From positions 1,851 through 65,850 of the forward strand of contig JAUZQO010000022.1 in NCBI GenBank assembly GCA_030950925.1: a stretch of DNA of 64,000 bases. Reading direction: 5' to 3'. The DNA is from Mariprofundaceae bacterium (GTDB lineage Bacteria > Pseudomonadota > Zetaproteobacteria > Mariprofundales > Mariprofundaceae). Shown here piece after piece: positions 1 through 64,000 of the stretch. A model generated the notes under the pieces. That model saw nothing but the letters and a program-made list of their open reading frames with translations. It made no database searches and had not been told where the DNA came from. How positions within the stretch are numbered: position 1 is the first letter of the stretch; each line of letters begins with the position of its first letter. Made by a program: the position numbers and the translations under genes.

Positions 1-1136
1 ATGGGCTTATTAGGAATCACAGCCTTTTGATCTACACGGGTGGCAAACACTTTATCTTTATTTAAAATAATTTTAATGCCATCAAGCACAATTAACCTTT
101 CTTGCAAGGGTCTTAATCCAGGAATAAAAGCATCATCATTTTTACGGTTTTTTAGAATTTCAACCTCTTCATTAACTTTTAATTGCAATAGTTTGTTTTC
201 CAAACTTCTTAGTCCAGGGGTAAATGCATCTTTATCTTTCCTGCTCAACAAGGCATCCAACTCCGCTTGCAATACTTTAGAACCTCGGAGGTATAATGGA
301 TCACTCGTTGTAGATACAGATATATTGGTTGCTCCTGATTTGGAACGATAGCCTTGTCCCTCATCAATGATTCCTAAAGATTTTGCTAAAGTGATAGCCT
401 CTTTCAATTGCATAGCTTTATCAGCATCTAGCACATTTACACGATGTTTAGCCAAAGCTATGTCACTTGAAATATTTTTTATTGCAACAGCATCTTTTTC
501 TAATAAGGTTGCTATTCTATCCAATCTATTTTTCTTGGCCAAAGATCGCTTACTCTTAATCGTATTCTGCATATCTTTTTTCATATTATCAATTTGAGAA
601 GCAACATTTTCAAACAAATCAGCAACCGTTTTATTTGCTGCCTGAACAATAAAATCATTGACGATGCCTGCTGCAAATTCACCATCATTTGCTTCAAAAT
701 AAACCATTAACAATTTTTTATTTTTTGTGTCAAACCATATTTTTAATGTTTTATTAAAATTCTCAAAAACATCATTCTGATTGATGGTTGAATTTTGCTT
801 TGGATATATATGTTCCAACACATGGCTTGATTGAAATATTTTCCTGCGCAAATCTCGAGATTTCAAATTGGTTAAAAATTGAGCATAAACTGATGTAACT
901 GTAATACCTTGAATACCTTTAATACCTTTAATACCTTGAATACCTTGAATACCTTTAATACCTTGAATCTGTTTGGCTAAAGGCGGCAATAAATAAGCTT
1001 CTGCTTTATAAACTTTTGGGGCAAGAAAAGCATACCCCACACCCAAAAGTAAAGTAATCAAAGTAATCGTATAAATTATTTTCTTTTGGGCAACAAGTAC
1101 ACGCCATATATCAATTAAACTGACCTCATCATTCAT
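1..1136 (-). CDS. Wzz/FepE-family polysaccharide co-polymerase (chain-length determinant), 5' part only; the ORF is open to the left window edge
   Basis: Absent from the ORF track because it has no stop inside the window. Manual translation of the minus strand from ATG 1136-1134 is stop-free down to position 3. The product starts MNDEVSLIDIWRVLVAQKKIIYTITLITLLLGVGYAFLAPKVYKAEAYLLPP (short cytoplasmic tail, TM1, periplasmic entry as in Wzz proteins). It continues as a long K/E/L-rich helical region and contains DPLYLRGSKVLQAELDALL, reminiscent of the conserved Wzz LFLLGSEAL segment. It lies directly downstream of ugd. Confidence 0.7.
   Translation of the reverse strand, partial: MNDEVSLIDIWRVLVAQKKIIYTITLITLLLGVGYAFLAPKVYKAEAYLLPPLAKQIQGIKGIQGIQGIKGIKGIQGITVTSVYAQFLTNLKSRDLRRKIFQSSHVLEHIYPKQNSTINQNDVFENFNKTLKIWFDTKNKKLLMVYFEANDGEFAAGIVNDFIVQAANKTVADLFENVASQIDNMKKDMQNTIKSKRSLAKKNRLDRIATLLEKDAVAIKNISSDIALAKHRVNVLDADKAMQLKEAITLAKSLGIIDEGQGYRSKSGATNISVSTTSDPLYLRGSKVLQAELDALLSRKDKDAFTPGLRSLENKLLQLKVNEEVEILKNRKNDDAFIPGLRPLQERLIVLDGIKIILNKDKVFATRVDQKAVIPNKP
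903..968 (-). repeat. In-frame 9-bp tandem repeat, 7 units of AATACCTT[G/T] (+ strand), encoding (I-[Q/K]-G)x7 inside the Wzz-like ORF
   Basis: Read directly: aataccttg aataccttt aataccttt aataccttg aataccttg aataccttt aataccttg aat. Units differ only at the ninth base, which switches a Gln codon to a Lys codon on the coding strand. Confidence 0.95.
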
Positions 1137-1449
1137 TTTAATTCCCTTATATTCCTTCAGCGACTGAATTGGTTGAGGATCCTTACCCTGTTATGCAGAT
1201 AAATCACCAGCGCCATGACCCATAATTTTGTAAAAAAAATCAAGTCAGACATCATTGATTTTAAATAATTTTATCTGCTGTTATATTGCAAGCTTTCATA
1301 AGCTGAACTTAAGACTTTTAAACATTCATCCGATACGTTCCCACATAAGCGTATGGGAATGAGGTGTAGTTCATCTTGTGGTCGCTTGGCGTATAAATTT
1401 TTTGGCAATTTACAGATTTTAATACTACATGCAACCTGACTTCAAGCAC

Positions 1450-1467
1450 AGCAAGCAAGCAAGCAAG
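1450..1467. repeat. Tetranucleotide microsatellite (AGCA)x4.5 in the ugd / Wzz-like intergenic region
   Basis: agcaagcaagcaagcaag read directly at 1450-1467. Confidence 0.9.
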
Positions 1468-1505
1468 TTTGCTCGACCAACCTCATTCAACCCAGTAAAA
1501 ATAAC

Positions 1506-2672
1506 TTAATCCCTTCCAAACAAATCACGCGTATAGACCTTATCGCTCACATCTGAAATTTCATCACTCATACGATTGGCAACAATCACATCCGATATTG
1601 CCTTAAAATATTCCAATTGTTTAATCACTTTGGAATGAAAAAAACTATCTTCTTTCAATACAGGCTCGTACACCACCACTTCAATGCCCTTGGCTTTGAT
1701 GCGTTTCATCACACCTTGAATCGAAGATGCCCTAAAATTATCCGAGCCTAATTTCATAATCAAACGGTAAATACCAACCACCTTGGGGGCTCTTTTAATA
1801 ATCGCATCGGCAATAAAATCTTTACGCAAACTATTCGCATCAACAATTGCACCAATAAGACTGTTGGGAATATCTTCATAATTGGCGCGTAATTGCTTGG
1901 TATCTTTGGGTAAGCAATAGCCTCCATAACCAAAGGATGGATTACTATAATGGCTTCCTATACGTGGATCCAAACCCACCCCTTCAATGATTTGTTTGCT
2001 ATCCAAACCACGGATTTCCGCATAGCTATCAAGTTCATTGAAATAAGCCACGCGCATCGCTAAATATGTATTGGAAAATAACTTCACAGCTTCTGCTTCT
2101 GTGGAATCCGTGAATAATACTGAAATATTTTCTTTCTCTGCGCCTTCCAGCAATAACGAAGCAAATACTTCTGCACGCTTAGAACGCTCGCCTATAATAA
2201 TCCGTGATGGATAAAGGTTATCATATAAAGCACTGCCTTCTCTCAAGAATTCTGGAGCGAAAACAATTCGATCACAGTCTAGTTTTTTTTTCAAATCAAC
2301 CGTAAAACCCACTGGAACTGTTGATTTAATCACAATCACAGATTTAGGATTGATATTTATCACATCTTGAATCACTTGTTCAACCGTTGATGTGTTAAAA
2401 TAGTTGGTCACAGGGTCATAATCAGTGGGCGTTGCAACAATGACAAAATCAGCACCCTGATAAGCTTCTTGAGCATTGAGCGTTGCTTTAAAATTAAGTT
2501 TTTTATGACTTAAAAAATCCTCTATTTCTTTATCCACAATGGGCGACTTCTTTGCATTTAATAAGGCTATTTTCTCAGCAACCACATCAAGCGCAACCAC
2601 CTCATGATGCTGCGCCAAAAGCATCGCATTGGATAAACCAACATAACCCGTTCCAACCACTGCAATTTTCAT
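1506..2672 (-). CDS. ugd: UDP-glucose 6-dehydrogenase
   Basis: 388-aa ORF with N-terminal Rossmann [16 protein letters not shown] and the catalytic-Cys region [15 protein letters not shown]. Length is typical of Ugd. Confidence 0.9.
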
Positions 2673-3124
2673 CGTTTTTTACCATATTTTTGATAAACAA
2701 ATGATATGCCATCATGCAGGGCATTTATATTCCCCATGTGTAGACACGATTTCAAACCTTGTGCCATATTCGCCAAACCACGGGTAATCTTACGCCTGAC
2801 AAAAGTCTCACCACGACGTGGCGACTCATGGTTAAACAAAAGGCCATTACAAGCATACATAGCATACGATTCACGATAATTCACTACAATCCAATAGGCA
2901 TACATCTTGGCAACGGCGTATGGAGAGTGCGGATAAAAGGGTGTCGTTTCCTTTTGTGGAATCTCTTGCACTTTACCAAACAGCTCTGATGTCGATGCCT
3001 GATAAAACTTCACTTTCTCTTCCATACCCAACAAGCGAATCGCTTCAAGCAAATGTAAAGTTCCCAAAGTATCGCCATCTGCCATATATTCGGATGATTC
3101 AAAGCTTACTGCCACATGTGATTG
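2669..3124 (-). pseudogene. gmd: GDP-mannose 4,6-dehydratase remnant (central core only, truncated at both ends)
   Basis: [12 protein letters not shown]...[75 protein letters not shown] is the Gmd catalytic core (YxxxK = YAVAK). The N-terminal GxxGxxG Rossmann part is missing and is replaced by IS-end sequence. After NINAL the reading frame leaves Gmd similarity and stops ([15 protein letters not shown]), overlapping the ugd ATG, so the C-terminal third is also missing. Confidence 0.8.
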
Positions 3125-3139
3125 TGCGCGTGAAGTTCT

Positions 3140-3159
3140 CTCGGCATTAAAATACCGAG
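3140..3159 (-). repeat. IS200/IS605 right-end subterminal hairpin
   Basis: ctcggcattaaaataccgag has a 7-bp perfect stem (ctcggca/taccgag gives 6-7 pairs). It is the paralogue of the hairpin at 4190-4209 and lies downstream of the tnpB stop. Confidence 0.7.
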
Positions 3160-3238
3160 CATCAAACTGATGCAAAAGATTCCTGCTTCACGGAAGCGGC
3201 TTGTATTCTCTTGATAGAGAATACAGAGGTCGTCTTCT

Positions 3239-3694
3239 TCACAGGCGTGTGTTGGGTGCTTCCAACCCTATTTGTTCGATGTTCTTCGCAGCGTTAATAT
3301 CCCTGTCATGAATAATGTTACATTGAGGGCATGTCCATTCTCTATCAGAGAGTTTTAATCCATCATATTTATAATCACAACCATGCGTTGAGCAAAGCTT
3401 GCTAGATGGTTCCCATTGTCCAATTTGAACAATGATTGAGCCATTCCAGTGCGCTTTGTACTGAAGCTGCCTGACAAACTCACTCCAGCCACAATCTGAT
3501 ATGGCTTTTGAGAGATGTCGGTTTTTCATCATGCCCCTCACATTCAGCGATTCGAGATAGATCACTTGGTTTTCGTTGACTATCCGTTTGCTCTCTTTGT
3601 GTAGGAAATTATTTCTTTGATTCGCAAAAAACACAGCCTGTTCATCGGTTGGATATATCCGAAACTTGTATGCTTTATTGACAACTTCAATCAT
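3239..3694 (-). pseudogene. tnpB: TnpB (OrfB) RNA-guided nuclease homologue with a large in-frame internal deletion (151 aa instead of the usual roughly 350-400)
   Basis: The N-terminus KAYKFRIYPTDEQAVFFANQ (OrfB_IS605 N-terminal signature) is joined directly to the C-terminal RuvC/zinc-finger part NFLHKESKRIVNENQVIYLESLNVRGMMKN...CSTHGC...WTCPQCNIIHDRDINAAKNI. Confidence 0.8.
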
Positions 3695-4103
3695 TTCTTC
3701 TTTTGATCCTCAATGTACTTGCGCACTGTATCTTCAGAAATATGACCAATCGTTTCAATATATGTGGATGGATTCCATAAGTGTCCACCCCACAGCTTAG
3801 ATTTCAATTCGGGATGCCTTACAAAAATCCTACGTGCAGAAATCCCCTTCATCATTTTGTAAATGTACGATGGAGAAATCTTTGGTTTTGCTGATGCAAA
3901 TACATGGATATGGTCAATGTAACATTCCATTTCTTTGATGATAAAACACTTGTCATCTGCAATTTGGAATAACAATCTTTCAGCGAAGTCTCAACTTCAC
4001 CAACCAAAACTTTACGCCTATATTTCACAGACCACACAATATGATAACCTATATTATGTACTGTGGTTCTATCATGAATTAACCCAATTGACATATTGCG
4101 CAT
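3691..4103 (-). pseudogene. tnpA: IS200-type Y1 (HuH) transposase TnpA, split by a frameshift near 3960-3975
   Basis: ORF 3852-4103 gives HNIGYHIVWSVKYRRKVLVGEVETSLKD (N-terminal half). ORF 3691-3975 in another frame gives DHIHVFASAKPKISPSYIYKMMKGISARRIFVRHPELKSKLWGGHLWNPSTYIETIGHISEDTVRKYIEDQ (HuH motif and the C-terminal half). Confidence 0.85.
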
Positions 4104-4189
4104 GGTATAGATATATTTACTTATTGACTATATATAATAGCATTTATTCTATTACATATCCTTATTCTACCGCACAACATTACTTTCAT

Positions 4190-4209
4190 CTCGGCAATGA
4201 ATTACCGAG
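4190..4209 (-). repeat. IS200/IS605 left-end subterminal hairpin
   Basis: ctcggcaatgaattaccgag lies upstream of tnpA. It has the same arms as the hairpin at 3140-3159. Confidence 0.7.
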
Positions 4210-4401
4210 GATTCCCGTAATGCTTCCTAAAGCAGTAGTAAAAAAAATACACCTCCTTAAATTCAACTTTTCACACTCAACTAACCCTGTGCCATCAGGC
4301 TTTAAAAGAGCCAAAATCCATTTTAAATGGATAAGGCAATTAAATTGGTATCGATCATGCTTAATAATATTGATAATAATTATCATTATCAAGGAGTAAG
4401 T

Positions 4402-5124
4402 ATGAATAAAATAGTTATCATGGTTGGCTTAGGTATATCCATATCATTGCTGCCCACATTGGCAACTGCCAAAAAAGTTTATTCACCTATTGTTACCCAA
4501 GGTGAAGTTGAAGTAGAGACGCAAAGCGAAGTGTTTCGTAGTAAAAATCCTGCGGAAAATGGAAAACAAAAACATCAATTGGAGTTATCCTATGGTATAA
4601 CGGATAACTGGCATTCGGGTGTTTATATTGTGTATGAAAAAAACCTAGGGCAATCAATGCGTTATACGCAATCCAAATGGGCTAATATTATTCAACTTAC
4701 TGAGCAAGGAAAATACTGGGTTGATATGGGCGTATATGCTGAATACATACGTTATAAACCAAGCCTTCGTAAAGCAGACGTGTTGGAGCTAAAACTTTTA
4801 TTTGAACGACCTGTTAAACAATGGAAGCACACCTTGAACCTTGTGTTTAAGCAGCCTTTATGGGGTATCAATCAATCATCAATGGGTCTTGGCTATGCGT
4901 GGCGTTCAAGGTATAAAACTGATATGGGATTAGAGGCTGGTATTGAAGCATATGGCTCACTGGGTACAAATAAACAAGTCTTACTGACGCAACGACAATT
5001 GATTGGTCCTGTTATCGAATACACGTTCAATGATACCGTTGAAGTGAATGCAGGGTGGTTAATGAGTAGTAAAGAAGGCCCTGCTTATGGTGATTTTAAG
5101 CTAAATATGGAAGTTAAATTCTAA
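4402..5124 (+). CDS. Putative small outer-membrane beta-barrel protein (function unknown)
   Basis: ATG 4402 is preceded by AAGGAG (4391-4396). The signal peptide is MNKIVIMVGLGISISLLPTLATA-KK. The sequence has alternating hydrophobic/aromatic beta-strand-like segments and a C-terminal ...KLNMEVKF ending in Phe, as in many OMPs. The track start 4327 is rejected. Confidence 0.55.
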   Translation: MNKIVIMVGLGISISLLPTLATAKKVYSPIVTQGEVEVETQSEVFRSKNPAENGKQKHQLELSYGITDNWHSGVYIVYEKNLGQSMRYTQSKWANIIQLTEQGKYWVDMGVYAEYIRYKPSLRKADVLELKLLFERPVKQWKHTLNLVFKQPLWGINQSSMGLGYAWRSRYKTDMGLEAGIEAYGSLGTNKQVLLTQRQLIGPVIEYTFNDTVEVNAGWLMSSKEGPAYGDFKLNMEVKF

Positions 5125-5127
5125 AAA

Positions 5128-5176
5128 ATGATGCACGGCATTCCCATAAATAGGAATGCCGTGCATCATTTTTTAA
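5128..5176 (+). terminator. Rho-independent terminator after the OMP-like gene
   Basis: 17-bp perfect stem atgatgcacggcattcc / ggaatgccgtgcatcat with loop cataaata, followed by a T6 run. An A-run precedes it, so it could act bidirectionally. Confidence 0.85.
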
Positions 5177-5225
5177 ATTTTCCACAATATATAAAATATA
5201 TTCAATGTTGTTTATAGTTCGCCTT

Positions 5226-6413
5226 ATGGATATTCAACAACAACTGACCTTATTATCGCGTGGTACATTAGAAATTCTGCCGAAGGATTCATTGGAGGCG
5301 AAGTTACGCCTTGCGAAAAAAGAAAATCGCCCTTTACGTGTGAAAGCTGGTTTTGACCCGACGGCACCTGACTTGCATTTGGGTCACACAGTCTTATTAG
5401 AAAAATTACACCAATTTCAACAATGTGGGCATCAAGTAGTGTTCTTAATTGGTGATTTCACAGGTATGATTGGTGACCCAACGGGCAAAAATGAAACTCG
5501 CCCGCCACTCACCCAAGCTGATGTGCTTGCCAATGCTGAGACCTATAAACAGCAAGTATTTAAAATATTAGACCCTGAAAAAACAGAAATACGTTTTAAC
5601 TCTGAATGGTTTGGCAAAATGAGTGCGGCAGATATGATTGCTTTGGCAGGTAAAGCGACAGTAGCACGTATGCTGGAGCGTGATGATTTTGAAAAACGTT
5701 ATAAAGGTGGGCAATCCATTGCCATTCATGAGTTTTTGTATCCATTGGTGCAAGGTTATGATTCAGTCGTATTGGAAGCTGATATTGAGCTGGGTGGCAA
5801 CGATCAAAAGTTTAACCTATTGATGGGGCGGCAGCTACAAGAGTCTCATCAAAAAACACCGCAAATGATTATGACGATGCCGTTGTTGGAAGGTTTGGAT
5901 GGTGTCAATAAAATGTCCAAATCATTGAATAACTATATTGCCATTGAAGATACACCGAGCAATCAATTTGGTAAACTGATGTCGGCATCGGATGATTTGA
6001 TGATGCGTTATTATGAGTTATTAACGGATATAGATTTGGACAGTATTCGAGTCCTTCATCCGATGGAAGCCAAAAAACAGTTGGCAGCATTGATTGTAGC
6101 TCGTTTTCATGGTGAAGAAGCAGGGAAAGCTGCGCGTGAAGGCTTTGAAAAACAGTTTGCCAAAAAAGAAGTGCCCGATGATATACCTGAAGCATCCTTG
6201 CCCGCTGAAGATGGACGTTTATGGCTGGTGAAGGCTTTGAGTGAAGCAGGTTTAACGAAATCCAATGGTGAAGGTATGCGTTTAATCAAACAAGGGGCGG
6301 TGTCTGTGGATGGTGAAAAAGTCAGTGATAAAGACTTTTCATTGCCTGTGGGCGGTGCATATTTGGTCAAGTGTGGCAAACGTCGTTTTCTTCAGTTGAG
6401 TGTGACGGCATGA
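5226..6413 (+). CDS. tyrS: Tyrosine--tRNA ligase (type 2)
   Basis: HIGH motif as DLHLGHTV, a KMSKS motif, and a C-terminal S4-like domain ([17 protein letters not shown]). The start is chosen at MDIQQQL. Confidence 0.9.
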
Positions 6414-6787
6414 CACTTCCTTATCAATTTGAAATCACTGTTGCACCTGAGTATTTGGAAGAACAATCCGATGCAGAGGCAACGCAGTTTATTTTCGCCT
6501 ACCACATAAAAATTCGCAATATTGGTCGTAAATCAGCCAAATTATTGCGCCGTCATTGGGTGATTACAGATGCTGATAATAAGGTTGAAGAGATTCATGG
6601 TGATGGGGTTGTCGGTGAGCAGCCCCTCATTTCTCCCAGTGGCGAACATGAATACAGTAGTTTTTGTGTTCTGGATACACCACTTGGTTGTATGCATGGC
6701 AGTTATCATATGCTGGGGGAAGATGGTCATGAATTTATAGCCAATATTCCTATTTTTACTTTGGCAAAGAAAGGGATTCTACACTAA
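6410..6787 (+). CDS. apaG: ApaG (DUF525) protein
   Basis: [68 protein letters not shown] is the characteristic ApaG pattern. ATG 6410 overlaps the tyrS stop (ATGA). Confidence 0.85.
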
Positions 6788-6943
6788 TTTTAGTGCCGAA
6801 AGAACTTCACAGCCTATGACACCCATCATGTGTTCATTTTGTTTGATTCCCGATTAAAAGACCACAGGATGACGGGATAGGGGCTATTGATACTTAAATG
6901 ACTACAGTTACACTTTTGCTTAAAATTTTTGAGAGGTTGAAGC

Positions 6944-8794
6944 ATGCCAGTATACCGTTCTAGAACCACCACCGCAGGTCGCAATATGGCAGGCGCTCGC
7001 TCGCTTTGGCGTGCCACAGGCATGACCGATGATGATTTTGAAAAGCCCATCATTGCCGTGGTCAATTCATTCACGCAATTTGTGCCAGGACATGTTCATT
7101 TGAAAGATTTGGGGCAAATGGTGGCACGAGAAATTGAAGCTGCTGGTGGTGTTGCCAAAGAGTTTAACACGATAGCTGTCGATGATGGTATTGCCATGGG
7201 GCATGGCGGTATGCTGTATTCATTGCCAAGCCGTGAAATTATTGCCGATTCGGTCGAATATATGGTCAATGCGCATTGTGCCGATGCGATGGTGTGTATT
7301 TCCAACTGCGATAAAATTACACCAGGTATGTTGATGGCTGCCCTGCGTTTGAATATTCCTGCTGTATTTGTATCGGGTGGGCCGATGGAAGCGGGTAAAG
7401 TGACCATCAAGAACCGTGAACAAATGCTTGATTTGGTCGATGCGATGGTGATGGCGGCTGATGACAACGAAACGGATGAAGATGTGGCAGCGGTTGAACG
7501 TTCAGCCTGCCCAACGTGTGGTTCTTGCTCGGGTATGTTTACTGCCAACTCCATGAACTGTTTAACCGAAGCCTTGGGCTTTTCCCTACCTGGTAATGGT
7601 TCATTGCTTGCCACACATGCTGATCGCAAAGCGTTGTTTTTAGAAGCTGGACGTTTGATTGTAGAAATTACCAAACGCTATTATGAACAGGATGATGCCT
7701 CTGTGTTACCGTGTTCCATTGCCACCTTTGAAGCCTTTGAAAATGCTATGGCATTGGATATTGCCATGGGTGGCTCAACCAACACCGTCTTGCATTTGCT
7801 CGCCTGTGCGCAAGAAGCGGAAGTGGATTTCAGCATGAACGATATGGATCGCTTGAGCCGAAAAGTTCCGAACCTATGCAAGGTTGCTCCCGCAGTGCAG
7901 CACTATCACATGGAAGATGTGCATCGGGCTGGTGGGGTCATCAGTATTTTAGCGGAGCTGGATCGAGGGGGTTTGATTCACCGTGATACGCACACGGTTC
8001 ATTCAGCAAGCTTGGGTGATGCTTTGGATGCCAATGATATTGTGAATGAAGCGAATACAATACCACGTGAGATGTTCCGCGCAGCACCAGGTGGCATTCC
8101 GACACAAGTCGCATTTTCTCAATCAGAACGTTGGAAAACATTGGATACGGATCGTCAAGAGGGTTGTATTCGCAGTGTTGAACATGCCTATTCAAAAGAA
8201 GGTGGCTTGGCGGTGTTGTTTGGCAATATTGCCGAGCGCGGTTGTATTGTGAAGACTGCAGGTGTGGATGAATCCATTTGGAAGTTTACAGGCACAGCGC
8301 GGGTATTTGTATCCCAAGATGATGCGGTGAATGCTATTTTGAACGATAAAATAAAAGCAGGTGATATGGTGATTATCACCTATGAAGGTCCGAAAGGTGG
8401 ACCTGGGATGCAGGAAATGCTTTACCCGACCTCTTATCTCAAATCCAAAGGTATGGGCAAGGTGTGTGCTTTGCTCACTGATGGTCGGTTTTCTGGTGGC
8501 ACGTCAGGTTTATCCATTGGACACGCTTCACCCGAAGCTGCTGAAGGTGGTGCGATTGGTTTGATTGAAGATGGCGATACCATCAATATTGATATTCCGA
8601 ATCGCAGTATCAATCTTATGATTTCTGATGAAGAGCTAACAAACCGTCGTGTGGCTATGGAAGCCAAGGGCAAGGATGCTTGGATGCCCGTTGGGCGTGA
8701 GCGTGTTGTTTCCAAAGCATTAAAAGCCTATGCCGCTTTGACAACGTCGGCAGATAAAGGCGCTGTGCGTGATTTAGAGCAATTGAATAGATGA
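6944..8794 (+). CDS. ilvD: Dihydroxy-acid dehydratase
   Basis: 616 aa. The N-terminus is [26 protein letters not shown], with [12 protein letters not shown] and [18 protein letters not shown] Fe-S ligand regions. Confidence 0.95.
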
Positions 8795-8826
8795 TGGATA
8801 TGTGTGATAAAGCAAAGGAATAAAAC

Positions 8827-9498
8827 ATGAAAATTTGGGAGCTATTGGCGCAAACAACGGTGGAGGGCGCAGCGCATGACATGCGTTTGTATCAACGGGG
8901 TGATGAATTCTCGATTAAAACAGGTTATTCGGAGTTGATGAACAGTCGCATGCACAGTTCTGAAGATTTATTGGCTGAATTGGGCTGTCGCGCTTTGAAG
9001 CAAGGTCAAAAATCACGGGTATTGATTGGTGGTTTGGGTATGGGTTACACGCTTGCTGCGGCTTTGAAACATACCCCTGATGATGCTGAAATTATTGTGG
9101 CGGAGCTTGTGCCTGCGGTAGTTGAATGGAATCGTAGTTATTTATCACATCTTGCCGACGCTCCTTTGAAAAATGAGCGGGTGAGTGTGTATGAAGGCGA
9201 TGTTGGGGTGTTGATGCTCCATGATAAAATGGGCTTTGATGCCATTTTATTGGATGTCGATAACGGACCAGACGGATTGACGCGTCAAGAAAATGGTGCG
9301 TTGTATAGTGTTAAAGGTTTGAAGTCAGCTAAGGCTGCTTTACACACTCAAGGTGTGTTTGGGGTTTGGTCGGCATTTCCTGAACCAAGGTTTACCAAAA
9401 AAATGAAGCAAGCAGGTTTTCAAACCGAAGAAGTAGCATGCCGCGCGCATGGTCAACGTGGTAGTAAACATATGGTTTGGTTGGGTGTTCGACCGTAA
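8827..9498 (+). CDS. Spermidine synthase-like class I methyltransferase-fold protein
   Basis: 223 aa. Contains LMNSRMHSSEDLLAELGC and a SAM-fold glycine motif RVLIGGLGMGYT...DAILLDVDNGP, as in short spermine/spermidine-synthase-like proteins. Confidence 0.6.
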   Translation: MKIWELLAQTTVEGAAHDMRLYQRGDEFSIKTGYSELMNSRMHSSEDLLAELGCRALKQGQKSRVLIGGLGMGYTLAAALKHTPDDAEIIVAELVPAVVEWNRSYLSHLADAPLKNERVSVYEGDVGVLMLHDKMGFDAILLDVDNGPDGLTRQENGALYSVKGLKSAKAALHTQGVFGVWSAFPEPRFTKKMKQAGFQTEEVACRAHGQRGSKHMVWLGVRP

Positions 9499-9519
9499 GT
9501 AAAAAAGGAAATGTAAACC

Positions 9520-9918
9520 ATGAAAAATCAACTAACAGCAGCGATTGTCTTTTATTTCAAGGGTGAAAAATTTGATTTTTCTGCCCATATTGATGTGGAT
9601 AAATGGCTACGAGAACACTTGGGGGATATGGAATATGTCTATGATGTGATTGCCCTTGCCAATGGTTTGGATCGCTATCGTCATGAATATGATGTGATGG
9701 TGATGGAGCCTGTGTGTTTTTTACAAGGCACAGGTTTAGCCGCTGACCATATCATGGATGGTCAATTTGATTTGGAGGGCTTTCAAGTCACCTACGGAGA
9801 AGAAAAAGCCTTGTCTGCGCTAAGTCTAATCGCCAAGCAGTACTTGGATATTACCAATCTAGAAGAGCATCCAAGCATCCAAGCAGCGTTGCTGGCTGCT
9901 TATCATGCGAAGAGATAG
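9520..9918 (+). CDS. Hypothetical protein (132 aa)
   Basis: Uninterrupted ORF with an AAGGA SD-like element upstream and codon usage like its neighbours. No motif recognised. Confidence 0.45.
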   Translation: MKNQLTAAIVFYFKGEKFDFSAHIDVDKWLREHLGDMEYVYDVIALANGLDRYRHEYDVMVMEPVCFLQGTGLAADHIMDGQFDLEGFQVTYGEEKALSALSLIAKQYLDITNLEEHPSIQAALLAAYHAKR

Positions 9919-10042
9919 AGGTTTTCTCTCTTATTTTTTAATGATGGGTTAGAAAATTGGTATTGGATTTGCTTACTCCATGCATATTGGCAGTGATTCA
10001 CCGTTTATCGGTGCTATCTCATTCATTAAAAGGGGAGTTCGC

Positions 10043-12286
10043 ATGAAAATATTGAATCTCAAACAACTTAGCATCATGCAACGCATGCTGGTGTTGGGCA
10101 GTATGGCAATGTTGGGGCTATTGGCATCAGGCATTGCGCATGAAGTCATGGTGAATAAGTTACAAGTGGTGTCCAAGCAAGAGTTCAAAGCAGGAAAGAT
10201 GATGGAAATGTTGGATGGTTTATCTGCCACTATCCCTGAAGAATACCATGCTTTGCAAGCTTTTTTATATCTGTCGGATAAAAAAGAAGAAGTGAATTAT
10301 CAAAGTTTATCCAAAAACAATGATGAAGAGATTGAGCATTTAGCCAATGCTCTTCCAACACAAGATTTGAAAGATACATCCGACAAATTATCGGAAGCCA
10401 TGCGACACTTTGATTCAGAAGCACGTTTGATGCTTGAAATGCGTGAGAAGTTGGGTTTGACTGAAAAGTTGGGCTTGCGTGGCGCATTGCGTGATTCCGT
10501 TCACCGTGCAGAACATCGCATTAAGTCATTAAAACAGGATGATTTGATGGTATCCATGTTGATGCTTCGTCGACATGAAAAAGATTTTATGTTGCGGCAC
10601 AACCCCAAATATTTGATGCAACAAAAAAATGAAATGGAACATTTTTCTCAGCTCTTGGAAAATAGCAATATCAATGTGCGTGATAAAAAAGAGATTGCTA
10701 AGGCGATGGATACATACTTGGAAGATTTCCTTGCTTATGCCGAACTGGATTTGGAGTTGTTAAAACGTAATCAAGAAGTGAAACGTATCTATCAAAATGA
10801 GCTTCTAGCAGGTCTTGAAAGTATTGATCATATGTTTGGTCAGGAAATTGATGATGTGGATGCCGAATACAATGAAATTATGGAAACCATGCCTGTTTAC
10901 TATTGGTCGCTGATGTTGGTGGTGTTGGTGATTACCCTGATCTTGTTGTTGATAGTGGCGCGTAGTGTTGCCAGACCGATTCGTGAAGTATCCGAAGCCA
11001 TGGATGCCTTGGAACGCGGTATTGTGGTTCCTGTGTCCTCTGAGCAAGGTGGCGAGATTGGTGAAATGGTGGAATCCTTGGGTATTTTTCAAGAGCAATC
11101 CAAAGAGGCAGAGCAATTGAAACGTGTTGTAGAAGCCAGTCCACAAGCTACGATGATTGCCAATCGTCATACCTTGGTGGTGAACTATATGAACCCTGCG
11201 GCATTGCAGTTATTTCGTGGTATTCAATCGGAATTACCTTGTACAGCCGATCAAATTGTTGGGCAGTGTATTGATATTTTTCATAAAAACCCTGCACATC
11301 AACGAAACTTTTTGGCCAGTAAAGGCAATTTACCTGCGACCGCAGGCTTCACGATTGCAAAGCGTAATATTAAGTTTTCTTCCTTTGCCATTGATAACCA
11401 GCAGGGGGATTGGGAATCTATCATGGTCTCATGGAGTGATGTGACTGAAAGTGATGAATTGGCACGTAATTTTGAAGAAAATATTGGTGCGATGGTGGAA
11501 GATCTGATTGCTGCATCCACACAAATGGAAGCTGCCAGTGAGGGTATGAGCAGTATGGCAGAAGAGGCGACGCATCAAGCAGGCAGTGTCTCCACCAGTG
11601 CCATGGAAGCCAATGAAAATGTGATGACTGTAGCATCGGCCGCCGAGGAATTGACGGCATCGATTGCTGAAATTACACGCCAAGTGCAAGAAGCGGTGGC
11701 AATATCGGATCAAGCAGTGGAAGAGGCTGTAAGTACCAATGAAAATGTGTCCAAGCTTTCCAGTGTATCGCAAGAAATTGGTGAAGTGGTTCGGGTGATT
11801 ACCGATATTGCTGAACAAACCAATCTTTTGGCACTCAATGCGAGCATTGAAGCGGCACGAGCAGGTGATGCTGGGCGTGGATTTGCGGTGGTGGCTGGTG
11901 AAGTTAAAGAGCTTGCTAATCAAACTGCGCAAGCAACGGAACGGATTGCAGGTCAAATTTCTGCAATTCAAACAGAAAGTGATGGGGCTGCAAAAGCCAT
12001 TGGGCATATTGCAGATACCATCAAACGTATGAATGAAATCAACCGAGCGATTTCATCGGCAACCGAAGAACAAAATGATGCAACCCGTGAAATTGCACAG
12101 AGTGTGCAATATGCATCGGATGCAACCCATCGGGTGACGGAAGCGATTGAGCAAGTCACCAGTGCATCAGCTGAAACGGGTAATGCAGCAGGTAATGTAT
12201 TGGCGGTATCAGGCAGCATACGTTCTCAGGGTGAAAGCTTGCATACGCAGGTTCTGGATTTTTTAGCCTCCTTGCGGCGCCATTAA
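10043..12286 (+). CDS. Methyl-accepting chemotaxis protein with TM, HAMP and a cytoplasmic PAS-like insert
   Basis: ATG 10043 follows GGGGAG. A second TM ([21 protein letters not shown]) is followed by a HAMP-like [20 protein letters not shown], a PAS-like segment ([19 protein letters not shown]...) and the signalling hairpin [40 protein letters not shown]. Confidence 0.9.
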
Positions 12287-12525
12287 AGCACTTAGCCGTT
12301 CCTTCAAGGCTTGAGCCGTCTCCAAATCAAAGCGTTCAGTTGAACCATATTCACGACGTTAAGACAAAGGAGGCGGCGCAAACTCAGGAATTGAGTGGCG
12401 TCGCACAGGTTTCAAAGCATGAATTAGCACCCTCATCCATCCGTGTTCCAAGTAAGACAACTGTTTTATCACGGGCTTCTTATGCTATAAAAATCTGCCG
12501 TTCTTTTGCTTCGAAGGTGATACGT

Positions 12526-15500
12526 ATGGCCGATAAATCGATCCTGACGGGCAAAGTAATGCCCACCAAAGGTGAACATGATACGGCGACTTTGGATGGC
12601 TCAGATGATATTGATAAATCCAGTTGGAAAAGCTATTTATCAGGGGGGCATTCACGCCGTGAGTGGTTGCTGTTGGGTGAACGTGTGTTTTCACATCCCC
12701 GTTATGCCATCCTTATCGTGGCGGCATTGGGTTTGTGCATGTTTGAACGATATTGGTTTGTGTTGGCACCCTTGGCGTTGTTCTTTGCGGGGGAGTGGAT
12801 GTTGCGTTTTTGGTTGCAAAAGGAAAATCGTTTCCGTAATCGCACTGAGTTTATTTTTCTTATATTGGATGGTTTGGCAACACTGAGTTTGTTTTCGGCT
12901 TTGTTTATGCCAGCGGATATATTGGATCAGGCGGTTTACTTGCGTATCGCACGGCTATTTCGTGGCATGTATATGCTGCGCATGTTACGGATCTTTGCTT
13001 TCCTCACCTTTGATACCTTTATTTATTCATTGCCGTTTGCTTTGTTGGTCATCGGTATGGCGTGCTTGGCGATTGCTGTGCCATCCATTTCGCTTTACAT
13101 GGGTGTGTTACTAATATTAGAGGCTGCATGCCGTGCCTATTCAATATGGAAGGTGTTACCCAAGGGTGGACGTAGAAACACTGAATTTGGCTTTGTGTTG
13201 CTTGATGGTGTATCGAGTGTGGTTTTGTTGGGTTTGGTGCCTGAATTTTCACCTTATTGGGTTGCGATTCGTGCCATTCGTTTTTTGGTGATGCTGAACC
13301 CTTTGGGTAATATTTCTTTGGCTGCGAAACGTGTGGCAGCGATGCAAGAAGTACGCAGCGAAACCAGCATGTTGGCAGGCATGATGGTGGCCATGATGAT
13401 GATGGGCGGTTTATCGGTGGTTTATCTTTATCCGCAAATGGACATCAATGACGATGGCGTGACCAATGCACAAGATTATGTGCCAGTGCAAGTGGTATTG
13501 TATGTGTTTCGTTTGATGGTGGATCCAGGGGCTGCCACCACCGAAGCTTTTTCACCTTGGTTGCTTGGTTTAACGGTGTTGTTGGTGCTTTCGGGTGTGT
13601 TTTTCTTCGCTTTGGTGGTCAGTTTGGGTTCGAATGTGATGCATTACATGTTACGAGAATTAAGCAATAGCCCTCTTTCTGCGCGTGAATACTTGGTGAT
13701 TGTAGGCTGGAATGAACAATCCTATGCAGTGTTAAAACGCTTGGATGCGATGTTTTCACGCATGCGGCAACGCTTTGCTGCGGTATGGATTTTTCATGAT
13801 AAGGGGGTTTCTGGTGCATCCACGGTGGGTAGTTGGTTGAGTGTGCGTGAGGTGGATCCAGGAAGTCGGAACTTAGCCGAACATTTTAAGCTTTCAGGCG
13901 TGCAACACATGATTATTTTTCGTCGAAAACAAGATATACACTTGGTAGATACCCATCATTTGGTGCGCAATTTTGGTGTGCCTGTGGTGTTGGTGTCGGA
14001 AGCAATCATGCCCAATAAATTGCATCATATGTATGCAGATTCGATGGGCATGAAAATTTTGGATTCATCATCGATCACTGCGCGCATGCTTTATCAAATG
14101 CATCATTGCGCTTGGATGCCTGAGTTGGGTATTCGTTTGTTGGATGCTGTGGCAGGGGAAACGGGTCTTTATACCCTTGCTTGGGCGTTTGATGTCGAAG
14201 TCGGGCAAGGCAAACCATGGTTGCTGATGGGGGATAAAAGACAAGCCTTGGGTGTGTGGCTGACGTATTGTTTTAGCCAAGGTGTCAATCTTTTGGCTGG
14301 TCGGCGGGAAGATGGTTCGTTTGTGTTGTTCAGTGATTTGGCACATGGAAAAGTGGGTGGTCATTTTGTTGATGTAGTGGGCTTGGGGGGTGATACTTTA
14401 TTGTGGTCGGGTATTTTGGAAACAAATTTACAGCAAGAGAATGTGTCACAAAAAGAACACGCACTCAAACAATTCGTATGGCCTGAAACATGGGATTTAT
14501 CCATGTTGTTTATGGGCTGGCATGCAGGGTTGCCTGCGATGATTGAAGAAATGGCATTGAAACATCATAAACTCACCTTGCATCTATTTAGTACCCGTGA
14601 TGCCGATGAACTTGCCGAACAATTACGCCGTTTAAAAGGTGCCTGTGCGCGTGCAAAAGAAGCGTGTAGCTGTGAGTTAAAAGTGTCGGTGCATCCATGG
14701 GATGGTTTGGATTCAGAAGGCTGGGTGGGATTATTGCGCGGCTGTAAGGTGATGATGTTTTATCCCGAAGAACGTGAGGGTGATAGTGAGGATTCGTTGT
14801 TGGAACTGTGGTTCCATGAAGTGGCGCGTTTATTAAGCGAACGCAAACAAAATGTGAAATGGTGGACACCGCCCAAACTGATGGTGTTGCCAAGAAGTGG
14901 GGGCAATGTTGCCAGTTTTGAAATGGCTGGCATGGATTATCCCCTATTGGAAGTAGATGTGGGTTCTCCCGATGCTTTTCATGATACATTTATGGCAAGG
15001 CAGTTGCTTACTCAAACAAGACAACACCTTTATCCCGAAGCATCCACACAAGATGAAAAGAGTTATGCCTTTGTGGATGCAATGTTGGGCGATGCGGTGT
15101 TGGTGGAAGATGTACTCACCACACGTTTGGTGGAAGTCTCGGCGGGCATGGATTGGGTGCCGATTTATCAAGAATCTTTGGCGCGTGGCTGGATGTTGAT
15201 GGCGTATGTGATGCCTGAGTTGGATGCAGATGGACAGACCATGTTTGGTCTTTTAGATCGAAGCTTTCCGCAGCCACAGGATGAAACGGGCAGTCGTATG
15301 CATTTGTTGGCGGGTTCACCTGTGCTGGAGATGGATGTGCCTATACATACCATGAATTTATTGTTTTGTCGGCGTGGAGTGTTGGATGTGTCATTGGATG
15401 ACAACAAGGATGTCAGTGAAGATATTGTAGTTGCAGTAAAAACAGAACCAAAGATGGAAGCTGTGACAAAAATAGCAACCGTGGTTGAAGAAGTGGTAGA

Positions 15501-15930
15501 TGAACAGTCTGATAGAGAAGTTGTGCGTGAAGAAAACGAGTTGGTAGTGCCAGAAGAGGTGAAAGAAGGGGAGATTATGAATAATTCAGTATGGCCACAA
15601 ACGGCAGATAAACGTTTGTTACAAGTTTTGAAGAAACAAGTGCAAGGCTCCTTGGAACTGCTATCTGAAAGTAGTGAGGATGGTTTGATTAAGCTGACTG
15701 AAATTTTGGACATGGGTGTTTCTGATGCGGTGGAAGAAGCGATTATGGCAGCGCTGACCGATTTACAAAATATTGATCGTGTCTCGCAACGTCTCACCAA
15801 TGTTCAAACTTGTTTGGATGACTGGTCGATGCATGTTGGTGATGCCAGTCAAGCGGCATTATGGGAAGAAGAAGTGGCGAAGCGTTATGTCATGGAAGAA
15901 GAACGCATGGTATTGAAGGGGGAATTATGA
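12526..15930 (+). CDS. Large multidomain membrane protein of unknown function. Its parts are two voltage-sensor-like 4-TM modules, a pore-like segment, two RCK-like (CASTOR/POLLUX-type GW) domains, an acidic linker and a helical C-terminal domain with a D-x3-Q motif
   Basis: ATG 12526 is preceded by GAAGGTGA. Internal duplication: RNRTEFIFLILDGLATLSL...LRIARLFRGMYMLRMLRIF and RRNTEFGFVLLDGVSSVVLL...VAIRAIRFLVML (Arg every third residue). Other elements are VLYVFRLMVDPGAATTEAF between two TM helices, YLVIVGWNEQSYAVLKRL, LSMLFMGWHAGLPAMIEEM and the C-terminal IMAALTDLQNIDRVSQRL. The stop overlaps the cheY ATG. That it is a real CDS is near-certain; the domain interpretation is inference. Confidence 0.6.
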   Translation: MADKSILTGKVMPTKGEHDTATLDGSDDIDKSSWKSYLSGGHSRREWLLLGERVFSHPRYAILIVAALGLCMFERYWFVLAPLALFFAGEWMLRFWLQKENRFRNRTEFIFLILDGLATLSLFSALFMPADILDQAVYLRIARLFRGMYMLRMLRIFAFLTFDTFIYSLPFALLVIGMACLAIAVPSISLYMGVLLILEAACRAYSIWKVLPKGGRRNTEFGFVLLDGVSSVVLLGLVPEFSPYWVAIRAIRFLVMLNPLGNISLAAKRVAAMQEVRSETSMLAGMMVAMMMMGGLSVVYLYPQMDINDDGVTNAQDYVPVQVVLYVFRLMVDPGAATTEAFSPWLLGLTVLLVLSGVFFFALVVSLGSNVMHYMLRELSNSPLSAREYLVIVGWNEQSYAVLKRLDAMFSRMRQRFAAVWIFHDKGVSGASTVGSWLSVREVDPGSRNLAEHFKLSGVQHMIIFRRKQDIHLVDTHHLVRNFGVPVVLVSEAIMPNKLHHMYADSMGMKILDSSSITARMLYQMHHCAWMPELGIRLLDAVAGETGLYTLAWAFDVEVGQGKPWLLMGDKRQALGVWLTYCFSQGVNLLAGRREDGSFVLFSDLAHGKVGGHFVDVVGLGGDTLLWSGILETNLQQENVSQKEHALKQFVWPETWDLSMLFMGWHAGLPAMIEEMALKHHKLTLHLFSTRDADELAEQLRRLKGACARAKEACSCELKVSVHPWDGLDSEGWVGLLRGCKVMMFYPEEREGDSEDSLLELWFHEVARLLSERKQNVKWWTPPKLMVLPRSGGNVASFEMAGMDYPLLEVDVGSPDAFHDTFMARQLLTQTRQHLYPEASTQDEKSYAFVDAMLGDAVLVEDVLTTRLVEVSAGMDWVPIYQESLARGWMLMAYVMPELDADGQTMFGLLDRSFPQPQDETGSRMHLLAGSPVLEMDVPIHTMNLLFCRRGVLDVSLDDNKDVSEDIVVAVKTEPKMEAVTKIATVVEEVVDEQSDREVVREENELVVPEEVKEGEIMNNSVWPQTADKRLLQVLKKQVQGSLELLSESSEDGLIKLTEILDMGVSDAVEEAIMAALTDLQNIDRVSQRLTNVQTCLDDWSMHVGDASQAALWEEEVAKRYVMEEERMVLKGEL

Positions 15931-16304
15931 CAGGACCTAGAATTTTGATTGTTGAAGATTCGACCATGGTGCGGATTACTGTGAAGCGTACTTTAAAGAA
16001 AGTTGATTTTAATGTGGATGAAGCCAAAGATGGTCAAATTGGTTTGGATAAAGCGACAGCCTCAGCAGATAACCCTTATGATTTGATACTAACAGATTTG
16101 AATATGCCCAATATGGATGGGCTAACCATGATTCAAAATATCCGAAAAATACCCAGTTATGCTCATACACCGATTGTGATGCTCACCACCGAGTCGGGTG
16201 AAGATAAAAAAAGTGTCGGGCATGAATCAGGGGTTTCAGCATGGCTAGTGAAACCCTTTGAACCTGATGCATTGATTGAAGTTGTTGGCGGGATGTTGTT
16301 TTAG
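15927..16304 (+). CDS. cheY: CheY-like single-domain response regulator
   Basis: ILIVEDSTMVR...DLILTDLNMPNMDG...IVMLTTE...WLVKPF has all receiver signature residues. ATG 15927 overlaps the upstream TGA (ATGA). Confidence 0.9.
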   Translation: MTGPRILIVEDSTMVRITVKRTLKKVDFNVDEAKDGQIGLDKATASADNPYDLILTDLNMPNMDGLTMIQNIRKIPSYAHTPIVMLTTESGEDKKSVGHESGVSAWLVKPFEPDALIEVVGGMLF

Positions 16305-16480
16305 AAAAGGTCATCATGTCTGGGTGTTTTTTATTGGATTCTTGCGAAAAAAGAGTGTCATCCCCGAATGCTTGTACCGGGGGTCTATAGGTAAGAAAGA
16401 TTCCCGATAGAATATTTTTGGGAATGATGGTTGGGCAAATATGGGATAATGAAAAAGACGATAAAATAGGAGCAAGGGCA

Positions 16481-19417
16481 ATGGATGAAGAGCTACTGAG
16501 TGAGTTTTTAACAGAAAGTAATGAGAATTTAGCATCCATTGAACAACAATTGATGGATTTGGAAATGCACCCCAGTAACGTGGACTTGTTGGATGGTATT
16601 TTCCGAGCGGTGCATACTGTTAAAGGCAGTTGTGGCTTTTTGGGCTTGGTGGGCTTGCAAAAAACAGCCCATGCAGGTGAAAACCTATTGGGGAAAATCC
16701 GTGCTACAAAATATTTGGTCAATGATGAAGTGGTGTCTTTACTACTTGAGTGTACCGATGGTATCAAAGCCTTGTTGGAAGGTTTGGAAGCTGAAGGTGC
16801 TGAGCCAGATTTGGATCACAGTGATTTGATTGAACGTTTGCATATCGCAGAACGTATGGTGGAAGATTTTTCAACATCGGCTAAACACAAGGCTTCAGAA
16901 GAGCTTGAGGAAGCAGTGCAAAACCTTGATTGGTTGGGTGAGTTTGATCCGCTGGTGTTGACGACCTTAAAGGGTGCGAAATTGTTCACAGCGCAAGATA
17001 TGATAGATGCTGGTTTTGCCCGTTTGCGAGAGACGGATGGTTTAACCCCTGCGGATGCTTTGAAGATTTTAGGGGTGGCTAAAAAAACATTAAAAGCAGC
17101 ACCCATGGTCGTCAAGCATGTGGCGAAGTCTGAATCAAAAAACAATGTTGAAGATCATCCTAAAAATATAGGGGAAGAGGACTGTAAGCCCCCAAGTAAG
17201 AAGGGAAAATTGGTATCAGCTTCGCCCCAAACTGCTGACAAATCTGCCGCAAAATCTCAAACGCCCAAAGCGACAAATACACCGGTGAAAGCCGTGCCTA
17301 AAACTGGTAGCAAGCAACAACGTTCGAAAAGTGCCGGCAGTATTCGTGTTGATATTGAACTGTTGGATAGTTTGATGAACCAAGTGGGTGAATTGGTGCT
17401 GACGCGGAATCGTTTGATGCAGATGATGATGAGCTCTGGCAATATGGCATATGTGCGTGTGAGTCGGGATGTGGATCATATCACCGAACAATTGCAGGCA
17501 CAGCTATTGCGCACCCGTATGCAACCCATTCAAAGTGTCTGGAGCAGTATTCCGCGTATTGTTCGAGATATGGGCAAGCAATTGGATAAGAAAATTACTG
17601 TCATTATGGAAGGCGAAGAAACAGAGCTAGATCGCACTATTCTCAATGCGCTGAAAGATCCTTTGACGCATATTATTCGAAACAGTTGTGACCACGGCAT
17701 TGAAATGCCTGATGAAAGGCGGAATGCTTCAAAACCAGTTGAAGGCACATTGAAACTATCGGCTTCGCAAGAATCAGGATTTATTGTCATTTTGATTGAA
17801 GATGATGGGGCTGGTATTGATGCCTCGCGTGTGAAAAGTAAAGCGGTGTCGATGGGGGTTCTGACAGAAGATCAAGCTGCGATTATCAGTGATAAAGCTG
17901 TCTTGCAGTTGATTTTTCATGCGGGTTTATCCACAGCGGAACAAGTGAGTAATTTATCTGGACGTGGTGTTGGCATGGATGTGGTGCGCACAGAGATTGA
18001 AAAAGTGGGTGGTTCAGTGGATATCAGCAGTGAACGCGGCGTGGGTACAACGTTACGCATTCGTATTCCACTGACCTTGGCGATTATTTCAGCCATGATT
18101 ATAGGCTGTGATGGTCATCGTTTTGCCATTCCTCAAATGAGTGTACGCGAACTATTGAATGCACCTGCTGATTCCAGTGAATGGCGTTTGATTGGTGGGC
18201 AACCATTTTATCGTTTGCGGGGTAAACTCTTGCCCGTGATGCGTTTGAAGGAAGTGTTGGAATTTAAACAGAATGTGGACAATGAAGGCTCGATTGTGGT
18301 GGTGGATATTGGTGATCGCACCTATGGCGTGTTGGTGGATGAAATTTTTGGTGCTGAAGAAATTGTGGTCAAACCTTTGGGTATCCATTTCCAACAAACA
18401 CGTTTTTATGGTGGGTGTAGTATTTTGGGTGATGGTGTGGTGATTCCTATTTTTGACTGCAATGAATTGGCATCTTTGATGAAATTATCACAAGAAGCTG
18501 AGGCTATTCAACATTTGGAAGAGGAAAAAGAAGTCTCTATGCACGAGCTACAGCACACCTTGGTATTTGCTGAGGGTGGGCAACGTTTTGCGATTCCCAT
18601 GGCATTGATCGAACGCTTGGAATGCTTTCCTGAAAAGAAAATTGAACATTCTGGAAGTTCTGAAGTACTTCAATACCGTGATGATGTGATTGCTGTACTG
18701 CGTTGGAGTGCTTTGATTGGTGGGCATCGAGATATTTCCCCCGATGATAGTGTCTATGGTCTTATTTTATCTGATGGTTATAAATGCTTGTGTCTGCAAG
18801 TGGAAGAAGTCGTGGATATTTTAGAAATACCTTTGGATATAAAAATGACATCAGACAATCCTTTGTTTTTAGGCACGTCGGTGATTGAAGATCTTGCCAC
18901 TGAAGTGGTGGATGTATTTGAAGTGGTAAAACAAGTGGATCCCAATTGGTTTTCACGCAATAAGAGTGTGGCATCCACTGAAGAGTTTGCAGTACCGACT
19001 ATTTTATTCGTTGAAGATGCTACTTTTTTTAGAAACTTGGTTATACCTGTCTTGGATACATTGGGTTATGAGACTTGGGTGGCGAAAGATGGTTTAGAAG
19101 CTTGCGCGATTTTGGAAGATAAAATCCCCGACTTGATTCTCACCGATTTAGAAATGCCGAATATGGATGGTTATGGCTTGTTGGATTGGGTGAAAGATCG
19201 TCCAGAGTTGTCGGCTGTGCCTGTGGTGGCGTTAACGGCAACACCCATTGATGAAATACCTGTTGAATCCCAGAAAAAGTTTCGTGATGTGATGATTAAA
19301 TTTGATCGGCAAACATTGACCGAAGGTTTGAAGCTTATCATGGATGATATACAAAATAAGAAGCCATTCAGTGTGGAAGGTGAATTGATTTCTAGCACTG
19401 TGACACAAGGAGATTGA
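16481..19417 (+). CDS. cheA: Hybrid chemotaxis histidine kinase CheA (Hpt, basic linker, dimerisation/HATPase, two CheW-like domains, C-terminal receiver)
   Basis: Hpt AVHTVKGSCGFLG, N box NSCDHGIE, G1 EDDGAGID and G2 SGRGVGMD. Two CheW-like modules (HRFAIPQMSVREL... and QRFAIPMALIERL...) are followed by ILFVEDATFFRN...DLILTDLEMPNMDG. ATG 16481 follows AGGAG. Confidence 0.9.
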   Translation: MDEELLSEFLTESNENLASIEQQLMDLEMHPSNVDLLDGIFRAVHTVKGSCGFLGLVGLQKTAHAGENLLGKIRATKYLVNDEVVSLLLECTDGIKALLEGLEAEGAEPDLDHSDLIERLHIAERMVEDFSTSAKHKASEELEEAVQNLDWLGEFDPLVLTTLKGAKLFTAQDMIDAGFARLRETDGLTPADALKILGVAKKTLKAAPMVVKHVAKSESKNNVEDHPKNIGEEDCKPPSKKGKLVSASPQTADKSAAKSQTPKATNTPVKAVPKTGSKQQRSKSAGSIRVDIELLDSLMNQVGELVLTRNRLMQMMMSSGNMAYVRVSRDVDHITEQLQAQLLRTRMQPIQSVWSSIPRIVRDMGKQLDKKITVIMEGEETELDRTILNALKDPLTHIIRNSCDHGIEMPDERRNASKPVEGTLKLSASQESGFIVILIEDDGAGIDASRVKSKAVSMGVLTEDQAAIISDKAVLQLIFHAGLSTAEQVSNLSGRGVGMDVVRTEIEKVGGSVDISSERGVGTTLRIRIPLTLAIISAMIIGCDGHRFAIPQMSVRELLNAPADSSEWRLIGGQPFYRLRGKLLPVMRLKEVLEFKQNVDNEGSIVVVDIGDRTYGVLVDEIFGAEEIVVKPLGIHFQQTRFYGGCSILGDGVVIPIFDCNELASLMKLSQEAEAIQHLEEEKEVSMHELQHTLVFAEGGQRFAIPMALIERLECFPEKKIEHSGSSEVLQYRDDVIAVLRWSALIGGHRDISPDDSVYGLILSDGYKCLCLQVEEVVDILEIPLDIKMTSDNPLFLGTSVIEDLATEVVDVFEVVKQVDPNWFSRNKSVASTEEFAVPTILFVEDATFFRNLVIPVLDTLGYETWVAKDGLEACAILEDKIPDLILTDLEMPNMDGYGLLDWVKDRPELSAVPVVALTATPIDEIPVESQKKFRDVMIKFDRQTLTEGLKLIMDDIQNKKPFSVEGELISSTVTQGD

Positions 19418-19418
19418 T

Positions 19419-19928
19419 ATGAATGCTTTGGTTCATGTGAGCAATAAACTTGCGCGTTCAGATTTGGAATTGTTGACCTGCCGTGTGGGAGATCAATGGA
19501 TAGGTTTACATGTGAAGCAAGTCCGTGAGGTGGTGACTGGGCATAGGAGAACGGTGATGCCATTGGCTCCCAGTGCCGTGATGGGCTTGATTAACTTGCG
19601 AGGTCGGGTACTGACTGAATTGGACGTGCGTAAAGTTGTGGGCTTGCCTGAACGTGAAGCTGGTGCCTCGTTTCATGTGGCCATTATTGAAGGTAGTTCA
19701 GGTGAAGATTTTGGCTTGGCTGTGGATGATGTGGGTGAAGTGATGTTGATGGATCGAGATTACTATGAACCGACACCGAGTTCGCTGGCATCTATTTGGC
19801 GGCAGGTGAGTGAAGGGGTGTTAAAGCAAGATGATCGCGTGTTGGTGTTGATGAATGTGGATCGTTTTATTGCTTTGACGATTCCTAGTTTGGAGGCGCA
19901 AGTACCTGATTCCGCCGTGGTACATTAA
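19419..19928 (+). CDS. cheW: CheW coupling protein
   Basis: 169 aa. ELLTCRVGDQWIGLHVKQVREVV...PLAPSAVMGLINLRGRVLTELDV is the typical CheW core. It starts 1 nt after the cheA stop. Confidence 0.9.
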   Translation: MNALVHVSNKLARSDLELLTCRVGDQWIGLHVKQVREVVTGHRRTVMPLAPSAVMGLINLRGRVLTELDVRKVVGLPEREAGASFHVAIIEGSSGEDFGLAVDDVGEVMLMDRDYYEPTPSSLASIWRQVSEGVLKQDDRVLVLMNVDRFIALTIPSLEAQVPDSAVVH

Positions 19929-19956
19929 TGTTTTCGATATATCATAGGTCAGGCTT

Positions 19957-21045
19957 ATGAATCACCTACGAGGAAAAAAAATTCGTCTATTAATTGTCGA
20001 TGATTCAGTGGTCTTTCGAACATTTTTTCGTGCTTGTGTGGCACAATTAAAGCATGTTGAAGTCGTGGGTATCGCCAAAGATGGGCGGGATGCGCTGAAT
20101 AAAATCAAACAACTGCAACCTGATGTGGTGACCATGGATATGGAAATGCCACATTTTCATGGCATTGAAGTGATTGAATGTTTACAACATGAAGCACCTG
20201 ATATCTGTGTGCTTGTGATTAGCAGTGAGTCAGAAACAGATGCCGAAAAAACGCTGAAAGCTTTGCAAGTCGGTGCGTTTGATTTTGTTTTGAAGCCCAA
20301 AGCATCCGAGCGTGATCCCACGGCTGTTTTATTAAAAATGTTGAAAGAAACCTTGCCACGTGCACGCAGTGTGAGTCGCGTCAGAGGTTGTGATAAAGTT
20401 GATACCTTTTCGCGCGTTTCTGCGCAGTCGATGGTGCAACGAAAATCCAAACGTATGAGTATGGCAAAAAAAGCAGATTTGGTTGCAATGGGTTCCAGTA
20501 CAGGTGGACCAGAAGCCTTGCATAAAGTATTGAGTATGTTGCCAGCTAATTTCTCTTTGCCGATTACGGTGACGCAGCATATGCCGAAGTTGTTTTTACA
20601 GTCTTTGGCGGATCGCTTGGATCGAGAAACCAAGTTACAAGCGAAGTTGGCAGAAGATGGTATGGTGTTGGAAGGTGGTTGTATTTATGTGGCACCAGGT
20701 GATGTGCATATGGAAATTGAACGCATGGGTGCAAAATTATGTGTGAAACTGGTGGATGGTGAGAAGGTGCATCATTGTAAACCGGCCGTGGATGTCACCT
20801 TTTATTCATTGGTGAAACTATTGCCAAGAACACGTTGTGTGGCAGTGGTGTTGACAGGCATGGGAGCAGATGGCGCTGCGGGAGCCAAAGCCATGCGAGA
20901 TAAGCAGGCTTATGTGATTGCCCAAGATGAACAAAGTAGTGTGGTATGGGGTATGCCAGGTGAAACGGTGAAATGCGGTGCAGCACATGAGGTGCTACCG
21001 CTCAATGAGATTGCAATGGGCATTGTACAAGCGAGTGGAGGCTAG
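19957..21045 (+). CDS. cheB: Chemotaxis response regulator protein-glutamate methylesterase
   Basis: N-terminal receiver (LLIVDDSVVFR...DVVTMDMEMPHFHG) and C-terminal esterase with GSSTGGPEAL, plus the H and D regions (HMPKLF, GMGADGA). Confidence 0.9.
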   Translation: MNHLRGKKIRLLIVDDSVVFRTFFRACVAQLKHVEVVGIAKDGRDALNKIKQLQPDVVTMDMEMPHFHGIEVIECLQHEAPDICVLVISSESETDAEKTLKALQVGAFDFVLKPKASERDPTAVLLKMLKETLPRARSVSRVRGCDKVDTFSRVSAQSMVQRKSKRMSMAKKADLVAMGSSTGGPEALHKVLSMLPANFSLPITVTQHMPKLFLQSLADRLDRETKLQAKLAEDGMVLEGGCIYVAPGDVHMEIERMGAKLCVKLVDGEKVHHCKPAVDVTFYSLVKLLPRTRCVAVVLTGMGADGAAGAKAMRDKQAYVIAQDEQSSVVWGMPGETVKCGAAHEVLPLNEIAMGIVQASGG

Positions 21046-21048
21046 GGT

Positions 21049-21882
21049 ATGACAATACGTTCGGATTTATTTACTTATTTACAAGATTTTTTGTTGCGGC
21101 GCAGTGGTTTGATGTTGGCAGATGATAAGGCTTACTTGATACGATCACGAGTGCAGGTATTGCTGCGCAAGTTTGATATTGCAGATATTAACACCTTGGT
21201 GATGCGGATTAAACGTCAAGAAACAGGTGATATTGCAAAAGCCCTGATTGATGAAATGACGACCAATGAAACCTTGTTTTTCCGTGATAAGTATCCTTTT
21301 GAAGCATTGAAAAAGATTATTTTCCCTGCTTTGAATGATACGGGAGGGATGCATTCGCCTGTAAAAATATGGTCGGCGGCATCATCGCGTGGGCAAGAAC
21401 CTTACTCCATTGCCATGACGGCGGCTGAAGCATTACCCAATGCAACACAACGGGTGAAAATTTTGGCAACAGATTTATCCGAGCAAGCTGTGAACTATGG
21501 TCAATCAGGCATTTATTCTCAAATTGAAGTCAAGCGTGGTTTGGGTGAAAAACAATTGTCACGATTTTTCTCTAAACAAGGAGAAACATGGCAGGTACGC
21601 CAAGATTTAAAGCGTATGATGACTTTTCAAGAGGCAAATTTAGTGGATGATGCTGTGGTGATGCGAGCTCGTAGTTATGGACCATTTGATATTGTTTTTT
21701 GTCGGAATGTTTTGATTTATTTTTCACCTGAAGAACGAAAAAATGTGATTGATCGCTTGGCTAAAACCATGAAGCCACATGCTTATTTATTGACTGGAGC
21801 AGCCGACCGTGTGATAGGTCATGCTTCAAAATGGAAATCTACGATGTTTCAAGGTAAGCGCATTTGGCAGTTACAATCATGA
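21049..21882 (+). CDS. cheR: Chemotaxis protein methyltransferase
   Basis: TNETLFFRD, the SAM-binding IWSAASSRGQEPYSIAM and FDIVFCRNVLIYF. Confidence 0.9.
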   Translation: MTIRSDLFTYLQDFLLRRSGLMLADDKAYLIRSRVQVLLRKFDIADINTLVMRIKRQETGDIAKALIDEMTTNETLFFRDKYPFEALKKIIFPALNDTGGMHSPVKIWSAASSRGQEPYSIAMTAAEALPNATQRVKILATDLSEQAVNYGQSGIYSQIEVKRGLGEKQLSRFFSKQGETWQVRQDLKRMMTFQEANLVDDAVVMRARSYGPFDIVFCRNVLIYFSPEERKNVIDRLAKTMKPHAYLLTGAADRVIGHASKWKSTMFQGKRIWQLQS

Positions 21883-21953
21883 TGCAACATGAATGCAAGT
21901 TCTTTTTTGGAAACCAATAGTTTCCTCGCTACGGTGGGAATGGATTCTTGCTA

Positions 21954-24722
21954 CTATTGTAGTGGAACCTTGCCAACCAAGGATTTCACTGTTTGAAGAA
22001 TCTCGTCACCTTTTAGTTGCTGTTTTACCATATAAGTATCAGCGCCTGATTCAAGCGCACGCATGCGATCTTCGACACTTTCACGTGTTGAAATAATCAT
22101 CAATGGTAAATTTTCATAACGTGATTGGTTACGAATGCGACGAACCAAACCAAAGCCATCCAAACGAGGCATTTCCAAATCAGTGACAACCATATCATAC
22201 GTTTTGACCTGTAATTTTTCCAAAGCATCCAAACCATCAATGGCAGTATCGACTTCAAAACCGATACTTTCAAAGATACTTTTCTCAACTTCACGCGCAA
22301 TCAGTGAGTCATCCACCAATAAGATATTAAAATGAAGCTTATCATCTTCTTTGACATGAATTTCGATATGTTGATCGGGAGAAGTGCGTCCCATTTCCTT
22401 GATGCCATAGGGTTCTAAAAGCATGATGACGGAACCATCGGAAGCAATGGTGTTGCCCATCAGACCTTGAGGGTTATAACGTTTGATGTATGGATCGAGG
22501 TCACGCACCACAATTTCAATATCATCCAACAGTTCATCCACGACGATACCAACATAGCCTTCAATATGTTCGGCAATAATAATGTTCCCTTTCTTTTTTT
22601 CTGGCGTGGCATCGCTGTTGCCTAAGACATGACGCATATCCACAAGAGGGACTTGATAGTGTTCGTAAAGAATAAATTCTTTGCCATCACTGCTTCGTTG
22701 GACCTGTGTGGTATGATAAGGAATGGCTTGTTCTACCATATGGGTCAGCATACCAAAACGCATATCACCCATGCGAAATATCAAGGCAAATTGAACAGCA
22801 ATACTGACAGGAATGGATAGAATAAAGTTTGTACCCTTCCCAACCTCACTTTGAATACGAATGGAGCCTGTCAGACGACGCACAGTATCTTGCACCACAT
22901 TCATGCCGATTCCACGTCCTGAAGTGGCATCCACCGTCTCTCTTGTGGTGAAACCTGGGCGAAAAATCATTTCAAGGATTTCAGCCGAATCCATTTGATC
23001 GGCTTCGACTTGGGTGGTAACGCCTTTAGAAACGGCAGATTTTTTGATGATTTCAGTATCTAAGCCACGTCCATCATCCATAATTTCAATACGAATTTCA
23101 CTACCATTTTGTTGTGCAATAATGGAAACTTGCCCTTCTTCAGGTTTACCCGCTGCCAAGCGTTCTTTGGGTGACTCAATGCCATGGGCTACGGCATTGT
23201 TTAGCAAGTGAACAAGCGGTTCAACCAAGGACTCGGTAACGCCTTGGTCCATTTCCAATGTTTTGCCACCAATCACCAAACTTACACGTTTATTCAAGCG
23301 GATTGCGACATCTCGAATGGCTCGTGGAAAGGTAGAAAAAATATTATCCAAAGGACGTAACATGAGTGCAAGCACCTGATCACGAAGATCGCGCATCATA
23401 TATTCATTGCGAATGTTAGAAAAACGAACGTCTTCAATAAAACGTCGTTGTTGGCGTGCTTGTTGTTCAAAACCGATATTCAGTTGTTGTAACAGTTGCT
23501 TGCTGGCTTTTGCATCCAATTCATCTGCTGATTTTTCAAAGTGCTGAAAATCACGTTGTAATGTTCGAAAGTCCTTGGATAGGCGTATAAATTGGGTTTC
23601 GAAAGCTTCATCTCTTGCTTGCTGGGTACTCAATTCAATGACTTGGTTGGATAGGTTCTCCAAGCGCTCTGCATCAACCCGTAAAAAACGCCCTGAACTT
23701 TTACGTTGAGCCGTTTTATTCATTTCCATTTGTTCAATATTGGGACGGAATGAAGAAGCATCCGAATCTAACTTAGCTTCTTTAAGGGCGATTTGACGGG
23801 GGGCTTCTGTGAAAGTGGGGCGTACTTCAGTACCTGCAAGCACTTCTATATTTGCAATGTCTACTGCCGTTTCATGTTTTCTGGGTTCGATTTCTGATAC
23901 AGTTTGAGAAACGGAAGTGCAGTCAAGGGTGGAGACACGTGCTGCCTCGGTCGCAAGGTTGGCTTGTTGCTGTTTTTTCCAAGCCTCTGCTTCACCAGCC
24001 CCGATAAGTTCAGTAGTGGGTACTTTTTCTGATAGATTGACGATGGGTTTTGAGTCCGAAGTGCCTATCAAATCAGTGTTTGATGTACGGTCATCAAGAT
24101 CCAATACGGGGACTTCCTCTATGCTTTCAAAGGAAATTTCATCGCCACTAAGCCAGCCATCTAAATCTGGAAAGTCTTCAATCATATCAATGTCAATGGT
24201 GGTGATATCATCATCTTGATTTTCTCTATCCAATGAGTCAATCAAGAGGGGGGTTTCTTCTTCTGTAGGCTTTGAAATTGTCGGTAAAGGAACAAGGTTG
24301 TCAGGTGTTGAAATGGGGGCAGCCATAGGTTTGTCAATATGGTCTATGAGTTTCTGTTGACTGGCTTGTAAAGGTCCAGCCTCAATCAATTGTTGAGCAT
24401 CTGGATCTTTTAGACGGTCATCTAAAGCATCATGAATATCATAAAGAAATTGAATCATGGCTGGTTCTTTTCGCCAGCTTGGATGCTTCATCAATTGTTC
24501 CATCATATCTTCGAAAATATGAGCAGCCTCACCAATATCAGTGACGCCCAACATGAGAGCAGAGCCTTTGATGGTATGGGCATCACGTCGCAAAGCGACC
24601 ATACCTTCTTCTGTTAAGTCACCCGCCTCAAATTTGACCAAGGCTTGGTTAATCGAACTAAGTCGTTCACGAGCCTCATCAAAGAAGGAGGCTAAAAAAT
24701 TGGATAAGTCAAAACCTGACAC
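21954..24722 (-). CDS. cheA: Second hybrid CheA (Hpt, long acidic linker, HATPase, CheW-like domain, C-terminal receiver)
   Basis: Hpt DAHTIKGSALMLG, NNAVAHGIE, MDDGRGLD, SGRGIGMNVV, the CheW-like MRFGMLTHMVEQAI... and the receiver ILLVDDSLIARE...DMVVTDLEMPRLDG...YMVKQ. Confidence 0.9.
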   Translation of the reverse strand: MSGFDLSNFLASFFDEARERLSSINQALVKFEAGDLTEEGMVALRRDAHTIKGSALMLGVTDIGEAAHIFEDMMEQLMKHPSWRKEPAMIQFLYDIHDALDDRLKDPDAQQLIEAGPLQASQQKLIDHIDKPMAAPISTPDNLVPLPTISKPTEEETPLLIDSLDRENQDDDITTIDIDMIEDFPDLDGWLSGDEISFESIEEVPVLDLDDRTSNTDLIGTSDSKPIVNLSEKVPTTELIGAGEAEAWKKQQQANLATEAARVSTLDCTSVSQTVSEIEPRKHETAVDIANIEVLAGTEVRPTFTEAPRQIALKEAKLDSDASSFRPNIEQMEMNKTAQRKSSGRFLRVDAERLENLSNQVIELSTQQARDEAFETQFIRLSKDFRTLQRDFQHFEKSADELDAKASKQLLQQLNIGFEQQARQQRRFIEDVRFSNIRNEYMMRDLRDQVLALMLRPLDNIFSTFPRAIRDVAIRLNKRVSLVIGGKTLEMDQGVTESLVEPLVHLLNNAVAHGIESPKERLAAGKPEEGQVSIIAQQNGSEIRIEIMDDGRGLDTEIIKKSAVSKGVTTQVEADQMDSAEILEMIFRPGFTTRETVDATSGRGIGMNVVQDTVRRLTGSIRIQSEVGKGTNFILSIPVSIAVQFALIFRMGDMRFGMLTHMVEQAIPYHTTQVQRSSDGKEFILYEHYQVPLVDMRHVLGNSDATPEKKKGNIIIAEHIEGYVGIVVDELLDDIEIVVRDLDPYIKRYNPQGLMGNTIASDGSVIMLLEPYGIKEMGRTSPDQHIEIHVKEDDKLHFNILLVDDSLIAREVEKSIFESIGFEVDTAIDGLDALEKLQVKTYDMVVTDLEMPRLDGFGLVRRIRNQSRYENLPLMIISTRESVEDRMRALESGADTYMVKQQLKGDEILQTVKSLVGKVPLQ

Positions 24723-24740
24723 AAAAAATATCGAAAGAGA

Positions 24741-26198
24741 CTAAATGAGTTTCTGCAGATCATCTGCCACATCATTCAGTCGATAGGATGCATCACGTGA
24801 TTTATCCATTTGTGCAGCAGAATCTTGTAGAAGATCAGAAATTTGACGCATGGTCAGCACAAACTCTTGGGAACTCTCATCTTGGCGTTTGGTGGCTTGG
24901 GCAATGGTGCGCACTGCCTGACTGGTTTTTTCAGACATGGATTTCATCTTGCTGAGGGATTGACCAGCATTCTGGGCAACACTCACACCCTTATCCACTT
25001 CCTCCAGTCCTTTTTTGGTGACTTCAATGGATTCTCGTGTTGATTTATTTACATCATCCACCACAATCTGAATTTCTTCGGTGAATTGACGCGCACGTTC
25101 AGAGAGACGGCGTACTTCTCCTGCGACAACGGAGAAGCGTTTACCAAATTCTCCAGCAGCAGCCGATTCAATGGATGCGTTGAGTGCCAGAAGATGGGTT
25201 TCATCGGCCAGTTCTTGCAATGCACCGAGTGATTCTAAAATTTGTTCGGATTTTCGCCCTGAGTCGGTCACCTTTTCTGCAATGAGTGCCACTTCTTTAC
25301 GAATACGTTCCATATAACCAATGGTTTCATTCACGGCTTCAGCACCTTCTTCAGCAGAAAAAGCAGTGGCGGCAGCAATCCGTTCCACGCTTGCAGCGGT
25401 GGTCGCGATTTTCTTGGCAGAACCAGACATCTCTTCCAACTCCATGGTTACACCTGCCACGGATTGAGCCTGTGTTGATGATGCTGTTGCCTGACTATCG
25501 ACTGCGGTAAGAATTTCTGAGGATGCATGACTCACACCTTCGGACATTTGACCAATGGCACCTGCAATATTGGTGACAAAGCTACGGTTGAAAAATGCCA
25601 TGACGAATACAATGAAAATAATGATGCCCACATTAATCATGGAGTACAGTTGAATTTGATTTTCTTTGGCACTTTGCTCGGTGGACAGTGATGTCGCAAG
25701 CTGGGTTGCCACACTGTTCAGCTTATCTTGGGCTACAAATACAAGGCTTTGTGCGACAACGGTGACATTACTTGCCATTTGAGTAGGAATTTTTCCACTG
25801 GTGATGTCCTGTGAAATCTTGATCACTTCTTGCATCAAATCATGGACTTCTTTGAGCCTTTTAATATCAGCAACTTGGAGTGAAGGCATGGCAGATACTT
25901 GAGTGTATAATTTTAGGAACGCATTGGATGCCTGCTTGATTTTTCCAATATCTTCTTTGTTACCCGTCAGTGTAAAGTCATTCAAAGGCAACAATACATT
26001 GGGAAGGGAGGCACGAAAACTCTCTAGGGATGTTTGTTGGCTGTTGAGTGCGGAAATTTGATTGATGCCTTCAGAAGCTCGGTTAAATGCAAAGAATACG
26101 GTGCCAATAAGAACGGCAAACAATGCAATAGAAATAAGCGTGTTCCGACGCGCCAGTTGTCGGATACTGATTACAGTACGTTTTTGCTCGTCTGTCAT
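24741..26198 (-). CDS. Methyl-accepting chemotaxis protein (two TM, short signalling module)
   Basis: The signalling hairpin is [41 protein letters not shown]. The start is chosen at MTDEQKRTV; the track start 26261 is possible but unsupported. Confidence 0.85.
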   Translation of the reverse strand: MTDEQKRTVISIRQLARRNTLISIALFAVLIGTVFFAFNRASEGINQISALNSQQTSLESFRASLPNVLLPLNDFTLTGNKEDIGKIKQASNAFLKLYTQVSAMPSLQVADIKRLKEVHDLMQEVIKISQDITSGKIPTQMASNVTVVAQSLVFVAQDKLNSVATQLATSLSTEQSAKENQIQLYSMINVGIIIFIVFVMAFFNRSFVTNIAGAIGQMSEGVSHASSEILTAVDSQATASSTQAQSVAGVTMELEEMSGSAKKIATTAASVERIAAATAFSAEEGAEAVNETIGYMERIRKEVALIAEKVTDSGRKSEQILESLGALQELADETHLLALNASIESAAAGEFGKRFSVVAGEVRRLSERARQFTEEIQIVVDDVNKSTRESIEVTKKGLEEVDKGVSVAQNAGQSLSKMKSMSEKTSQAVRTIAQATKRQDESSQEFVLTMRQISDLLQDSAAQMDKSRDASYRLNDVADDLQKLI

Positions 26199-26303
26199 AA
26201 TAATTCCCCTCAATGTGTAACTGACTTCGAATGATACGAATGGTGATAAATTTAGCTGCATATTGACGATTAAATATTATTTAATCAAGTAAGTGTGTCT
26301 GCT

Positions 26304-26783
26304 TTATTTAAACAAGGCTGCCGTATGAAGTATTCGGTAGTCTTGGTTTTTGATGTTTAAACTCCGATAGAAAAATCCCTGTGAACCTTGTGTTGCCTGT
26401 AGAAAAGTTTCTTCTGGAATGGGTTCAAGTGATAAAATTTCTTCTGTGCGCAAGGCAAGATGCATTTTGGGATGACTAAGGACAATGAAACGCACGCTAT
26501 CATCAAATGTTTGCTTACTGTAGGGTAAAGCCATCACCTGACAAGGGTCAATCACACACACTACCTGACCATGAATATTGCAAACACCCAATAAGTGGTC
26601 TGGCGCCATGGGTACAGGGGTTAAGCGTTGCCGATGAACCACTTCGGATACATCAGAAACGGGAATAAGAATAATTTCTTGACCCACACGAACCTGCATA
26701 ACTTCTACGTAAGTTTGATTAAAATTAGTATGAATCTTTTCTGTGGGTCGAGAACTGGGGGGGATACTGGTTTGAGGAGACAT
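26304..26783 (-). CDS. cheW: CheW-like coupling protein
   Basis: VMQVRVGQEIILIPVSDVSEVV...PMAPDHLLGVCNIHGQVVCVIDP. It starts 3 nt after the upstream ATPase stop. Confidence 0.8.
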   Translation of the reverse strand: MSPQTSIPPSSRPTEKIHTNFNQTYVEVMQVRVGQEIILIPVSDVSEVVHRQRLTPVPMAPDHLLGVCNIHGQVVCVIDPCQVMALPYSKQTFDDSVRFIVLSHPKMHLALRTEEILSLEPIPEETFLQATQGSQGFFYRSLNIKNQDYRILHTAALFK

Positions 26784-26786
26784 GAC

Positions 26787-28988
26787 TTACATCCTTTGTT
26801 GAATAGCCGAAGCGATTCGAGCATACATAGAAAGAATTTTTCTAACACGTGCTTGTAATTTCATAGGCTCAACGGGTTTTCCGATATAGTCATCTGCGCC
26901 TGATTCCAAGCCAAAAACTTCATCCTCTTCATCTTTTCTTGAGGTTAGCATGACCACGGGAATGTGGTCATAGGCGGCGTTTTCGCGGATTTTTTTCACC
27001 AGTTCAGGACCATTCATGTTGGGCATTTCGAAATCGGTCAAGACAAGGCTGATGCTGCTGCTGAGCCGCTGCAAGGTATCCCACCCCTGCTGACCATCTT
27101 CGGCATCCAAAACATCGTAACCTTCTGATTGTAAGACAAACTTCACTAAGCTTCGAATGCTTTTGGAATCATCCACAATCAATACAGTTTGTTTGCCTGT
27201 GTATAAGTTTTCTTGGTTATGCGCCTTATCTTTTTGACGTATGCTCTCGCCTACAGACATAAGAGATCCATCGTCAGCGAGACGTTGATCAAGGCGGAAG
27301 CCTTCTGGAGGGCTTGAATTGCGAATGACTTCTTCAATACTGGTGATGCCAGACAAAGCCTTGTTGATGCCATCCTCAAACAAGCAAAACATACCATCTT
27401 CACGCGCCGCTTGCATCAAATCTTGATCGGGTGCTTCGCGTGAAATCATTTCACGCATGCGGTCATTCACATACAATACTTCATGGATACCAAGACGACC
27501 CTTATAACCAATATTCATACAGGCTTTGCAGCCAACAGCTTCATAAAACTCTAAACCTTCAGGGACACCATAACGCTCGCAAAATTCAGGATTGGGGCGT
27601 GCTTTTCTCTTGCACTTGGGGCATAGGCGACGTGCCAAACGTTGTGCAACAATGAGGTTGAGTGAGGAGGAAAGCATGGTGGACTTGATACCCATTTCAA
27701 TCAAGCGGGTGATGGTTGAAGGCGCATCATTGGTATGCAGTGTGGATAATACCATGTGTCCTGTTTGCGCCGCATGCAAAGCAATTTCAGCGGTTTCTTC
27801 ATCACGAATTTCACCCACCATGACAATGTCGGGATCTTGTCGCAAAATAGAACGTAGTGCTGCACCAAATGTCATACCAGCCTTGGCATTCACTTGTACT
27901 TGATTGATGCCTTTAAGTTGAAATTCCACGGGGTCTTCAACGGTAATCAAGTTGCTTTCTTCTTCATTGATATGGTTCAAAAAGGAATAAAGTGTGGTGG
28001 TTTTTCCAGAACCTGTAGGTCCTGTCACCAACACTGCACCCGTTGGCTTGGTGATGGATTCACGAACACGTTGATCAGCCAGTTTCTCAAAGCCAAGGAT
28101 GTCTAAATCCAAGGATAAACCGCTTTTATCCAAAATACGCAACACCGCTTTTTCACCATAAAATGAAGGGAGAATAGATACACGCATATCATAGGCTTTA
28201 CCCCATAATTTGATGCGGGTGCGACCATCTTGTGGCGTGCGTGTGTTGGAGATATCTAGTTTGGAGGTGATTTTTATGCGCGAAATAACAATGGGATGGG
28301 CTTTAACAGGAAACTGCAAAGCAATTTTCAAACGCCCGTCCACACGCATACGTACAATACTGGTACGTTCACCTGCTTCAATATGAATATCTGATGCACC
28401 CAGTTTAAGTGCTTGTACCATAATACCATTGACCAACTTGATAATGGGCGATTCATCGGCACCCTTTTTCAGTGCATCAATGTCATCATCGTGTTCAGGA
28501 TCGTCTTCCGTGGCAAAGCTAGCATCATCATCCAAGCCTGACATAGCATCGTCAAAAGCTGCGTTGCCTTGGTAAACATCACGTATTTTTTTCTGAATGG
28601 CATCGGGGCGTGCAAAAATAGTCTTGACCCGCTCCCCCAATTTGAATTGCAAGGAATCCAATGCCGAGAAATTCATGGGGTTGCCTGTGGCAATCACCAA
28701 CTCACCATTTTGAAAATCAATGGGGATAAAATTGTAATCCAAACATAGTTTTTCAGGGCAACGCTCTATCAATTCATCGCTAGGGCGTATGTTGGTGATA
28801 TCCAAAAAGGGCACTTTATAAATGCGCGCCAATGTTTGTACAATGGCTGAGCTATCAATGCCTTCTAGACCAAGGAGAGAATATAAAAGACCGTGCTTTT
28901 GGGTGTCAGGGTGCTGTAGAGCATCTTTAATTTGCTCTTGGGTGGCAACGCCACTTTCAATCAACTGTCGTTGTTGTTTCAGTAGCAT
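26787..28988 (-). CDS. PilB/GspE/MshE-family secretion ATPase fused to a C-terminal CheY-like receiver domain
   Basis: T2SSE_N-like N-domain, Walker [11 protein letters not shown], Asp box ITVEDPVE, Walker B DPDIVMVGEIRD, His box LSTLHTNDA and the tetracysteine CPKC...CKAC. This is followed by TVLIVDDSKSIRS...LVLTDFEMPNMNG...VVMLTS...GKPVEP, a complete receiver. Confidence 0.85.
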   Translation of the reverse strand: MLLKQQRQLIESGVATQEQIKDALQHPDTQKHGLLYSLLGLEGIDSSAIVQTLARIYKVPFLDITNIRPSDELIERCPEKLCLDYNFIPIDFQNGELVIATGNPMNFSALDSLQFKLGERVKTIFARPDAIQKKIRDVYQGNAAFDDAMSGLDDDASFATEDDPEHDDDIDALKKGADESPIIKLVNGIMVQALKLGASDIHIEAGERTSIVRMRVDGRLKIALQFPVKAHPIVISRIKITSKLDISNTRTPQDGRTRIKLWGKAYDMRVSILPSFYGEKAVLRILDKSGLSLDLDILGFEKLADQRVRESITKPTGAVLVTGPTGSGKTTTLYSFLNHINEEESNLITVEDPVEFQLKGINQVQVNAKAGMTFGAALRSILRQDPDIVMVGEIRDEETAEIALHAAQTGHMVLSTLHTNDAPSTITRLIEMGIKSTMLSSSLNLIVAQRLARRLCPKCKRKARPNPEFCERYGVPEGLEFYEAVGCKACMNIGYKGRLGIHEVLYVNDRMREMISREAPDQDLMQAAREDGMFCLFEDGINKALSGITSIEEVIRNSSPPEGFRLDQRLADDGSLMSVGESIRQKDKAHNQENLYTGKQTVLIVDDSKSIRSLVKFVLQSEGYDVLDAEDGQQGWDTLQRLSSSISLVLTDFEMPNMNGPELVKKIRENAAYDHIPVVMLTSRKDEEDEVFGLESGADDYIGKPVEPMKLQARVRKILSMYARIASAIQQRM

Positions 28989-29108
28989 AAGAATAGGTGC
29001 CTTGGAAAGTTCTTCATTAGCACGTCACCTTACTGAGCCATATCACGAAAATCAAGAATGATATGGGCTGCTCGTGATTTATGCGTATAATATCGTTACT
29101 GTGCCGCG

Positions 29109-30434
29109 ATGTTTCGATATTTCTTTATTATTATGATGATCGCATTGGGTTTGTTCTTGGAAGGTTGTAGTCACCCTTTGGCTTTATCTGTGTTGCCAGA
29201 TCAAAGTGTGTCGCCCAAAGGTGATGTTTTGGAGGCTGATTCAGATGTTTTATTCGAGCCTGTAGATAGGCTAGCTCTCGAACCTACTCAAATCACTACA
29301 AGACCCGCTTATCACTTGAGTTCACCGTTTTTTTCAGGGGTTCGCAGTGATGATTTGGCTTGGGCAGAGGCACAGGTTAAAGCTTCACTCTCGAGGCATT
29401 GGCATGTTTTGGCAGAGCGTTCTACGTGGGTTCGCGAGCGGGTTCTTAAAGGTCTCGAGGATGCTGGCGCTCCCCGAGATTTACAGGTCATTCCGATTGT
29501 GGAATCGGCGTATCAGCCTTATGCTTTATCACGCACGGGTGCGATGGGCTTATGGCAATTGATGCCCAAAACGGCCTATGGCTTGGGGGTACGTGATACC
29601 CAAGCGGGTGATGGTCGGCGACATGTGGAAATATCCACACGCGCAGCAGCGCAATATTTGATGCAGCAACGCAAAAGATTTGGTAATTGGGTGCTGGCTT
29701 TTGCAGCTTATAATATGGGACCGTATGGCTTAGCCAAGCATTTGAAAAAATCCCCATGGCAACTATCGGATGGGATACGGCATTTACCCGTGCCCAAAGA
29801 GACGCGAAATTATGTCATGCGTATTTTGGGGGTGACAGCCTTGTTGCATTTGCATGTTGTGGCATTTCCTCAAGAGATGAGAACCACGAAAGTGACATTA
29901 TTACCACCGATTGATATTCGAATTTTGGAGAAGCGTTTAAAATTATCACACCATGATTTGTTTCGACTTAACCCACAGTTGTATTACAGTCAGTATTTCC
30001 AACATGCGGTGAGTATTCATGTGCCGAATACATTGCTGGATCAATTACACTATGGTAGTGAACAGCAGCAACCGCATGATATTCATGTACGCATTCGTTC
30101 GGGTGATTCTTTATGGCGGTTGGCTCGTACATACCACACGACTACGAAACACATCAAGGCTTTGAACCCACACCTTTCCAAAATTTTACATATTGGTCAG
30201 CGCATTAAAGTGCCTGCACATGGCTATGCACGGGCAACGGCGAGTATAAACCCTTTGCTTTCAAAAGGGCGGCGCATTCGTTATAAAGTACGCAAAGGCG
30301 ATTCTTTGTGGAGAATTTCACATCGATTTGGGACGACAACCCATGCTATTTCACGTTCCAATCAATTATCAAAACATCATATTTTACGACCAGGAGATAC
30401 CTTATGGATTCTTGCACGCATTCGCTCAAGCTGA
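29109..30434 (+). CDS. mltD: Membrane-bound lytic murein transglycosylase D-like lipoprotein (SLT domain + 2 LysM)
   Basis: Lipobox LFLEGC, SLT catalytic region IPIVESAYQPYALSRTGAMGLWQLMPKTA, and two LysM repeats (HVRIRSGDSLWRLARTY...IKVP and YKVRKGDSLWRISHRF...). Confidence 0.8.
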   Translation: MFRYFFIIMMIALGLFLEGCSHPLALSVLPDQSVSPKGDVLEADSDVLFEPVDRLALEPTQITTRPAYHLSSPFFSGVRSDDLAWAEAQVKASLSRHWHVLAERSTWVRERVLKGLEDAGAPRDLQVIPIVESAYQPYALSRTGAMGLWQLMPKTAYGLGVRDTQAGDGRRHVEISTRAAAQYLMQQRKRFGNWVLAFAAYNMGPYGLAKHLKKSPWQLSDGIRHLPVPKETRNYVMRILGVTALLHLHVVAFPQEMRTTKVTLLPPIDIRILEKRLKLSHHDLFRLNPQLYYSQYFQHAVSIHVPNTLLDQLHYGSEQQQPHDIHVRIRSGDSLWRLARTYHTTTKHIKALNPHLSKILHIGQRIKVPAHGYARATASINPLLSKGRRIRYKVRKGDSLWRISHRFGTTTHAISRSNQLSKHHILRPGDTLWILARIRSS

Positions 30435-32071
30435 TTGCTTTATGTGTGGTGCTGGGTTTGGCAGCCTGCTCCTCTGAACCTGAATCTCATCTGCAAACGC
30501 AACACAGCGAAACCGTCGATATGAGTCCTGCCTATGGTGATCGCTTGGTCACGGCATCCATTGGCGATGCCAGCACCTTGATTCCCATGCTTGCTGGCGA
30601 TTCATCCAGCCATACCATTGCAGGTCAGTTGTATCAATCCTTGTTAAAATTTGATAAAAATTTACACATTGCCAATCAACTCACGGCATCTTGGCAAGTC
30701 TCCGATGATGGCTTGTCGATTACTTTTCATTTGCGCCCTAATATATCTTGGACAGATGGTGTTGCTTTTACCTCCCAAGATTGTGCATTTACACTGGCAT
30801 TGATTCAAGATGACCATACGCAAAGTGCCTACAAATCGGATTACGCTAAGGTCACAAGCTTTGAAACACCCGATGCCCAGACTTTTATCGTGCATTATGA
30901 TATGGTTTATTCACCTGCGCTTTCGACATGGGCAGGTCTTTCGATTTTACCCAAGCATATCTTTGAACACCAAGATATTATGAAAACCGACTTGGCACGT
31001 CACCCGAAAGCTACCATGGGGCCTTATATTTTGAAGGATTGGCAGTCTCAACAGTCTATCACCTTAAAAGCCAACCCCCATTATTATGGTGGTAAAGTAT
31101 GGGTTGCCGAACATTTAACGCGCATTATCCCAGATACTGCCACGCAATTTTTGGAGTTAAGTGCAGGGCATATTGATGAAATGGGTTTAACACCAACACA
31201 ATATAAACGCTTATTTGAAACAAAATCATTTTTAAAGATAAATTATCAGCGTTATCACTATCTTGAATCGGTATATACGTATTTGGGTTTTAATTTGAAA
31301 CGCCCGCTATTTGCCGATCAACGTGTTCGTGAAGCCATGGCCTATGCCATTGACCGTCAGGAATTGATTGATGGGGTGTTACTGGGGCAAGGGGAGATGA
31401 TTGCCTCACCGTATAAACCAGGGACAGCATGGGTGAATACATCCTTACATCCACGCGCATTTAACCCTGAAAAAGCCAAAATATTGTTGGCGCAAGCGGG
31501 TTGGAAAGATAGCAATGGCGATGGTATTTTGGATAAAAATGGTCAACCTTTATCATTCACCATCATCACCAATAATGGTAATAAACAACGTGCAGACACC
31601 GCGACAATCATCCAACAGCGATTAAAGCAAGTTGGCATTCAAGTGAAAGTACGTTTGATTGAATGGTCAGCATTTATTGAAAACTTTATCAACAAACGTG
31701 ATTTTGATGCGGTGATTTTGGGTTGGTCACTGACACCCGAACCCGATCAATACAATATTTGGCATTCCTCTCAAACAGGTAAACGTCAGTTTAATTTTTT
31801 AAGTTACAACAATGCCAAAGTGGATGAAGCTTTGATCAAAGCCACGCAAACTTTTGATGAAAGCAAACGCAAACAATGGTATGACATCATGCAAAAGGAA
31901 ATTTATCAGGATGTACCGATGGTGTTTTTATATGCGCCGTATTCACTTCCCGTGGTGCATAAGCGTTTTCAAGGCATCAAACCAGCCCCTTCGGGCATTG
32001 GCTACAACAGTGAATTTTGGTATGTCCCCAAAGGTTTTCAGAAGTATCAAGTGCCAGCGATGCAGCCATAA
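30404..32071 (+). CDS. ABC transporter substrate-binding lipoprotein, family 5 (peptide/nickel type)
   Basis: The start at MDSCTHSLKLIALCVVLGLAACSSEP gives a lipobox LAAC. Length and internal pattern (LVTASIGDASTLIPML..., FTSQDCAFT..., ILGWSLTPEPD) are those of DppA/OppA-like SBPs. It overlaps the mltD-like end by 31 nt. Confidence 0.8.
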   Translation: MDSCTHSLKLIALCVVLGLAACSSEPESHLQTQHSETVDMSPAYGDRLVTASIGDASTLIPMLAGDSSSHTIAGQLYQSLLKFDKNLHIANQLTASWQVSDDGLSITFHLRPNISWTDGVAFTSQDCAFTLALIQDDHTQSAYKSDYAKVTSFETPDAQTFIVHYDMVYSPALSTWAGLSILPKHIFEHQDIMKTDLARHPKATMGPYILKDWQSQQSITLKANPHYYGGKVWVAEHLTRIIPDTATQFLELSAGHIDEMGLTPTQYKRLFETKSFLKINYQRYHYLESVYTYLGFNLKRPLFADQRVREAMAYAIDRQELIDGVLLGQGEMIASPYKPGTAWVNTSLHPRAFNPEKAKILLAQAGWKDSNGDGILDKNGQPLSFTIITNNGNKQRADTATIIQQRLKQVGIQVKVRLIEWSAFIENFINKRDFDAVILGWSLTPEPDQYNIWHSSQTGKRQFNFLSYNNAKVDEALIKATQTFDESKRKQWYDIMQKEIYQDVPMVFLYAPYSLPVVHKRFQGIKPAPSGIGYNSEFWYVPKGFQKYQVPAMQP

Positions 32072-32101
32072 AAAAAGGCTTTGGGTTGAAGCCCAAAGCC
32101 T
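32070..32101 (-). terminator. Intrinsic terminator for the minus-strand gene (hairpin shared with the end of the SBP gene)
   Basis: 10-bp perfect stem aggctttggg / cccaaagcct (32076-32101) with loop ttgaag. The A-run 32070-32076 becomes the U-tail only for minus-strand transcripts. Confidence 0.65.
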
Positions 32102-32113
32102 GCGAGTTATGGA

Positions 32114-32614
32114 TTATTTTTCGAAATCTTGCCCTTTCTCTTTCATGAAATAACCGGCCATACCATGTTCTTTATCTTCAAAAATCTTATACCAAATCAA
32201 TGGTTTGGATATGGATGTTGGCATAATCGATTCATTGCTTTTGCCTTTTCCCTCAAGAAATTTTTCACACATACCTGATACTTCCCAAGTTTTTTGCGTA
32301 TGGATAGTAATTTGGCAGTTTAAACCAAAGTCTTGAAAACGACCTCCCACCTCACGCAATATATCATTTTGGATACTGAATACATCGCCATCTTGAATGG
32401 CTACAGAATGAGCAAACAACATCATTTCAGCACCTTTTTCATGCATCAGGGGTTCAATGGCATCACCGACAACAGTATCGGGGAAGGAAAAGTCAGCATG
32501 ACTTCCATTGTTGAAAAAAGCTGCAAAATGAGCATGCGTTCCTGGTGTCGCTTGTGCCGTGCTTGCAATAAAAATAGTGCAAGCTATCAAGCATAAAATT
32601 TTTATTTTGAGCAA
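32114..32614 (-). CDS. Hypothetical secreted protein
   Basis: A TTG start at 32614 sits 7 nt after AAGGAG (complement of 32622-32627). The signal peptide is LLKIKILCLIACTIFIASTAQA-TPG. No recognisable motif. The longer track ORF (start 32707) lacks an RBS. Confidence 0.5.
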   Translation of the reverse strand: MLKIKILCLIACTIFIASTAQATPGTHAHFAAFFNNGSHADFSFPDTVVGDAIEPLMHEKGAEMMLFAHSVAIQDGDVFSIQNDILREVGGRFQDFGLNCQITIHTQKTWEVSGMCEKFLEGKGKSNESIMPTSISKPLIWYKIFEDKEHGMAGYFMKEKGQDFEK

Positions 32615-32748
32615 TGAATGGCTCCTTAAGGTTATATGCGAAAGCTGAAACAGTGGCGTGATTAAAGATATAATGCAAGTGCATCTTTTGTGTAAGTTGC
32701 TTGCCAAGATGGTAAGGGATTACAGTATTGCCAACATGAAGGTGGGAT

Positions 32749-33951
32749 ATGACACAGATATTACATGAATTTGATGCAGTGATTGTGGGTGGTGGTGCTG
32801 TGGGTGGCATACAAGCACTTGAATTGGCGAACTTGGGTTATCGGGTGGCGATGGTTGAACAAAATATGCCATGTATGGCATCAAGTAATCCTGAACGGGT
32901 GGTGGCGTTGTCGTATGGTTCGCGTTGCTATTTGGAAGGTTTGGGGTTGTGGCATGATATTGCCAAACAAGGTGTAGGAGCGATTCGTTTTATTGATGTT
33001 CGAGAGCCGAACAATCATGGTGAAATGCACATGCTTGCCTCAGAAAAAAACGTGGATACCTTGGGCTATGTCGTAGAATTGTCGGATGTGGTGGCAGCAG
33101 CCTATGCTGCTTTAAAAGATAAAATCACCATGTTTTGTCCTGCAAACGTGACACAAGTGCATCGTGATGATGATACTGCGCATATTTCCATACAATATCA
33201 AGCTCAGCCTCAAGAGCTTCATGCAAAATTATTGATTGCTGCCGATGGCACGCACTCACAGATGCGACGTATGGCAGGCATTACCACCCACGGTTGGGAT
33301 CACAATCGTTTTGGTTTAGTCGCTTCGATTCGCTGTGAACGTGGGCATGCGGATACGGCTTATGAATGTTTTCGTCAGTCAGGGCCCTTGGCATGTTTGC
33401 CCTTGGCCGATGGTCGTTTTTCGATTGTTTGGGCGTTAGCGCCCCAAGAAGCCATGCGCATGTTGGATATGCCCGAACGTATGTTTTTGAAGCGTTTACA
33501 ACGTGCCGTGGATGAAGCGGTATTGCCGCGTTCAGGGCGGATGCTGGAAGTAAGCAAACGTGCATGTTTCCCCTTAGAATTACGTATTGCTCAATCCTAT
33601 ACAGGATCGCGTATGGTGTTGATTGGCAATGCCGCACATACCTTGCACCCAATCGCAGGCCAAGGGCTGAATTTGGGTTTAAGAGATGTTGCAGCATTGA
33701 GTCAAGCCTTGTGCCATCAGCCTGCTGATATGGGGGCTGATATTATTTTACAAGCTTATGCGGAACAACGGCGTTTGGATGTGTTGGCAGTCGCAGGTTT
33801 TACAGAATCCATGTTAGCAAGTTTTGGAACGAATTTTTCGCCGTTTAAGTGGTTGCGGGGTCAAGCGTTGGATGGGATGCAAAGTATCACACCTTTGCGC
33901 TCCTTGTTGATGGAGCATGCAGCAGGCTTAAGCCAAGTGGGGAAAGTATGA
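32749..33951 (+). CDS. ubiH: FAD-dependent ubiquinone-biosynthesis hydroxylase (UbiH/UbiF/VisC/COQ6 family)
   Basis: DAVIVGGGAVGG FAD fingerprint, ADGTHSQMR and GNAAHTLHPIAGQGLNLGLRD. Confidence 0.8.
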   Translation: MTQILHEFDAVIVGGGAVGGIQALELANLGYRVAMVEQNMPCMASSNPERVVALSYGSRCYLEGLGLWHDIAKQGVGAIRFIDVREPNNHGEMHMLASEKNVDTLGYVVELSDVVAAAYAALKDKITMFCPANVTQVHRDDDTAHISIQYQAQPQELHAKLLIAADGTHSQMRRMAGITTHGWDHNRFGLVASIRCERGHADTAYECFRQSGPLACLPLADGRFSIVWALAPQEAMRMLDMPERMFLKRLQRAVDEAVLPRSGRMLEVSKRACFPLELRIAQSYTGSRMVLIGNAAHTLHPIAGQGLNLGLRDVAALSQALCHQPADMGADIILQAYAEQRRLDVLAVAGFTESMLASFGTNFSPFKWLRGQALDGMQSITPLRSLLMEHAAGLSQVGKV

Positions 33952-35159
33952 TGAATCAAGGCATAGAATACGTGGATGTGGTGATTGTTGGTGGTGGCAT
34001 GGTGGGCTTGGCATGTGCCAGTGCCTTAAAAGATTCGGGTTTGCAGGTGGTGGTGATTGAACGTAGCGAAAGTAAACCTTTTGAATCCTTGGCTATGGAT
34101 TGTCGGGTATCGGCGATTGTCTTAGGAAACCAACAGATTTTAGAGGGGCTAGGAGCTTGGCAATACTTACAAGCGGATGCGCAAGCCATGCACAGTATGA
34201 AAATTTGGGATGACCAACAGGCAGGTGGTATTCGCTTTGATGCGGAAGAAATTGGTGAAGATGCCTTAGGTTTTTTGGTGGAAAATAGTCACTTACAAGC
34301 CGCACTTCAACGTAGTTTATTGCACAGTGATACGGTGCAACACCTTTGCCCAGCGATGATTGAGCATATTGAGTGGTTGAGTGATGCAGTACAGATCACC
34401 TTGGATGATGGTCACCAATTATCAACACCCTTGATGGTGGGTGCAGATGGCGCACGATCATGGTTGCGTGAAGAGGCTGATATTGGTGTGTATGCCCGTG
34501 ATTATGAACAAAAAGCGATTGTAGCGAATGTTCGTCCATTGATGCCGCATCATGGCACGGCTTTTCAACGCTTCACGGCTTCAGGCCCTTTGGCGATGCT
34601 ACCCATGAAAGATGGTTTATGTTCGATTGTTTGGAGTCAATTCAATGAAGATGCTAAGCAATGGATGGCATTGGATGATATTGGTTTTAAGGAAGCTTTA
34701 AATATGACTTTTGGTCCAGTATTGGGGCGCATCGAAGAAGTTGGGAAACGTGCTTCTTTTCCTTTAAAAGCACAACTTGCCATGCACTTGGTACGCCCGC
34801 GTTTGGCATTGATTGGCGATGCAGCGCATAGTATTCATCCCTTGGCTGGCTTGGGTGTGAATCTTGGTTTGCGTGATGCGATGGTGTTGGCGCAAGAAAT
34901 TGTGGATGCCAAAAAATATGGTGAAGATTGGGGTGAATTATCAGTACTCAATCGCTACATGAAGTTACGCATGCCTGATGTGTTGACGGTGATGGGTTCG
35001 ATGGAAGGATTTCATCGTTTGTTTACCAGTCAAATACCCAGTTTACCTTTGTTGCGTGGTTTGGGCATGAAAGCAATGGGCAATGCAGGGGTGTTAAAAC
35101 ACCTATTGATGAAAAACTCTGCGGGGATTCATTTACCTGTTCCAAAACAAATTTCTTAA
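33948..35159 (+). CDS. ubiI: Second UbiH/UbiF/VisC-family hydroxylase (VisC/UbiI-like by position)
   Basis: DVVIVGGGMVGLA, ADGARSWLR and GDAAHSIHPLAGLGVNLGLRD. ATG 33948 overlaps the ubiH stop. The symbol is assigned only by analogy with the ubiH-visC pair of enterobacteria. Confidence 0.65.
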   Translation: MMNQGIEYVDVVIVGGGMVGLACASALKDSGLQVVVIERSESKPFESLAMDCRVSAIVLGNQQILEGLGAWQYLQADAQAMHSMKIWDDQQAGGIRFDAEEIGEDALGFLVENSHLQAALQRSLLHSDTVQHLCPAMIEHIEWLSDAVQITLDDGHQLSTPLMVGADGARSWLREEADIGVYARDYEQKAIVANVRPLMPHHGTAFQRFTASGPLAMLPMKDGLCSIVWSQFNEDAKQWMALDDIGFKEALNMTFGPVLGRIEEVGKRASFPLKAQLAMHLVRPRLALIGDAAHSIHPLAGLGVNLGLRDAMVLAQEIVDAKKYGEDWGELSVLNRYMKLRMPDVLTVMGSMEGFHRLFTSQIPSLPLLRGLGMKAMGNAGVLKHLLMKNSAGIHLPVPKQIS

Positions 35160-35162
35160 AGT

Positions 35163-36547
35163 ATGAATGTCCTTTCTGATGGATTGACCCTTCGTGGTAA
35201 GCCATTGCAAGAGCGACACGAACCGCTTTATGCCGAACACCCGTTACAAGCATGGCAAGGCTTATTGCAAGCGCGTGAATTACAAGAATCTGATGCGTTT
35301 TTTCGCCCCAATTAAGTCAACTTCCCAATCCTTTGTTGATGCAAGATATGGAAAAAGCAGTGCAACGTGTGGTGACTGCCATTCAAACAGGTGAATCAAT
35401 TCATATTTTTGGTGATTTTGATTGTGATGGTGTATCAGGCACGACAATTTTGCTTGAGGCATTGTTGGCAGCAGGGGCAACGGTGACTTCATCCATCCCC
35501 CATCGGGCATGGCATTGGTGTCCAACCTGTGCAAGAAGCCGTGGCATCTGGTGTGGGTTTGGGGATTAGCGTGGATACGGGTACGACCTGTTTTGCAGCC
35601 TGTGAAGAAGCCAAACGACTGGGCTTGAATTTGATTATCACCGACCACCATTTACCCGATAAACATTTGCCCAAAGCTTTTGCCTTGCTCAATCCTGCGC
35701 GTGAGGATTGTGGTTTTTCTGAGCGTAAACTTTGTGGAACTGGCGTGGCTTTTTTTCTATTGATGGCAGTGTGGCAATGCTTGAGGCGACTTGGAGAACC
35801 TCCTGGCTATGATTTGCGTCTATTATTGGATCGTGTGGCAGTCGCAACGGTTGCAGATATGATGGATTTAGTGGGCGTGAACCGTATTTTGGTGGCGTAT
35901 GGTTTGCAACAATTGAACCATTCACCTTGTGTGGGGATGTCGGCTTTGATGAAGGTGGCGAGAGTGCGTGGCAAAGTCACTGTCGAAACCATTGGTTTTT
36001 ATATTGCCCCACGCATCAATGCTGCTGGGCGCATGCAACATGGTGATGTAGCCATGCGTTTCTTGTTATCGAGCGATATGGAAGAAGCCAATGCTTTGGC
36101 GAATCAATTGGATGAAATGAATAAACACCGACGTAACATTGAAATAAAGGTGTTGCAGCAAGCCACAAATCTATTGGGTGAAAAAAAACAGAACAATGGA
36201 TTGATGGTGTATTAAGCTTATCGGCTCTGCATATTGGTTTCGCGCATCGCGTGCAACAGTTTGAACCCATTGGTCGTGCCAACCCTGCTATTTCTTGGTT
36301 GATTCAGGATGTGCATGTGTCGGAACGTAAAGATTTGAAAGGTGGTGTGATGCAATTGACCTTAAGTGATGGACAATATTATCTATCAGCCATTGTATTG
36401 GGTGGCAGTGTGTTCAGTGCCAATTTACAGCTTGGAATGATGATTTCAGTGGTGGGGCAGTTGAAACCTGATGATTGGAAAGGTGACGATGCCATTCAAT
36501 TTGAAGTGGATGATGTATGGGTGAATGAAGTGGTTTTAACCGCCTGA
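35163..36547 (+). pseudogene. recJ: recJ single-stranded-DNA 5'-3' exonuclease, disrupted (two frameshifts and loss of the DHHA1 domain)
   Basis: RecJ-like segments sit in three frames. They are MNVL...ESDAFFRPN* (stop 35313); PQLSQLPNPLLMQDMEKAVQRVVTAIQTGESIHIFGDFDCDGVSGTT...SSIPHR; GHGIGVQPVQEAVASGVGLGISVDTGTT...LIITDHHLP...GTGVAFFL...APRINAAGRM...LLGEKK (stop 36213); and IDGVLSLSALHIGFAHRVQQFEPIGRANP...FEVDDVW. The region carrying the DHHA1 GGH motif (about 115 aa by comparison with 577-aa E. coli RecJ) is absent. Confidence 0.8.
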
Positions 36548-38253
36548 TTTTGAATACAATTTACAATATCTTCTGGTGATACAGGTTTGGATAAAAAAGC
36601 ATTCATGCCTGCTTCTTTGGCTTCATCAATCAGCGATGATAGCGCGTGTGCACTCAAGCCAATGATAGGCATGGATAGATTGTTTTGACGGATAGCGCGA
36701 GTTAATGCCATACCATCCATTTTTGGCATATGTAAATCAGTGAGCATGGCATCATAGCAACGTTTTTCAAGAAGTTCTAAGGCTTCTAAACCATTGGATG
36801 CAACATCCACATGCATGCCAGAGCGTTGAATGCTTTTGCTAGCAATGCGTTGGGCAATGCGATCATCTTCCACCAATAAGATAGATAATGTTTTCTCAAT
36901 ATCGTTTGGCGCGTGCCCCTGTTTGGATAGATAGTGCTTCGGTGGCATAAGCTCTTGCATGCCCCAAGATAATTCGTGGATGTCTTGCGAAGATGATAGG
37001 CAAGGTAATGTGAAGGAAAAGCAACTTCCTTGTCCAATCTGACTGATGAGTGCAATCTTACCGCCAAGAAGTTCAACGCATTGTTTGACAATTGTGGTGC
37101 CTAGACCTGTGCCTTGGCGTTGTTTTTTGGATAAGTCACATTGATGAAAAGGCTCAAAAATCGATGATTGTTCTGCTTCTTCAATGCCAATGCCTGTATC
37201 CTTAATGGCAAAGAGCAGTTGATTTGACTGCAAGGATACATGGACATTAATATATCCAGATTCAGTAAACTTCACAGCATTACTCAAGAGATTGAGAAGT
37301 ATTTGACGCAAGATTTTTTGATCTGACATGATGTTTCTAGGCACATGCTGCATGCGTAAACGGAGTTCAATGCCTTTTTGTTGAGCTTGAAAAATAAAGG
37401 GTAAGATGGCTTCACGCAATAAGGGTAAAGTCCCTACTTTTTTTTGTTCAACCATCATTTTCCCTGATTCTATTTTTGCTAAATCCAACACGTCATTGAG
37501 TAAATCTTTGAGTATATGGGATGAATGCAATGCCAATTGCAATGACTCACGTTGTTCGGTTGTCCAGTTTTGAGAATCTTGGCTTAAAAGATCTTGCATA
37601 CCAATAATACCATGTAGTGGCGTACGTAAATCATGGCTCATGGTGGATAAAAAGTGACTTTTGGCCTGACTCGCATGCTGAGCCTGTGTTAAAGCCGTTT
37701 CTACTTGTTTCTGTTGAGAAATAATAATTTGTTCTGTTTGTTCCAGATAACGTACAAAAATATAGGAAATAATACCCATAAAGAAGGTGGCTAACATGAT
37801 AAAGGAAATTTCACCAAGGTTATAAAACAATGTAACATAGCCTAAATGTGCAGCGATGATACTCAATAGCATAAGTACTGAATAAATCATAAGCCAAAAA
37901 ACACCAATGCGCGTACCACCCAAAATAAAAAGAAGAATAGGGATACAGGGAATCCAGTAAATTCCGGTATTTTCAAAGCTTTCAGTGATAAGTAAGGGTG
38001 AGCAAATAGCAACACCACCAAAAAGTGCGAGGTGAACATGCCATGTTTTAAGACCACCTCTTTTCAAAGAAAAAAAACTGATGGTGACGGCAAATAAAGC
38101 AATGGCATCAGTCACTGCACCAATGTAAATATGCTGATAAATATCGAAAGCAAGGAAAAAACTTAATGTAAGGACATTGACCAGTAGAGAGTAATATAAA
38201 AACTCATCACGTGTTTGATGGAGTGAAAAATAACGTGGATCTTCAGTAGACAT
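36496..38253 (-). CDS. Hybrid sensor histidine kinase (multi-TM sensor, HisKA, HATPase, receiver)
   Basis: Five to six N-terminal TM helices. H box SHDLRTPLHGIIGM, N box LLNLLSNAVKFT, G1 KDTGIGI and G2 GTGLGTTIV. The receiver is ILLVEDDRIAQR...DAMLTDLHMPKMDG...FLSKP. Confidence 0.85.
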   Translation of the reverse strand: MSTEDPRYFSLHQTRDEFLYYSLLVNVLTLSFFLAFDIYQHIYIGAVTDAIALFAVTISFFSLKRGGLKTWHVHLALFGGVAICSPLLITESFENTGIYWIPCIPILLFILGGTRIGVFWLMIYSVLMLLSIIAAHLGYVTLFYNLGEISFIMLATFFMGIISYIFVRYLEQTEQIIISQQKQVETALTQAQHASQAKSHFLSTMSHDLRTPLHGIIGMQDLLSQDSQNWTTEQRESLQLALHSSHILKDLLNDVLDLAKIESGKMMVEQKKVGTLPLLREAILPFIFQAQQKGIELRLRMQHVPRNIMSDQKILRQILLNLLSNAVKFTESGYINVHVSLQSNQLLFAIKDTGIGIEEAEQSSIFEPFHQCDLSKKQRQGTGLGTTIVKQCVELLGGKIALISQIGQGSCFSFTLPCLSSSQDIHELSWGMQELMPPKHYLSKQGHAPNDIEKTLSILLVEDDRIAQRIASKSIQRSGMHVDVASNGLEALELLEKRCYDAMLTDLHMPKMDGMALTRAIRQNNLSMPIIGLSAHALSSLIDEAKEAGMNAFLSKPVSPEDIVNCIQNQAVKTTSFTHTSSTSN

Positions 38254-38393
38254 AGGTTATTTTTTGCAAGGCAAGCGTATGAGCATTCGAGTTTTTGATA
38301 CTGGGTAGGATTATAATACCCCCCTGAAATTTCAATAGGAATTAGACTTAAATATTTGTGTAGATGCCTGTGACCTTTAGGCTGGGGAGGATG

Positions 38394-39398
38394 TCAAGAT
38401 CTCCTAATCTGTTGTTGACGGCGATTGACGACAACACTATTCCCTTCTTGTTGTTTGGCGAGATGTTTAATTTCGCTGGCAACTTCGGCAACACAGACAT
38501 GCGATGGGTAGGCATTTTTTGGACATGGAATGACGGCCAAGGATAGACTAATGAATGGGAATTTAGTCGTTTGACCTTGCCTATTTTCACCAAGGATATA
38601 ACCCAATTTACGATCTTTTTTCTTATATAGGTTGGGTATACCTTGGGTGAAATCATGGAGGAATTTGTCAATGTATGTTTGCCAAGTATCACCTTTTAGG
38701 ATGATGACAAAATCATCGCCACCGACATGTCCAACAAAGTCATCTTGTTGGATGTGTTGTTTGAAAAGCTTGGCAACCCATTGAATAATATGATCGCCAC
38801 GTTCATAACCATAATGATCATTGTATGCCTTGAATGAATCCAAATCAGCATAAATAAGAATGAAGGCTTCTTTATCTTGTAAACGTTGATCTATTTCATG
38901 ATTAATACAATTGTTACCTGGAAGTTGGGAAAGAGGATTGCAATCCAAAGCATTTTTTACATGCACTTGTGTCATCGTTTTGAGTAAGGTGATAATGGAT
39001 AATATACCCATATATTTCCCATTTTTGGTGAAAATGACAGGATCAAAGGCATGGGCAGTCTTGCGCTGCGTTACAGCTTGACTGACCGATTCTAAATCGC
39101 TGTGATTATCAAAAATAAGCGGCTTACTTTCCATGATAATATCGACCTTTTTATTGCGATTTAACTCGCGTGAAAAGGTGTGTGAAAATACTGCCAATAC
39201 CTTACGACGTGTCACCAAACCTACAGCTTTTTGTTTTGTGTTCACCACAGGCAATGCGACAATATCTTCTTGCTTGGCAAATTTTTCCAACACATCCGTG
39301 GCGTACATGTCTAAAGTGATAGCTTGGGATATCTCAAGTTGTAAAGATATGGATTGACCATGAGCAGAGGATATTTGGATGGTTTGGTGTTTGGGCAT
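38394..39398 (-). CDS. CBS-pair / GGDEF-domain protein with a non-canonical GGDDF signature
   Basis: Two CBS-like modules (IVALPVVNTKQKAVGLVTRRKVL and FDPVIFTKNGKYMGILSIITLL). The GGDEF fold appears as ILIYADLDSFKAYNDHYGYERGD...FVGHVGGDDFVIIL. It starts 2 nt after the ppk stop. Confidence 0.75.
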   Translation of the reverse strand: MPKHQTIQISSAHGQSISLQLEISQAITLDMYATDVLEKFAKQEDIVALPVVNTKQKAVGLVTRRKVLAVFSHTFSRELNRNKKVDIIMESKPLIFDNHSDLESVSQAVTQRKTAHAFDPVIFTKNGKYMGILSIITLLKTMTQVHVKNALDCNPLSQLPGNNCINHEIDQRLQDKEAFILIYADLDSFKAYNDHYGYERGDHIIQWVAKLFKQHIQQDDFVGHVGGDDFVIILKGDTWQTYIDKFLHDFTQGIPNLYKKKDRKLGYILGENRQGQTTKFPFISLSLAVIPCPKNAYPSHVCVAEVASEIKHLAKQQEGNSVVVNRRQQQIRRS

Positions 39399-39400
39399 GG

Positions 39401-41569
39401 CTACGCCTCATTTTTCTGAGGTTTCACTTCCTTGGCGAGTTTACCATAGTGCTGCATCAAGATTGTTTGGGCGTTGTATGGCTTACTTTTGGCATGAATA
39501 CGATAATATTTTCCATCTCGTCTTAAATTCCAAGCACCTGTGTTATCACGCAGGTAAGGACGTAAACCAAGCTTGAGAGCTTCGCGCGCTAAGGCTTTAT
39601 CGGTGATAGGAAAACAAGTTTCAACGCGACGAAGTAAGTTGCGCCCCATCCAATCGGCACTGGCACATAAAGTTTCAGGCTCACCGCCATTGTAAAAATG
39701 AAAAATACGGGTGTGTTCTAAAAAACGCCCCAAGACAGAGCGCACACTAATATTGTCTGAAATACCAGGGATACCAGGGCGTAAACAGCAAATACCGCGT
39801 ATAATCAATTGAATTTTGACACCTGCTTGTGAAGCGCGATATAAAGCTTGAATAATACTGGGTTCTTCCAATCCATTACATTTAGCAATGATGAGACCTT
39901 TCCCACCCGCTTTGGCATTGGCAGCCTCAAAATTGATGCGTTCAATCAAGCCGCTATGCAAAGAAAAGGGTGATTGCAACATGGTTTTGAGTTTGGATAC
40001 TTTACCCATGCCCGTCAGTTGTTGAAAGACACGGTGGACATCATCGGTTAAATCAGGGCGGCAACTTAGCATGCCAAAATCAGTATAAAAGCGAGAGGTG
40101 ATGGTGTGATAATTACCTGTACCCAAATGAACGTAACGACGAAGTTTGCGACCTTCACGCCGAACCACCAACATCATTTTACAATGCGTCTTATAGCCAA
40201 CAACACCATAAACCACTTGTACACCTGCATCAGAAAGGCGGTTGGCTAAGGCAATATTATCCTCTTCATTGAAGCGTGCGCGTAACTCAATCACAGCCAC
40301 AACTTCTTTGCTGTGGCGTGCAGCTTTAACCAAAGCATCCACAATGGGTGAATTGGGAACCACGCGGTACAATGTTTGTTTGATAGCTAAAACATGGGGA
40401 TCATTGGCTGCCTGTTTTAGCATTTCAATCACAGGTTGAAAGCCCTGATAAGGGTGGTGCAATAAAATATCGCGTTCTTGAATCATCTCAAAAATATGAC
40501 TATAATCATTTTGAAAAGGCTGAGCTGTGCCTGCTTCATAATTTGGAAATTTTAAATCAGGGCGTTCCAATTGATCGCATATCGGTGACAGACGATAAAG
40601 ATTAACAGGACCATCCACACGGTATAAATCATGGGTTTGTAATTGAAATTGCTGCAGTAAAAAATCGGATAATTCTTGTGGGCAGCGGGTGGATACTTCC
40701 AAACGCACGACTTCGGCAAATCGCCGCTCAAGTAATTCACCACTGATGGCTTTCTTTAAATCACCCAGTTCTTCATCCACATCCATTTCACTGTTCCGCG
40801 TAATACGAAATTGATGACATGCCATTGTTTTCATGCCTGGAAATAAATCGCCAACATGGGCATGAATAATAGAAGATAGGAAAACATAACAATCTTTGGA
40901 TGTTGCAATATCATCAGGTAATCGAACGATACGCGAAAGTGAGCGTGGAGCTTGGACAATAGCATGGCTAGATTCACGTCCAAAGGCATCCTTGCCATCC
41001 AGTTCCACAATGAAATTAAGGATTTTATTCAATAAGCGCGGGAAGGGATGCGCTGGATCAAGGCCGATGGGAGTGAGGACAGGCAAGAGTTCACGCTTGA
41101 AAAAATTGTGAATCCATTGTTGTTGTTCTTCAGTCCACTCATGGCGATGTAAAAAACAAATGCCTTCATCGCGCATATTGGGCAATAAATCATCATTCAA
41201 AAGTTTGTATTGTTGCTCGATTAAATGGCTCACACGTTGATGGATTTGCTGCAGAACCTCACTGGGAGAGATGCCATCAGCACCTGTGTTCATTGAGCCA
41301 AGGGCTAACCGTTGTTTTTGAATCGCCACGCGGACTTCAAAATATTCATCCATATTGGATGTGCAAATACACAAAAAACGCAAGCGTTCTAATAAAGGTA
41401 AGCTTGGGTCACATGCCATTTCAAATACACGTCGATTAAATTCAAGCATGCTTAAATCTCGATTGATATATAATTCGGGTGAATCAAGTGGGATGGAATG
41501 TGGCAATGGATAACCTCGGATATATTTTATGTAAGTTCGAAGAATAACAAATGTAGATGACAAAGGCAT
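39401..41569 (-). CDS. ppk: Polyphosphate kinase 1
   Basis: YINRDLSMLEFNRRVFEMACDPSLPLLERLRFLCICTSNMDEYFEVRVA is the PPK1 N-terminal signature. The autophosphorylation-His region is VGYKTHCKMMLVVRREG. Two PLD-like C domains are present. The exact start is uncertain. Confidence 0.9.
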   Translation of the reverse strand: MPLSSTFVILRTYIKYIRGYPLPHSIPLDSPELYINRDLSMLEFNRRVFEMACDPSLPLLERLRFLCICTSNMDEYFEVRVAIQKQRLALGSMNTGADGISPSEVLQQIHQRVSHLIEQQYKLLNDDLLPNMRDEGICFLHRHEWTEEQQQWIHNFFKRELLPVLTPIGLDPAHPFPRLLNKILNFIVELDGKDAFGRESSHAIVQAPRSLSRIVRLPDDIATSKDCYVFLSSIIHAHVGDLFPGMKTMACHQFRITRNSEMDVDEELGDLKKAISGELLERRFAEVVRLEVSTRCPQELSDFLLQQFQLQTHDLYRVDGPVNLYRLSPICDQLERPDLKFPNYEAGTAQPFQNDYSHIFEMIQERDILLHHPYQGFQPVIEMLKQAANDPHVLAIKQTLYRVVPNSPIVDALVKAARHSKEVVAVIELRARFNEEDNIALANRLSDAGVQVVYGVVGYKTHCKMMLVVRREGRKLRRYVHLGTGNYHTITSRFYTDFGMLSCRPDLTDDVHRVFQQLTGMGKVSKLKTMLQSPFSLHSGLIERINFEAANAKAGGKGLIIAKCNGLEEPSIIQALYRASQAGVKIQLIIRGICCLRPGIPGISDNISVRSVLGRFLEHTRIFHFYNGGEPETLCASADWMGRNLLRRVETCFPITDKALAREALKLGLRPYLRDNTGAWNLRRDGKYYRIHAKSKPYNAQTILMQHYGKLAKEVKPQKNEA

Positions 41570-41683
41570 GTCAAATATGGTGGATATAGTTATTTTAGAT
41601 GATAGGCAACGAATGTTATCATTGCCCTGATGTTGAGGTATCTTTTTTTTGCATTTTTTTAGTTCTGCATAGAGTGCCCGAAT

Positions 41684-42148
41684 ATGACCTTTATTGATTC
41701 ACACTCTCTAAGCGAGTTTTGTCCATGTGGTTTACAACAATCTTATGCTGATTGCTGCCAACCCATCATTGAAAATGATTGTGCTAGTAGCGCAGAAATG
41801 TTGATGCGTTCTCGTTACAGTGCTTTTGTGATGCAAGATGCCGCTTATTTATTAAACACATGGCATGAAAGTACACGTCCCGCTGATTTTCAACTGGGTG
41901 CATCACAATGGCTGGGCTTACACATTCTTTCTTCAACCTTTGATACAGTGAGTTTTGAAGCAGCGTTTTATACAGGCTCAAAAGGTATGATGTTGAAAGA
42001 ATGTAGCCACTTTGTGTATGAAGATGAGCATTGGCGTTATGTGGATGGTGATTGCACGGTCGAAACCATAGGGCGCAATGCTGTGTGCTTCTGTGGTAGT
42101 GGTCGTAAATTCAAGCAATGTTGCAAACCTCATAAGAGTGCTTTTTGA
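41684..42148 (+). CDS. ychJ: YchJ-family (UPF0225) protein with N- and C-terminal SEC-C zinc motifs
   Basis: CPCGLQQSYADCC at the N-terminus and CFCGSGRKFKQCC at the C-terminus, with MRSRYSAF between them. Confidence 0.8.
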   Translation: MTFIDSHSLSEFCPCGLQQSYADCCQPIIENDCASSAEMLMRSRYSAFVMQDAAYLLNTWHESTRPADFQLGASQWLGLHILSSTFDTVSFEAAFYTGSKGMMLKECSHFVYEDEHWRYVDGDCTVETIGRNAVCFCGSGRKFKQCCKPHKSAF

Positions 42149-43290
42149 CTTCTTCTTTGGTTCGTAAACTGGCAAAAAAACATGGTTTTGATGCCTGTCA
42201 TTTTTCACGCCCGATGATTAAAGCCCAAGATAAAGATGCTTTAAGCCACTGGTTGGCGAATGATTATCAAGCAAATATGACATGGATGGCTGAAGCAACA
42301 CGGCTTGAGCGGCGAAAGAATCCGAAACGTATGTTGGATGATGTACAGACGGTGATTTGTCTTGCCATGCGCCATATCCCACCTCCTTATGATTTGAAAA
42401 TGGCGCAACAGTCCAAAGAACAGGGGGTTGTGGCATCGTATGCTTATGGTTTGGATTACCATGATGTGATGAAAAAGCGACTCAAGGCCTTGGCACATGA
42501 TTTGGATGAATGCTTAGGCAAGCATGGGCAGCGTGTGTATGTGGATACCGCTCCCGTGTTGGAACACGCGCTTGCAGCATCGTCAGGCTTGGGCTGGCAA
42601 GGCAAACACAGTTTAACGATTCATCGAGAATATGGCTCTTATTTGATGTTGGGTGAAATTTTTACCACGGCATATATTGAAGCCGATCAAGCGGCCAGCC
42701 AGCATTGTGGCAGTTGCACCGCTTGTTTGGATGTGTGTCCCACAAACGCAATCATTGCCCCTTATGTGGTGGATGCAAACCTGTGTATTTCTTATTTAAC
42801 CATTGAATATAAAGGTGTGATCCCACGTGCTTTACGCTCAAAAATGGGTCATCATATTTATGGTTGTGATGATTGTCAGATGGTCTGCCCATGGAACCGT
42901 AAAATCACCCCTGTGGATGATATATTGATGGTGAATCAAGCGCATATACTGCCCATGCTATCCAAGATTTTGGCTTTAGATGAGCAAGGATTTCGTCAAC
43001 ATTTCCGAAAATCACCCGTGAAACGTACAGGGCGTGTGGCGATGTTGCGCAATGTATGTGTGGCCATGGGTAATTCTTGTGTTTCGGATTTTTTACCCCA
43101 ACTGTTGGTGGCAACGAAAGCAGAAGAAGTCTTGATTCGTGTGCATGCAATATGGGCAATATCACAGCTTATCGCCGAACCATCCAGCTTACTGAAGCAT
43201 TTAGGTTGCTTGGAAAAAGAAGAGGGCGATGATGATGTGTTGCAGGAAATTGCCCAATGTCGGAAAGAGGCGATAGCTTTCGCCTTATGA
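42145..43290 (+). CDS. queG: Epoxyqueuosine reductase
   Basis: 4Fe-4S motifs CGSCTACLDVCPTNAI and CDDCQMVCPWN, plus C-terminal HEAT-like repeats. The apparent TTG start overlaps the ychJ stop, so the start is uncertain. Confidence 0.85.
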   Translation: MTSSLVRKLAKKHGFDACHFSRPMIKAQDKDALSHWLANDYQANMTWMAEATRLERRKNPKRMLDDVQTVICLAMRHIPPPYDLKMAQQSKEQGVVASYAYGLDYHDVMKKRLKALAHDLDECLGKHGQRVYVDTAPVLEHALAASSGLGWQGKHSLTIHREYGSYLMLGEIFTTAYIEADQAASQHCGSCTACLDVCPTNAIIAPYVVDANLCISYLTIEYKGVIPRALRSKMGHHIYGCDDCQMVCPWNRKITPVDDILMVNQAHILPMLSKILALDEQGFRQHFRKSPVKRTGRVAMLRNVCVAMGNSCVSDFLPQLLVATKAEEVLIRVHAIWAISQLIAEPSSLLKHLGCLEKEEGDDDVLQEIAQCRKEAIAFAL

Positions 43291-44213
43291 ATTTAGGACA
43301 AGCCATCGTTTTGCGTATCTTACAAGCTATTCCGACACTTTTGGGTGTGGTCACCTTGGTGTTTTTTCTTTTGCATTTGGTGCCTGGAGACCCTGTGGAT
43401 GCGCTTTTGGGTGAAACAGCGATGGCAGCCGATCGAGAAGCCATGCGCCATGCCTTACATTTGGATATGCCATTGATGCAACAATATGGATTGTATTTGC
43501 AAGGCTTATTTTCGGGCAATTGGGGGCAAAGTATCATTGACCACAGGGATGTGTGGTTGCGAATGATGGAACGTTTACCTGCCACGGCAGAATTGGCAGC
43601 GGTGAGTTTGTTGTTAGCAGTCGTTCTAGCCCTGCCTTTGGGTTATTGGGCGGCGCGTTATGCAGGAAAATTTCAAGATACTGCATCCATGACCTTCTCA
43701 TTATTGGGTGTGTCGATTCCTAATTTTTGGTTGGGACCGATGTTGATGTTGTTGTTTTCCATTGAATTGGCTTGGTTGCCCGTATCAGGTATGGAACAAG
43801 CGGCTAGCCTTGTGTTACCCGCCGTAACACTGGGTACAGCCTTGGCAGCCATGTTATCTCGCATGGCACGTTCGAGTTGGTTGGAGGCCATGGGTATGGA
43901 TGCGATTCGGACAGCGCGTGCCTTTGGTATCGCTGAAAAGTGGATTTGGTGGCGACATGCTGCACGCATCGCCGCAGTACCCGTAATGACCATGTTTGCC
44001 CTGCAACTGGGGGCAGTGTTGGGGGGCGCAGTGATTACAGAAACCGTGTTCGACTGGCCAGGGTTGGGCATGTTGACCATTGAAGCCATTCAACGTCGCG
44101 ATTACCCATTGGTGCAAGGTTGCGTGTTATTGATTGCGTTGTTTTATGTGCTGGCAAATCTTTTGGCAGACGTGTTAGGCTTACTGTTGGATGCAAGGCA
44201 GCGTCATGTCTAA
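43287..44213 (+). CDS. ABC transporter permease, DppB/OppB-like
   Basis: MNLGQAIVLRILQAIPTLLGVVTLVFFLLHLVPGDPVDALLG is the typical N-terminus of family-5-associated permeases. Six TM segments. ATG 43287 overlaps the queG stop. Confidence 0.85.
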   Translation: MNLGQAIVLRILQAIPTLLGVVTLVFFLLHLVPGDPVDALLGETAMAADREAMRHALHLDMPLMQQYGLYLQGLFSGNWGQSIIDHRDVWLRMMERLPATAELAAVSLLLAVVLALPLGYWAARYAGKFQDTASMTFSLLGVSIPNFWLGPMLMLLFSIELAWLPVSGMEQAASLVLPAVTLGTALAAMLSRMARSSWLEAMGMDAIRTARAFGIAEKWIWWRHAARIAAVPVMTMFALQLGAVLGGAVITETVFDWPGLGMLTIEAIQRRDYPLVQGCVLLIALFYVLANLLADVLGLLLDARQRHV

Positions 44214-45006
44214 ACGTGTGATATTTTTGCTGTGGGTTTGCCTTTCTTTGCCCTTGGCTGTGTTGCTCTTGAGTGCATGGGTGGGGTTGGATGGGCATCG
44301 TGTGAATTTAGATGCCGTGCTTTCAGGTATGAGTGAATCCCATCTCTTGGGTTGCGATGCTTTGGGGCGTGATGTGTTATCACGCTTGGCGGAAGGACTG
44401 CAATTATCGTTGTTTGTGGGTGTGGTTGTCGTGGTTTTGGGTGCCTGTTTTGGTATCGCATTTGGCATGTTGTCGGCCTGGTATGGCGGTTGGGTGGATA
44501 TTTGTTTGATGCGTATCGCGGATGTGGTGCTGGCCTTTCCTGGTATTTTATTGGCGATTGCATTGGCTGCCATGCTTGGTCCAGGTGTCGATAATCTTAT
44601 TTTGGCATTGGTGGTGGTGGGTTGGGTTGGGTTTGCACGCTTGAGTCGTGTGCAAGTCTTATCATTAAAATCATCGCCTTTTGTTGAGGCGGCTCGCGCC
44701 AATGGCATGGGCTTATTTTATATCATGACAAGGCATTTGTTGCCAAATATTGCAGCGCCCCTGTTGGTAGAAGCAAGCTTTGGCTTGGCGGCTGTGATGA
44801 TTGGTGAGGCAGGTTTATCTTTTTTGGGAATCGGTGTGCAACCGCCGAATGCATCATTGGGTACGATGATTCGTGAAGGCACATCGTTGATGTTGGTGCA
44901 ACCCAGTTTGGTGATTTTTCCTGGTTTGATATTGTTTTTACTGGTGATGGCAGCCAACTTACTGGGCGATGCTTTGCGTGATTACTTGGATGTAAAACAA
45001 CGATAA
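44206..45006 (+). CDS. ABC transporter permease, DppC/OppC-like
   Basis: LGCDALGRDVLSRL..., and the EAA-loop region FVEAARANGMGLFYIMTRHLLPNIAAPLLV. Confidence 0.85.
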   Translation: MSKRVIFLLWVCLSLPLAVLLLSAWVGLDGHRVNLDAVLSGMSESHLLGCDALGRDVLSRLAEGLQLSLFVGVVVVVLGACFGIAFGMLSAWYGGWVDICLMRIADVVLAFPGILLAIALAAMLGPGVDNLILALVVVGWVGFARLSRVQVLSLKSSPFVEAARANGMGLFYIMTRHLLPNIAAPLLVEASFGLAAVMIGEAGLSFLGIGVQPPNASLGTMIREGTSLMLVQPSLVIFPGLILFLLVMAANLLGDALRDYLDVKQR

Positions 45007-45024
45007 CTTTTGCATGCAATCATC

Positions 45025-45115
45025 AAAAAAGGCTCCGCATAGGCGAAGCCTTTTCGTAAGCTTGTCTGGCACCTAAAAGGAGGGAGAGGGGAGGAGGGCG
45101 ACACCAGACGTGGGA
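45025..45115 (-). ncRNA. Candidate small RNA, copy 1 (C/U-rich-loop hairpin 45064-45109 + terminator 45025-45054)
   Basis: As minus-strand RNA: GUCUGGUGUC-[GCCCUCCUCCCCUCUCCCUCCUUUUA]-GGUGCCAGAC (10 bp including 3 G:U), then GGCUUCGC-CUAU-GCGGAGCC followed by U6. The same stems read on the + strand contain C:A mismatches. No promoter was identified. Confidence 0.35.
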
Positions 45116-45182
45116 AACAATAATGATCTTTTCTGATGTTTTAGTGATGACTAGGTTAAAAAATGTTTGCTCGGGAGGCATG

Positions 45183-45270
45183 AAAAAAGGCTCCGCATGA
45201 GCGAAGCCTTTTAGAAGGTTTGCCTGGCACCTATAGGAGGGAGGGGAGGAGGGCGGCACCAGACGTGGGA
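45183..45270 (-). ncRNA. Candidate small RNA, copy 2 (hairpin 45222-45264 + terminator 45183-45212)
   Basis: GUCUGGUGCC-[GCCCUCCUCCCCUCCCUCCUAUA]-GGUGCCAGGC, fully paired with G:U wobbles. The terminator is GGCUUCGC-UCAU-GCGGAGCC followed by U6. Confidence 0.35.
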
Positions 45271-45362
45271 AACAATAATGATCTTTTCTGATGTTTTAGT
45301 GATGAGTAGATTAAAAGATATTTATGTAGCAAGTGATGGCACCATGTTTATTCAGGTTCATT

Positions 45363-45447
45363 AAAAAAGGCTCCGCATAAGCGAAGCCTTTTAGAAGGTT
45401 TGTCTGGTACCTAAGGAGGGAGGGGGAGGGCGGCACCAGACGTTGCA
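45363..45447 (-). ncRNA. Candidate small RNA, copy 3 (hairpin 45402-45441 + terminator 45363-45392)
   Basis: GUCUGGUGCC-[GCCCUCCCCCUCCCUCCUUA]-GGUACCAGAC. The loop ends in CCUCCUUA. The terminator is GGCUUCGC-UUAU-GCGGAGCC followed by U6. Confidence 0.35.
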
Positions 45448-45547
45448 AACTTTAAGGCGACCTCCTGAGCTTGTGATGAAACTTAGATTAAAAGATGTTT
45501 ATGAAATATATGATTAAGATGCACCAATATAGGTAGAGGTGAAAAAA

Positions 45548-46279
45548 ATGGCAGTATTAGCAGGTATTCATACAGTAAAACACGCACTGGATTCAGGAGA
45601 AGCACTGGATGAGTTGTTAATTTTAAAAGGGAAAACACATCCACGTTTGAATGAACTTGTGCATTTGGCGAAGAAACAACGGATTCGAGTGACATTTGTA
45701 CCACGGGAAGCGCTGGAGCGTTTATCAGAGAATGTACCGCATCAAGGTGTCGTGGCACGTGTTCAACCCAAAGGTTTGGTGGATTTTAAATCATGGTTAA
45801 AAAAAGTGACAGAACAGGAGATAGGTTCTGTTTTATTGCTGGATCAAGTCACCGATCCACATAATCTGGGAGCTTGCATTCGCACAGCAGAAGCTGCTGG
45901 TTGTTTGGCTTTGATTATTCCCAAAGATCATGCTGCCAATTTGGACTCTCCTGTGGTGGCAAAAAGTGCGTGTGGCGCATTATCGCGATTGCCTGTCATA
46001 CGTGTCACCAATTTGGTACGTACGATGGAAGATTTAAAAGAAGCTGGTTTTTGGCTATCAGGTTTGGCAGGTGAAGCGGATAATGACCTCTATCAGATTA
46101 AATTTAGCGGTAAAAATGCCTTGGTGATGGGTGCAGAAGGCGCAGGTATGCGCCGATTGGTGCGTGAATCATGTGACCAATTGATACGCATACCCATGCC
46201 TGGAAATGTTGAATCTTTGAATGTATCGGTGGCAACGGGTGTTGCTTTGTTCGAAGTGGTGCGTCAGTCGCTTGTTTGA
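45548..46279 (+). CDS. rlmB: 23S rRNA (guanosine-2'-O)-methyltransferase RlmB (SpoU/TrmH family)
   Basis: ATG 45548 lies 6 nt after GAGGTGA. LLLDQVTDPHNLGACIRTAEAAG, MGAEGAGMRRLV and IPMPGNVESLNVSVATGVALFE are SpoU motifs 1-3. Confidence 0.85.
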   Translation: MAVLAGIHTVKHALDSGEALDELLILKGKTHPRLNELVHLAKKQRIRVTFVPREALERLSENVPHQGVVARVQPKGLVDFKSWLKKVTEQEIGSVLLLDQVTDPHNLGACIRTAEAAGCLALIIPKDHAANLDSPVVAKSACGALSRLPVIRVTNLVRTMEDLKEAGFWLSGLAGEADNDLYQIKFSGKNALVMGAEGAGMRRLVRESCDQLIRIPMPGNVESLNVSVATGVALFEVVRQSLV

Positions 46280-46431
46280 GAATCAGGTTTTTCAGCGATG
46301 AATGTAAAGCGTTGTCCGCAATATTGACAAGCTTTATCACCTTTTTTGATGTTGATATAAACCAGTGGATGTCCACCATGATCGGAGCATGAAACGATTT
46401 CTTTAGTGGACTCGATGCATTGTTTACTCAT
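46264..46431 (-). CDS. Small zinc-finger (zf-CHCC-like) protein, 55 aa
   Basis: MSKQCIESTKEIVSCSDHGGHPLVYINIKKGDKACQYCGQRFTF matches the C-x-(D/G)-x-GHP-x-V-(Y/F)...CpYCG pattern of the CHCC zinc-finger family. It overlaps the rlmB 3' end convergently by 16 nt. Confidence 0.6.
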   Translation of the reverse strand: MSKQCIESTKEIVSCSDHGGHPLVYINIKKGDKACQYCGQRFTFIAEKPDSQTSD

Positions 46432-46538
46432 GAAGTACCTCCCTTTAAAAAGCGGGTGAATGCTGTGGGGGGCGAGGGATGTGTCAAGTTTCAACATGTT
46501 GCGGTAGGCTTTGATTTGACCCGACCTCAAGCATATTT

Positions 46539-46979
46539 ATGGTTCGGAGCATGCAAAAGCTTCCTCATTCACTATCAATTACCCGTCAAGCGATTCAAAA
46601 AATCTGGCATGTTGCTTGTCATACGGAGAAAAACAAGGTGTTTGGTTTGCTGGGGATTTCGTCGGATGGACTGATTTGCCGCGTTCAGCACCTTGAAATT
46701 TTAACCAAGGAAAACCTGAAATATGTTACCAACCAATGGGTAAAAGATGGCCTTTCTGTGCAGGGAATTTTTCAATCAGAAGCATTTGAAATGAAATTTA
46801 TTCATGAGATTGGAGATATCGTGCCTACGCATGCATGGGTTTATTTGGTGTTAAATATTGATACCCAAGGTTGTCTTAAATCAACCTTATATGGTTTGAA
46901 AAATAATTTGGAAGAAAATGAATTTGTGGAACGATCTATGATCCTCGTGGATGATGGACAGTATCCCTTAAAAGGCTAG
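46539..46979 (+). CDS. Hypothetical protein (146 aa)
   Basis: Uninterrupted ORF immediately upstream of hemA. No confident motif and the start is uncertain (46539 or 46551). Confidence 0.45.
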   Translation: MVRSMQKLPHSLSITRQAIQKIWHVACHTEKNKVFGLLGISSDGLICRVQHLEILTKENLKYVTNQWVKDGLSVQGIFQSEAFEMKFIHEIGDIVPTHAWVYLVLNIDTQGCLKSTLYGLKNNLEENEFVERSMILVDDGQYPLKG

Positions 46980-46988
46980 GTTCACCCG

Positions 46989-48299
46989 ATGCGTATATGT
47001 CATGTTGGTCTCAATCATAAAACAGCACCTGTGGAGTTGCGCGAACGTCTTGCAGTTCCTGAAAAAGAGATTGCTGATATTTTGCAAATGAAAGTTACCC
47101 GTCCAAGTATCCGTGAGGCTGCCCTTCTTTCCACTTGTAACCGTGTGGAAATGACGGTGGTGACGCATGATCCTGATGCTGCGATTGCACTTGTACGTGA
47201 ATGGTTCGCTCGCAAATCGGGCATGGATATTGAGCAAGTTTCTCCCCATCTTTATGCTTATACCACGGATGACGCGGTACGTCATTTGTATGCAGTGGCA
47301 TCGGGCTTGGATTCGTTGGTATTGGGTGAGCCACAAATTTTCGGGCAGGTCAAAGCATCCTATGAACAAGCTTTGGCAGCGGGTACAGCGGGTCATATTT
47401 TGCACCGTTTGTATCAATCCACCTTTGCTGCAGCCAAACGCGCTCGTAGTGAAACCGCAATTGGTAAGCAGTCAGTTAATATATCATCGTGTGCAGTGGA
47501 ACTCGCCAAACGGATTTTTGATGATTTAACGGGTAAAACTGTGATGCTGATTGGTGCGGGTGAAATGGCTGAATTGGCAGCACGTCATTTGCGTGGCAAT
47601 GGTTGTAGTCATATTTTGGTTGCGAACCGTACTTTAGAAAGGGCTAAAAACCTTGCCATTGAGTTTGAAGGGCATGCCTTAACCCTAGAACAACTGCCTG
47701 ATTACTTGGATTCGGCTGATATTGTCATTTCCAGTACGGGTGCGAGTACCTATGTATTATTACCTGATACGGTGAGGCATGCCATGGAAAAACGTCGAGG
47801 TCGCCCGATGTTTTTGGTCGATATTGCTGTGCCTAGGGATATTGATCCTCGCATTGCTGATATTGATGGCGCTTATGTGTATGATATTGATGATTTACAG
47901 CAAGTCGTACAAGGCAACCGTGACAGCCGTGAAAAAGAATCCATGCAGGCACGTATCCTTTTGGCCGAAGAAGAAAAGAATTTTTTGCATTGGCTGAAAT
48001 CATTGGAAACCGTGCCATTGATTCGTAGCGTGCAACAACAAACAGAAGGCATGCGTCAAGAAGAATGGGGAAAGGCACAGCGTTATTTAAAATCTTTATC
48101 ACCTGAACAATCGGAAGCTGTAGAACGATTTAGTCGAGCGTTGATGAAACGTTTCTTACACCCAACCTTAAGAACGCTCAAAAGCATGCCCGATGATATG
48201 GAAGGGGATTTGCTTATGGGTGCAACACGAAAATTATTTGATTTGGAAATAAAAGCAATCAACGTAAAAAAGGATGCCAATGAACACAAGGCTGGATGA
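46989..48299 (+). CDS. hemA: Glutamyl-tRNA reductase
   Basis: MRICHVGLNHKTAPVELRE, the catalytic-Cys motif LSTCNRVE and the NADPH fold VMLIGAGEMAE. Confidence 0.95.
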   Translation: MRICHVGLNHKTAPVELRERLAVPEKEIADILQMKVTRPSIREAALLSTCNRVEMTVVTHDPDAAIALVREWFARKSGMDIEQVSPHLYAYTTDDAVRHLYAVASGLDSLVLGEPQIFGQVKASYEQALAAGTAGHILHRLYQSTFAAAKRARSETAIGKQSVNISSCAVELAKRIFDDLTGKTVMLIGAGEMAELAARHLRGNGCSHILVANRTLERAKNLAIEFEGHALTLEQLPDYLDSADIVISSTGASTYVLLPDTVRHAMEKRRGRPMFLVDIAVPRDIDPRIADIDGAYVYDIDDLQQVVQGNRDSREKESMQARILLAEEEKNFLHWLKSLETVPLIRSVQQQTEGMRQEEWGKAQRYLKSLSPEQSEAVERFSRALMKRFLHPTLRTLKSMPDDMEGDLLMGATRKLFDLEIKAINVKKDANEHKAG

Positions 48300-49353
48300 T
48301 ATTTTACATAAGTATGAAGATTTAAGCATCATGCTTGCAGACCCTGAGGTTACATCAAATCCCAAGCGTTATGCACAGATTTCACGTAATTTTTCTGAAA
48401 TCGAACCTGTTGCAGTTCAAGCCAAGCATTACAAGGATTTGGAACAGCAAGTACAAGATAACCAAGCATTACTTGCCGATATTGAATGTGATGCTGAACT
48501 CAAAGACATTGCAGAAGAAGAAAATCGTGAATTAAAACAAGCGATGTTGGATTGTGAAACTGAACTCACGCTTTTACTTTTGCCGAAAGATCCAAATGAT
48601 CATCGTAATGTGATTTTGGAAGTGCGTGCAGGCACAGGTGGTGATGAAGCTGCACTGTTTGCAGCAGATTTATTTCGTATGTACAGTCGATTTGCTGAAA
48701 TCAAAGGTTATAAAGTGAGTATTTTATCCAGTAATCCAACGGGGATTGGTGGTTATAAAGAAGTTGTGGCTCAAGTCACAGGGCAAGGTGTATTTTCAAC
48801 CTTTAAATTTGAATCAGGTACACATCGTGTACAGCGCGTTCCCACCACAGAATCAGGCGGACGTGTTCACACCTCCGCATGTACAGTGGCTATTCTTCCA
48901 GAAGCCGAAGAAGTGGACATCAATATTCGTACAGAAGATTTACGTATTGATGTGTATCGGGCATCGGGTGCAGGTGGACAGCATGTGAATAAAACGGAAT
49001 CGGCCGTGCGTTTAACACATTTACCCTCGGGTTTGGTGGTGACATGCCAAGATCAATCCAGTCAGCATAAAAATAAGGCACAAGCCATGAAAGTGTTGCA
49101 AGCTCGTTTGTTTGATCAAGAGCAACATGCAGTGGATTCCGAACGTGCGGAAACACGCAAAGGCATGGTGGGTTCGGGAGATCGTTCTGAACGTATTCGT
49201 ACCTATAACTATCCGCAAGGTCGTATCACGGATCACCGTATCAACCTTACCTTATATAAATTAGAACAAATTTTGGGTGGTGATATGAATGAATTGATTG
49301 AAGCCTTATTGACCCACCATCAAGCAGCCCTTCTTGCGGAACAGAATGGATGA
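48280..49353 (+). CDS. prfA: Peptide chain release factor 1
   Basis: GGQ motif (SGAGGQHVNKTESAVRLTH) and an RF1-type P-x-T tripeptide (RVQRVPTTES). ATG 48280 is preferred over 48274 on SD spacing (AAGGA). Confidence 0.95.
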   Translation: MNTRLDDILHKYEDLSIMLADPEVTSNPKRYAQISRNFSEIEPVAVQAKHYKDLEQQVQDNQALLADIECDAELKDIAEEENRELKQAMLDCETELTLLLLPKDPNDHRNVILEVRAGTGGDEAALFAADLFRMYSRFAEIKGYKVSILSSNPTGIGGYKEVVAQVTGQGVFSTFKFESGTHRVQRVPTTESGGRVHTSACTVAILPEAEEVDINIRTEDLRIDVYRASGAGGQHVNKTESAVRLTHLPSGLVVTCQDQSSQHKNKAQAMKVLQARLFDQEQHAVDSERAETRKGMVGSGDRSERIRTYNYPQGRITDHRINLTLYKLEQILGGDMNELIEALLTHHQAALLAEQNG

Positions 49354-50192
49354 TGGTTCGTCAAGCCCTGCATGAAGCGACTCAATATCTAAAACAAGCA
49401 AGGTGTGATAACCCACGTTTGGATGCAGAAGTTTTATTAATGAAAGCATGGGAAGCCACGCCAACACAACTGTTCATACGAGCTTTGGATGAGCTTCCCC
49501 AAAAGGTTCATGAAAATTTCCAAGATATGCTTGAACAACGTTATCAGCGTCAGCCCATTGCCTATATCACAGGTTGTAAAGAGTTTTGGTCGCGTGATTT
49601 TGAAGTCTCTCCTGATGTGTTGATTCCTCGTCCTGAAACAGAACATTTGATTGAAGAAGTCTTGAAGTGTTACCCCGATCAAGATGCAGCTTATGATTTT
49701 TCAGAAATTGGTACGGGTTCAGGTTGTATTGCCATCACATTAGCCTGTGAATACCCCCATGCTAAAATTTTAGCAACGGATATATCTGAAAAAGCATTGG
49801 ATATAGCTCGAAAAAATGCAGCAAAACATGGTGTTTTAAAACGTATTCATTTTAGACAAGGTGACCTGTATCAAGCCTTCCCTAATGACCTCTCTCCTTT
49901 GGATATACTGTTATCCAATCCGCCTTACTTATCCTTGCAACATATGGACGATATTGAGCAAGAGTTGCGCTATGAACCGAGGATTGCTCTCACAGATCAA
50001 CAGGATGGCTTGAGTTTGATGCGTCAAATTCTTTCGGGTGCCTGCCGCTGGCTAAAGCCTCATGGTTATTGCTTGGTTGAAACTGGGCTAGGTGGTTTGC
50101 CAGAAACCCACAAGCCTCTTGTTTTGGATCATCCATACTATGATTTGGCAGGTATATTGCGGGGTGGGCTGTATCATCATAAAGCTTTGTGA
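49350..50192 (+). CDS. prmC: Release factor glutamine N5-methyltransferase
   Basis: SAM motif EIGTGSGCIA and catalytic LLSNPPY. The start overlaps the prfA stop. Confidence 0.9.
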   Translation: MMVRQALHEATQYLKQARCDNPRLDAEVLLMKAWEATPTQLFIRALDELPQKVHENFQDMLEQRYQRQPIAYITGCKEFWSRDFEVSPDVLIPRPETEHLIEEVLKCYPDQDAAYDFSEIGTGSGCIAITLACEYPHAKILATDISEKALDIARKNAAKHGVLKRIHFRQGDLYQAFPNDLSPLDILLSNPPYLSLQHMDDIEQELRYEPRIALTDQQDGLSLMRQILSGACRWLKPHGYCLVETGLGGLPETHKPLVLDHPYYDLAGILRGGLYHHKAL

Positions 50193-50312
50193 GAAGTCTT
50201 ATGAAAAAATATGGTGGTGGAAAAGTATCAAAGGCTTGGGTATTTCAATGCAGTCAGTGTCATATCAATGCCAAAAGAGTGTAAATAATATGTTAGTTAC
50301 GGTGAAGACTAT

Positions 50313-51470
50313 ATGAATTTTTTAAGAAAACTTGTCCAGCAAGAATCTTTTGCAGGCATTTTATTGATTTTTGTCACTATTCTTGCGCTAATTTTACAAA
50401 ATAGTGCCTTGTCTGATATATATACAGGATTTTTGCGTACCCATGTCGAAATACGCTTTGGCGACTTACAAATTGCCAAGCCTCTTTTGTTATGGGTGAA
50501 CGATGGCTTGATGGCAGTGTTCTTTTTCCTCATTGGTTTGGAAGTGAAAAGAGAGGTTATGGAAGGTCATTTATCTTCGATGAAACAGATTGCCTTGCCG
50601 GGTGTCGCTGCTATAGGTGGTATGGCAGTGCCAGCCTTGGTGTTTATTGCTTTTAATCACGGTGATGCCTTTGCCATGAAAGGCTGGGCAATACCCACTG
50701 CCACGGATATTGCGTTTGCGTTGGGCGTTTTATCGTTACTTGGTAAGCGTGTACCCGTGTCCTTGAAAATATTCTTAATGGCATTGGCAATTATTGATGA
50801 TTTGGGCGCGATCATTGTGATTGCATTGTTTTATACCAGTGAATTATCCACGTTATCGGTGGTCATTGCATCCATTTCGGTGTTTGTCTTATGGATGATG
50901 AATCGGCTGCATGTGATAAAGAAATCAGCCTATATTTTAGTCGGCATTATTCTTTGGGTTAGTGTGTTAAAATCAGGCGTTCATGCCACGCTCGCAGGTG
51001 TTGTACTTGCCTTTATGATTCCTCTAAATTCAGTGGGTATGGATGGTAAAAAGTTTTCAATGAGCCAAGAGATGGAGTATGATTTACACACTTGGGTGAC
51101 GTTTATGATTTTACCGCTGTTTGCTTTTGTGAATGCAGGTGTTGATTTAAGAGGTATCTCTGTAGACGCGATGTTGAGCCCTGTACCATTGGGCATCATG
51201 TTTGGATTATTTCTAGGCAAGCAAGCAGGCGTGCTAGGGTTTAGTTGGTTGGCCATCAAAATGGGTGTGGCAAGCTTGCCTGAGGCTTGTAACTGGAAGC
51301 AACTGTATGGGGTATCTGTGCTCACTGGTATTGGCTTTACAATGAGTTTATTTGTGGACTCCTTGGCATACAATGATACTCAAATCTATCAATACACGGA
51401 TAAACTTGCCATTTTATTGGGCTCACTTTTATCAGGTGTGATGGGTTACTTTTTGCTTAGAAAAAGCTAG
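50313..51470 (+). CDS. nhaA: Na+/H+ antiporter NhaA
   Basis: 385 aa, about 12 TM. WVNDGLMAVFFFLIGLEVKRE and the paired-Asp motif LAIIDDLGAIIVIALFYT. Confidence 0.9.
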   Translation: MNFLRKLVQQESFAGILLIFVTILALILQNSALSDIYTGFLRTHVEIRFGDLQIAKPLLLWVNDGLMAVFFFLIGLEVKREVMEGHLSSMKQIALPGVAAIGGMAVPALVFIAFNHGDAFAMKGWAIPTATDIAFALGVLSLLGKRVPVSLKIFLMALAIIDDLGAIIVIALFYTSELSTLSVVIASISVFVLWMMNRLHVIKKSAYILVGIILWVSVLKSGVHATLAGVVLAFMIPLNSVGMDGKKFSMSQEMEYDLHTWVTFMILPLFAFVNAGVDLRGISVDAMLSPVPLGIMFGLFLGKQAGVLGFSWLAIKMGVASLPEACNWKQLYGVSVLTGIGFTMSLFVDSLAYNDTQIYQYTDKLAILLGSLLSGVMGYFLLRKS

Positions 51471-51932
51471 TATTCTATTGGACTTAACGCAATCTACTAT
51501 GAAAAAGGGGATATTGCCTGTTTTTCACCTGGCTATTTCAATTTTCAGCTCACGAAGTTAGAAAGGGAAAGATCAAGTTTGACGAAATAGCTAGGTTTTT
51601 TGAAATTCCTTGCAGGCTTGTAACACCAGAAAAATATACTCGCCAAGTTGTGCCTTCCTTTGTAGACCTTACGTGGATCTGATAAATTAGAAAAACAATC
51701 TAAAACTGTTGGTTTGGATCATGAAGTAGTCATACATGTGAATGTGTATGAATCGAATGAAAACTCGAATTCTCATGTGATTGCTCAGGGGCATTATAAG
51801 ATGTATGTTGATTTTCATTTGGACATTGACATAGTTCCGCACCGCATCGCTGGCTCGATGTGAATTTGTACGGTAATATGAATCATTTTTATATGCTTGT
51901 GCAGTCGTTTTTTTTGATTTTTTAATCATTAT

Positions 51933-52016
<84 letters not shown>

Positions 52017-52101
52017 CTTACTAATTATTTATTAAAAATAAAATTTGGAGTTGGCTTGATGGTAGATCGGTCAGCTCCTTGTCTTTGATGGAGTTTATCC
52101 C

Positions 52102-53457
52102 ATGATTCAAACAAACGTAAAACAACTAAGTGACCATGAACATCAAGTGCATGTTACCTTACCACAGTCTGAATATGACCGTGTTTATGCTGAGCAAACT
52201 TCAAAATTAAGTGCGCAAGCAAAACTACCTGGTTTTCGTCCTGGAAAAACACCCAAGGCTGTGATTCAAAAACAATTTGGTGTAAAAATTCATGAAGATA
52301 CGGTATCCGAATTGCTACAAGCCAATTACGTCGGTGCGATTGAATCTTCGGGTTTGGTTCCTGCGGTACAACCCGAATTAACACTTCCATCTGTTCAGCC
52401 TGATGGGGAATTTAATTTTACATTGAATGTTGTCACTTGGCCTAAAGTTGAATTGTCATCATTGATAGATATGACACTTAAAATCACCAAAGTGAGTGTT
52501 GAGGATGATGATATCAAAGCAGTGGTTCAACGCTTGATGACATCACAAGTTAAATATGAAATTGAAGATCAACGCACTGCTGAAAATGGTGACCAAGTGA
52601 CCATGGATTTTGTGGGTTTTGTGGGTGATGAAGCTTTTGATGGCGGTGATGGTGAAGATCACGCTTTAGTTTTGGGTTCAGGACAATTCATTCCTGGTTT
52701 TGAAGATCAATTGATTGGACATCAAGCGGGTGACCATGTTGTGGTCGCAGTCACATTCCCCGACCCTTATCAAGCTGAGCATTTGGCAGGTAAGCAAGCA
52801 CGTTTTGAAACGGATATTAAATCTGTAGCGAAATCTGTTTCGCCTGAAAATGAAGATACTTTGGCAACCATGTTGAATTTTGATGATGCAGAAGCCTTGC
52901 GTGAAGATGCACTCCAACGTTTGTCCTTGGAGGCTGAACAAGCATCTTATCAAAGTTCTCACGATGCTGTTTTGGAAGCCTTGTTGGAAGCAAACCTTAT
53001 GACATTACCCACTCGCTTGGTCGATGAAGAAATGAAATCAACCATTCAACGCATCACACAAAACATGAAGCAGCAAGGTGTGGACATGACCGATGACATG
53101 TTGACCGATGGCATGTTGACCGATGAAGCTTTTCGTTCTGAAGTGCGTGAGCGTTCAGAACGCAACCTTAAGTCATCTATTTTGATTCAAACGGTGCGCG
53201 AACAGGCTCAAATTGAATTGGATGAAGCTAAGGTGGACGCAGAACTTGAAGAACTGTCCAAGCAATATCCTGCGGATCAGCATGATGCATTTGTGAGCTG
53301 GATGAAGAGCCAAGATGCTGAAATGGCAGGTTTGCGTGATCGCTTGTTGGAAAAAGAATGTGTTTCTTATGTCTTACAAACAAGCAAAGTCGAAGAAAGT
53401 GGCAAAGCTTTGTCTGTTTGGCAGCAAGAGCAAGATGGTCAAAAAGAAACTTCATGA
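52102..53457 (+). CDS. tig: Trigger factor
   Basis: 451 aa. N-terminal ribosome-binding signature LPGFRPGKTPKAVIQKQFG, a central FKBP-type PPIase (DFVGFVGDEAFDGG...FIPGFEDQLIG), and position upstream of clpP-clpX. Confidence 0.95.
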   Translation: MIQTNVKQLSDHEHQVHVTLPQSEYDRVYAEQTSKLSAQAKLPGFRPGKTPKAVIQKQFGVKIHEDTVSELLQANYVGAIESSGLVPAVQPELTLPSVQPDGEFNFTLNVVTWPKVELSSLIDMTLKITKVSVEDDDIKAVVQRLMTSQVKYEIEDQRTAENGDQVTMDFVGFVGDEAFDGGDGEDHALVLGSGQFIPGFEDQLIGHQAGDHVVVAVTFPDPYQAEHLAGKQARFETDIKSVAKSVSPENEDTLATMLNFDDAEALREDALQRLSLEAEQASYQSSHDAVLEALLEANLMTLPTRLVDEEMKSTIQRITQNMKQQGVDMTDDMLTDGMLTDEAFRSEVRERSERNLKSSILIQTVREQAQIELDEAKVDAELEELSKQYPADQHDAFVSWMKSQDAEMAGLRDRLLEKECVSYVLQTSKVEESGKALSVWQQEQDGQKETS

Positions 53458-53491
53458 TAAAAATAAAAGCTTGTATAGGTAAGGAGCAGTG

Positions 53492-54091
53492 ATGAATTTA
53501 GTACCCATGGTTGTAGAAAGAACGTCACGTGGTGAACGTTCGTATGATATTTTTTCACGCCTACTGAAAGAGCGTATTATTTTTCTTAGTGGTCAAGTAG
53601 ATGACCACATGGCAAATTTAATCACCGCGCAGTTGTTGTTCTTAGAGGCCGAAGGCCCTGATAAAGATATTTATATGTATATCAACAGCCCTGGTGGTGT
53701 GGTGACTTCAGGTATGGCAATCTATGATACCATGCAGTACATTCGTTGTGATGTCTCAACACTATGTGTGGGGCAAGCCGCGAGTATGGGGGCTCACCTT
53801 TTGGCATCGGGCGCACCAGGGAAGCGTTATGCTCTACCCAATGCTCGGGTGATGATTCATCAACCTCTGGGTGGTTTTCAAGGTCAAGCAACCGATATTG
53901 AGATTCATGCGCGTGAGATTATCAAATTGAAAGAACACATGAATGCAATGATGGCAAAACATACAGGCCAACCCTTGGATAAGGTCAGTGATGATGTTGA
54001 GCGTGATTATTTTTTAACGGCACAAGAAGCATGTGATTATGGTTTGATTGATAAAGTTTTGACTTCTCGTGAAGAAGTAAAAGAAAGTTAA
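53492..54091 (+). CDS. clpP: ATP-dependent Clp protease proteolytic subunit
   Basis: [18 protein letters not shown], catalytic Ser in GQAASMGA and His in [11 protein letters not shown] 53492 lies 5 nt after AAGGAG. Confidence 0.95.
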
Positions 54092-54129
54092 GTGTGTAAA
54101 TGCTGCATCGTGCAGGTTGGAGATGAACT

Positions 54130-55383
54130 ATGACAACAGAAAATAATGGTGATTCCACGCTTTTTTGCTCCTTTTGTGGAAAAAGTCAGCATGATGTTAA
54201 AAAGCTTATTGCAGGTCCAACGGTCTTTATCTGTGATGAATGCATTGAATTGTGTAATGATATTATGGTTGAAGAGTTGGCTGTTGCTGGTGCTAATTTG
54301 GAAAAAAAATCAACCAGTTTACCAAAGCCTGCTGAAATTAAAGGTTTCTTAGATGATTATGTGATTGGTCAAGATCCTGCAAAACGTATGCTTGCGGTGG
54401 CTGTATATAATCATTACAAGAGAATTCAGCATAACGACAAGAATGATGTTGAGATTGCCAAAAGTAATGTCTTACTCTTGGGTCCCACAGGGAGTGGTAA
54501 AACATTATTGGCGCAAAGTTTGGCGCGTATTTTTGATGTACCTTTCGTCATGGCAGATGCCACCACATTAACGGAAGCAGGTTATGTGGGTGAGGATGTT
54601 GAAAATATTATCCTCAAATTGTTGCAAGCTTCCAATCATGATGTGGAACGCGCTCAGCATGGTATTATTTATATTGATGAAATTGATAAATTATCCCGTA
54701 AAGCGGATTCACCTTCGATTACCCGTGATGTGTCAGGGGAGGGTGTACAGCAAGCGTTGTTGAAGTTGATTGAAGGTACGGTGGCGAATGTACCGCCACA
54801 GGGTGGTCGTAAAAACCCTCAGCAAGAATTTATTGCCGTTGATACCACCAATATATTGTTTATTTTGGGTGGTGCTTTTGCAGGGCTTGAAAAACTTATT
54901 GAATCGCGTGGTAAACAACGTTCGATTGGTTTTGGTGCAAATGTTGTCGCAGAAGATGAGCAAGATGTCGGTGAACTATTGACCCAAGTTGAACCCGAAG
55001 ATTTGATTAAATTTGGTCTCATTCCTGAGCTGGTGGGTCGATTGCCAGCGGTTGCAACCTTGAGCCTCTTGGATAAAAAAGCTTTGTTGCAAATTCTTAC
55101 AGAGCCAAAAAATGCTTTGGTAAAGCAATATCAGGCTCTTTTATCGTATGATCACGTGGACTTATCGTTTACAGATGATGCTTTGGATGCGATTGCAGAG
55201 CAGGCAATGAAACGTAAAACAGGCGCGCGTGGTCTGCGTGCTATTATGGAAAATACGATGTTGGATGTGATGTATGATATTCCAACGATGGGTAATGTTG
55301 AAAAGTGTGTTATCAATGGGAAGGTTATTGAAGCGCATGAAAAACCTGTGTTGATGTTTAAATCGGATGAAGCTGCCGCATAA
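54130..55383 (+). CDS. clpX: ATP-dependent Clp protease ATP-binding subunit ClpX
   Basis: Zinc finger [30 protein letters not shown], Walker [12 protein letters not shown] and Walker [10 protein letters not shown]. Confidence 0.95.
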
Positions 55384-55598
55384 GATTGTGAAGCCTGTCG
55401 AATCTTGTTGACGGATCTGAAAGGTAAGCTAAATAACGGCTCCACTGTATTGTGACTCCACTGATCTTGAATCAGTAAATTCGCTATTTTTTTATGCAAG
55501 GGTTACAGTGGATTTAAAGTGAATATCTATCCTTTATTCAGTTTTTGAGTTAATCAGCCTAAGTCTTGATAGGCACCCAGAGAAGTGTATTGAATCAT

Positions 55599-55627
55599 CT
55601 TGAAAAACCTGAATAAATTGGATATGT
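55599..55627 (+). promoter_or_regulatory. Possible sigma-32 (heat-shock) type promoter upstream of lon
   Basis: CTTGAAA (55599-55605), a 14-nt spacer, then GGATATGT (55620-55627). The -35 element matches the sigma-32 consensus CTTGAAA, but the -10 element matches CCCCATNT poorly. Confidence 0.25.
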
Positions 55628-55642
55628 GGTAAGGAGAGTGTT

Positions 55643-58075
55643 TTGGCTGAATGGGTAAATGAAAGCGGTGATGATGTGGAAAATATGAAGTCAGGTCGGC
55701 TTCCTGTTTTACCATTGCGTGATATTATTGTCTTTCCACATATGATTGTCCCTTTGTTTGTTGGGCGTGAAAAAAGTGTCCATGCGCTTGATGAAGTCAT
55801 GCAATCAGGGAAACAAATTGTTCTTTTGGCACAAAAAGATGCGGATAAAGATGACCCAAGCACCGATGATTTACATCAAGTGGGTACACTGGGTAATATA
55901 TTACAAATGCTCAAGCTTCCCGATGGTACCATTAAGGTACTTGTTGAGGGTGGTCCGCGTGTCGCTATTTTAAGTATGCAAGATAATCAGCAGGTGATTC
56001 ATGCAGATTATGAATACCTTGCAGAAAAAGCAGAAGATTTGCGAGAATGTGAAGCCGTGGCGAAAACGGTGGAGCAACAGTTTGATGCATATGTGAAATT
56101 AAATAAAAAGACACCGCCAGAGGTGTTGGTATCAATTGCTGCGGTTGAAGAAAACGATAAATTGGCAGATACCATTGCATCGCATCTGAATTTAAAGCTT
56201 GAAGAAAAACAGGCTTTGTTAGAAACAGCGAGCGTGATTGAACGTCTTGAGCTTTTGTATGCACATATGGAAGCGGAGATGGAAATTTTGCAAGTGGATA
56301 AGCGTATCCGTACACGTGTGAAGCGGCAGATGGAAAAATCACAGCGTGAATACTATTTGTCTGAACAAATGAAGGCGATTCAAAAAGAGCTGGGTGATGA
56401 TGAAGCACAAAGTGATTTGGATGCTTTGGCCGAGAAAATCGAAAGTTTGGGTTTATCACCTGAAGCACAAGAAAAAGCCCGATCTGAATTAAAACGCTTG
56501 AAAATGATGCCGCCGATGAGTGCTGAGGGCACGGTGGTGCGAAATTATTTGGACTGTTTGCTGGAGCTTCCTTGGAAAAAACGAACACGTGTTCGCAAGG
56601 ATTTGGATGCTGCGGAAAGTATTTTGAATGAAGATCACTTTGGTTTGGAAAAAGTGAAAGAACGCATTTTGGAACATCTGGCAGTGCTGCAACGTGTTCG
56701 TAAGATGAAAGGTTCAATTCTTTGTTTGGTTGGACCTCCAGGTGTAGGCAAAACATCGTTGGGAAAATCTATTGCCCGTGCCACAGGGCGTAAGTTTGTT
56801 CGCATGAGTTTGGGTGGGATGCGTGATGAAGCTGAAATCCGTGGGCATCGTCGGACTTATATTGGCTCCATGCCAGGTAAAGTGATTCAATCTATGAAAA
56901 AATCTGGGGTAAAAAACCCGCTGATTTTATTGGATGAAATTGATAAATTGGGCGCTGATTTTAGAGGTGATCCATCATCGGCTTTGCTTGAAGTTTTGGA
57001 TCCTGAGCAAAATAACACCTTTGCTGACCATTATCTTGAAGTCGATTATGATTTGTCTGAAGTGATGTTTATTACCACTGCCAACAGTTTGAATATTTCA
57101 GGACCATTGTTGGATCGGATGGAAGTGATTCGTTTGTCGGGTTATACGGAAGCGGAAAAGTTGGCGATTGCCAAACGTTATTTGGTTCCCAAGCAGATGA
57201 AAAATCATGGTCTTAAAACATCAGAAGTGAAAATAGATGATAAAGCACTGCTGGAGGTGATTCGTTATTATACACGTGAAGCCGGTGTGCGTGGATTGGA
57301 TCGTGTACTGGCAAAAATATGTCGTAAAATTACACGTGTCATCCTGCAAGATGCAGCAACGGATGCTGTCGTTATCAAGAAAATTGACCTCGAATTTTAT
57401 TTGGGCGTGCAACAATATCACTTTGGTATGGGTGAATTGGCATCGCAAATTGGTGTGGTGACTGGACTAGCATGGACTGAAGTGGGTGGTGAACTATTAC
57501 AGATTGAAACAGCTCTTATGCCAGGTAAGGGTAAATTAACGGTGACAGGTCAACTGGGGGATGTGATGCAAGAATCCATTCAGGCGGCTTTTACCTATGT
57601 GCGCTCGCGGGCTGCAAGTTTGGGGCTTAAGCCTGATTTTCATCAGAAAGTAGATATTCATGTCCATGTGCCAGAAGGTGCAATACCCAAGGATGGTCCA
57701 TCTGCTGGATTGGCGATGGCCACTTCGATTGCTTCTGCCTTAACAGGTATTACAGTGAAAAAAGAAGTGTGTATGACAGGTGAAATTACCTTACGTGGTA
57801 AGGCTTTGCCGATTGGTGGCTTGAAAGAAAAATTATTGGCGGCACATCGTGGCGGTTTGACAGAAATTATCATTCCAAAACAAAACCGTAAGGATTTGAA
57901 AGAGATTCCTGATAATATTTTATCCGCTTTCAAAATTTATACGGTATCGGATATGGATGAAGTCTTAAAGCATGCCTTGACGCATGTTCCTGTGGGCATG
58001 AGTATACCGACCGATTTTATACGTGATTCCATTGTTGATATATACTTGGATAAGGGTTCAGTATCGGCTCATTAA
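55643..58075 (+). CDS. lon: Lon protease (LonA)
   Basis: [26 protein letters not shown], Walker [10 protein letters not shown] and catalytic PKDGPSAG...K. The start is ambiguous: TTG 55643 lies 4-5 nt after AAGGAGAG, or ATG 55685 ([13 protein letters not shown]). Confidence 0.95.
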
Positions 58076-58140
58076 GTTGGGCGAAGTTTTAATGTTATGA
58101 TACATATGGAGCAAGCTTCATATGATTTTTGGAGGATAGG

Positions 58141-58413
58141 TTGAATAAAGCAGATTTGATTAACCATGTCGCAGCAAATGCAGAGTTAAGTAAAGCGGAT
58201 GCAACTGGCGCTGTTGAAGCGGTGTTGGATGGTATCACAAGCGCATTGAAAAATGATGATACTGTCAGTCTTGTAGGTTTTGGAACATTCTCAGTTGCAG
58301 AGCGTGCTGCACGTACTGCACGTAATCCTCGTACGGGTGAACCGATTGAAGTGGCTGCTTCTAAAGCACCCAAGTTTAAAGCTGGTAAAGCACTAAAAGA
58401 TGCGGTGAAATAA
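58141..58413 (+). CDS. hupB: DNA-binding protein HU
   Basis: (M)NKADLINHVAANAELSKADATGAVEAVLDGITSALKNDDTVSLVGFGTFSVAERAARTARNPRTGEPIEV. A TTG start at 58141 after GGAGGA gives the canonical 90-aa HU. Confidence 0.9.
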   Translation: MNKADLINHVAANAELSKADATGAVEAVLDGITSALKNDDTVSLVGFGTFSVAERAARTARNPRTGEPIEVAASKAPKFKAGKALKDAVK

Positions 58414-58429
58414 AAGCTTGCAATGATAA

Positions 58430-58455
58430 AACGCGGCGATAATATTCGCCGCGTT
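58430..58455 (+). other. Stem-loop between hupB and tRNA-Val (no U-tail; a possible partial terminator or processing signal)
   Basis: 10-bp perfect stem aacgcggcga / tcgccgcgtt with loop taatat. It is followed by gaagtt rather than a T-run. Confidence 0.5.
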
Positions 58456-58481
58456 GAAGTTGAGGTGGTAAGTAGCTTTAC

Positions 58482-58557
58482 GGGCGCTTAGCTCAGTTGG
58501 TAGAGCACCGCCCTTACAAGGCGGTGGCCGTAGGTTCGAGTCCTACAGCGCCCACCA
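58482..58557 (+). tRNA. tRNA-Val (anticodon TAC)
   Basis: gggcgcttagctcagttggtagagcaccgcccttacaaggcggtggccgtaggttcgagtcctacagcgcccacca. Cloverleaf with anticodon loop cttTACaa; CCA is encoded. Confidence 0.95.
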
Positions 58558-58600
58558 TTTTCCTTTAGAGGAATAAAACAAGTAATTTTATTATTTGTTT

Positions 58601-58677
58601 GGAGCGGTAGTTCAGTTGGTTAGAATGCCGGCCTGTCACGCCGGAGGTCGCGAGTTCGAGTCTCGTCCGCTCCGCCA
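58601..58677 (+). tRNA. tRNA-Asp (anticodon GTC)
   Basis: ggagcggtagttcagttggttagaatgccggcctgtcacgccggaggtcgcgagttcgagtctcgtccgctccgcca. The anticodon loop is ctGTCac; CCA is encoded. Confidence 0.95.
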
Positions 58678-58707
58678 TATTGATGTTTGACAACATCCAG
58701 ATAAAAA

Positions 58708-58739
58708 CTCGTAAACTATTATGTTTGCGGGTTTTTTTT
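58708..58739 (+). terminator. Rho-independent terminator after the tRNA pair
   Basis: Stem cgtaaac / gtttgcg (one G:U) with loop tattat, followed by gg and a T8 run. Confidence 0.75.
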
Positions 58740-58922
58740 CGTTTCGGAAGATTTTTTTATTCATTTTGCTAAACATTGTGTCACTGTTACCATTAAAATA
58801 CCTCTAGCATCTCATCGTGTTATTCAAGCGTTACAATACTTCTTGTATTGTTAACCTTGCCATCAGTAATGCAAGTGTATGATTTGTGTTTGCATGAAAA
58901 TGTTACAGCAGGTGAATCAATC

Positions 58923-59993
58923 ATGGATATTCAATGGATGAAATATGCCCTTAAGCTGGCAAGGAAAGGGGTGGGGCGAACCCACCCCAATCCTCGTGTT
59001 GGCGCAGTGGTGGTTCAAGATGGTAGAATGATTGGACAAGGTTGGCATCAGTGTGCGGGGGAAGCCCATGCAGAAGTCCATGCTTTAGCTGATGCGGGAG
59101 TAGCTGCAAAGGGTGCGACTATTTATGTCACACTTGAGCCGTGTTCTGGTTTTGGACGTACACCACCGTGTACACAAGCCATTCTTGATACAGGTATTCA
59201 ACGGGTTGTTTTTGCTTCCTATGACCCCAATCCCAGCATGTCAGCAGGTGCAGAAGTGCTCAAGCAGTATGGACTTGAAGTTTTGGGCGGTGTTTTGGAA
59301 GCAGAAGCCAATGCTTTGAACCAAGCTTTTTTCCATTATTTGAAAACAGACATGCCGTGGGTGATGGCAAAAGCGGCGATCTCATTGGATGGCAAGCTTG
59401 CTACCCATACGCATCAATCCAAGTGGATTACGGGTGCTTCTGCACGTAAACATGTACATCGAATACGTGCCGAGTGTGATGCCATCATGGTGGGGGCAGG
59501 AACATTGCGTGAGGATAACCCTTCCCTGACAGTGCGTGATGCACGTTTGCGGGGTTGCTCCCCTTTGCGGATCGTGATGGCGAGAGATACCCCTAAATTC
59601 TCCCAAAAATATCAAATATTGAGTGATGAAGCACCTTCGTGCCTATATGTACAGAAAAGCAATAAACACAATAAATATTGGCAAGCGGCAGGTGTGGATG
59701 TGGTGGAGGTTAATGATTTGCAGGCTGCTTTGAAAGATTTAGCAGCGCGTGGTTGTTTGCAATTACTGGTGGAAGGTGGCGGAAAACTACATGCCTCTTT
59801 ATTTGAACAGCAATTAGCGAATGAATTGGTGTTGTATCAAGCCCCTATCTTGATTGGTGGTGTGGATGCCGTGAACCTTTGGCATGGTTTGGGCATTGCT
59901 CATATGTCAGAAGCAGTGCATTTGGCCGATGTGAAACGAAAAAAAATGGGCGAAGATATGATGATTCGAGGACGTTTAATATATCATCATTAA
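58923..59993 (+). CDS. ribD: Bifunctional riboflavin biosynthesis protein RibD (deaminase/reductase)
   Basis: The start is at MDIQWMKYALKLARKG. The CMP/dCMP-type zinc motif is HAEVHAL...PCSGFGRTPPC, and the C-terminal reductase domain carries AISLDGKLAT. Confidence 0.9.
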   Translation: MDIQWMKYALKLARKGVGRTHPNPRVGAVVVQDGRMIGQGWHQCAGEAHAEVHALADAGVAAKGATIYVTLEPCSGFGRTPPCTQAILDTGIQRVVFASYDPNPSMSAGAEVLKQYGLEVLGGVLEAEANALNQAFFHYLKTDMPWVMAKAAISLDGKLATHTHQSKWITGASARKHVHRIRAECDAIMVGAGTLREDNPSLTVRDARLRGCSPLRIVMARDTPKFSQKYQILSDEAPSCLYVQKSNKHNKYWQAAGVDVVEVNDLQAALKDLAARGCLQLLVEGGGKLHASLFEQQLANELVLYQAPILIGGVDAVNLWHGLGIAHMSEAVHLADVKRKKMGEDMMIRGRLIYHH

Positions 59994-60155
59994 ATAAACT
60001 TGATCTATGCCCTTTTCTGTAGCACAGCTTAAAGCTATACTTCGCGTTTGAACGGGTGAGTAGCAGAGCAATCTGACTTACTCGTTTTCTGTGTTCGGTG
60101 TTGGCTTATGTGTCTTTCACCATGCAGAAAATCCAGTTTTAGGAGTTTTACCTCC

Positions 60156-63100
60156 ATGCCACGTCGTTCTGATATTCAATCCATTATGATTTTAGGTGCA
60201 GGTCCCATTGTGATTGGGCAGGCTTGTGAATTTGATTACTCGGGTGTTCAAGCCTGTAAAGCTTTAAAAGAAGAAGGTTTTCGTGTTGTTTTAGTCAACT
60301 CAAACCCTGCCACCATCATGACTGACCCTGAATTTGCAGATGCCACTTATATTGAGCCTGTGACTTGGGAAGTGGTCGCTAAGATTATTGAAAAAGAGAG
60401 ACCCGATGCCATTTTACCCACCATGGGTGGGCAAACAGCATTGAATTGTGCACTTGAGTTGAATAAACATGGTATTTTAGACTTATTTAATGTTCAGTTG
60501 ATTGGCGCACAACCGGATGCCATTGATAAGGCAGAGGATCGTGAGCGTTTTAAACATGCGATGGATGATCTTGGTTTAGAGATGGCGCGGGGTGGTTTTG
60601 CACATACCATGCACGAAGCCAAAACATTGGCTGAAGATATTGGCTTCCCCGTTATTATTCGCCCTTCCTTTACATTGGGCGGTTCAGGTGGCGGCATTGC
60701 CTATAACCTTGAGGAATTCAAGCAAATTGCAGGTTCAGGCTTGGATGCATCGCCGACCGATGAAATTCTGGTTGAAGAATCCATTATTGGTTGGAAAGAG
60801 TACGAAATGGAAGTCATGCGGGATCATGCTGATAACTGCGTGATTATTTGCTCCATTGAAAATTTCGATGCGATGGGCGTGCATACAGGCGATTCGATTA
60901 CGGTTGCACCAGCCCAAACACTCACCGATAAAGAGTACCAACGTATGCGTGATGCTTCGATTGCTATTTTGCGTGAAATTGGCGTGGAAACAGGTGGTTC
61001 GAATGTTCAATTCGCTGTGAATCCAGAAGATGGGCGTTTGATTGTCATTGAAATGAATCCTCGTGTATCGCGCTCCTCTGCTTTGGCATCCAAGGCGACA
61101 GGTTTTCCGATTGCTAAAATTGCTGCAAAATTGGCAGTGGGTTACACCTTGGATGAAATTCGCAATGATATTACGGGTGAAACCTTTGCCGCCTTTGAGC
61201 CTACCATTGATTATGTGGTCACCAAATTACCACGCTTTGCCTTTGAGAAATTCCCAGGTGCGGATACGCGTTTGACCACGCAAATGAAATCAGTGGGTGA
61301 AGTGATGGCGATGGGTCGCACGTTCACAGAATCCTTGGGCAAGGCGATGCGTGGTTTAGAAGTCGGCTCGTGTGGTTTTGATAAAGTCATACCTGCCAAT
61401 GTGGAAGCGGATGTTTTTTTGCAAGAAAAATTAGGCATCCCCTGTGAAGATCGCTTGTGGTGGATGGGTGAAGCCTTGCGAGCGGGCTGGACTGAAGAAA
61501 AAGTTTTTAACGTGAGTAAAATTGATCCTTGGTTTGTGCGCGAACTATCGGCTGTGATTGCCTTGGAACAGGCATTGTCAGGGCGCGATGTATCAAGTTT
61601 AAGCAAGCAGGAATGGAAACAAGCAAAACGTGAAGGATTATCCGATCAACGTTTGGCGATGTTGTTGGATACGAATGAACATATCGTTCGTCAAACACGT
61701 TCCGCATTGGGTGTGAAAGCCGTATTTAAACGTGTGGACACCTGTGCTGCTGAATTTGAAGCCAAAACACCGTATCTTTATTCCACTTATGAAGAAGAAT
61801 GCGAAGCCCAACCCACACAAAAGAAAAAAATCATGGTCTTGGGTGGTGGCCCCAACCGTATTGGGCAAGGCATTGAGTTTGATTACTGCTGTGTGCATGC
61901 AGCATTTGCTTTATCCGAAGACGGTTTTGAAACCATTATGGTGAACTGCAACCCTGAAACGGTATCCACCGATTATGATACTTCGGATCGTTTGTATTTT
62001 GAGCCGTTGACCTTTGAAGATGTGATGGCCATTGTCGAAATAGAACAGCCGACAGGTGTGATTGTGCAATATGGCGGTCAAACACCGTTAAAATTGGCGG
62101 AATCCTTGCAGGCTGCGGGTGTGCCTATTATTGGAACCAGCCCTGATATGATTGATTTGGCGGAAGATCGTGAGCGTTTTCAACAGTTGTTGCATGATTT
62201 GAAGTTACTACAGCCTGAAAATGGCACAGCTCGCTCCACAGATGAAGCCTTGGCAGTCGCCGATGATATTGGTTATCCCGTGGTCGTACGTCCATCGTAT
62301 GTATTGGGTGGGCGAGCCATGCAAATTGTGCATGATGAAGAAGGTTTGTTACGCTATATGACCGAAGCCGTGCAAGCCTCACCTGACCACCCTGTATTGT
62401 TGGATCGCTTCTTAAACGCTGCCATTGAATTGGATGTGGATGCCTTATGTGATGGAAAACGCGTGGTGTTGGGCGCGATTATGGAACATATTGAGGAAGC
62501 GGGTGTTCATTCTGGCGATTCGGCCTGTTGTTTGCCGCCGCACTCGATTTCTGATGACATTATAGCTGAAGTACGTCGCCAAACCGAAGCTTTGGGTATG
62601 GCATTGAATGTGGTCGGGTTGATGAATATTCAGTTTGCCCTGCAAGGTGAGACACTTTACGTCTTAGAAGTCAATCCGCGTGCCTCGCGAACCGTGCCTT
62701 TTGTGTCAAAAGCAACAGGCATCCCCTTGGCAAAAGTGGCAGCACGCATCATGTCAGGACAAAGTTTGGATGATTTAGGCATTCATGAAGTGTTGCAACC
62801 CAAGACATACCGTGCGGTGAAAGAAGCAGTGTTTCCATTTGTGAAATTCAAAGGTGTGGATCCATTGCTTTCTCCAGAAATGAAATCAACGGGCGAAGTG
62901 ATGGGTATTGCGCGCACTTTTCCAGGGGCATTTGCCAAAGCACAAGCAGGTGCAAGTTCACCTTTGCCGAAAAAAGGTAGGGCTTTTGTATCCGTTCGTG
63001 ATGCAGATAAGGGCGCACTGATTGAGCTATCTCAAACCTTGGTGGATGCAGGTTTTGAAGTCTTAGCCACAGCAGGTACGCATGCATGTTTGGCGCAAGC

Positions 63101-63383
63101 AGACATTATCAGCACTTTGGTGGCGAAAGTGTTGGATGGTGTTCGCCCTCATATTGTGGATCGTTTGTTATCCGATGAAGTCGATTTGATTGTCAATACA
63201 ACCGAAGGTGTGCAAGCGATTAAGGATTCCAAATCCATTCGACAAGCAGCATTGGATCGGGGTATCGCTTATTTCACCACCATGTCGGGTGGTTTGGCTG
63301 CGGTGCAAGCGATTGCAGGAAAATTTGATGTCACAGCGGTGAAAAGTATTCAAGAATATTTGAAGGATGAGAGGGTGTCTTAA
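60156..63383 (+). CDS. carB: Carbamoyl-phosphate synthase large subunit
   Basis: [30 protein letters not shown], a duplicated ATP-grasp half ([22 protein letters not shown]) and a C-terminal MGS-like domain. 1075 aa from ATG 60156. Confidence 0.95.
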
Positions 63384-63856
63384 TGGAACGGGTTCCAATG
63401 ACCAAGCATGGCGCGGAAAAATTGCGTGAAGAACTACAATACTTAAAAGGTACAAAACGGCATGAAATTGTGCGTGCGATTGAAGAAGCACGGGCGCATG
63501 GTGATTTGTCTGAAAATGCGGAATATCATGCTGCCAAAGAAGATCAGGGTATGAATGAGGCACGCATGGGTTTATTGGAAGATAAATTGGCACGCGCGCA
63601 AATTATTGATACGTCATCTTTGGTATCGGATACGATTGTTTTTGGTGCTAAAGTTGATTTGATTGATGCAGAGACTGAAAAAGAAGTCAGCTATCAAATT
63701 GTCGGGGAAGATGAAGCAGATTTATCCCAAGGGAAAATTTCGATTACCTCACCGATTGCCCGTGCTTTGATTGGTAAATCCGAAGGTGATGAGGCCTTGG
63801 TGCGCGCCCCTAGTGGTGAACGTGAATATGAAATCGTGGGCATCAGCTACACCTAA
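63383..63856 (+). CDS. greA: Transcription elongation factor GreA
   Basis: [20 protein letters not shown]...[19 protein letters not shown]...[14 protein letters not shown]. The start overlaps the carB stop by 1 nt. Confidence 0.95.
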
Positions 63857-64000
63857 TGGCGATGTCAAAAGCATGTGTTCGCATGGGTGGCATCCGCCTA
63901 TCCTTGACCATGATATTGGGCTTGCTGATTGTACCAGGCTTTGTGGTTGCGCCTGTATTGTTTTCTAAACTGGATGCACATACAGCAGGCATAGTTGCTG
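63856..64000 (+). CDS. Membrane protein, 5' end only (DUF4149/TMEM205-like N-terminus); runs off the right window edge
   Basis: Manual translation gives [48 protein letters not shown]. It is stop-free to the window end, and its ATG overlaps the greA stop by 1 nt. Confidence 0.45.
   Translation, partial: MAMSKACVRMGGIRLSLTMILGLLIVPGFVVAPVLFSKLDAHTAGIVA

Follow-up and report, generated by a model that had tools for sequence, protein, structure and literature searches.

A zetaproteobacterial channel gene that overlaps cheY and ends in a conserved helical module found in che operons

The D-x3-Q pair is used in receiver-domain dephosphorylation both by CheZ and by the HisKA_3 kinases, in which it arose by convergence. 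The filter sequence of the CASTOR and DMI1 channels is A-D-(S/A)-G-N-H. In Bacillus pseudofirmus OF4, the voltage-gated channel NaVBP is reported to share its location with the chemoreceptors and to influence chemotaxis. The che operon of Sinorhizobium meliloti encodes a small protein, CheT, which contains DXXXQ, is predicted to adopt a helical structure like that of CheZ and dephosphorylates CheY1~P, as described in passages of PMC12654446 citing Agbekudzi et al. 2024; the same passages describe its sequence similarity to CheZ as not detectable (PMC12654446).

The locus studied here lies in a stretch of 64,000 nucleotides from a Mariprofundaceae bacterium, referred to as the window. An earlier note, made from the letters alone, had placed a long open reading frame with a Shine-Dalgarno sequence between an MCP gene and cheY, its stop codon overlapping the cheY start as ATGA. 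Re-reading of the sequence and Pfam annotation of the flanks (HAMP-PAS-MCPsignal on one side, a receiver domain on the other) agree with this arrangement (Table 1). The product has no match among Pfam or NCBIfam models. Full-length homologues (n = 69) come from Zetaproteobacteria in every case with a name, and range from 1101 to 1469 aa, against 1134 aa in the window.

Table 1. Features of the channel gene and its che operon (nucleotide positions in the window; residues of the channel protein)
Feature	Position	Strand	Residues	Description	Basis
MCP gene	9980..12286	+		HAMP + PAS; conserved partner upstream of channel	
Shine-Dalgarno-like GAAGGTGA	12513..12520	+		5 nt 5' of channel ATG	Sequence reading
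Channel ORF with C-terminal che module	12526..15930	+		1134 aa + stop	Sequence re-reading
VSD1	12697..13005	+	~58-160		Homologue alignment, AlphaFold
VSD2	13018..13296	+	~165-257	Degenerate duplicate of VSD1	
S4-S5 linker helix, S5, pore helix, filter loop, S6	13300..13665	+			AlphaFold secondary structure
RCK1-like domain	13687..14445	+	~388-640	Starts LVIVGWNEQ	Foldseek, family profile
RCK2-like domain	14488..15381	+	~655-952	Starts MLFMGWHAGLP	AlphaFold, Foldseek, family profile
Disordered acidic linker	15382..15585	+	~953-1020		pLDDT < 50
Tail module	15586..15927	+	~115 aa	Helical hairpin + short C-terminal helices	
Invariant stripe Q1081-x2-D1084-R1085-x2-Q1088-R1089-x2-N1092	15766..15801	+	1081-1092	Contains D-x3-Q	Alignments A1, A2, A3, A6
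ATGA stop/start overlap, channel and cheY	15927..15930	+		Channel TGA = 15928-15930	
cheY	15927..16304	+			PF00072, E 1.8e-25
cheA (Hpt-dimerisation-HATPase-CheW-REC), cheW, cheB, cheR	16418..21882	+		Order conserved across related loci	

Our computations show two tandem voltage-sensor-like four-helix modules, of which only the first has a full arginine ladder. Among 34 aligned homologues, R140, R143, R146, R152 and R155 of the VSD1 S4 never vary, nor do F86, F87 and D115, and E90 is nearly invariant. The S2 motif F87-x2-E90 together with D115 of S3 appears to resemble a charge-transfer centre, and this F-x2-E ... D pattern is likewise shown by computation to be retained by the first module only. 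The S4 of VSD2 keeps only R249 and R252; E199, R203, E220 and D227 are invariant. The internal duplication proposed in the earlier note is recovered by hhalign (probability 90%, E 1.4e-6 across S2-S3), and the two S4 strings lie where it had put them (residues 138-157 and 246-257). The best PDB sequence match of VSD1 was the TPTE2 voltage sensor, weak and non-significant (E 0.58), while relatives match Pfam Ion_trans over the VSD2-equivalent part and the pore and also have Pfam Slo-like_RCK.

In the AlphaFold model of the whole protein (pLDDT 75.8, pTM 0.67), the pore helix (residues 320-332) is followed by a loop and by S6 (344-380), C-terminal to which lie two alpha/beta RCK-like domains. 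The filter loop reads FRLMVDPGAA, with F328, D333, P334 and G335 invariant, and the pore motif of the family is F-R-x3-D-P/A-G-N. TVGYG is absent, and the loop is by its residues not a K+ filter. A Foldseek search with the model, a check proposed in the earlier note, identified the transmembrane and RCK parts as a channel fold: matches included Slo1 (E 3e-14), Slo2.2, DMI1, CASTOR, GsuK, TrkA and MthK, those of the Slo/CASTOR/DMI1 type falling between E 3e-14 and 4e-12, and the DMI1 and CASTOR gating rings gave target-normalised TM-scores of 0.61-0.65. The family profile matched CASTOR (E 4e-19), DMI1 (1e-17) and BK (8e-9), and more weakly MthK (3e-6) and KCNQ3 (1e-4). The structural reading made earlier from the sequence is upheld: besides the voltage-sensor duplication, the protein has a P-loop pore and tandem RCK domains of the CASTOR/DMI1/Slo type. 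The gene product is shown by these computations to belong to the tetrameric cation-channel superfamily, with a Slo/BK plan and a CASTOR/DMI1-like gating ring as modelled.

The order MCP-channel-cheY-cheA-cheW-(cheY2)-cheB-cheR is kept in divergent genomes with different flanks. Linkage of the channel to che genes was found in the neighbourhoods of about 50 zetaproteobacterial genomes, a far firmer link than the earlier note could see from one locus, and the channel-cheY junction is ATGA in 47/47 zetaproteobacterial loci that have cheY next. The window CheY is 36% identical to that of E. coli and retains the equivalents of D57, T87, K109, N59 and E89, the last two surrounding the active site, with Y106 replaced by W. 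Among the tested cluster ORFs no Pfam match to cheZ, cheC or cheX was found, in agreement with the earlier note. CheA itself ends in a receiver domain that could serve as a phosphate sink, and CheX occurs near one channel-free locus; a dedicated phosphatase is therefore not obviously required.

The linker between gating ring and tail varies among homologues both in length and in composition, the 951-1000 block having a mean identity of 0.19 to the window sequence, and its 60-350 disordered residues argue against tight allosteric coupling of the two. Modelled by itself, the tail has a pLDDT of 89.7 and a pTM of 0.78. The motif residues Q, D, Q and R do not vary in any alignment made; the D-x3-Q noted earlier (D1084 and Q1088) is located as described, at nt 15775-15789, and is invariant across all aligned tail sequences. 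About 10 of 63 proteins carry two tail copies. At two loci (L043, L056) the tail is encoded as its own ORF, and two others (L003, L046) have an additional stand-alone copy, an autonomy that the earlier note did not notice. One MAG has a fused and a stand-alone tail in two separate operons (L059, L063). Channel-free operons have the order MCP-MCP-tail-cheA..., with the tail gene directly 5' of cheA at six loci and its stop overlapping a candidate cheA start (ATG, GTG or TTG) at five of them. A divergent tail-like C-terminus also follows the MCP signalling domain of a soluble MCP (P0206), in the order STAS-P0206-cheY-cheA. All tail copies found, whether fused, duplicated, stand-alone or divergent and MCP-fused, lie in a che operon directly 5' of cheY or cheA. 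Computation shows the tail, a small and previously undescribed helical domain, to be an autonomous chemotaxis-pathway module.

Channel paralogues that lack the tail were also found. Some lie co-directionally within the core flagellar operon, in the order flgBC-fliFGHIJ-(MgtE_N protein)-channel-fliK-flgDE, an arrangement not noticed in the earlier note; P0066, a complete tail-less paralogue, has no che operon around it. Other tail-less paralogues adjoin che genes. At L076, cheY and a separate 231-aa D-x3-Q protein (g231, with AMQFQDIMRQRLEHV, YCM..QR and C-terminal ...IDLF) precede the tail-less channel P0087, and at L102 cheB and the channel are separated by a protein of 328 aa that contains ALQFEDIVSQ and finishes in ...DVELF. 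These two loci may be taken as fused-versus-split "Rosetta stone" evidence in favour of the reading preferred below. In 4/4 readable cases (L076/P0087, L093, L094, L101) the che-adjacent tail-less channels have an acidic C-terminal peptide, ...DDDVELF or ...DDIFF, which is absent from the flagellar-operon paralogues.

The reading that we prefer, with a probability of roughly 0.45, is that of a channel family dedicated to motility, in which the member encoded in the che operon tethers a predicted CheZ/CheT-like module acting on CheY~P. The tail domain probably acts on CheY. The invariant polar stripe Q-x2-D-R-x2-Q-R would place the D and Q of D-x3-Q on the same side of a helix, and since CheZ, CheT and HisKA_3 use such a pair against receivers, the tail may dock CheY~P produced by the CheA of the same operon and speed its dephosphorylation. 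Presumably tetrameric and thus bearing four tails, the channel would anchor signal termination to the membrane. More speculatively, tail activity might be tuned by membrane potential or an RCK ligand; alternatively, the channel's own ion flux might feed motility. In these cases an organism of Fe(II)/O2 gradients would gain an energy- or ion-dependent chemotaxis input. Zetaproteobacteria are iron-oxidising marine bacteria, and the locus suggests that bacterial navigation can be directly connected to the sensing of ions or voltage.

A different division of labour, in which the tail serves as a receptor for CheY~P and not as a phosphatase, CheY~P gates or modulates the channel, and the flux or potential change acts on the flagellar motor, is conceivable although unlikely. 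The paralogues in the core flagellar operon tie the channel itself to the motor, the acidic C-termini of the che-adjacent tail-less channels resemble the CheY-docking end of CheZ, and the strict translational coupling of channel to cheY points the same way. However, the tail also occurs in channel-free che operons, and a divergent version is attached to a soluble MCP, so that its function needs no channel; the invariant D-x3-Q and two arginines look catalytic and not merely adhesive, and the long disordered linker leaves gating through tail occupancy mechanically unclear.

Less probable again is a scaffold role, in which the tail binds CheA (or else CheW or the array of receptors) and simply brings itself or the channel to the chemosensory array, with no direct action on CheY~P, in parallel to CheS, which modulates CheA in Sinorhizobium. 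Where an operon has no channel, the coupling of the tail is to cheA and not to cheY, so a CheA partner is equally compatible with the context, and STAS (CheS-like) genes accompany tail-like proteins at L073 and L076. An array-targeting domain would, however, be redundant on the MCP signalling domain of P0206; the tail is all-helical in the AlphaFold model, with no STAS fold, and the polar stripe made by its invariant residues is of a kind typical of active sites.

It is improbable that the tail is a shortened true member of the CheZ family PF04344. The earlier note had compared its D-x3-Q to the CheZ catalytic helix, and at the level of the motif the comparison holds: D1084/Q1088 aligned to CheZ D143/Q147 in every hhalign attempt covering the motif, below significance, P0206 gave a sub-threshold Pfam CheZ match spanning it (E 0.05), and g231 and the 328-aa protein are of CheZ-like size with an acidic C-terminal ...LF peptide. 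Homology of the tail to CheZ, on the other hand, was not detectable: there was no Pfam match at E<=10, hhalign profile-profile comparison gave probabilities of 0.2-1.6%, CheZ was not among the matches of the PDB profile search, and Foldseek returned generic hairpins alone (best E 1.1). Every statistic is far under significance, the tail hairpin has about half the length of that of CheZ, and convergence on D-x3-Q is documented between CheZ and HisKA_3. CheT, for its part, is described as lacking sequence similarity to CheZ (PMC12654446). The relation that remains is an apparent analogy of motif and context (invariant D-x3-Q, helical hairpin, constant adjacency to cheY/cheA), from which we infer a plausible role as phosphatase, sink or effector on CheY. 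Finally, an ordinary homeostatic cation channel placed in the operon by chance, with the tail as a structural appendage, is effectively refuted by the comparative data, as position and ATGA persist in 47/47 loci at 44-96% sequence identity with changing flanks, tail copies occur only within che operons, and channel paralogues lie inside flagellar operons.

Among known systems, Slo1/BK and Slo2 (7yo2, 5tj6, 5u76) are the best whole-chain Foldseek matches (~945 aligned columns, identity 10-12%) and share the one-chain arrangement of voltage sensor, S5-P-S6 and RCK1-RCK2 ring. They have S0 and one VSD in place of two tandem VSD-like modules, and the window protein, unlike Slo1/BK, has neither a TVGYG filter nor, in RCK2, an acidic run resembling the Ca2+ bowl; further differences are its bacterial origin and the che-specific domain at its C-terminus. 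Judged by sequence profile, the closest relatives with a solved structure are CASTOR/POLLUX/DMI1 (6o6j, 6o7c, 7vm8), plant nuclear-envelope channels in which h-h-h-h-G-W opens both RCK domains, as here. These channels span the membrane with fewer helices, and they lack both an S4 with an arginine ladder and a che module. The family pore D-P/A-G-N resembles the CASTOR/DMI1 filter, although the window protein itself departs from DxGN and reads DPGAA.

Ci-VSP/TPTE offers a conceptual likeness, a voltage-sensor domain tethered to a phosphatase; these proteins are eukaryotic, have no pore or RCK ring, and bear a PTEN-type lipid phosphatase on a short linker, unlike the tail. NaVBP is not known to be fused to che genes or linked to them in an operon, and it lacks an RCK ring and any domain directed at CheY. 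E. coli CheZ (PF04344), like the tail, has D-x3-Q on a helix of a helical hairpin and a gene adjoining cheY, and its CheY-binding C-terminus is similar to the acidic ...LF end of tail-related proteins, but the residues around the motif differ (LQNIDRVSQRL in the tail, AQDFQDLTGQVI in CheZ). We know of no channel fusion of CheT. As described in the source, CheT differs from the tail in binding CheR and in standing at the end of an alphaproteobacterial operon after cheD, and compared by that description it is a functional precedent with the same logic as is proposed for the tail (PMC12654446).

Computation identifies the protein encoded directly before cheY as a predicted Slo/CASTOR-type channel with tandem voltage-sensor modules. 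Its AlphaFold model, built on 34 homologues (pLDDT 75.8, pTM 0.67), was compared with the PDB by Foldseek; whole-chain matches to Slo1/BK (E 3e-14) and Slo2.2 were found, the gating rings of DMI1 and CASTOR were matched strongly (target-normalised TM-score 0.61-0.65), and GsuK, TrkA and MthK were also matched. A tandem RCK ring was recovered at E values of 3e-14 to 1e-9 against Slo1, DMI1, CASTOR and GsuK. Neither the whole protein nor four pieces of it gave a relevant Pfam match at E<=10 or any NCBIfam match at E<=1, and the curated models Ion_trans, TrkA_N, Slo-like_RCK and Castor_Poll_mid did not match it directly. A profile search of 1.84 billion protein cluster representatives supplied distant relatives of about 850 aa with one four-helix module, which carry Pfam Ion_trans and Slo-like_RCK. 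The close-family alignment alone gave only a weak TPTE2 match in the PDB profile search, and the search became informative once the distant relatives were added: the CASTOR ring was matched at E 4e-19, DMI1 at 1e-17, BK at 8e-9, MthK at 3e-6, and the voltage sensor and pore of KCNQ3 at 1e-4. The probable membership in the RCK-gated superfamily rests on this fold and transitive profile evidence. The two gating-ring domains, RCK1 and RCK2, align with each other by hhalign in the GW strand only, and neither a GxGxxG motif nor a Ca2+-bowl-like run was seen in the sequence. The earlier note had read a voltage-sensor duplication, a re-entrant-looking segment between two TM helices and RCK-like domains from the sequence, and this structural reading was correct according to AlphaFold, Foldseek and the profile matches.

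The pore region shows the S5-pore helix-filter loop-S6 plan (AlphaFold helices 274-301, 320-332 and 344-380), and relatives match Pfam Ion_trans through it. The filter loop is FRLMVDPGAATTEAF (FRLMVDPGAA), with a family consensus of F-R-x3-D-P/A-G-N; it rules out the K+ selectivity filter T-V-G-Y-G and presumably resembles the CASTOR/DMI1 filter. In the first voltage-sensor-like module (VSD1), S4 is basic at every third position, with R140, R143, R146, R152 and R155 invariant in 34 sequences, and F87-x2-E90 in S2 and D115 in S3 are invariant or nearly so. In Shaker the charge-transfer centre is F290/E293/D316, which pairs an aromatic with an acidic residue in S2 and adds a further acidic one in S3, and the VSD1 residues have the same arrangement. 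The second module (VSD2) carries L196 where the aromatic residue of this centre is expected, and only R249 and R252 are left of its S4 arginines. The two modules align with each other by hhalign (probability 90%, E 1.4e-6), and VSD2 is, by its sequence, a degenerate duplicate of VSD1. Among known voltage sensors VSD1 matched solely that of TPTE2, and weakly (E 0.58); VSD2 and the pore match Kv channels at the level of family profiles. No channel in which a single pore is preceded by two voltage-sensor modules in tandem is known to us from earlier descriptions, and this topology is, as far as found, an unreported channel architecture.

Features of the channel operon, the second chemosensory cluster and the channel protein
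Feature	Position	Strand	Remark or source
MCP with HAMP and PAS domains	9980-12286		upstream of channel ORF; Pfam
GAAGGTGA	5 nt upstream of channel ATG		sequence
Channel ORF	ATG 12526 to TGA 15928-15930	+	1134 residues; sequence
ATGA overlap, channel stop and cheY start	15927-15930		sequence
cheY, cheA with CheW and receiver domains, cheW, cheB, cheR	downstream of channel		Pfam
CheA with CheW and receiver domains	21954-24722	-	second chemosensory cluster
MCP	24741-26261	-	second chemosensory cluster
CheW	26304-26783	-	second chemosensory cluster
Type II/IV secretion ATPase, MshEN domain and C-terminal receiver domain	26787-28988	-	second chemosensory cluster
First four-helix module	residues ~58-160		AlphaFold
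Second four-helix module	residues ~165-257		AlphaFold
S4-S5 linker helix, S5, pore helix, loop, S6	pore helix 320-332, S6 344-380		AlphaFold
Two alpha/beta domains	residues 390-640 and 657-950		AlphaFold
Disordered stretch, then helical tail	disordered 953-1020		AlphaFold

Every sequence string quoted in the earlier note was found where it had been placed. The ATGA junction recurs in 47 of the 47 loci in which cheY follows the tail, and translational coupling of the channel gene to cheY is strict in these loci. The tail ends in a near-invariant Leu that is due in part to the conserved TTATGA stop/start overlap with cheY (window 15925-15930), and its conservation is not to be credited to the protein level alone. 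The cognate CheY is a typical one, 36% identical to E. coli CheY, with the equivalents of D57, T87, K109, N59 and E89 retained. A scan for promoters and terminators was uninformative, giving fewer hits than shuffled sequence, and elsewhere in the window neither a channel paralogue nor an extra copy of the tail was found. A 132-aa ORF without a match in Pfam or NCBIfam (window 9520-9918, + strand) separates the MCP gene from the gene of a spermidine-synthase-like methyltransferase; it is not kept beside the operon in other genomes. The window also holds a second, convergent chemosensory cluster (21954-28988, - strand), which resembles a Che-type system that governs a pilus ATPase.

A database search yielded 69 homologues of the channel protein, of which the complete ones are all full-length (1100-1470 aa) and the named ones all belong to Zetaproteobacteria (Mariprofundus, Ghiorsea). 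According to an HMM of the last 120 residues, each complete member of the family has one copy of the tail, and about ten members have two in tandem. Stand-alone tail proteins of 105-141 aa are also common. At locus L003 (Mariprofundales, 4226-9050) the tail occurs three times, as two tandem copies on the channel and as a stand-alone ORF overlapping cheY; locus L046 likewise has an extra stand-alone tail ORF. When one genome per GTDB species was scanned with the tail alignment, 57 loci were detected, all in Zetaproteobacteria, and these were annotated with the Che proteins of the window; the window tail itself is 99% identical to that of MAG NORP31. Three arrangements were distinguished. The majority (type A) has the order MCP, channel-tail fusion, cheY-cheA-cheW-(cheY2)-cheB-cheR; in type B (loci L043 and L056) channel and tail are adjoining separate genes before cheY; and type C is channel-free, with the order MCP-MCP-tail-cheA-cheW-cheY-cheB-cheR (L063 to L068, and L007, which adjoins fliQR-flhBA). 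A single MAG holds both type A (L059) and type C (L063). In 5 of 6 type-C loci the stop of the tail gene overlaps a candidate start codon (ATG, GTG or TTG) of cheA. By this computational survey, the tail is a separable, autonomous domain confined to che operons.

Modelled alone, the tail forms a helical hairpin (pLDDT 89.7, pTM 0.78) whose helices span tail residues 15-48 and 53-88 and are followed by short C-terminal helices in the AlphaFold prediction. An invariant polar stripe lies on the second helix and consists of Q1081, D1084, R1085, Q1088, R1089 and N1092; W1100, W1113 and the segment R-Y-V-M-E-E-E are invariant as well. The C-terminus of the window tail, ...RYVMEEERMVLKGEL, is kept and is predicted to be part of the folded domain. 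As far as found, the tail is a new domain family absent from Pfam and NCBIfam. Outside the sequences named as Zetaproteobacteria, protein P0206 joins an MCP signalling domain to a tail-like C-terminus (ALQFQDAVNQRLEHV ... YTMRSERELL ... IELF) in the gene order STAS-P0206-cheY-cheA.

The profile search of 1.84 billion representatives also brought up two-module relatives of 950-990 aa that have no tail. The named ones are again Zetaproteobacteria, including SPV1_12737 (P0090) of the type strain Mariprofundus ferrooxydans PV-1, and a metagenome scan added 35 further tail-less channel loci. Some of these lie in che clusters. Locus L076 has the order cheB-HEAT-cheR-cheY-cheA-STAS-cheY-g231-channel-REC, in which g231 (6319-7014) encodes a 231-aa protein with AMQFQDIMRQRLEHV, YCM..QR and the C-terminus ...NIDLF; its stop overlaps the start of the channel gene, and it aligns with the tail via the invariant Q-x2-D-x3-Q-R and the Y-x-M segment. 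At locus L102 a 328-aa protein (7010-7996) with ALQFEDIVSQ and the C-terminus ...GDVELF is encoded between cheB and the channel. Loci L093, L094 and L101 have cheY-cheA-cheW about 1.1 kb downstream of the channel, followed by an MCP gene in L093 and L101, where the contigs extend far enough. The channel, a D-x3-Q protein and cheY thus recur either fused, as in the window, or split into neighbouring genes, which is "Rosetta stone" evidence of a functional link. At L101 10887-11843, the two-sensor channel is separated from cheY-cheA-cheW-MCP by the gene of a second, Kv-like K+ channel of 318 aa (filter TVGYGD, ending ...DEIDLFSDDD), which makes two different ion channels at this che locus.

Other tail-less channels belong to flagellar loci. 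In L098 the channel gene (7968-10829) is co-directional within a core flagellar operon, of which the order by Pfam is flgB-flgC-fliF-fliG-fliH-fliI-fliJ-(MgtE_N protein)-channel-fliK-flgD-flgE. Flagellar genes of rod and hook type lie on both sides of the channel in L098 and, at matching positions, in L091, L096 and L104; the channel of L071 abuts flgFGAHIJMK. Where the C-terminus of a che-adjacent tail-less channel can be read (L076, L093, L094 and L101), it is acidic ...DDDVELF or ...DDIFF, and such terminal peptides are shared by the D-x3-Q proteins and missing from the flagellar-operon paralogues. Endings of this kind (...DDDVELF, ...DDIFF, ...NIDLF, ...SIELF) also occur at the C-termini of L079, P0084, P0093 and P0206. 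A third paralogue class is represented by P0066 (L006 5509-8508), a complete, tail-less protein of 999 aa and 45% identity, encoded outside any che operon and beside three ATPase genes of pilT/pilB-like type and one for a PAS-GGDEF protein; this neighbourhood is a further context of motility or surface behaviour. Taken as a whole, the channel clade is linked to motility by computation, whether a tail is present or not.

The earlier note had called the tail CheZ-like. The resemblance lies in its motif, its fold class and its genomic context; Pfam, hhalign, the PDB profile search and Foldseek gave no significant match in sequence, profile or CheZ fold. In CheZ the catalytic D143 and Q147 are spaced i, i+4, and D1084 and Q1088 have the same spacing on the predicted second hairpin helix of the tail. 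The CheY-docking C-terminus of CheZ reads ...DDLLDSLGF, and the tail-related proteins end in acidic ...DVELF, ...IDLF or ...IELF, peptides that resemble it. A CheZ alignment that covers E. coli through Photobacterium, with identities as low as 31%, was compared by hhalign with four progressively broader tail-like alignments and with one containing the single 231-aa protein. The tail family itself scored a probability of 0.2%, and the CheZ-sized tail relatives E 0.03-0.04 and a probability of 1.3-1.6%; in 3 of the 5 comparisons the alignment covers the motif and sets the tail D and Q on D143 and Q147. Pfam CheZ (PF04344) does not match the tail, and among the tail-like proteins it picks out P0206 alone, at a sub-threshold E of 0.05. 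The PDB profile search with the tail did not return CheZ, and the Foldseek matches of the monomeric tail model were all generic hairpins, EsxA and ROP among them (best E 1.1). With these searches non-significant, membership of the tail in the CheZ family is therefore undemonstrated.

Two other identities were rejected. CheS has a STAS fold (PMC12654446), and a CheS-like identity is excluded because the tail is a predicted helical hairpin; separate STAS genes accompany the tail-like proteins in loci L073 and L076. The CheC/CheX/FliY group has the alpha/beta CheC fold with E-x2-N, and the tail is all-helical and has no Pfam CheC or CheX match. Among the best 150 of 171 matches of the large profile search, the tail region was matched only by short proteins and by P0206 and P0209, and no alphaproteobacterial family stood out. 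In alphaproteobacterial che clusters, "hypothetical" proteins of 575 aa (Methylosinus pMSC49c, L074 4356-6083) and 627 aa (Novosphingobium RL4, L075 4179-6062) are encoded directly after cheR-cheB. They contain ALQ(I/V)GDxTRQR(V/L)EHV, which includes D-x3-Q, a C-terminal YTMxxER segment, MCP-like segments and the acidic ends ...DDILFA and ...DDGLF; their apparent likeness to the tail is only nominal.

During signalling, the tail may bind CheY~P, and D1084 and Q1088 would then accelerate its dephosphorylation, as in CheZ and in the CheT protein of S. meliloti. Fusion to a presumably tetrameric membrane protein would localise and concentrate this predicted activity; tethering is favoured over allostery because the linker is long, variable and disordered. 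In the main rival reading the direction is turned round: CheY~P would dock on the tail or on the ...ELF peptides and modulate the channel, whose flux would be an output towards the motor. The paralogues in flagellar operons make this attractive. The tail also occurs in channel-free operons, which shows that it has a channel-independent role. A pure scaffold function of the tail for CheA or the array is a third possibility, because tail and cheA are coupled in the type-C operons. A broader reading is that Zetaproteobacteria possess a dedicated family of tandem-sensor RCK-gated channels integral to motility, with flagellar and che paralogues, the latter physically coupled to CheY through the new D-x3-Q domain, and with membrane potential or ion flux as a direct input or output of chemotaxis. 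This reading is tentative, and we would put its probability at roughly 0.3. There is a substantial chance that the channel-tail protein exemplifies a new class of component in chemotaxis.

Chemotaxis in bacteria is seen as purely phosphorelay-based, and links to ion channels have been anecdotal. Here the che operon counts a predicted BK/CASTOR-like channel among its conserved genes, and sister channels are encoded within the core flagellar operon. Gating by voltage or ions, if the channel has it, would open a molecular route to energy or ion taxis for organisms that must keep their position in opposing Fe(II)/O2 gradients. Should the reading as a motility channel hold, it would give prokaryotes a counterpart to the steering of cilia by channels and add a new class of component to the Che pathway. 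Literature searches on channels in che or flagellar operons and on Mariprofundus chemotaxis yielded no account of the protein, of the tail domain or of a channel within such operons. Since Mariprofundus can be cultured and the soluble portions are of small size, the key claims lend themselves to direct tests.

The channel superfamily is already known, and there are precedents for the proposed chemistry. What is new is the topology with tandem sensors, the family formed by the tail domain and the way a channel is hard-wired into che and flagellar operons. CheT of S. meliloti is described as a small che-operon protein with DXXXQ and without sequence similarity to CheZ; its predicted structure is CheZ-like, and its substrate for dephosphorylation is CheY1~P (PMC12654446, citing Agbekudzi et al. 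2024). The tail fits this description in being small, helical and devoid of CheZ similarity, with DXXXQ and a place in a che operon, and CheT is a literature precedent for a case of just this kind. The cheD-cheT end was absent from the rhizobial plasmid che clusters that were located by means of cheB. If the tail acts on CheY~P, it would be the first channel-tethered response-regulator phosphatase and, after CheZ and CheT, the third sequence family with a D-x3-Q hairpin.

What the first reader, a model, noticed from the sequence alone, without database searches (positions are those of the whole stretch)
26787..28988. Orphan PilB/GspE-family ATPase fused to a CheY-like receiver heads a chemosensory operon
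Seen in sequence: the 733-aa ORF has every motif of a type II secretion / type IV pilus assembly ATPase. These are a T2SSE_N-like N-domain, [37 protein letters not shown] and CPKC...CKAC. About 125 extra C-terminal residues (approx. nt 26790-27195) form a complete receiver: DD in LIVDDS, the phospho-Asp in VLTDFEMP, T in MLTS and K in GKPVEP. Its stop is 3 nt from a cheW start, and an MCP and a hybrid CheA-REC follow on the same strand. No pilin, PilC/GspF platform, PilMNOPQ/secretin or PilT gene lies in the window. Established knowledge: these ATPases are normally controlled in trans, by PilG/PilH in the Chp system or by c-di-GMP for MshE. Inference: here the chemosensory output may be hard-wired by fusing the receiver to the motor ATPase.
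Basis: partly seen in the sequence, partly recalled or inferred. Interest (0 to 1): 0.7.

Follow-up and report, generated by a model that had tools for sequence, protein, structure and literature searches.

The report
Pilus-motor ATPase with built-in chemosensory receiver
A gene in an iron-oxidising marine bacterium fuses a pilus-assembly-type motor ATPase to a phosphorylation switch and sits first in a small chemotaxis-like operon; this arrangement recurs in distant bacteria but no study of it was found, and it suggests that sensory signals act directly on the motor.

Summary
Its stop codon lies 3 nt from cheW. An MCP and a hybrid CheA-REC follow on the same strand. No pilus or secretion gene, and no prepilin motif, occurs in the 64 kb.

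The window comes from a Mariprofundaceae (Zetaproteobacteria) MAG. The four-gene cassette is kept in all six Zetaproteobacteria loci examined. It recurs in two deltaproteobacterial lineages.

The fusion is not rare. 83 of the 149 best 50%-identity cluster representatives carry a C-terminal receiver, and most fall in one subfamily of PilB-like ATPases. One member heads a full type IV pilus operon. Two others sit beside stand-alone Hpt proteins.

In the Zetaproteobacteria family the receiver's phospho-acceptor residues and the ATPase catalytic residues are invariant, and the c-di-GMP motif of MshEN is absent.

Best reading: a PilB-type assembly ATPase that is itself the response regulator of a minimal chemosensory pathway. 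The target machine and the effect of phosphorylation remain inferred. I found no paper describing it. I rate it a new variant of a known kind, of moderate to high interest.

The parts
26787..28988 (-). 733-aa PilB-like ATPase with a C-terminal receiver; first gene of the operon
   Evidence: ORF. Pfam MshEN + T2SSE + Response_reg. 100% identical to a Mariprofundaceae MAG protein, P0001.
28554..28988 (-). N-terminal MshEN-type domain (aa 1-145) without a c-di-GMP-binding motif
   Evidence: PF05157, E 2.7e-20. Aligns to the Geobacter, Thermus and Myxococcus PilB N-domains. Neither the RLGxxLL pattern nor the relaxed motif of PMC5013675 is present in any of 120 family members.
27321..28460 (-). 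T2SSE ATPase core (aa 177-556): Walker A, Asp box, Walker B, His box and tetracysteine Zn site
   Evidence: PF00437, E 5.9e-138. K329, E351, D352, E393, R395, D396, H411, H418 and C456/C459/C487/C490 are invariant in 66 sequences. Foldseek: Geobacter PilB TM 0.83 at 49-50% identity; EpsE TM 0.75 at 49% identity.
27189..27320 (-). Linker (aa 557-600): conserved PPEGF segment followed by a variable helix
   Evidence: P561, E562 and F564 are nearly invariant. The AF2 model has a helix at aa 579-597 with pLDDT of about 72-87.
26793..27188 (-). Receiver (REC) domain, aa 601-732, with a complete phospho-acceptor site
   Evidence: PF00072, E 4.8e-28. D606, D607, D652, T682 and K704 are invariant. The AF2 model has a (beta-alpha)5 topology. 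PDB sequence matches to CheY, CpxR and PhoB receivers.
26304..26783 (-). CheW coupling protein (159 aa), starting 3 nt after the ATPase stop
   Evidence: PF01584, E 1.1e-20. Conserved at this position in all cassette loci.
24741..26261 (-). Methyl-accepting chemoreceptor (506 aa): two TM segments, a periplasmic region of about 145 aa and no HAMP domain
   Evidence: PF00015, E 2.7e-29. TM segments at aa 39-57 and 202-220. Closer to the deltaproteobacterial cassette MCP (112 bits) than to the window's other MCP (70 bits).
21954..24722 (-). Hybrid CheA (922 aa): Hpt (P1), kinase, CheW-like and REC domains
   Evidence: Pfam Hpt, HATPase_c, CheW and Response_reg. Closer to the L029 cassette CheA (281 bits) than to the window's paralogue CheA at 16418-19417 (179 bits).

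Best explanation
The gene encodes a PilB-type hexameric filament-assembly ATPase that is itself the response regulator of a minimal chemosensory pathway made of MCP, CheW and hybrid CheA.

**Proposed mechanism**
1. The transmembrane MCP senses a periplasmic cue.
2. It modulates CheA autophosphorylation on the Hpt (P1) domain.
3. P1 passes the phosphoryl group to Asp652 of the receiver fused to the ATPase C-terminus. CheA's own receiver acts as a competing sink or relay.
4. Phosphorylation switches the motor, changing hexamer assembly, ATP turnover or docking to its membrane platform.
5. Extension of a type IV pilus-like filament, encoded elsewhere in the genome, is thereby gated by the signal.

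**Shown here**
- The domain architecture.
- Intact catalytic and phospho-acceptor residues under conservation.
- Tight operon linkage.
- Conservation of the cassette as a module across distant lineages.
- A member of the same subfamily heading a full pilus operon.

**Inferred**
- The phosphodonor.
- The direction and mechanism of the switch.
- The identity of the filament machine in this organism.
For: **Architecture and conserved sites**
- Domains and motifs were confirmed.
- Across 66 family members at 59-90% identity, the ATPase catalytic residues, the Zn cysteines and the receiver residues D606, D607, D652, T682 and K704 are invariant.

**Cassette conservation**
- ATPase-REC, CheW, MCP and CheA-REC occur together in the window and in L001, L002/L003, L004, L005 and L006, with differing flanks.
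- The same cassette occurs in a deltaproteobacterial genome, L029, and in Syntrophobacterales, L112/L113, with an extra CheW and a CheB.
- The window's cassette CheA and MCP are closer to those of L029 than to the window's own paralogues.
- No other stand-alone receiver is encoded in the cassette.

**The donor next to the gene is always an Hpt-type domain.** Where the fused ATPase lies beside signalling genes, the neighbour is CheA P1 here, or a stand-alone Hpt protein in L023 and L030.

**Link to filaments**
- In L031 a fused ATPase-REC heads an operon of PilD, PilC, pilin, PilM, PilO, secretin and PilT.
- The core is most similar to solved PilB structures, and the full-length match to the PilB model TIGR02538 is the best NCBIfam hit.

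**One subfamily.** C-terminal-receiver ATPases form a mostly coherent clade. 88 of 100 leaves carry the receiver, against 1 of 40 in the sister group.

**Input swap.** The c-di-GMP motif of MshEN is absent in 120 of 120 Zetaproteobacteria members. It is rarer in fused than in unfused relatives: 13 of 80 against 19 of 45, Fisher p = 0.0025. This fits replacement of one regulatory input by another.

**Pilins in the lineage.** pilA genes have been reported in Zetaproteobacteria, including North Pond MAGs (bioRxiv 10.1101/668343; PMC5566968).
Against: - No platform, pilin, secretin or retraction gene lies in the 64 kb. I could not search the rest of the genome.
- pilA is reported in only about 40% of the iron-oxidiser genomes surveyed (PMC5566968), whereas the cassette looks general in Zetaproteobacteria.
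- The protein scores below the curated equivalog cut-offs for PilB (623 against 675.65) and GspE (566 against 630.25).
- Five of 13 non-Zetaproteobacteria fused loci (counting the two copies of the Syntrophobacterales locus separately) show no detectable machinery or signalling neighbour.
- CheA carries its own receiver, which could be the main acceptor.
- Myxococcus PilB also signals to exopolysaccharide production (PMC5544727), so a PilB-like protein need not act only as a motor.
- The tree is neighbour-joining without support values, on a sample biased by the receiver's contribution to the search score.
- No experiment exists.
Confidence: 0.55

Rival explanations
1. The fused ATPase no longer drives a filament. 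It acts as a phosphorylation- and nucleotide-dependent signalling or regulatory protein, for example controlling exopolymer, holdfast or stalk export or biofilm behaviour. The precedent is Myxococcus PilB, which feeds into exopolysaccharide regulation.
For: - It is orphaned from machinery genes here and in most fused loci.
- It scores below the PilB and GspE equivalog cut-offs.
- PilB has a documented signalling role in M. xanthus (PMC5544727).
- Zetaproteobacteria use an MshEN-like domain in the stalk-cluster protein Sfz2 (PMC8250860).
Against: - All catalytic, Arg-finger, His-box and Zn-site residues are invariant, as expected of a working motor.
- A subfamily member heads a complete pilus operon.
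- No polysaccharide genes adjoin the cassette in any locus.
Confidence: 0.2
2. It is an alternative, signal-gated ATPase for a type II secretion system (a GspE-like role), so the chemosensory input controls protein secretion rather than pili.
For: - The core is 49% identical to EpsE, the same as to Geobacter PilB.
- The GspE model scores 566 bits.
- In Thiohalorhabdus the fused gene lies 2 kb from a gspCDEFGHIJ cluster.
Against: - The N-terminal domain is of the MshEN/PilB type and aligns full-length to the PilB model. The GspE model matches only from residue 86.
- The Thiohalorhabdus T2SS cluster has its own GspE.
- The only fused member inside a machine operon sits with PilM, PilO and PilT, which are pilus components.
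Confidence: 0.12
3. The fused receiver is only a phosphate sink, or a pseudo-receiver used for localisation. The real output of the cassette is elsewhere, for example CheA's own receiver or a distal regulator.
For: - Hybrid CheA-REC systems often use extra receivers as sinks; this rests on established knowledge of PilH and CheY-sink systems.
- FimX carries a non-phosphorylatable REC that is needed for localisation (PMC11656802).
Against: - All five phospho-acceptor residues are invariant, so it is not a pseudo-receiver.
- The fusion persists in loci without CheA, beside stand-alone Hpt proteins or inside a pilus operon. That makes sense only if the receiver regulates the ATPase it is attached to.
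Confidence: 0.08

Closest known systems
PilB (type IVa pilus extension ATPase; Geobacter, Myxococcus, Thermus PilF)
   Same: It has the same three-part body: an MshEN-type N-domain, N2 and CTD with Walker A and B, Asp and His boxes, and a tetracysteine Zn site. PilB gives the best PDB and Foldseek matches. The full-length match to TIGR02538 is the best NCBIfam hit.
   Different: It carries an extra C-terminal receiver of about 130 aa plus a 45-aa linker. It scores below the TIGR02538 cut-off. It is not next to pilC or pilT. The c-di-GMP motif found in the Myxococcus, Chloracidobacterium and MshE types is absent.
Pil-Chp chemosensory system of Pseudomonas aeruginosa (PilJ, PilI, ChpA, PilG/PilH)
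   Same: A chemotaxis-like MCP/CheW/hybrid CheA-REC module is dedicated to type IV pilus control rather than to flagella. This comparison rests on established knowledge and PMC12632253.
   Different: Chp acts in trans through the single-domain regulators PilG and PilH, and partly through cAMP. Here no single-domain regulator is encoded and the receiver is part of the motor. CheA has one Hpt domain, not many. The Zetaproteobacteria cassette has no PilK/ChpB adaptation enzymes.
Wsp system (WspA-F plus WspR) and other chemosensory pathways with alternative cellular functions
   Same: A hybrid CheA-REC is encoded together with a response regulator whose receiver is fused to an enzymatic output in the same operon.
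   Different: The output is a secretion-superfamily ATPase, not a GGDEF cyclase. The receiver is C-terminal to the output domain. The cassette is smaller.
MshE and c-di-GMP-binding MshEN ATPases (Vibrio cholerae; PMC5013675)
   Same: The N-domain belongs to the same Pfam family, and the principle is the same: a regulatory module built into the ATPase polypeptide.
   Different: The 24-residue RLGxxLLxxG... motifs are absent, so c-di-GMP binding is unlikely. The cis-regulatory input is instead a phosphorylatable receiver at the other end of the protein. PMC5013675 lists MshEN with REC among observed domain combinations but does not study it.

Membership tests
T2SSE / GspE-PilB-PilT secretion ATPase superfamily (PF00437) | Full-length match to the family profile above its gathering score | tested here: met
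   460 bits against a cut-off of 24.9; profile positions 3-370 of 370.
T2SSE / GspE-PilB-PilT secretion ATPase superfamily (PF00437) | Walker A, Asp box, Walker B and His box | tested here: met
   The motifs lie at aa 323, 350, 385 and 414. Their key residues are invariant in 66 homologues.
Extension-type ATPases (PilB/GspE as opposed to PilT) | Tetracysteine Zn-binding subdomain in the CTD and an N1-type N-terminal domain | tested here: met
   C456, C459, C487 and C490 are invariant. MshEN domain E 2.7e-20. The PilT family model scores only 190 bits against a cut-off of 319.
PilB equivalog (NCBIfam TIGR02538) | Whole-protein score at or above the curated cut-off of 675.65 bits | tested here: not met
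   623.4 bits, aligned over aa 7-558.
PilB (functional definition) | Encoded with, or acting on, PilC/PilM-Q and a pilin | tested here: inconclusive
   Absent from this window. Present around the subfamily member in L031. The rest of this genome could not be searched.
GspE equivalog (NCBIfam TIGR02533) | Whole-protein score at or above the curated cut-off of 630.25 bits | tested here: not met
   566 bits, aligned only from aa 86.
c-di-GMP-binding MshEN domain (MshE type) | Tandem 24-residue motifs RLGxx(L/V/I)(L/V/I)xxG(L/V/I)(L/V/I)xxxxLxxxLxxQ | tested here: not met
   No match to the strict pattern or to the relaxed pattern of PMC5013675, in the query or in any of 120 family members. Binding itself was not assayed.
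Phosphorylatable receiver (REC, PF00072) | Acidic pair, phospho-Asp, conserved Thr/Ser and Lys, on a (beta-alpha)5 fold | tested here: met
   98 bits against a cut-off of 30.2. D606, D607, D652, T682 and K704 are invariant. The predicted topology is beta1-alpha5 over aa 601-732.
Phosphorylatable receiver (REC, PF00072) | Actual phosphotransfer from a cognate His donor | not testable with these tools
   Only genomic linkage to Hpt-type donors is available.
Pil-Chp (Tfp-class) chemosensory system | Single-domain regulators PilG/PilH, a multi-Hpt ChpA and the PilK/ChpB adaptation enzymes in the cluster | tested here: not met
   The cassette holds only the ATPase-REC, CheW, the MCP and a CheA with one detected Hpt domain.
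Chemosensory pathway core | MCP signalling domain, CheW and a CheA with Hpt, kinase and CheW-like domains, encoded together | tested here: met
   Pfam hits are all above their cut-offs. The genes are co-directional with gaps of 3, 42 and 18 nt.

The most novel reading that the evidence does not exclude
The ATPase-REC/CheW/MCP/CheA-REC cassette would define a distinct, old class of chemosensory system. Its dedicated output is the filament-extension motor itself. The cis-receiver would have replaced c-di-GMP sensing by the MshEN domain.

If so, phosphorylation directly gates hexamer activity. That would be the shortest known path from a chemoreceptor to a pilus motor. In Zetaproteobacteria it would steer attachment or surface movement in Fe(II)/O2 gradients.
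Probability: 0.35. Interest if true: 0.75.

Novelty: new variant of a known kind. Interest (0 to 1): 0.6.

Why it matters
How chemosensory signals reach the type IV pilus motors is still unsettled, even in Pseudomonas, where PilG and PilH act in trans by unclear contacts. A natural fusion of the receiver to the extension ATPase gives a one-polypeptide system. In it, phosphotransfer, ATPase activity and hexamer structure can be measured with and without BeF3-, and the cognate kinase is named by the operon.

The fusion is abundant in environmental bacteria, but I found no paper that studies it. It may therefore be a common and overlooked way of regulating pili or secretion.

For Zetaproteobacteria, it points to a signal-controlled surface-attachment or motility device. 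These organisms must hold position in opposing iron and oxygen gradients.

Tried and rejected
- **Genome-contig scan with the single protein.** The patterns chosen were very specific. Only three true relatives came back, and the rest were unrelated receiver-only matches.
- **Metagenome-contig scan with the fused-family alignment.** These served as a contrast set, since most lie beside pilC or pilT, but the scan added only three fused loci.
- **Nearest unfused relative, P0150.** It sits in a Dot/Icm-like conjugation cluster. It tells nothing about function, and its placement is probably a weakness of the neighbour-joining tree.
- **Promoter and terminator scan of 21700-29200.** Counts did not exceed the shuffles, so no conclusion was drawn.
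- **Literature searches for a described PilB-receiver fusion and a 2024 review of PilB control.** None was found. PMC5013675 only lists REC among domains seen with MshEN.
- **Proteomics paper PMC4551237.** Not held.
- **Chemosensory class of the cassette (Tfp or ACF).** Not assigned, because the class-specific models are not available here.
- **Receiver docking in the AF2 model.** Not examined, because coordinates and PAE are not returned.
Full report
**1. The observation**

The ORF at 26787-28988 on the minus strand is real. It encodes 733 aa from ATG to stop. Pfam finds three domains:
- MshEN, aa 57-141, E 2.7e-20
- T2SSE, aa 177-556, E 5.9e-138
- Response_reg, aa 602-716, E 4.8e-28

The next genes on the same strand are:
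- cheW (26304-26783), starting 3 nt after the ATPase stop
- an MCP (24741-26261)
- a hybrid CheA with Hpt, HATPase_c, CheW-like and REC domains (21954-24722)

Pfam scans of essentially all larger ORFs found no pilin, platform, alignment-complex, secretin or PilT gene. A six-frame search for a prepilin leader motif found nothing.

**2. Source and conservation**

The protein is identical to one from a Mariprofundaceae MAG. All 120 best homologues (59-100% identity) have the same three domains. The named ones are Mariprofundus ferrooxydans, M. micogutta, Ghiorsea bivora and other Zetaproteobacteria.

In an alignment of 66 of them, the following are invariant:
- the Walker A lysine, the Asp-box and Walker B acidic residues and the His-box histidines
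- several N2-domain arginines
- the four Zn cysteines
- the five receiver residues D606, D607, D652, T682 and K704

An AlphaFold2 model (mean pLDDT 80.4, pTM 0.61) gives a canonical (beta-alpha)5 receiver at aa 601-732. A helical linker precedes it.

**3. What kind of ATPase**

- The best solved relatives by sequence are PilB of Myxococcus and Geobacter.
- By fold, Geobacter PilB matches at TM 0.83 and 49-50% identity. Vibrio EpsE matches at TM 0.75 and 49% identity. The core alone does not separate PilB from GspE.
- The N-terminal domain does separate them. It aligns to PilB/PilF N-domains. The PilB model TIGR02538 matches aa 7-558, while the GspE model matches only from aa 86.
- Both scores lie below the curated equivalog cut-offs: 623 against 675.65 for PilB and 566 against 630.25 for GspE.

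It is therefore a PilB-like paralogue, not a certified PilB.

**4. The cassette is a module**

The order ATPase-REC, CheW, MCP, CheA-REC is kept in every Zetaproteobacteria locus I could read: the window, L001, L002/L003, L004, L005 and L006. ATPase identity falls to 61% and the flanking genes differ.

The same four genes in the same order occur in:
- a complete deltaproteobacterial genome (L029, ATPase 38% identical)
- a Syntrophobacterales MAG, with a second CheW and a CheB added (L112/L113)

The window's cassette CheA and MCP are more similar to those of L029 (281 and 112 bits) than to the paralogous CheA and MCP of the window's other che cluster (179 and 70 bits). So the four genes travel and evolve together. 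The cassette encodes no single-domain response regulator. The fused receiver and CheA's own receiver are the only acceptors on offer.

**5. The fusion is a large subfamily**

A search of 1.84 billion cluster representatives found that 83 of the 149 best non-self hits have a C-terminal receiver. Eight have an N-terminal one. Eleven are tandem double ATPases.

A profile search lists many more, from Deltaproteobacteria, Syntrophobacterales, Calditrichia and Thiohalorhabdus. Their automatic names are 'PilB', 'response regulator' or 'ATPase, T2SS/T4P/T4SS family'.

On a neighbour-joining tree of the ATPase core, 88 of 100 leaves in one clade carry the receiver, against 1 of 40 in its sister group. 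The Zetaproteobacteria sequences nest inside that clade. The tree has no support values. The sample is also biased, because the receiver adds to the search score. I treat the tree as indicative only.

**6. Contexts elsewhere are informative**

| Locus | Context of the fused ATPase |
|---|---|
| L031 | Heads an operon of prepilin peptidase, PilC-type platform, a pilin, PilM, PilO, a secretin and a PilT-like ATPase |
| L030 | Followed by a stand-alone Hpt protein and a single receiver |
| L023 | Preceded by an Hpt protein and followed by a 2036-aa multi-sensor kinase |
| L024 (Thiohalorhabdus) | 2 kb from a T2SS cluster that has its own GspE |
| L026 | About 2.7 kb from a secretin gene on the opposite strand, with two genes between |
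| L025, L027, L032, L033, L034 | No recognisable partner |

By contrast, the unfused PilB genes in the metagenome sample mostly lie beside pilC and pilT.

Two points follow:
- The subfamily includes bona fide pilus-operon ATPases.
- Wherever a signalling partner lies next to the gene, the likely phosphodonor is an Hpt-type domain, either CheA P1 or a free Hpt protein.

**7. Mechanism proposed**

1. The MCP has two TM segments and a periplasmic region of about 145 aa. It controls CheA.
2. The CheA Hpt domain phosphorylates D652 of the ATPase-borne receiver.
3. CheA's own receiver competes as a sink or relay.
4. Phosphorylation changes hexamer assembly, ATP turnover or platform docking.
5. Filament extension is thereby gated.

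The absence of the c-di-GMP motif fits a swap of regulatory input. The motif is also rarer in fused than in unfused relatives (13 of 80 against 19 of 45, p = 0.0025). Many ordinary PilBs also lack the motif, however, so this point is weak.

Steps 1 to 4 are inference from architecture and linkage. Only the parts list and its conservation are shown.

The machine it drives in this organism is unknown. pilA genes are reported in some Zetaproteobacteria, including North Pond MAGs (bioRxiv 10.1101/668343). L004, from the North Pond MAG NORP31, is 98% identical to the window at this locus. However, pilA is reported in only about 40% of iron-oxidiser genomes overall (PMC5566968).

**8. Rivals**

- A signalling role without a filament, as for Myxococcus PilB in exopolysaccharide control (PMC5544727).
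- A gated T2SS ATPase.
- A receiver that is merely a phosphate sink.

The invariant catalytic machinery and the L031 operon argue against the first. The N-domain type and the PilM/PilO/PilT company argue against the second. The invariant acceptor site, and the persistence of the fusion away from CheA, argue against the third.

**9. Comparison and novelty**

It works like Pil-Chp (chemosensory control of a pilus motor) and like Wsp (hybrid CheA plus a receiver-enzyme output in one operon). It fails defining features of both.

No paper in the library describes a PilB-receiver fusion. A 2024 review of PilB regulation does not mention one. The MshEN paper only lists REC among co-occurring domains. 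The architecture is visible in databases, so it is not categorically new.

I rate it a new variant of a known kind, with interest 0.6. The claim that the fusion hard-wires the chemosensory output is well supported comparatively but untested biochemically.

Noticed in passing
window 12340-15930 (+): A 1196-aa ORF with no Pfam, NCBIfam or PDB match lies between the MCP (9980-12286) and the CheA-REC (16418-19417) of the neighbouring che cluster, which runs MCP, X, CheA-REC, CheW, CheB, CheR. It has about seven hydrophobic segments (aa 123-420). One helix has Arg at every third position (LRIARLFRGMYMLRMLRIF), which resembles a voltage-sensor S4 helix. This looks like an ion-channel-like membrane protein embedded in a chemosensory operon.
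   Followed up: partly
P0121-P0134, P0137, P0138, P0153 (not in the window): Proteins of about 1000 aa with two complete T2SSE ATPase cores in tandem are among the closest relatives of the query's core. Their two halves mostly form separate groups on the tree.
   Followed up: no
P0166, P0168, P0195, P0217, P0219, P0239, P0250, P0261 (not in the window): A second kind of fusion places the receiver at the N-terminus, ahead of MshEN and T2SSE. Most of these cluster apart from the C-terminal-receiver clade.
   Followed up: no
window 29109-32071 (+); L001 6896-9849; L029 19411-22166; L002 6983-8820: A family-5 solute-binding protein gene adjoins the cassette in the window and in L001. One also adjoins the deltaproteobacterial cassette in L029 (37% identity, 292 bits). 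ABC permease genes adjoin the cassette in L002 and L029. The MCP might sense its ligand through such a binding protein, as E. coli Tap does with DppA. This is an idea only.
   Followed up: partly
window 2669-3694 (-): A 151-aa remnant of an IS605-type OrfB/TnpB (Cas12f1-like TNB domain) lies next to a GDP-mannose 4,6-dehydratase ORF. That ORF matches only profile positions 84-223 of 332, which suggests a gene broken by insertion.
   Followed up: no
window 36496-41569 (-): A hybrid histidine kinase with a MASE6 sensor and a C-terminal receiver, a CBS-GGDEF protein and polyphosphate kinase lie in a row on the minus strand. This is a further signalling hub near the two che clusters.
   Followed up: no
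literature, PMC8250860: Sfz2, from the candidate stalk-formation cluster of Zetaproteobacteria, is described as having an N-terminal 'EpsE-like T2SS' domain (IPR007831, the MshEN family) fused to a GT2 glycosyltransferase. The lineage therefore uses this N-domain in at least two different fusions.
   Followed up: no
P0145, P0326, P0340, P0347 and others (not in the window): Some non-Zetaproteobacteria C-terminal-receiver ATPases also carry zinc-ribbon or double-zinc-ribbon Pfam hits (PF13240, PF12773). Their position in the proteins was not examined.
   Followed up: no

Follow-up and report, generated by a model that had tools for sequence, protein, structure and literature searches.

Candidate sibling small RNAs with pyrimidine-rich anti-Shine-Dalgarno loops in a tandem array upstream of rlmB in the Mariprofundaceae

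The 64-kb stretch of DNA analysed here (the window) comes from an uncultured, iron-oxidising Zetaproteobacterium of the family Mariprofundaceae. Its RlmB protein is 100% identical to a Mariprofundaceae MAG protein and 98% identical to a protein of the Zetaproteobacteria MAG NORP31. A gap of 541 nt separates rlmB from the second of the BPD_transp_1 permease genes and is occupied by three direct repeats (Table 1). The start-to-start spacings of 158 and 180 nt, on which a repeat scan, TRF and alignment agree, bear out an earlier sequence-only reading that had placed a triple repeat with these periods between the permease genes and rlmB. The permease gene converges on the array and ends in a stop codon 18 nt from the terminator module of copy 1; rlmB is divergent from the array.

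Table 1. Positions of the repeat units, the predicted RNAs and their elements, and the flanking genes in the window.
Feature	Position	Strand	Basis or remark
Second ABC-transporter permease gene, BPD_transp_1	44191..45006	+	ORF list; Pfam on orthologous genes
Repeat unit 1	45021-45178
Repeat unit 2	45179-45358
Repeat unit 3	45359-c.45510
Predicted sRNA copy 1, ~86 nt	45025..45110	-	R1 covariance model 96.5 bits; fold -30.1 kcal/mol
Parts of copy 1	hairpin 45064-45109; linker; terminator stem-loop 45031-45050; U6 45025-45030	-	26-nt hairpin loop GCCCUCCUCCCCUCUCCCUCCUUUUA
Predicted sRNA copy 2, ~83 nt	45183..45265	-	R1 covariance model 104.6 bits; fold -34.6 kcal/mol
Parts of copy 2	hairpin 45222-45264; terminator 45189-45208; U6 45183-45188	-	23-nt hairpin loop
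Predicted sRNA copy 3, ~80 nt, rlmB-proximal	45363..45442	-	R1 covariance model 100.3 bits; fold -36.4 kcal/mol
Parts of copy 3	hairpin 45402-45441; terminator 45369-45388; U6 45363-45368	-	20-nt hairpin loop ending CCUCCUUA
-10-like hexamer TATTGT, copy 1	45117..45122	-	7 nt upstream of hairpin; putative promoter role
Equivalent hexamers	45272-45277 (copy 2, TATTGT); 45449-45454 (copy 3, TAAAGT)	-
A/T-rich block A CATAAATATCTTTTAAT, copy 2	45310..45326	-	46-62 nt upstream of hairpin
Block A equivalents	45487-45503 (copy 3, CATAAACATCTTTTAAT); 45155-45171 (copy 1, degenerate)	-
rlmB, 23S rRNA Gm2251 methyltransferase	45548..46279	+	100% identical protein, source-named RlmB

Each unit contains two hairpins, as had been noted before. 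The small one, GGCTCCGC-N4-GCGAAGCC, is flanked by A6 and T4 in every unit and occurs exactly three times in 64 kb, against an expectation of 0.01. The large one has a 10-bp stem with the plus-strand pattern CTGGYACCT...GRCACCAGAC, likewise present three times where none would be expected. Its plus-strand loops are polypurine runs; they make up three of the eight purine- or pyrimidine-only runs of at least 14 nt in the window, those of copies 1 and 2 being the longest two. A generic scan for hairpins with a pyrimidine loop of at least 10 nt containing CCTCC found only these three in the window. A 78-aa minus-strand ORF (45023-45259) covers two of the units. We rejected a coding role, since no gene is called in the corresponding gap of the near-identical loci L001-L008, and the units have no conserved reading frame because loop lengths of 20, 22, 23 and 26 nt break any frame.

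On the minus strand each unit reads, in order, as a 10-bp stem with its 20-26-nt loop, an A/U-rich linker of 9-10 nt, an 8-bp GC-rich stem lengthened by A:U pairs, and a U6 tract. Folding favours this strand throughout. The fold z-scores of 140-nt segments are -3.5, -4.1 and -5.1 for the minus strand versus -1.4, -1.1 and -1.0 for the plus strand, and the large loop is unpaired with a probability of at least 0.9 in the minus-strand folds. For the small hairpin the minus-strand folds give -17 to -18.3 kcal/mol, as opposed to -13.8 to -13.9 kcal/mol for the plus-strand ones. With its U6 tail it thus has the makings of the intrinsic terminator proposed earlier, although a simple terminator scan did not flag it, probably because some of the U-run is taken up in pairing with the A-run, as seen in the folds. 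Across all copies the terminator stem spans 8-12 bp and is followed by U6-U7 in most of them, and its loop of 4-8 nt has no anti-Shine-Dalgarno (anti-SD) motif. Two finer observations of the sequence-only reading were also confirmed, namely the drift of the tetraloop (CUAU/UCAU/UUAU) and the change at 45408 that turns a U:G into a U:A pair.

Relatives were reached by following RlmB homologues to their contigs, and four further lineages carry the module. Two copies are found at L001-L008 (RlmB 98% identical to that of the window) and at L023 and L024 (87%), with the permease as upstream neighbour in both cases. L026 (90%) also has two, next to an upstream ORF that is cut at the contig edge and has a permease-like 3' end. 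A single copy is present at L025 (89%), in a different upstream context, and at L028, which came from a pattern scan, lies at a contig edge and offers neither an RlmB identity nor an upstream neighbour. The module, in one to three copies per locus, is always directly upstream of rlmB and divergent from it, and by synteny rlmB is the constant neighbour in five of five lineages. No element was seen next to rlmB, by eye or with the covariance model, in L009, L010, L033, L034, Ghiorsea bivora L035 and L036; RlmB identity is 85-86% for L009 and L010 and ~80% for L033 and L034.

To test the structure, we built a minus-strand alignment of 12 distinct copies, which represent five lineages within a single Mariprofundaceae clade. 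All 228 of 228 helix cells are standard pairs on this strand, a share that drops to 30-49% when the helices are slid by one to three columns. On the plus strand 85.6% of the cells pair, and each copy has one to five C:A mismatches, every one of which becomes G:U when the minus strand is read. Accordingly, the 12 copies hold 38 G:U pairs in the minus-strand reading and one in the plus-strand reading. The earlier statement that the stems pair fully only as minus-strand RNA therefore holds well beyond the three copies in the window. Copy L026_c2 has two stem pairs with compensatory double changes, one from U:A to C:G and the other from C:G to U:A; the covariation depends mainly on this one divergent copy. 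In another five pairs only one side varies, and each of them exchanges G:U for a Watson-Crick pair or the reverse; at least six independent one-sided substitutions all keep minus-strand pairing. The G:U asymmetry, which arose through several independent substitutions, is the strongest evidence of selection on a minus-strand RNA. Covariation combined with a strand-specific G:U bias, and a GC-rich terminal hairpin followed by a U-tract, are the marks of the Rho-independently terminated sRNA class, and both were found here.

The rate of change along the unit points in the same direction. Four-fold degenerate sites of rlmB are 41-53% identical between lineages and hence near saturation. In these comparisons, identity is 92-100% for the terminator and 65-100% for stem 1, whose low values are due to compensatory changes. 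A 17-nt A/T-rich element further upstream, block A, is 88-100% identical between lineages, as opposed to 41-59% for the adjacent 32 nt upstream of the -10-like box. Judged by these comparisons, the terminator, stem 1 and block A are under purifying selection. Together with the covariation and the G:U asymmetry, this supports the earlier view of the units as three paralogous, sRNA-like copies of a structured minus-strand RNA. The terminator stem is strictly invariant in sequence, its U:G wobble included, which terminator function alone does not account for.

Copy number varies between close relatives, with three copies in the window, two in strains that are 96% identical and one in another lineage. 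Copies 1 and 2 of the window form a mosaic relative to copy 1 of L001. The variation in number and the mosaic relationship point to unequal crossing-over between units.

The minus-strand loop is the most distinctive part of the predicted RNA. It is 20-26 nt long and consists entirely of C and U but for two or three purines at its ends, a G at the start and one or two A near the 3' end. The earlier description of loops made only of C and U was thus nearly, though not strictly, correct. Since there are no internal purines, the loop should remain single-stranded and not fold on itself. Each of the 12 loops contains two to five overlapping CCUCC motifs, and CCCUCCU is universal (12/12 copies). Indels alter the length of the loop, while its pyrimidine composition and CCCUCCU are kept. 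The sequence-only reading had emphasised that one loop ends exactly like the 3' end of 16S rRNA. This 8-nt identity, CCUCCUUA, is real in copy 3 and recurs in L001_c2, L023_c2 and L028, but the other eight of the 12 loops end in CCUCCUUUUA, CCUCCUAUA, CCUCCUUUA or CCUCCUUG. As the copies do not share the UUA ending, describing the loops as mimics of the 16S tail overstates the case.

Duplex prediction against the 47 translation-initiation regions of the window gave a mean energy of -11.2 kcal/mol, compared with -8.3 kcal/mol for coding controls, and energies of -15 kcal/mol or lower were reached by 21% of the initiation regions versus 8% of the controls. This enrichment agrees in direction with such pairing, yet it is modest and generic and singles out no specific target among these regions. 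Pairing through such a seed does not account for specificity, as an anti-SD sequence would find a match in a large proportion of mRNAs.

The sequence-only reading had found no convincing promoter, and a consensus promoter scan likewise found nothing in the units, neither a canonical sigma-70 promoter nor a -35 element; by eye, a tRNA gene in the window has a canonical TTGCAA-16-TAATAT promoter. The aligned upstream regions do share a -10-like hexamer, TAnnGT, which ends 7 nt ahead of the hairpin's first base. Its T, A, G and T are invariant in 12/12 copies, and the variants are TATTGT, TAAAGT, TATCGT, TAATGT and TATAGT. The weightiest positions of -10 elements are T-12, A-11 and T-7, all of which the hexamer retains. 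If it acts as a -10 element, transcription would start at the base of the hairpin and yield RNAs of 80-86 nt. The 63 nt from block A to the hairpin are free of indels in eight diverged copies, and the position of block A would suit an UP element or the site of an upstream activator. It fits the distal UP-element consensus AAAWWTWTTTT (PMC11661796) at 10 of 11 positions. As such matches are common in the window (45, with 55 expected) and the fit carries no significance by itself, assigning block A as an UP element is a matter of position only. Several other candidates were discarded. The best Fur-box matches upstream of the sRNAs, 10-12 of 19 positions, equal the window background, and a genuine Fur box is found elsewhere in the window. 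A promoter inside block A would have its candidate -10 hexamers broken in L025 and L026_c1. None of the patterns for sigma-54, ECF sigma-E-like, sigma-32 or sigma-28 factors fits the aligned upstream regions by eye.

To see how widely the module occurs, we searched at several scales. The hairpin pattern, run against 185,579 species genomes (one each), matched the syntenic locus of the NORP31 MAG and 11 unrelated organisms, about the number estimated by chance. A second pattern, which combined the terminator stems with AGGAGGG, gave one real locus in metagenome contigs (L028), five high-GC matches that look like chance, and no match in viral contigs. Within the window, covariance model R1, run with filters off, recovered the three copies at 96-105 bits, with the next unrelated match at 12 bits; the terminator hairpins of these copies, read on the plus strand, account for the matches of 23-33 bits. 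Within the reach of strict patterns and the incomplete MAGs searched, the module is not dispersed and belongs to a single rlmB locus. The sequence-only reading had named dispersal and lack of conservation among the outcomes that would count against its claim, and the claim survived both, the hairpin being conserved in five lineages and, in these searches, confined to its locus.

No known family claims the array. At gathering thresholds, Rfam reported only three tRNAs in the window, and at E-values up to 10 only sub-threshold matches to RsmY, STnc320, ar15, ar14 and SorY, all of which owe their scores to the terminator or C/U tract. No hfq gene is present in the 64-kb window, which says nothing about the remaining genome. 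A full-text search of the literature for small RNAs in Zetaproteobacteria brought up no paper on the subject.

The sequence-only reading had drawn its parallel with C-rich-loop sRNAs of Firmicutes. Closer functional analogues appear to exist among the Proteobacteria, the closest being the alphaproteobacterial cuckoo/CcsR RNAs, sX13 and RepG. The cuckoo/CcsR/alpha-r14 RNAs (RF02344) are clustered paralogous sRNAs with CCUCCUCCC in their loops, and such tandem siblings with anti-SD loops, CcsR1-4 and the cuckoo RNAs, are established regulators (PMC4615179, PMC8034643). A cuckoo RNA contains two to four hairpins side by side, and the loop of each carries CCUCCUCCC (PMC4615179); in a screen of 2,689 genomes 321 of 321 were alphaproteobacterial (PMC4615179, PMC8034643). 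The exact 9-mer CCUCCUCCC is also found in six of the 12 copies described here, among them copies 1 and 2 of the window but not copy 3. Both groups form tandem paralogue clusters of variable copy number in a conserved intergenic neighbourhood, and in both the stems vary in a compensatory manner while a loop motif is kept. In contrast to the adjacent short-loop hairpins of cuckoo RNAs, however, each RNA here would have one motif loop of 20-26 nt and one terminator. Co-transcription and RNase E processing in the manner of ccaF1-ccsR1-4 are unlikely, since each unit has its own strong terminator. No DUF1127 (ccaF1) gene is called in these loci, where the neighbours are BPD_transp_1 permeases and rlmB, and the host is a member of the Zetaproteobacteria/Mariprofundaceae and not alphaproteobacterial. 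RF02344 itself scores 12.8 bits (E = 7.8, copy 2, minus strand) against a gathering score of 58.8. Given these differences in hairpin number, terminator, neighbour, host and score, the likeness is probably convergent rather than homologous.

For sX13 of Xanthomonadaceae and RepG of Helicobacter pylori, motifs reminiscent of the cuckoo motif have been described (PMC4615179). The two share with the array RNAs C- or C/U-rich loops and the same predicted mode of action. Both pair with G-rich leader sequences, and both are single-copy genes, not tandem arrays. The loops in our array are much longer and pyrimidine-only, and no sequence or Rfam match to either RNA appeared at E-values up to 10. AbcR1/2 (alpha-r15, RF02345) are tandem sibling sRNAs with pyrimidine-rich seeds. 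They offer a further parallel as tandem anti-SD sRNAs that regulate ABC transporters, given that the array abuts ABC permease genes. The array is nonetheless not a member of this family, with an RF02345 score of 17 bits (E = 0.75, copy 3, minus strand) versus a gathering score of 40, and its constant neighbour is rlmB and not the permease, L025 having a different upstream context.

We consider it moderately probable that the units encode sibling sRNAs on the minus strand and that these act in trans by pairing with GGAGG ribosome-binding sites. In this model, each unit would be a small RNA gene transcribed away from rlmB into an RNA of ~80-86 nt. The 10-bp stem would present the C/U loop, followed by the A/U-rich linker and a Rho-independent terminator with its U6 tail. 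On target mRNAs, the loop would pair with G-rich leaders or with ribosome-binding sites that are purine-rich and of the GGAGG type, and so block binding of the 30S subunit. The tandem siblings would have arisen by unequal crossing-over. The array would thus probably represent a new family, restricted to this clade, of an already familiar kind, sibling sRNAs with anti-SD loops, and not a new kind of system.

A first alternative is that the minus-strand RNA serves as a decoy or sponge. Its exposed pyrimidine loop, similar to the 16S 3' tail, would then titrate some protein or RNA whose normal partner is C/U-rich RNA or the anti-SD region, and the fixed divergent pairing with rlmB would tie it to ribosome biogenesis or global translation capacity. 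The array adjoins rlmB and diverges from it even where the other neighbour differs, its loops hold more overlapping CCUCC motifs than a single seed needs, the invariant terminator stem hints at sequence-specific recognition, and no specific mRNA target emerged among the initiation regions of the window. On the other hand, the exact tail CCUCCUUA is not conserved, we found no precedent for an sRNA acting as a 16S-tail decoy, and the linkage to rlmB could be plain inheritance within a narrow clade, considering that L009, L010 and L033-L036 lack the element beside rlmB. On balance we regard a decoy as unlikely.

Unlikely, too, is a purely cis-acting cassette, in which the units would be bidirectional terminators or insulators between the permease operon and the rlmB promoter, the large hairpin a structural element or roadblock, and no trans-acting RNA would be made. 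The first copy does begin just beyond the permease stop codon, the small hairpin with its A-run and T-run flanks folds on both strands, and the units have no canonical promoter. Yet one terminator would be enough for this purpose, whereas whole units have been duplicated with block A and the pyrimidine loop under selection, and the unit in L025 adjoins rlmB in a different upstream context. The consistent G:U asymmetry speaks for selection on minus-strand RNA and not on a plus-strand terminator, and insulation leaves unexplained why loop composition is kept despite indels.

We give still less weight to a bolder version of the anti-SD model, in which the RNAs are no ordinary repressors of specific targets and the array is a dosage-tunable mimic of the 16S anti-SD, coupled to rlmB by a shared divergent control region, that sets global translation capacity. 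Here, the RNAs would compete with 30S subunits for Shine-Dalgarno sequences or titrate a factor that recognises the 16S 3' tail. Translation capacity would be kept in step with ribosome biogenesis, and the copy number of one to three would act as an evolvable gain control.

That the plus strand is the functional one seems very improbable. Its purine loops (AGGAGGGAGGGG) would then act, in the rlmB 5' leader or the permease 3' UTR, as SD-like sites, as GGA sites of a CsrA/RsmA-type sponge or as G-quadruplexes. The loops do carry several GGA/AGGA motifs and G-runs, and the array lies upstream of rlmB and, on this strand, co-directional with it. However, the C:A mismatches, the incomplete pairing and fold z-scores near -1 argue against a plus-strand structure, and the one-sided substitutions all keep pairing on the minus strand only. 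The four runs of at least three G that a quadruplex would use are not conserved, for example in L026_c2 (AAAGGAGGGAGGGGGAAAAAC), and we rejected this candidate. Nor does the array resemble CsrB/RsmY-type sponges, as the GGA motifs lie on the mismatched strand and the sub-threshold RsmY match, on the minus strand, covers the terminator only (21.6 bits versus a threshold of 57 bits). Finally, the sequence-only reading had raised a genome-specific REP/MITE-like element as an alternative. The tandem copies with their palindromic hairpins, and copy numbers that differ between strains, would be in keeping with such a mobile or repetitive element. It can nevertheless be dismissed as extremely improbable, because the pattern, covariance-model and hairpin scans show no dispersal within the reach of strict patterns and incomplete MAGs, the hairpin arms were the only inverted repeats that the repeat scan turned up, and no target-site duplications or transposase were seen in the sequence.

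Zetaproteobacteria are marine iron-oxidisers, most of which are known only from metagenome-assembled genomes. The sibling sRNA reading would make this locus a well-supported candidate riboregulator for the class, obtained from comparative sequence evidence alone. It also suggests that the design of tandem sibling sRNAs presenting anti-SD loops arose outside the Alphaproteobacteria too, probably by convergence. For cuckoo RNAs, it has been asked whether they regulate specific targets or dampen translation globally (PMC4615179). With its long, pyrimidine-only loop and a copy number that is polymorphic between near-identical strains, the array would provide a natural series in which these two possibilities may be compared.

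The stem of the terminator hairpin in the predicted minus-strand sRNAs has the same sequence, internal U:G wobble included, in all three window copies and in all orthologues, with a single exception: one copy of locus L005 (L005_c1) carries one G:C to G:U change. Across the same lineages in which the stem stays constant, the four-fold sites of the neighbouring rlmB are close to saturation. The stem sequence is kept more strictly than terminator function alone would require.

The minus-strand AGGAGG that lies about 20 nt upstream of the copy 3 hairpin, in the 5' flank, is complementary to the loop of copy 3 itself. The equivalent site reads AGAAGG in the second copy of the related locus L001 and is missing from other lineages. 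This motif would be relevant only if copy 3 transcription begins further upstream than predicted. In locus L026, the spacer between the two sRNA copies is lengthened by a (GCAAAA)x6 microsatellite, which immediately adjoins the A-run of the rlmB-proximal copy.

At the other end of rlmB there is a small zf-CHCC ORF, encoded on the opposite strand, which in L001-L008 runs ~16 nt into the 3' end of rlmB. In the more distant, module-free loci L009, L010, L033 and L034 it lies at the rlmB stop or a few nt beyond, and none was called at the rlmB locus of L025 or of Ghiorsea bivora (L035, L036).

Features in the window and in related rlmB loci
Feature	Location	Strand
Terminator stem-loop, copy 1	window 45031-45050	-
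Terminator stem-loop, copy 2	window 45189-45208	-
Terminator stem-loop, copy 3	window 45369-45388	-
AGGAGG	window 45461-45466	-
(GCAAAA)x6	L026 850-885	
zf-CHCC ORF	window 46104-46379	-
zf-CHCC ORF	L001 4693-4860	opposite to rlmB
151-aa ORF	window 3239-3694	-
Fur box	window 4372-4390	minus-strand reading

Elsewhere in the window, the 151-aa ORF gives matches to parts of IS605 OrfB and to the Cas12f1-like TNB domain, and is apparently what remains of a TnpB-type transposon after truncation. The near-consensus Fur box, GATAATAATTATCATTATC, has 1 mismatch against the 19-bp consensus, and an AAGGAG ribosome-binding site with an ATG at 4403 follows 12 nt downstream. A Pfam scan of two overlapping ORFs, 3935-4399 and 4327-5124, both distinct from the frame starting at 4403, gave no match. 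Together, the Fur box and the ATG at 4403 may mark an iron-regulated gene in an iron-oxidiser.
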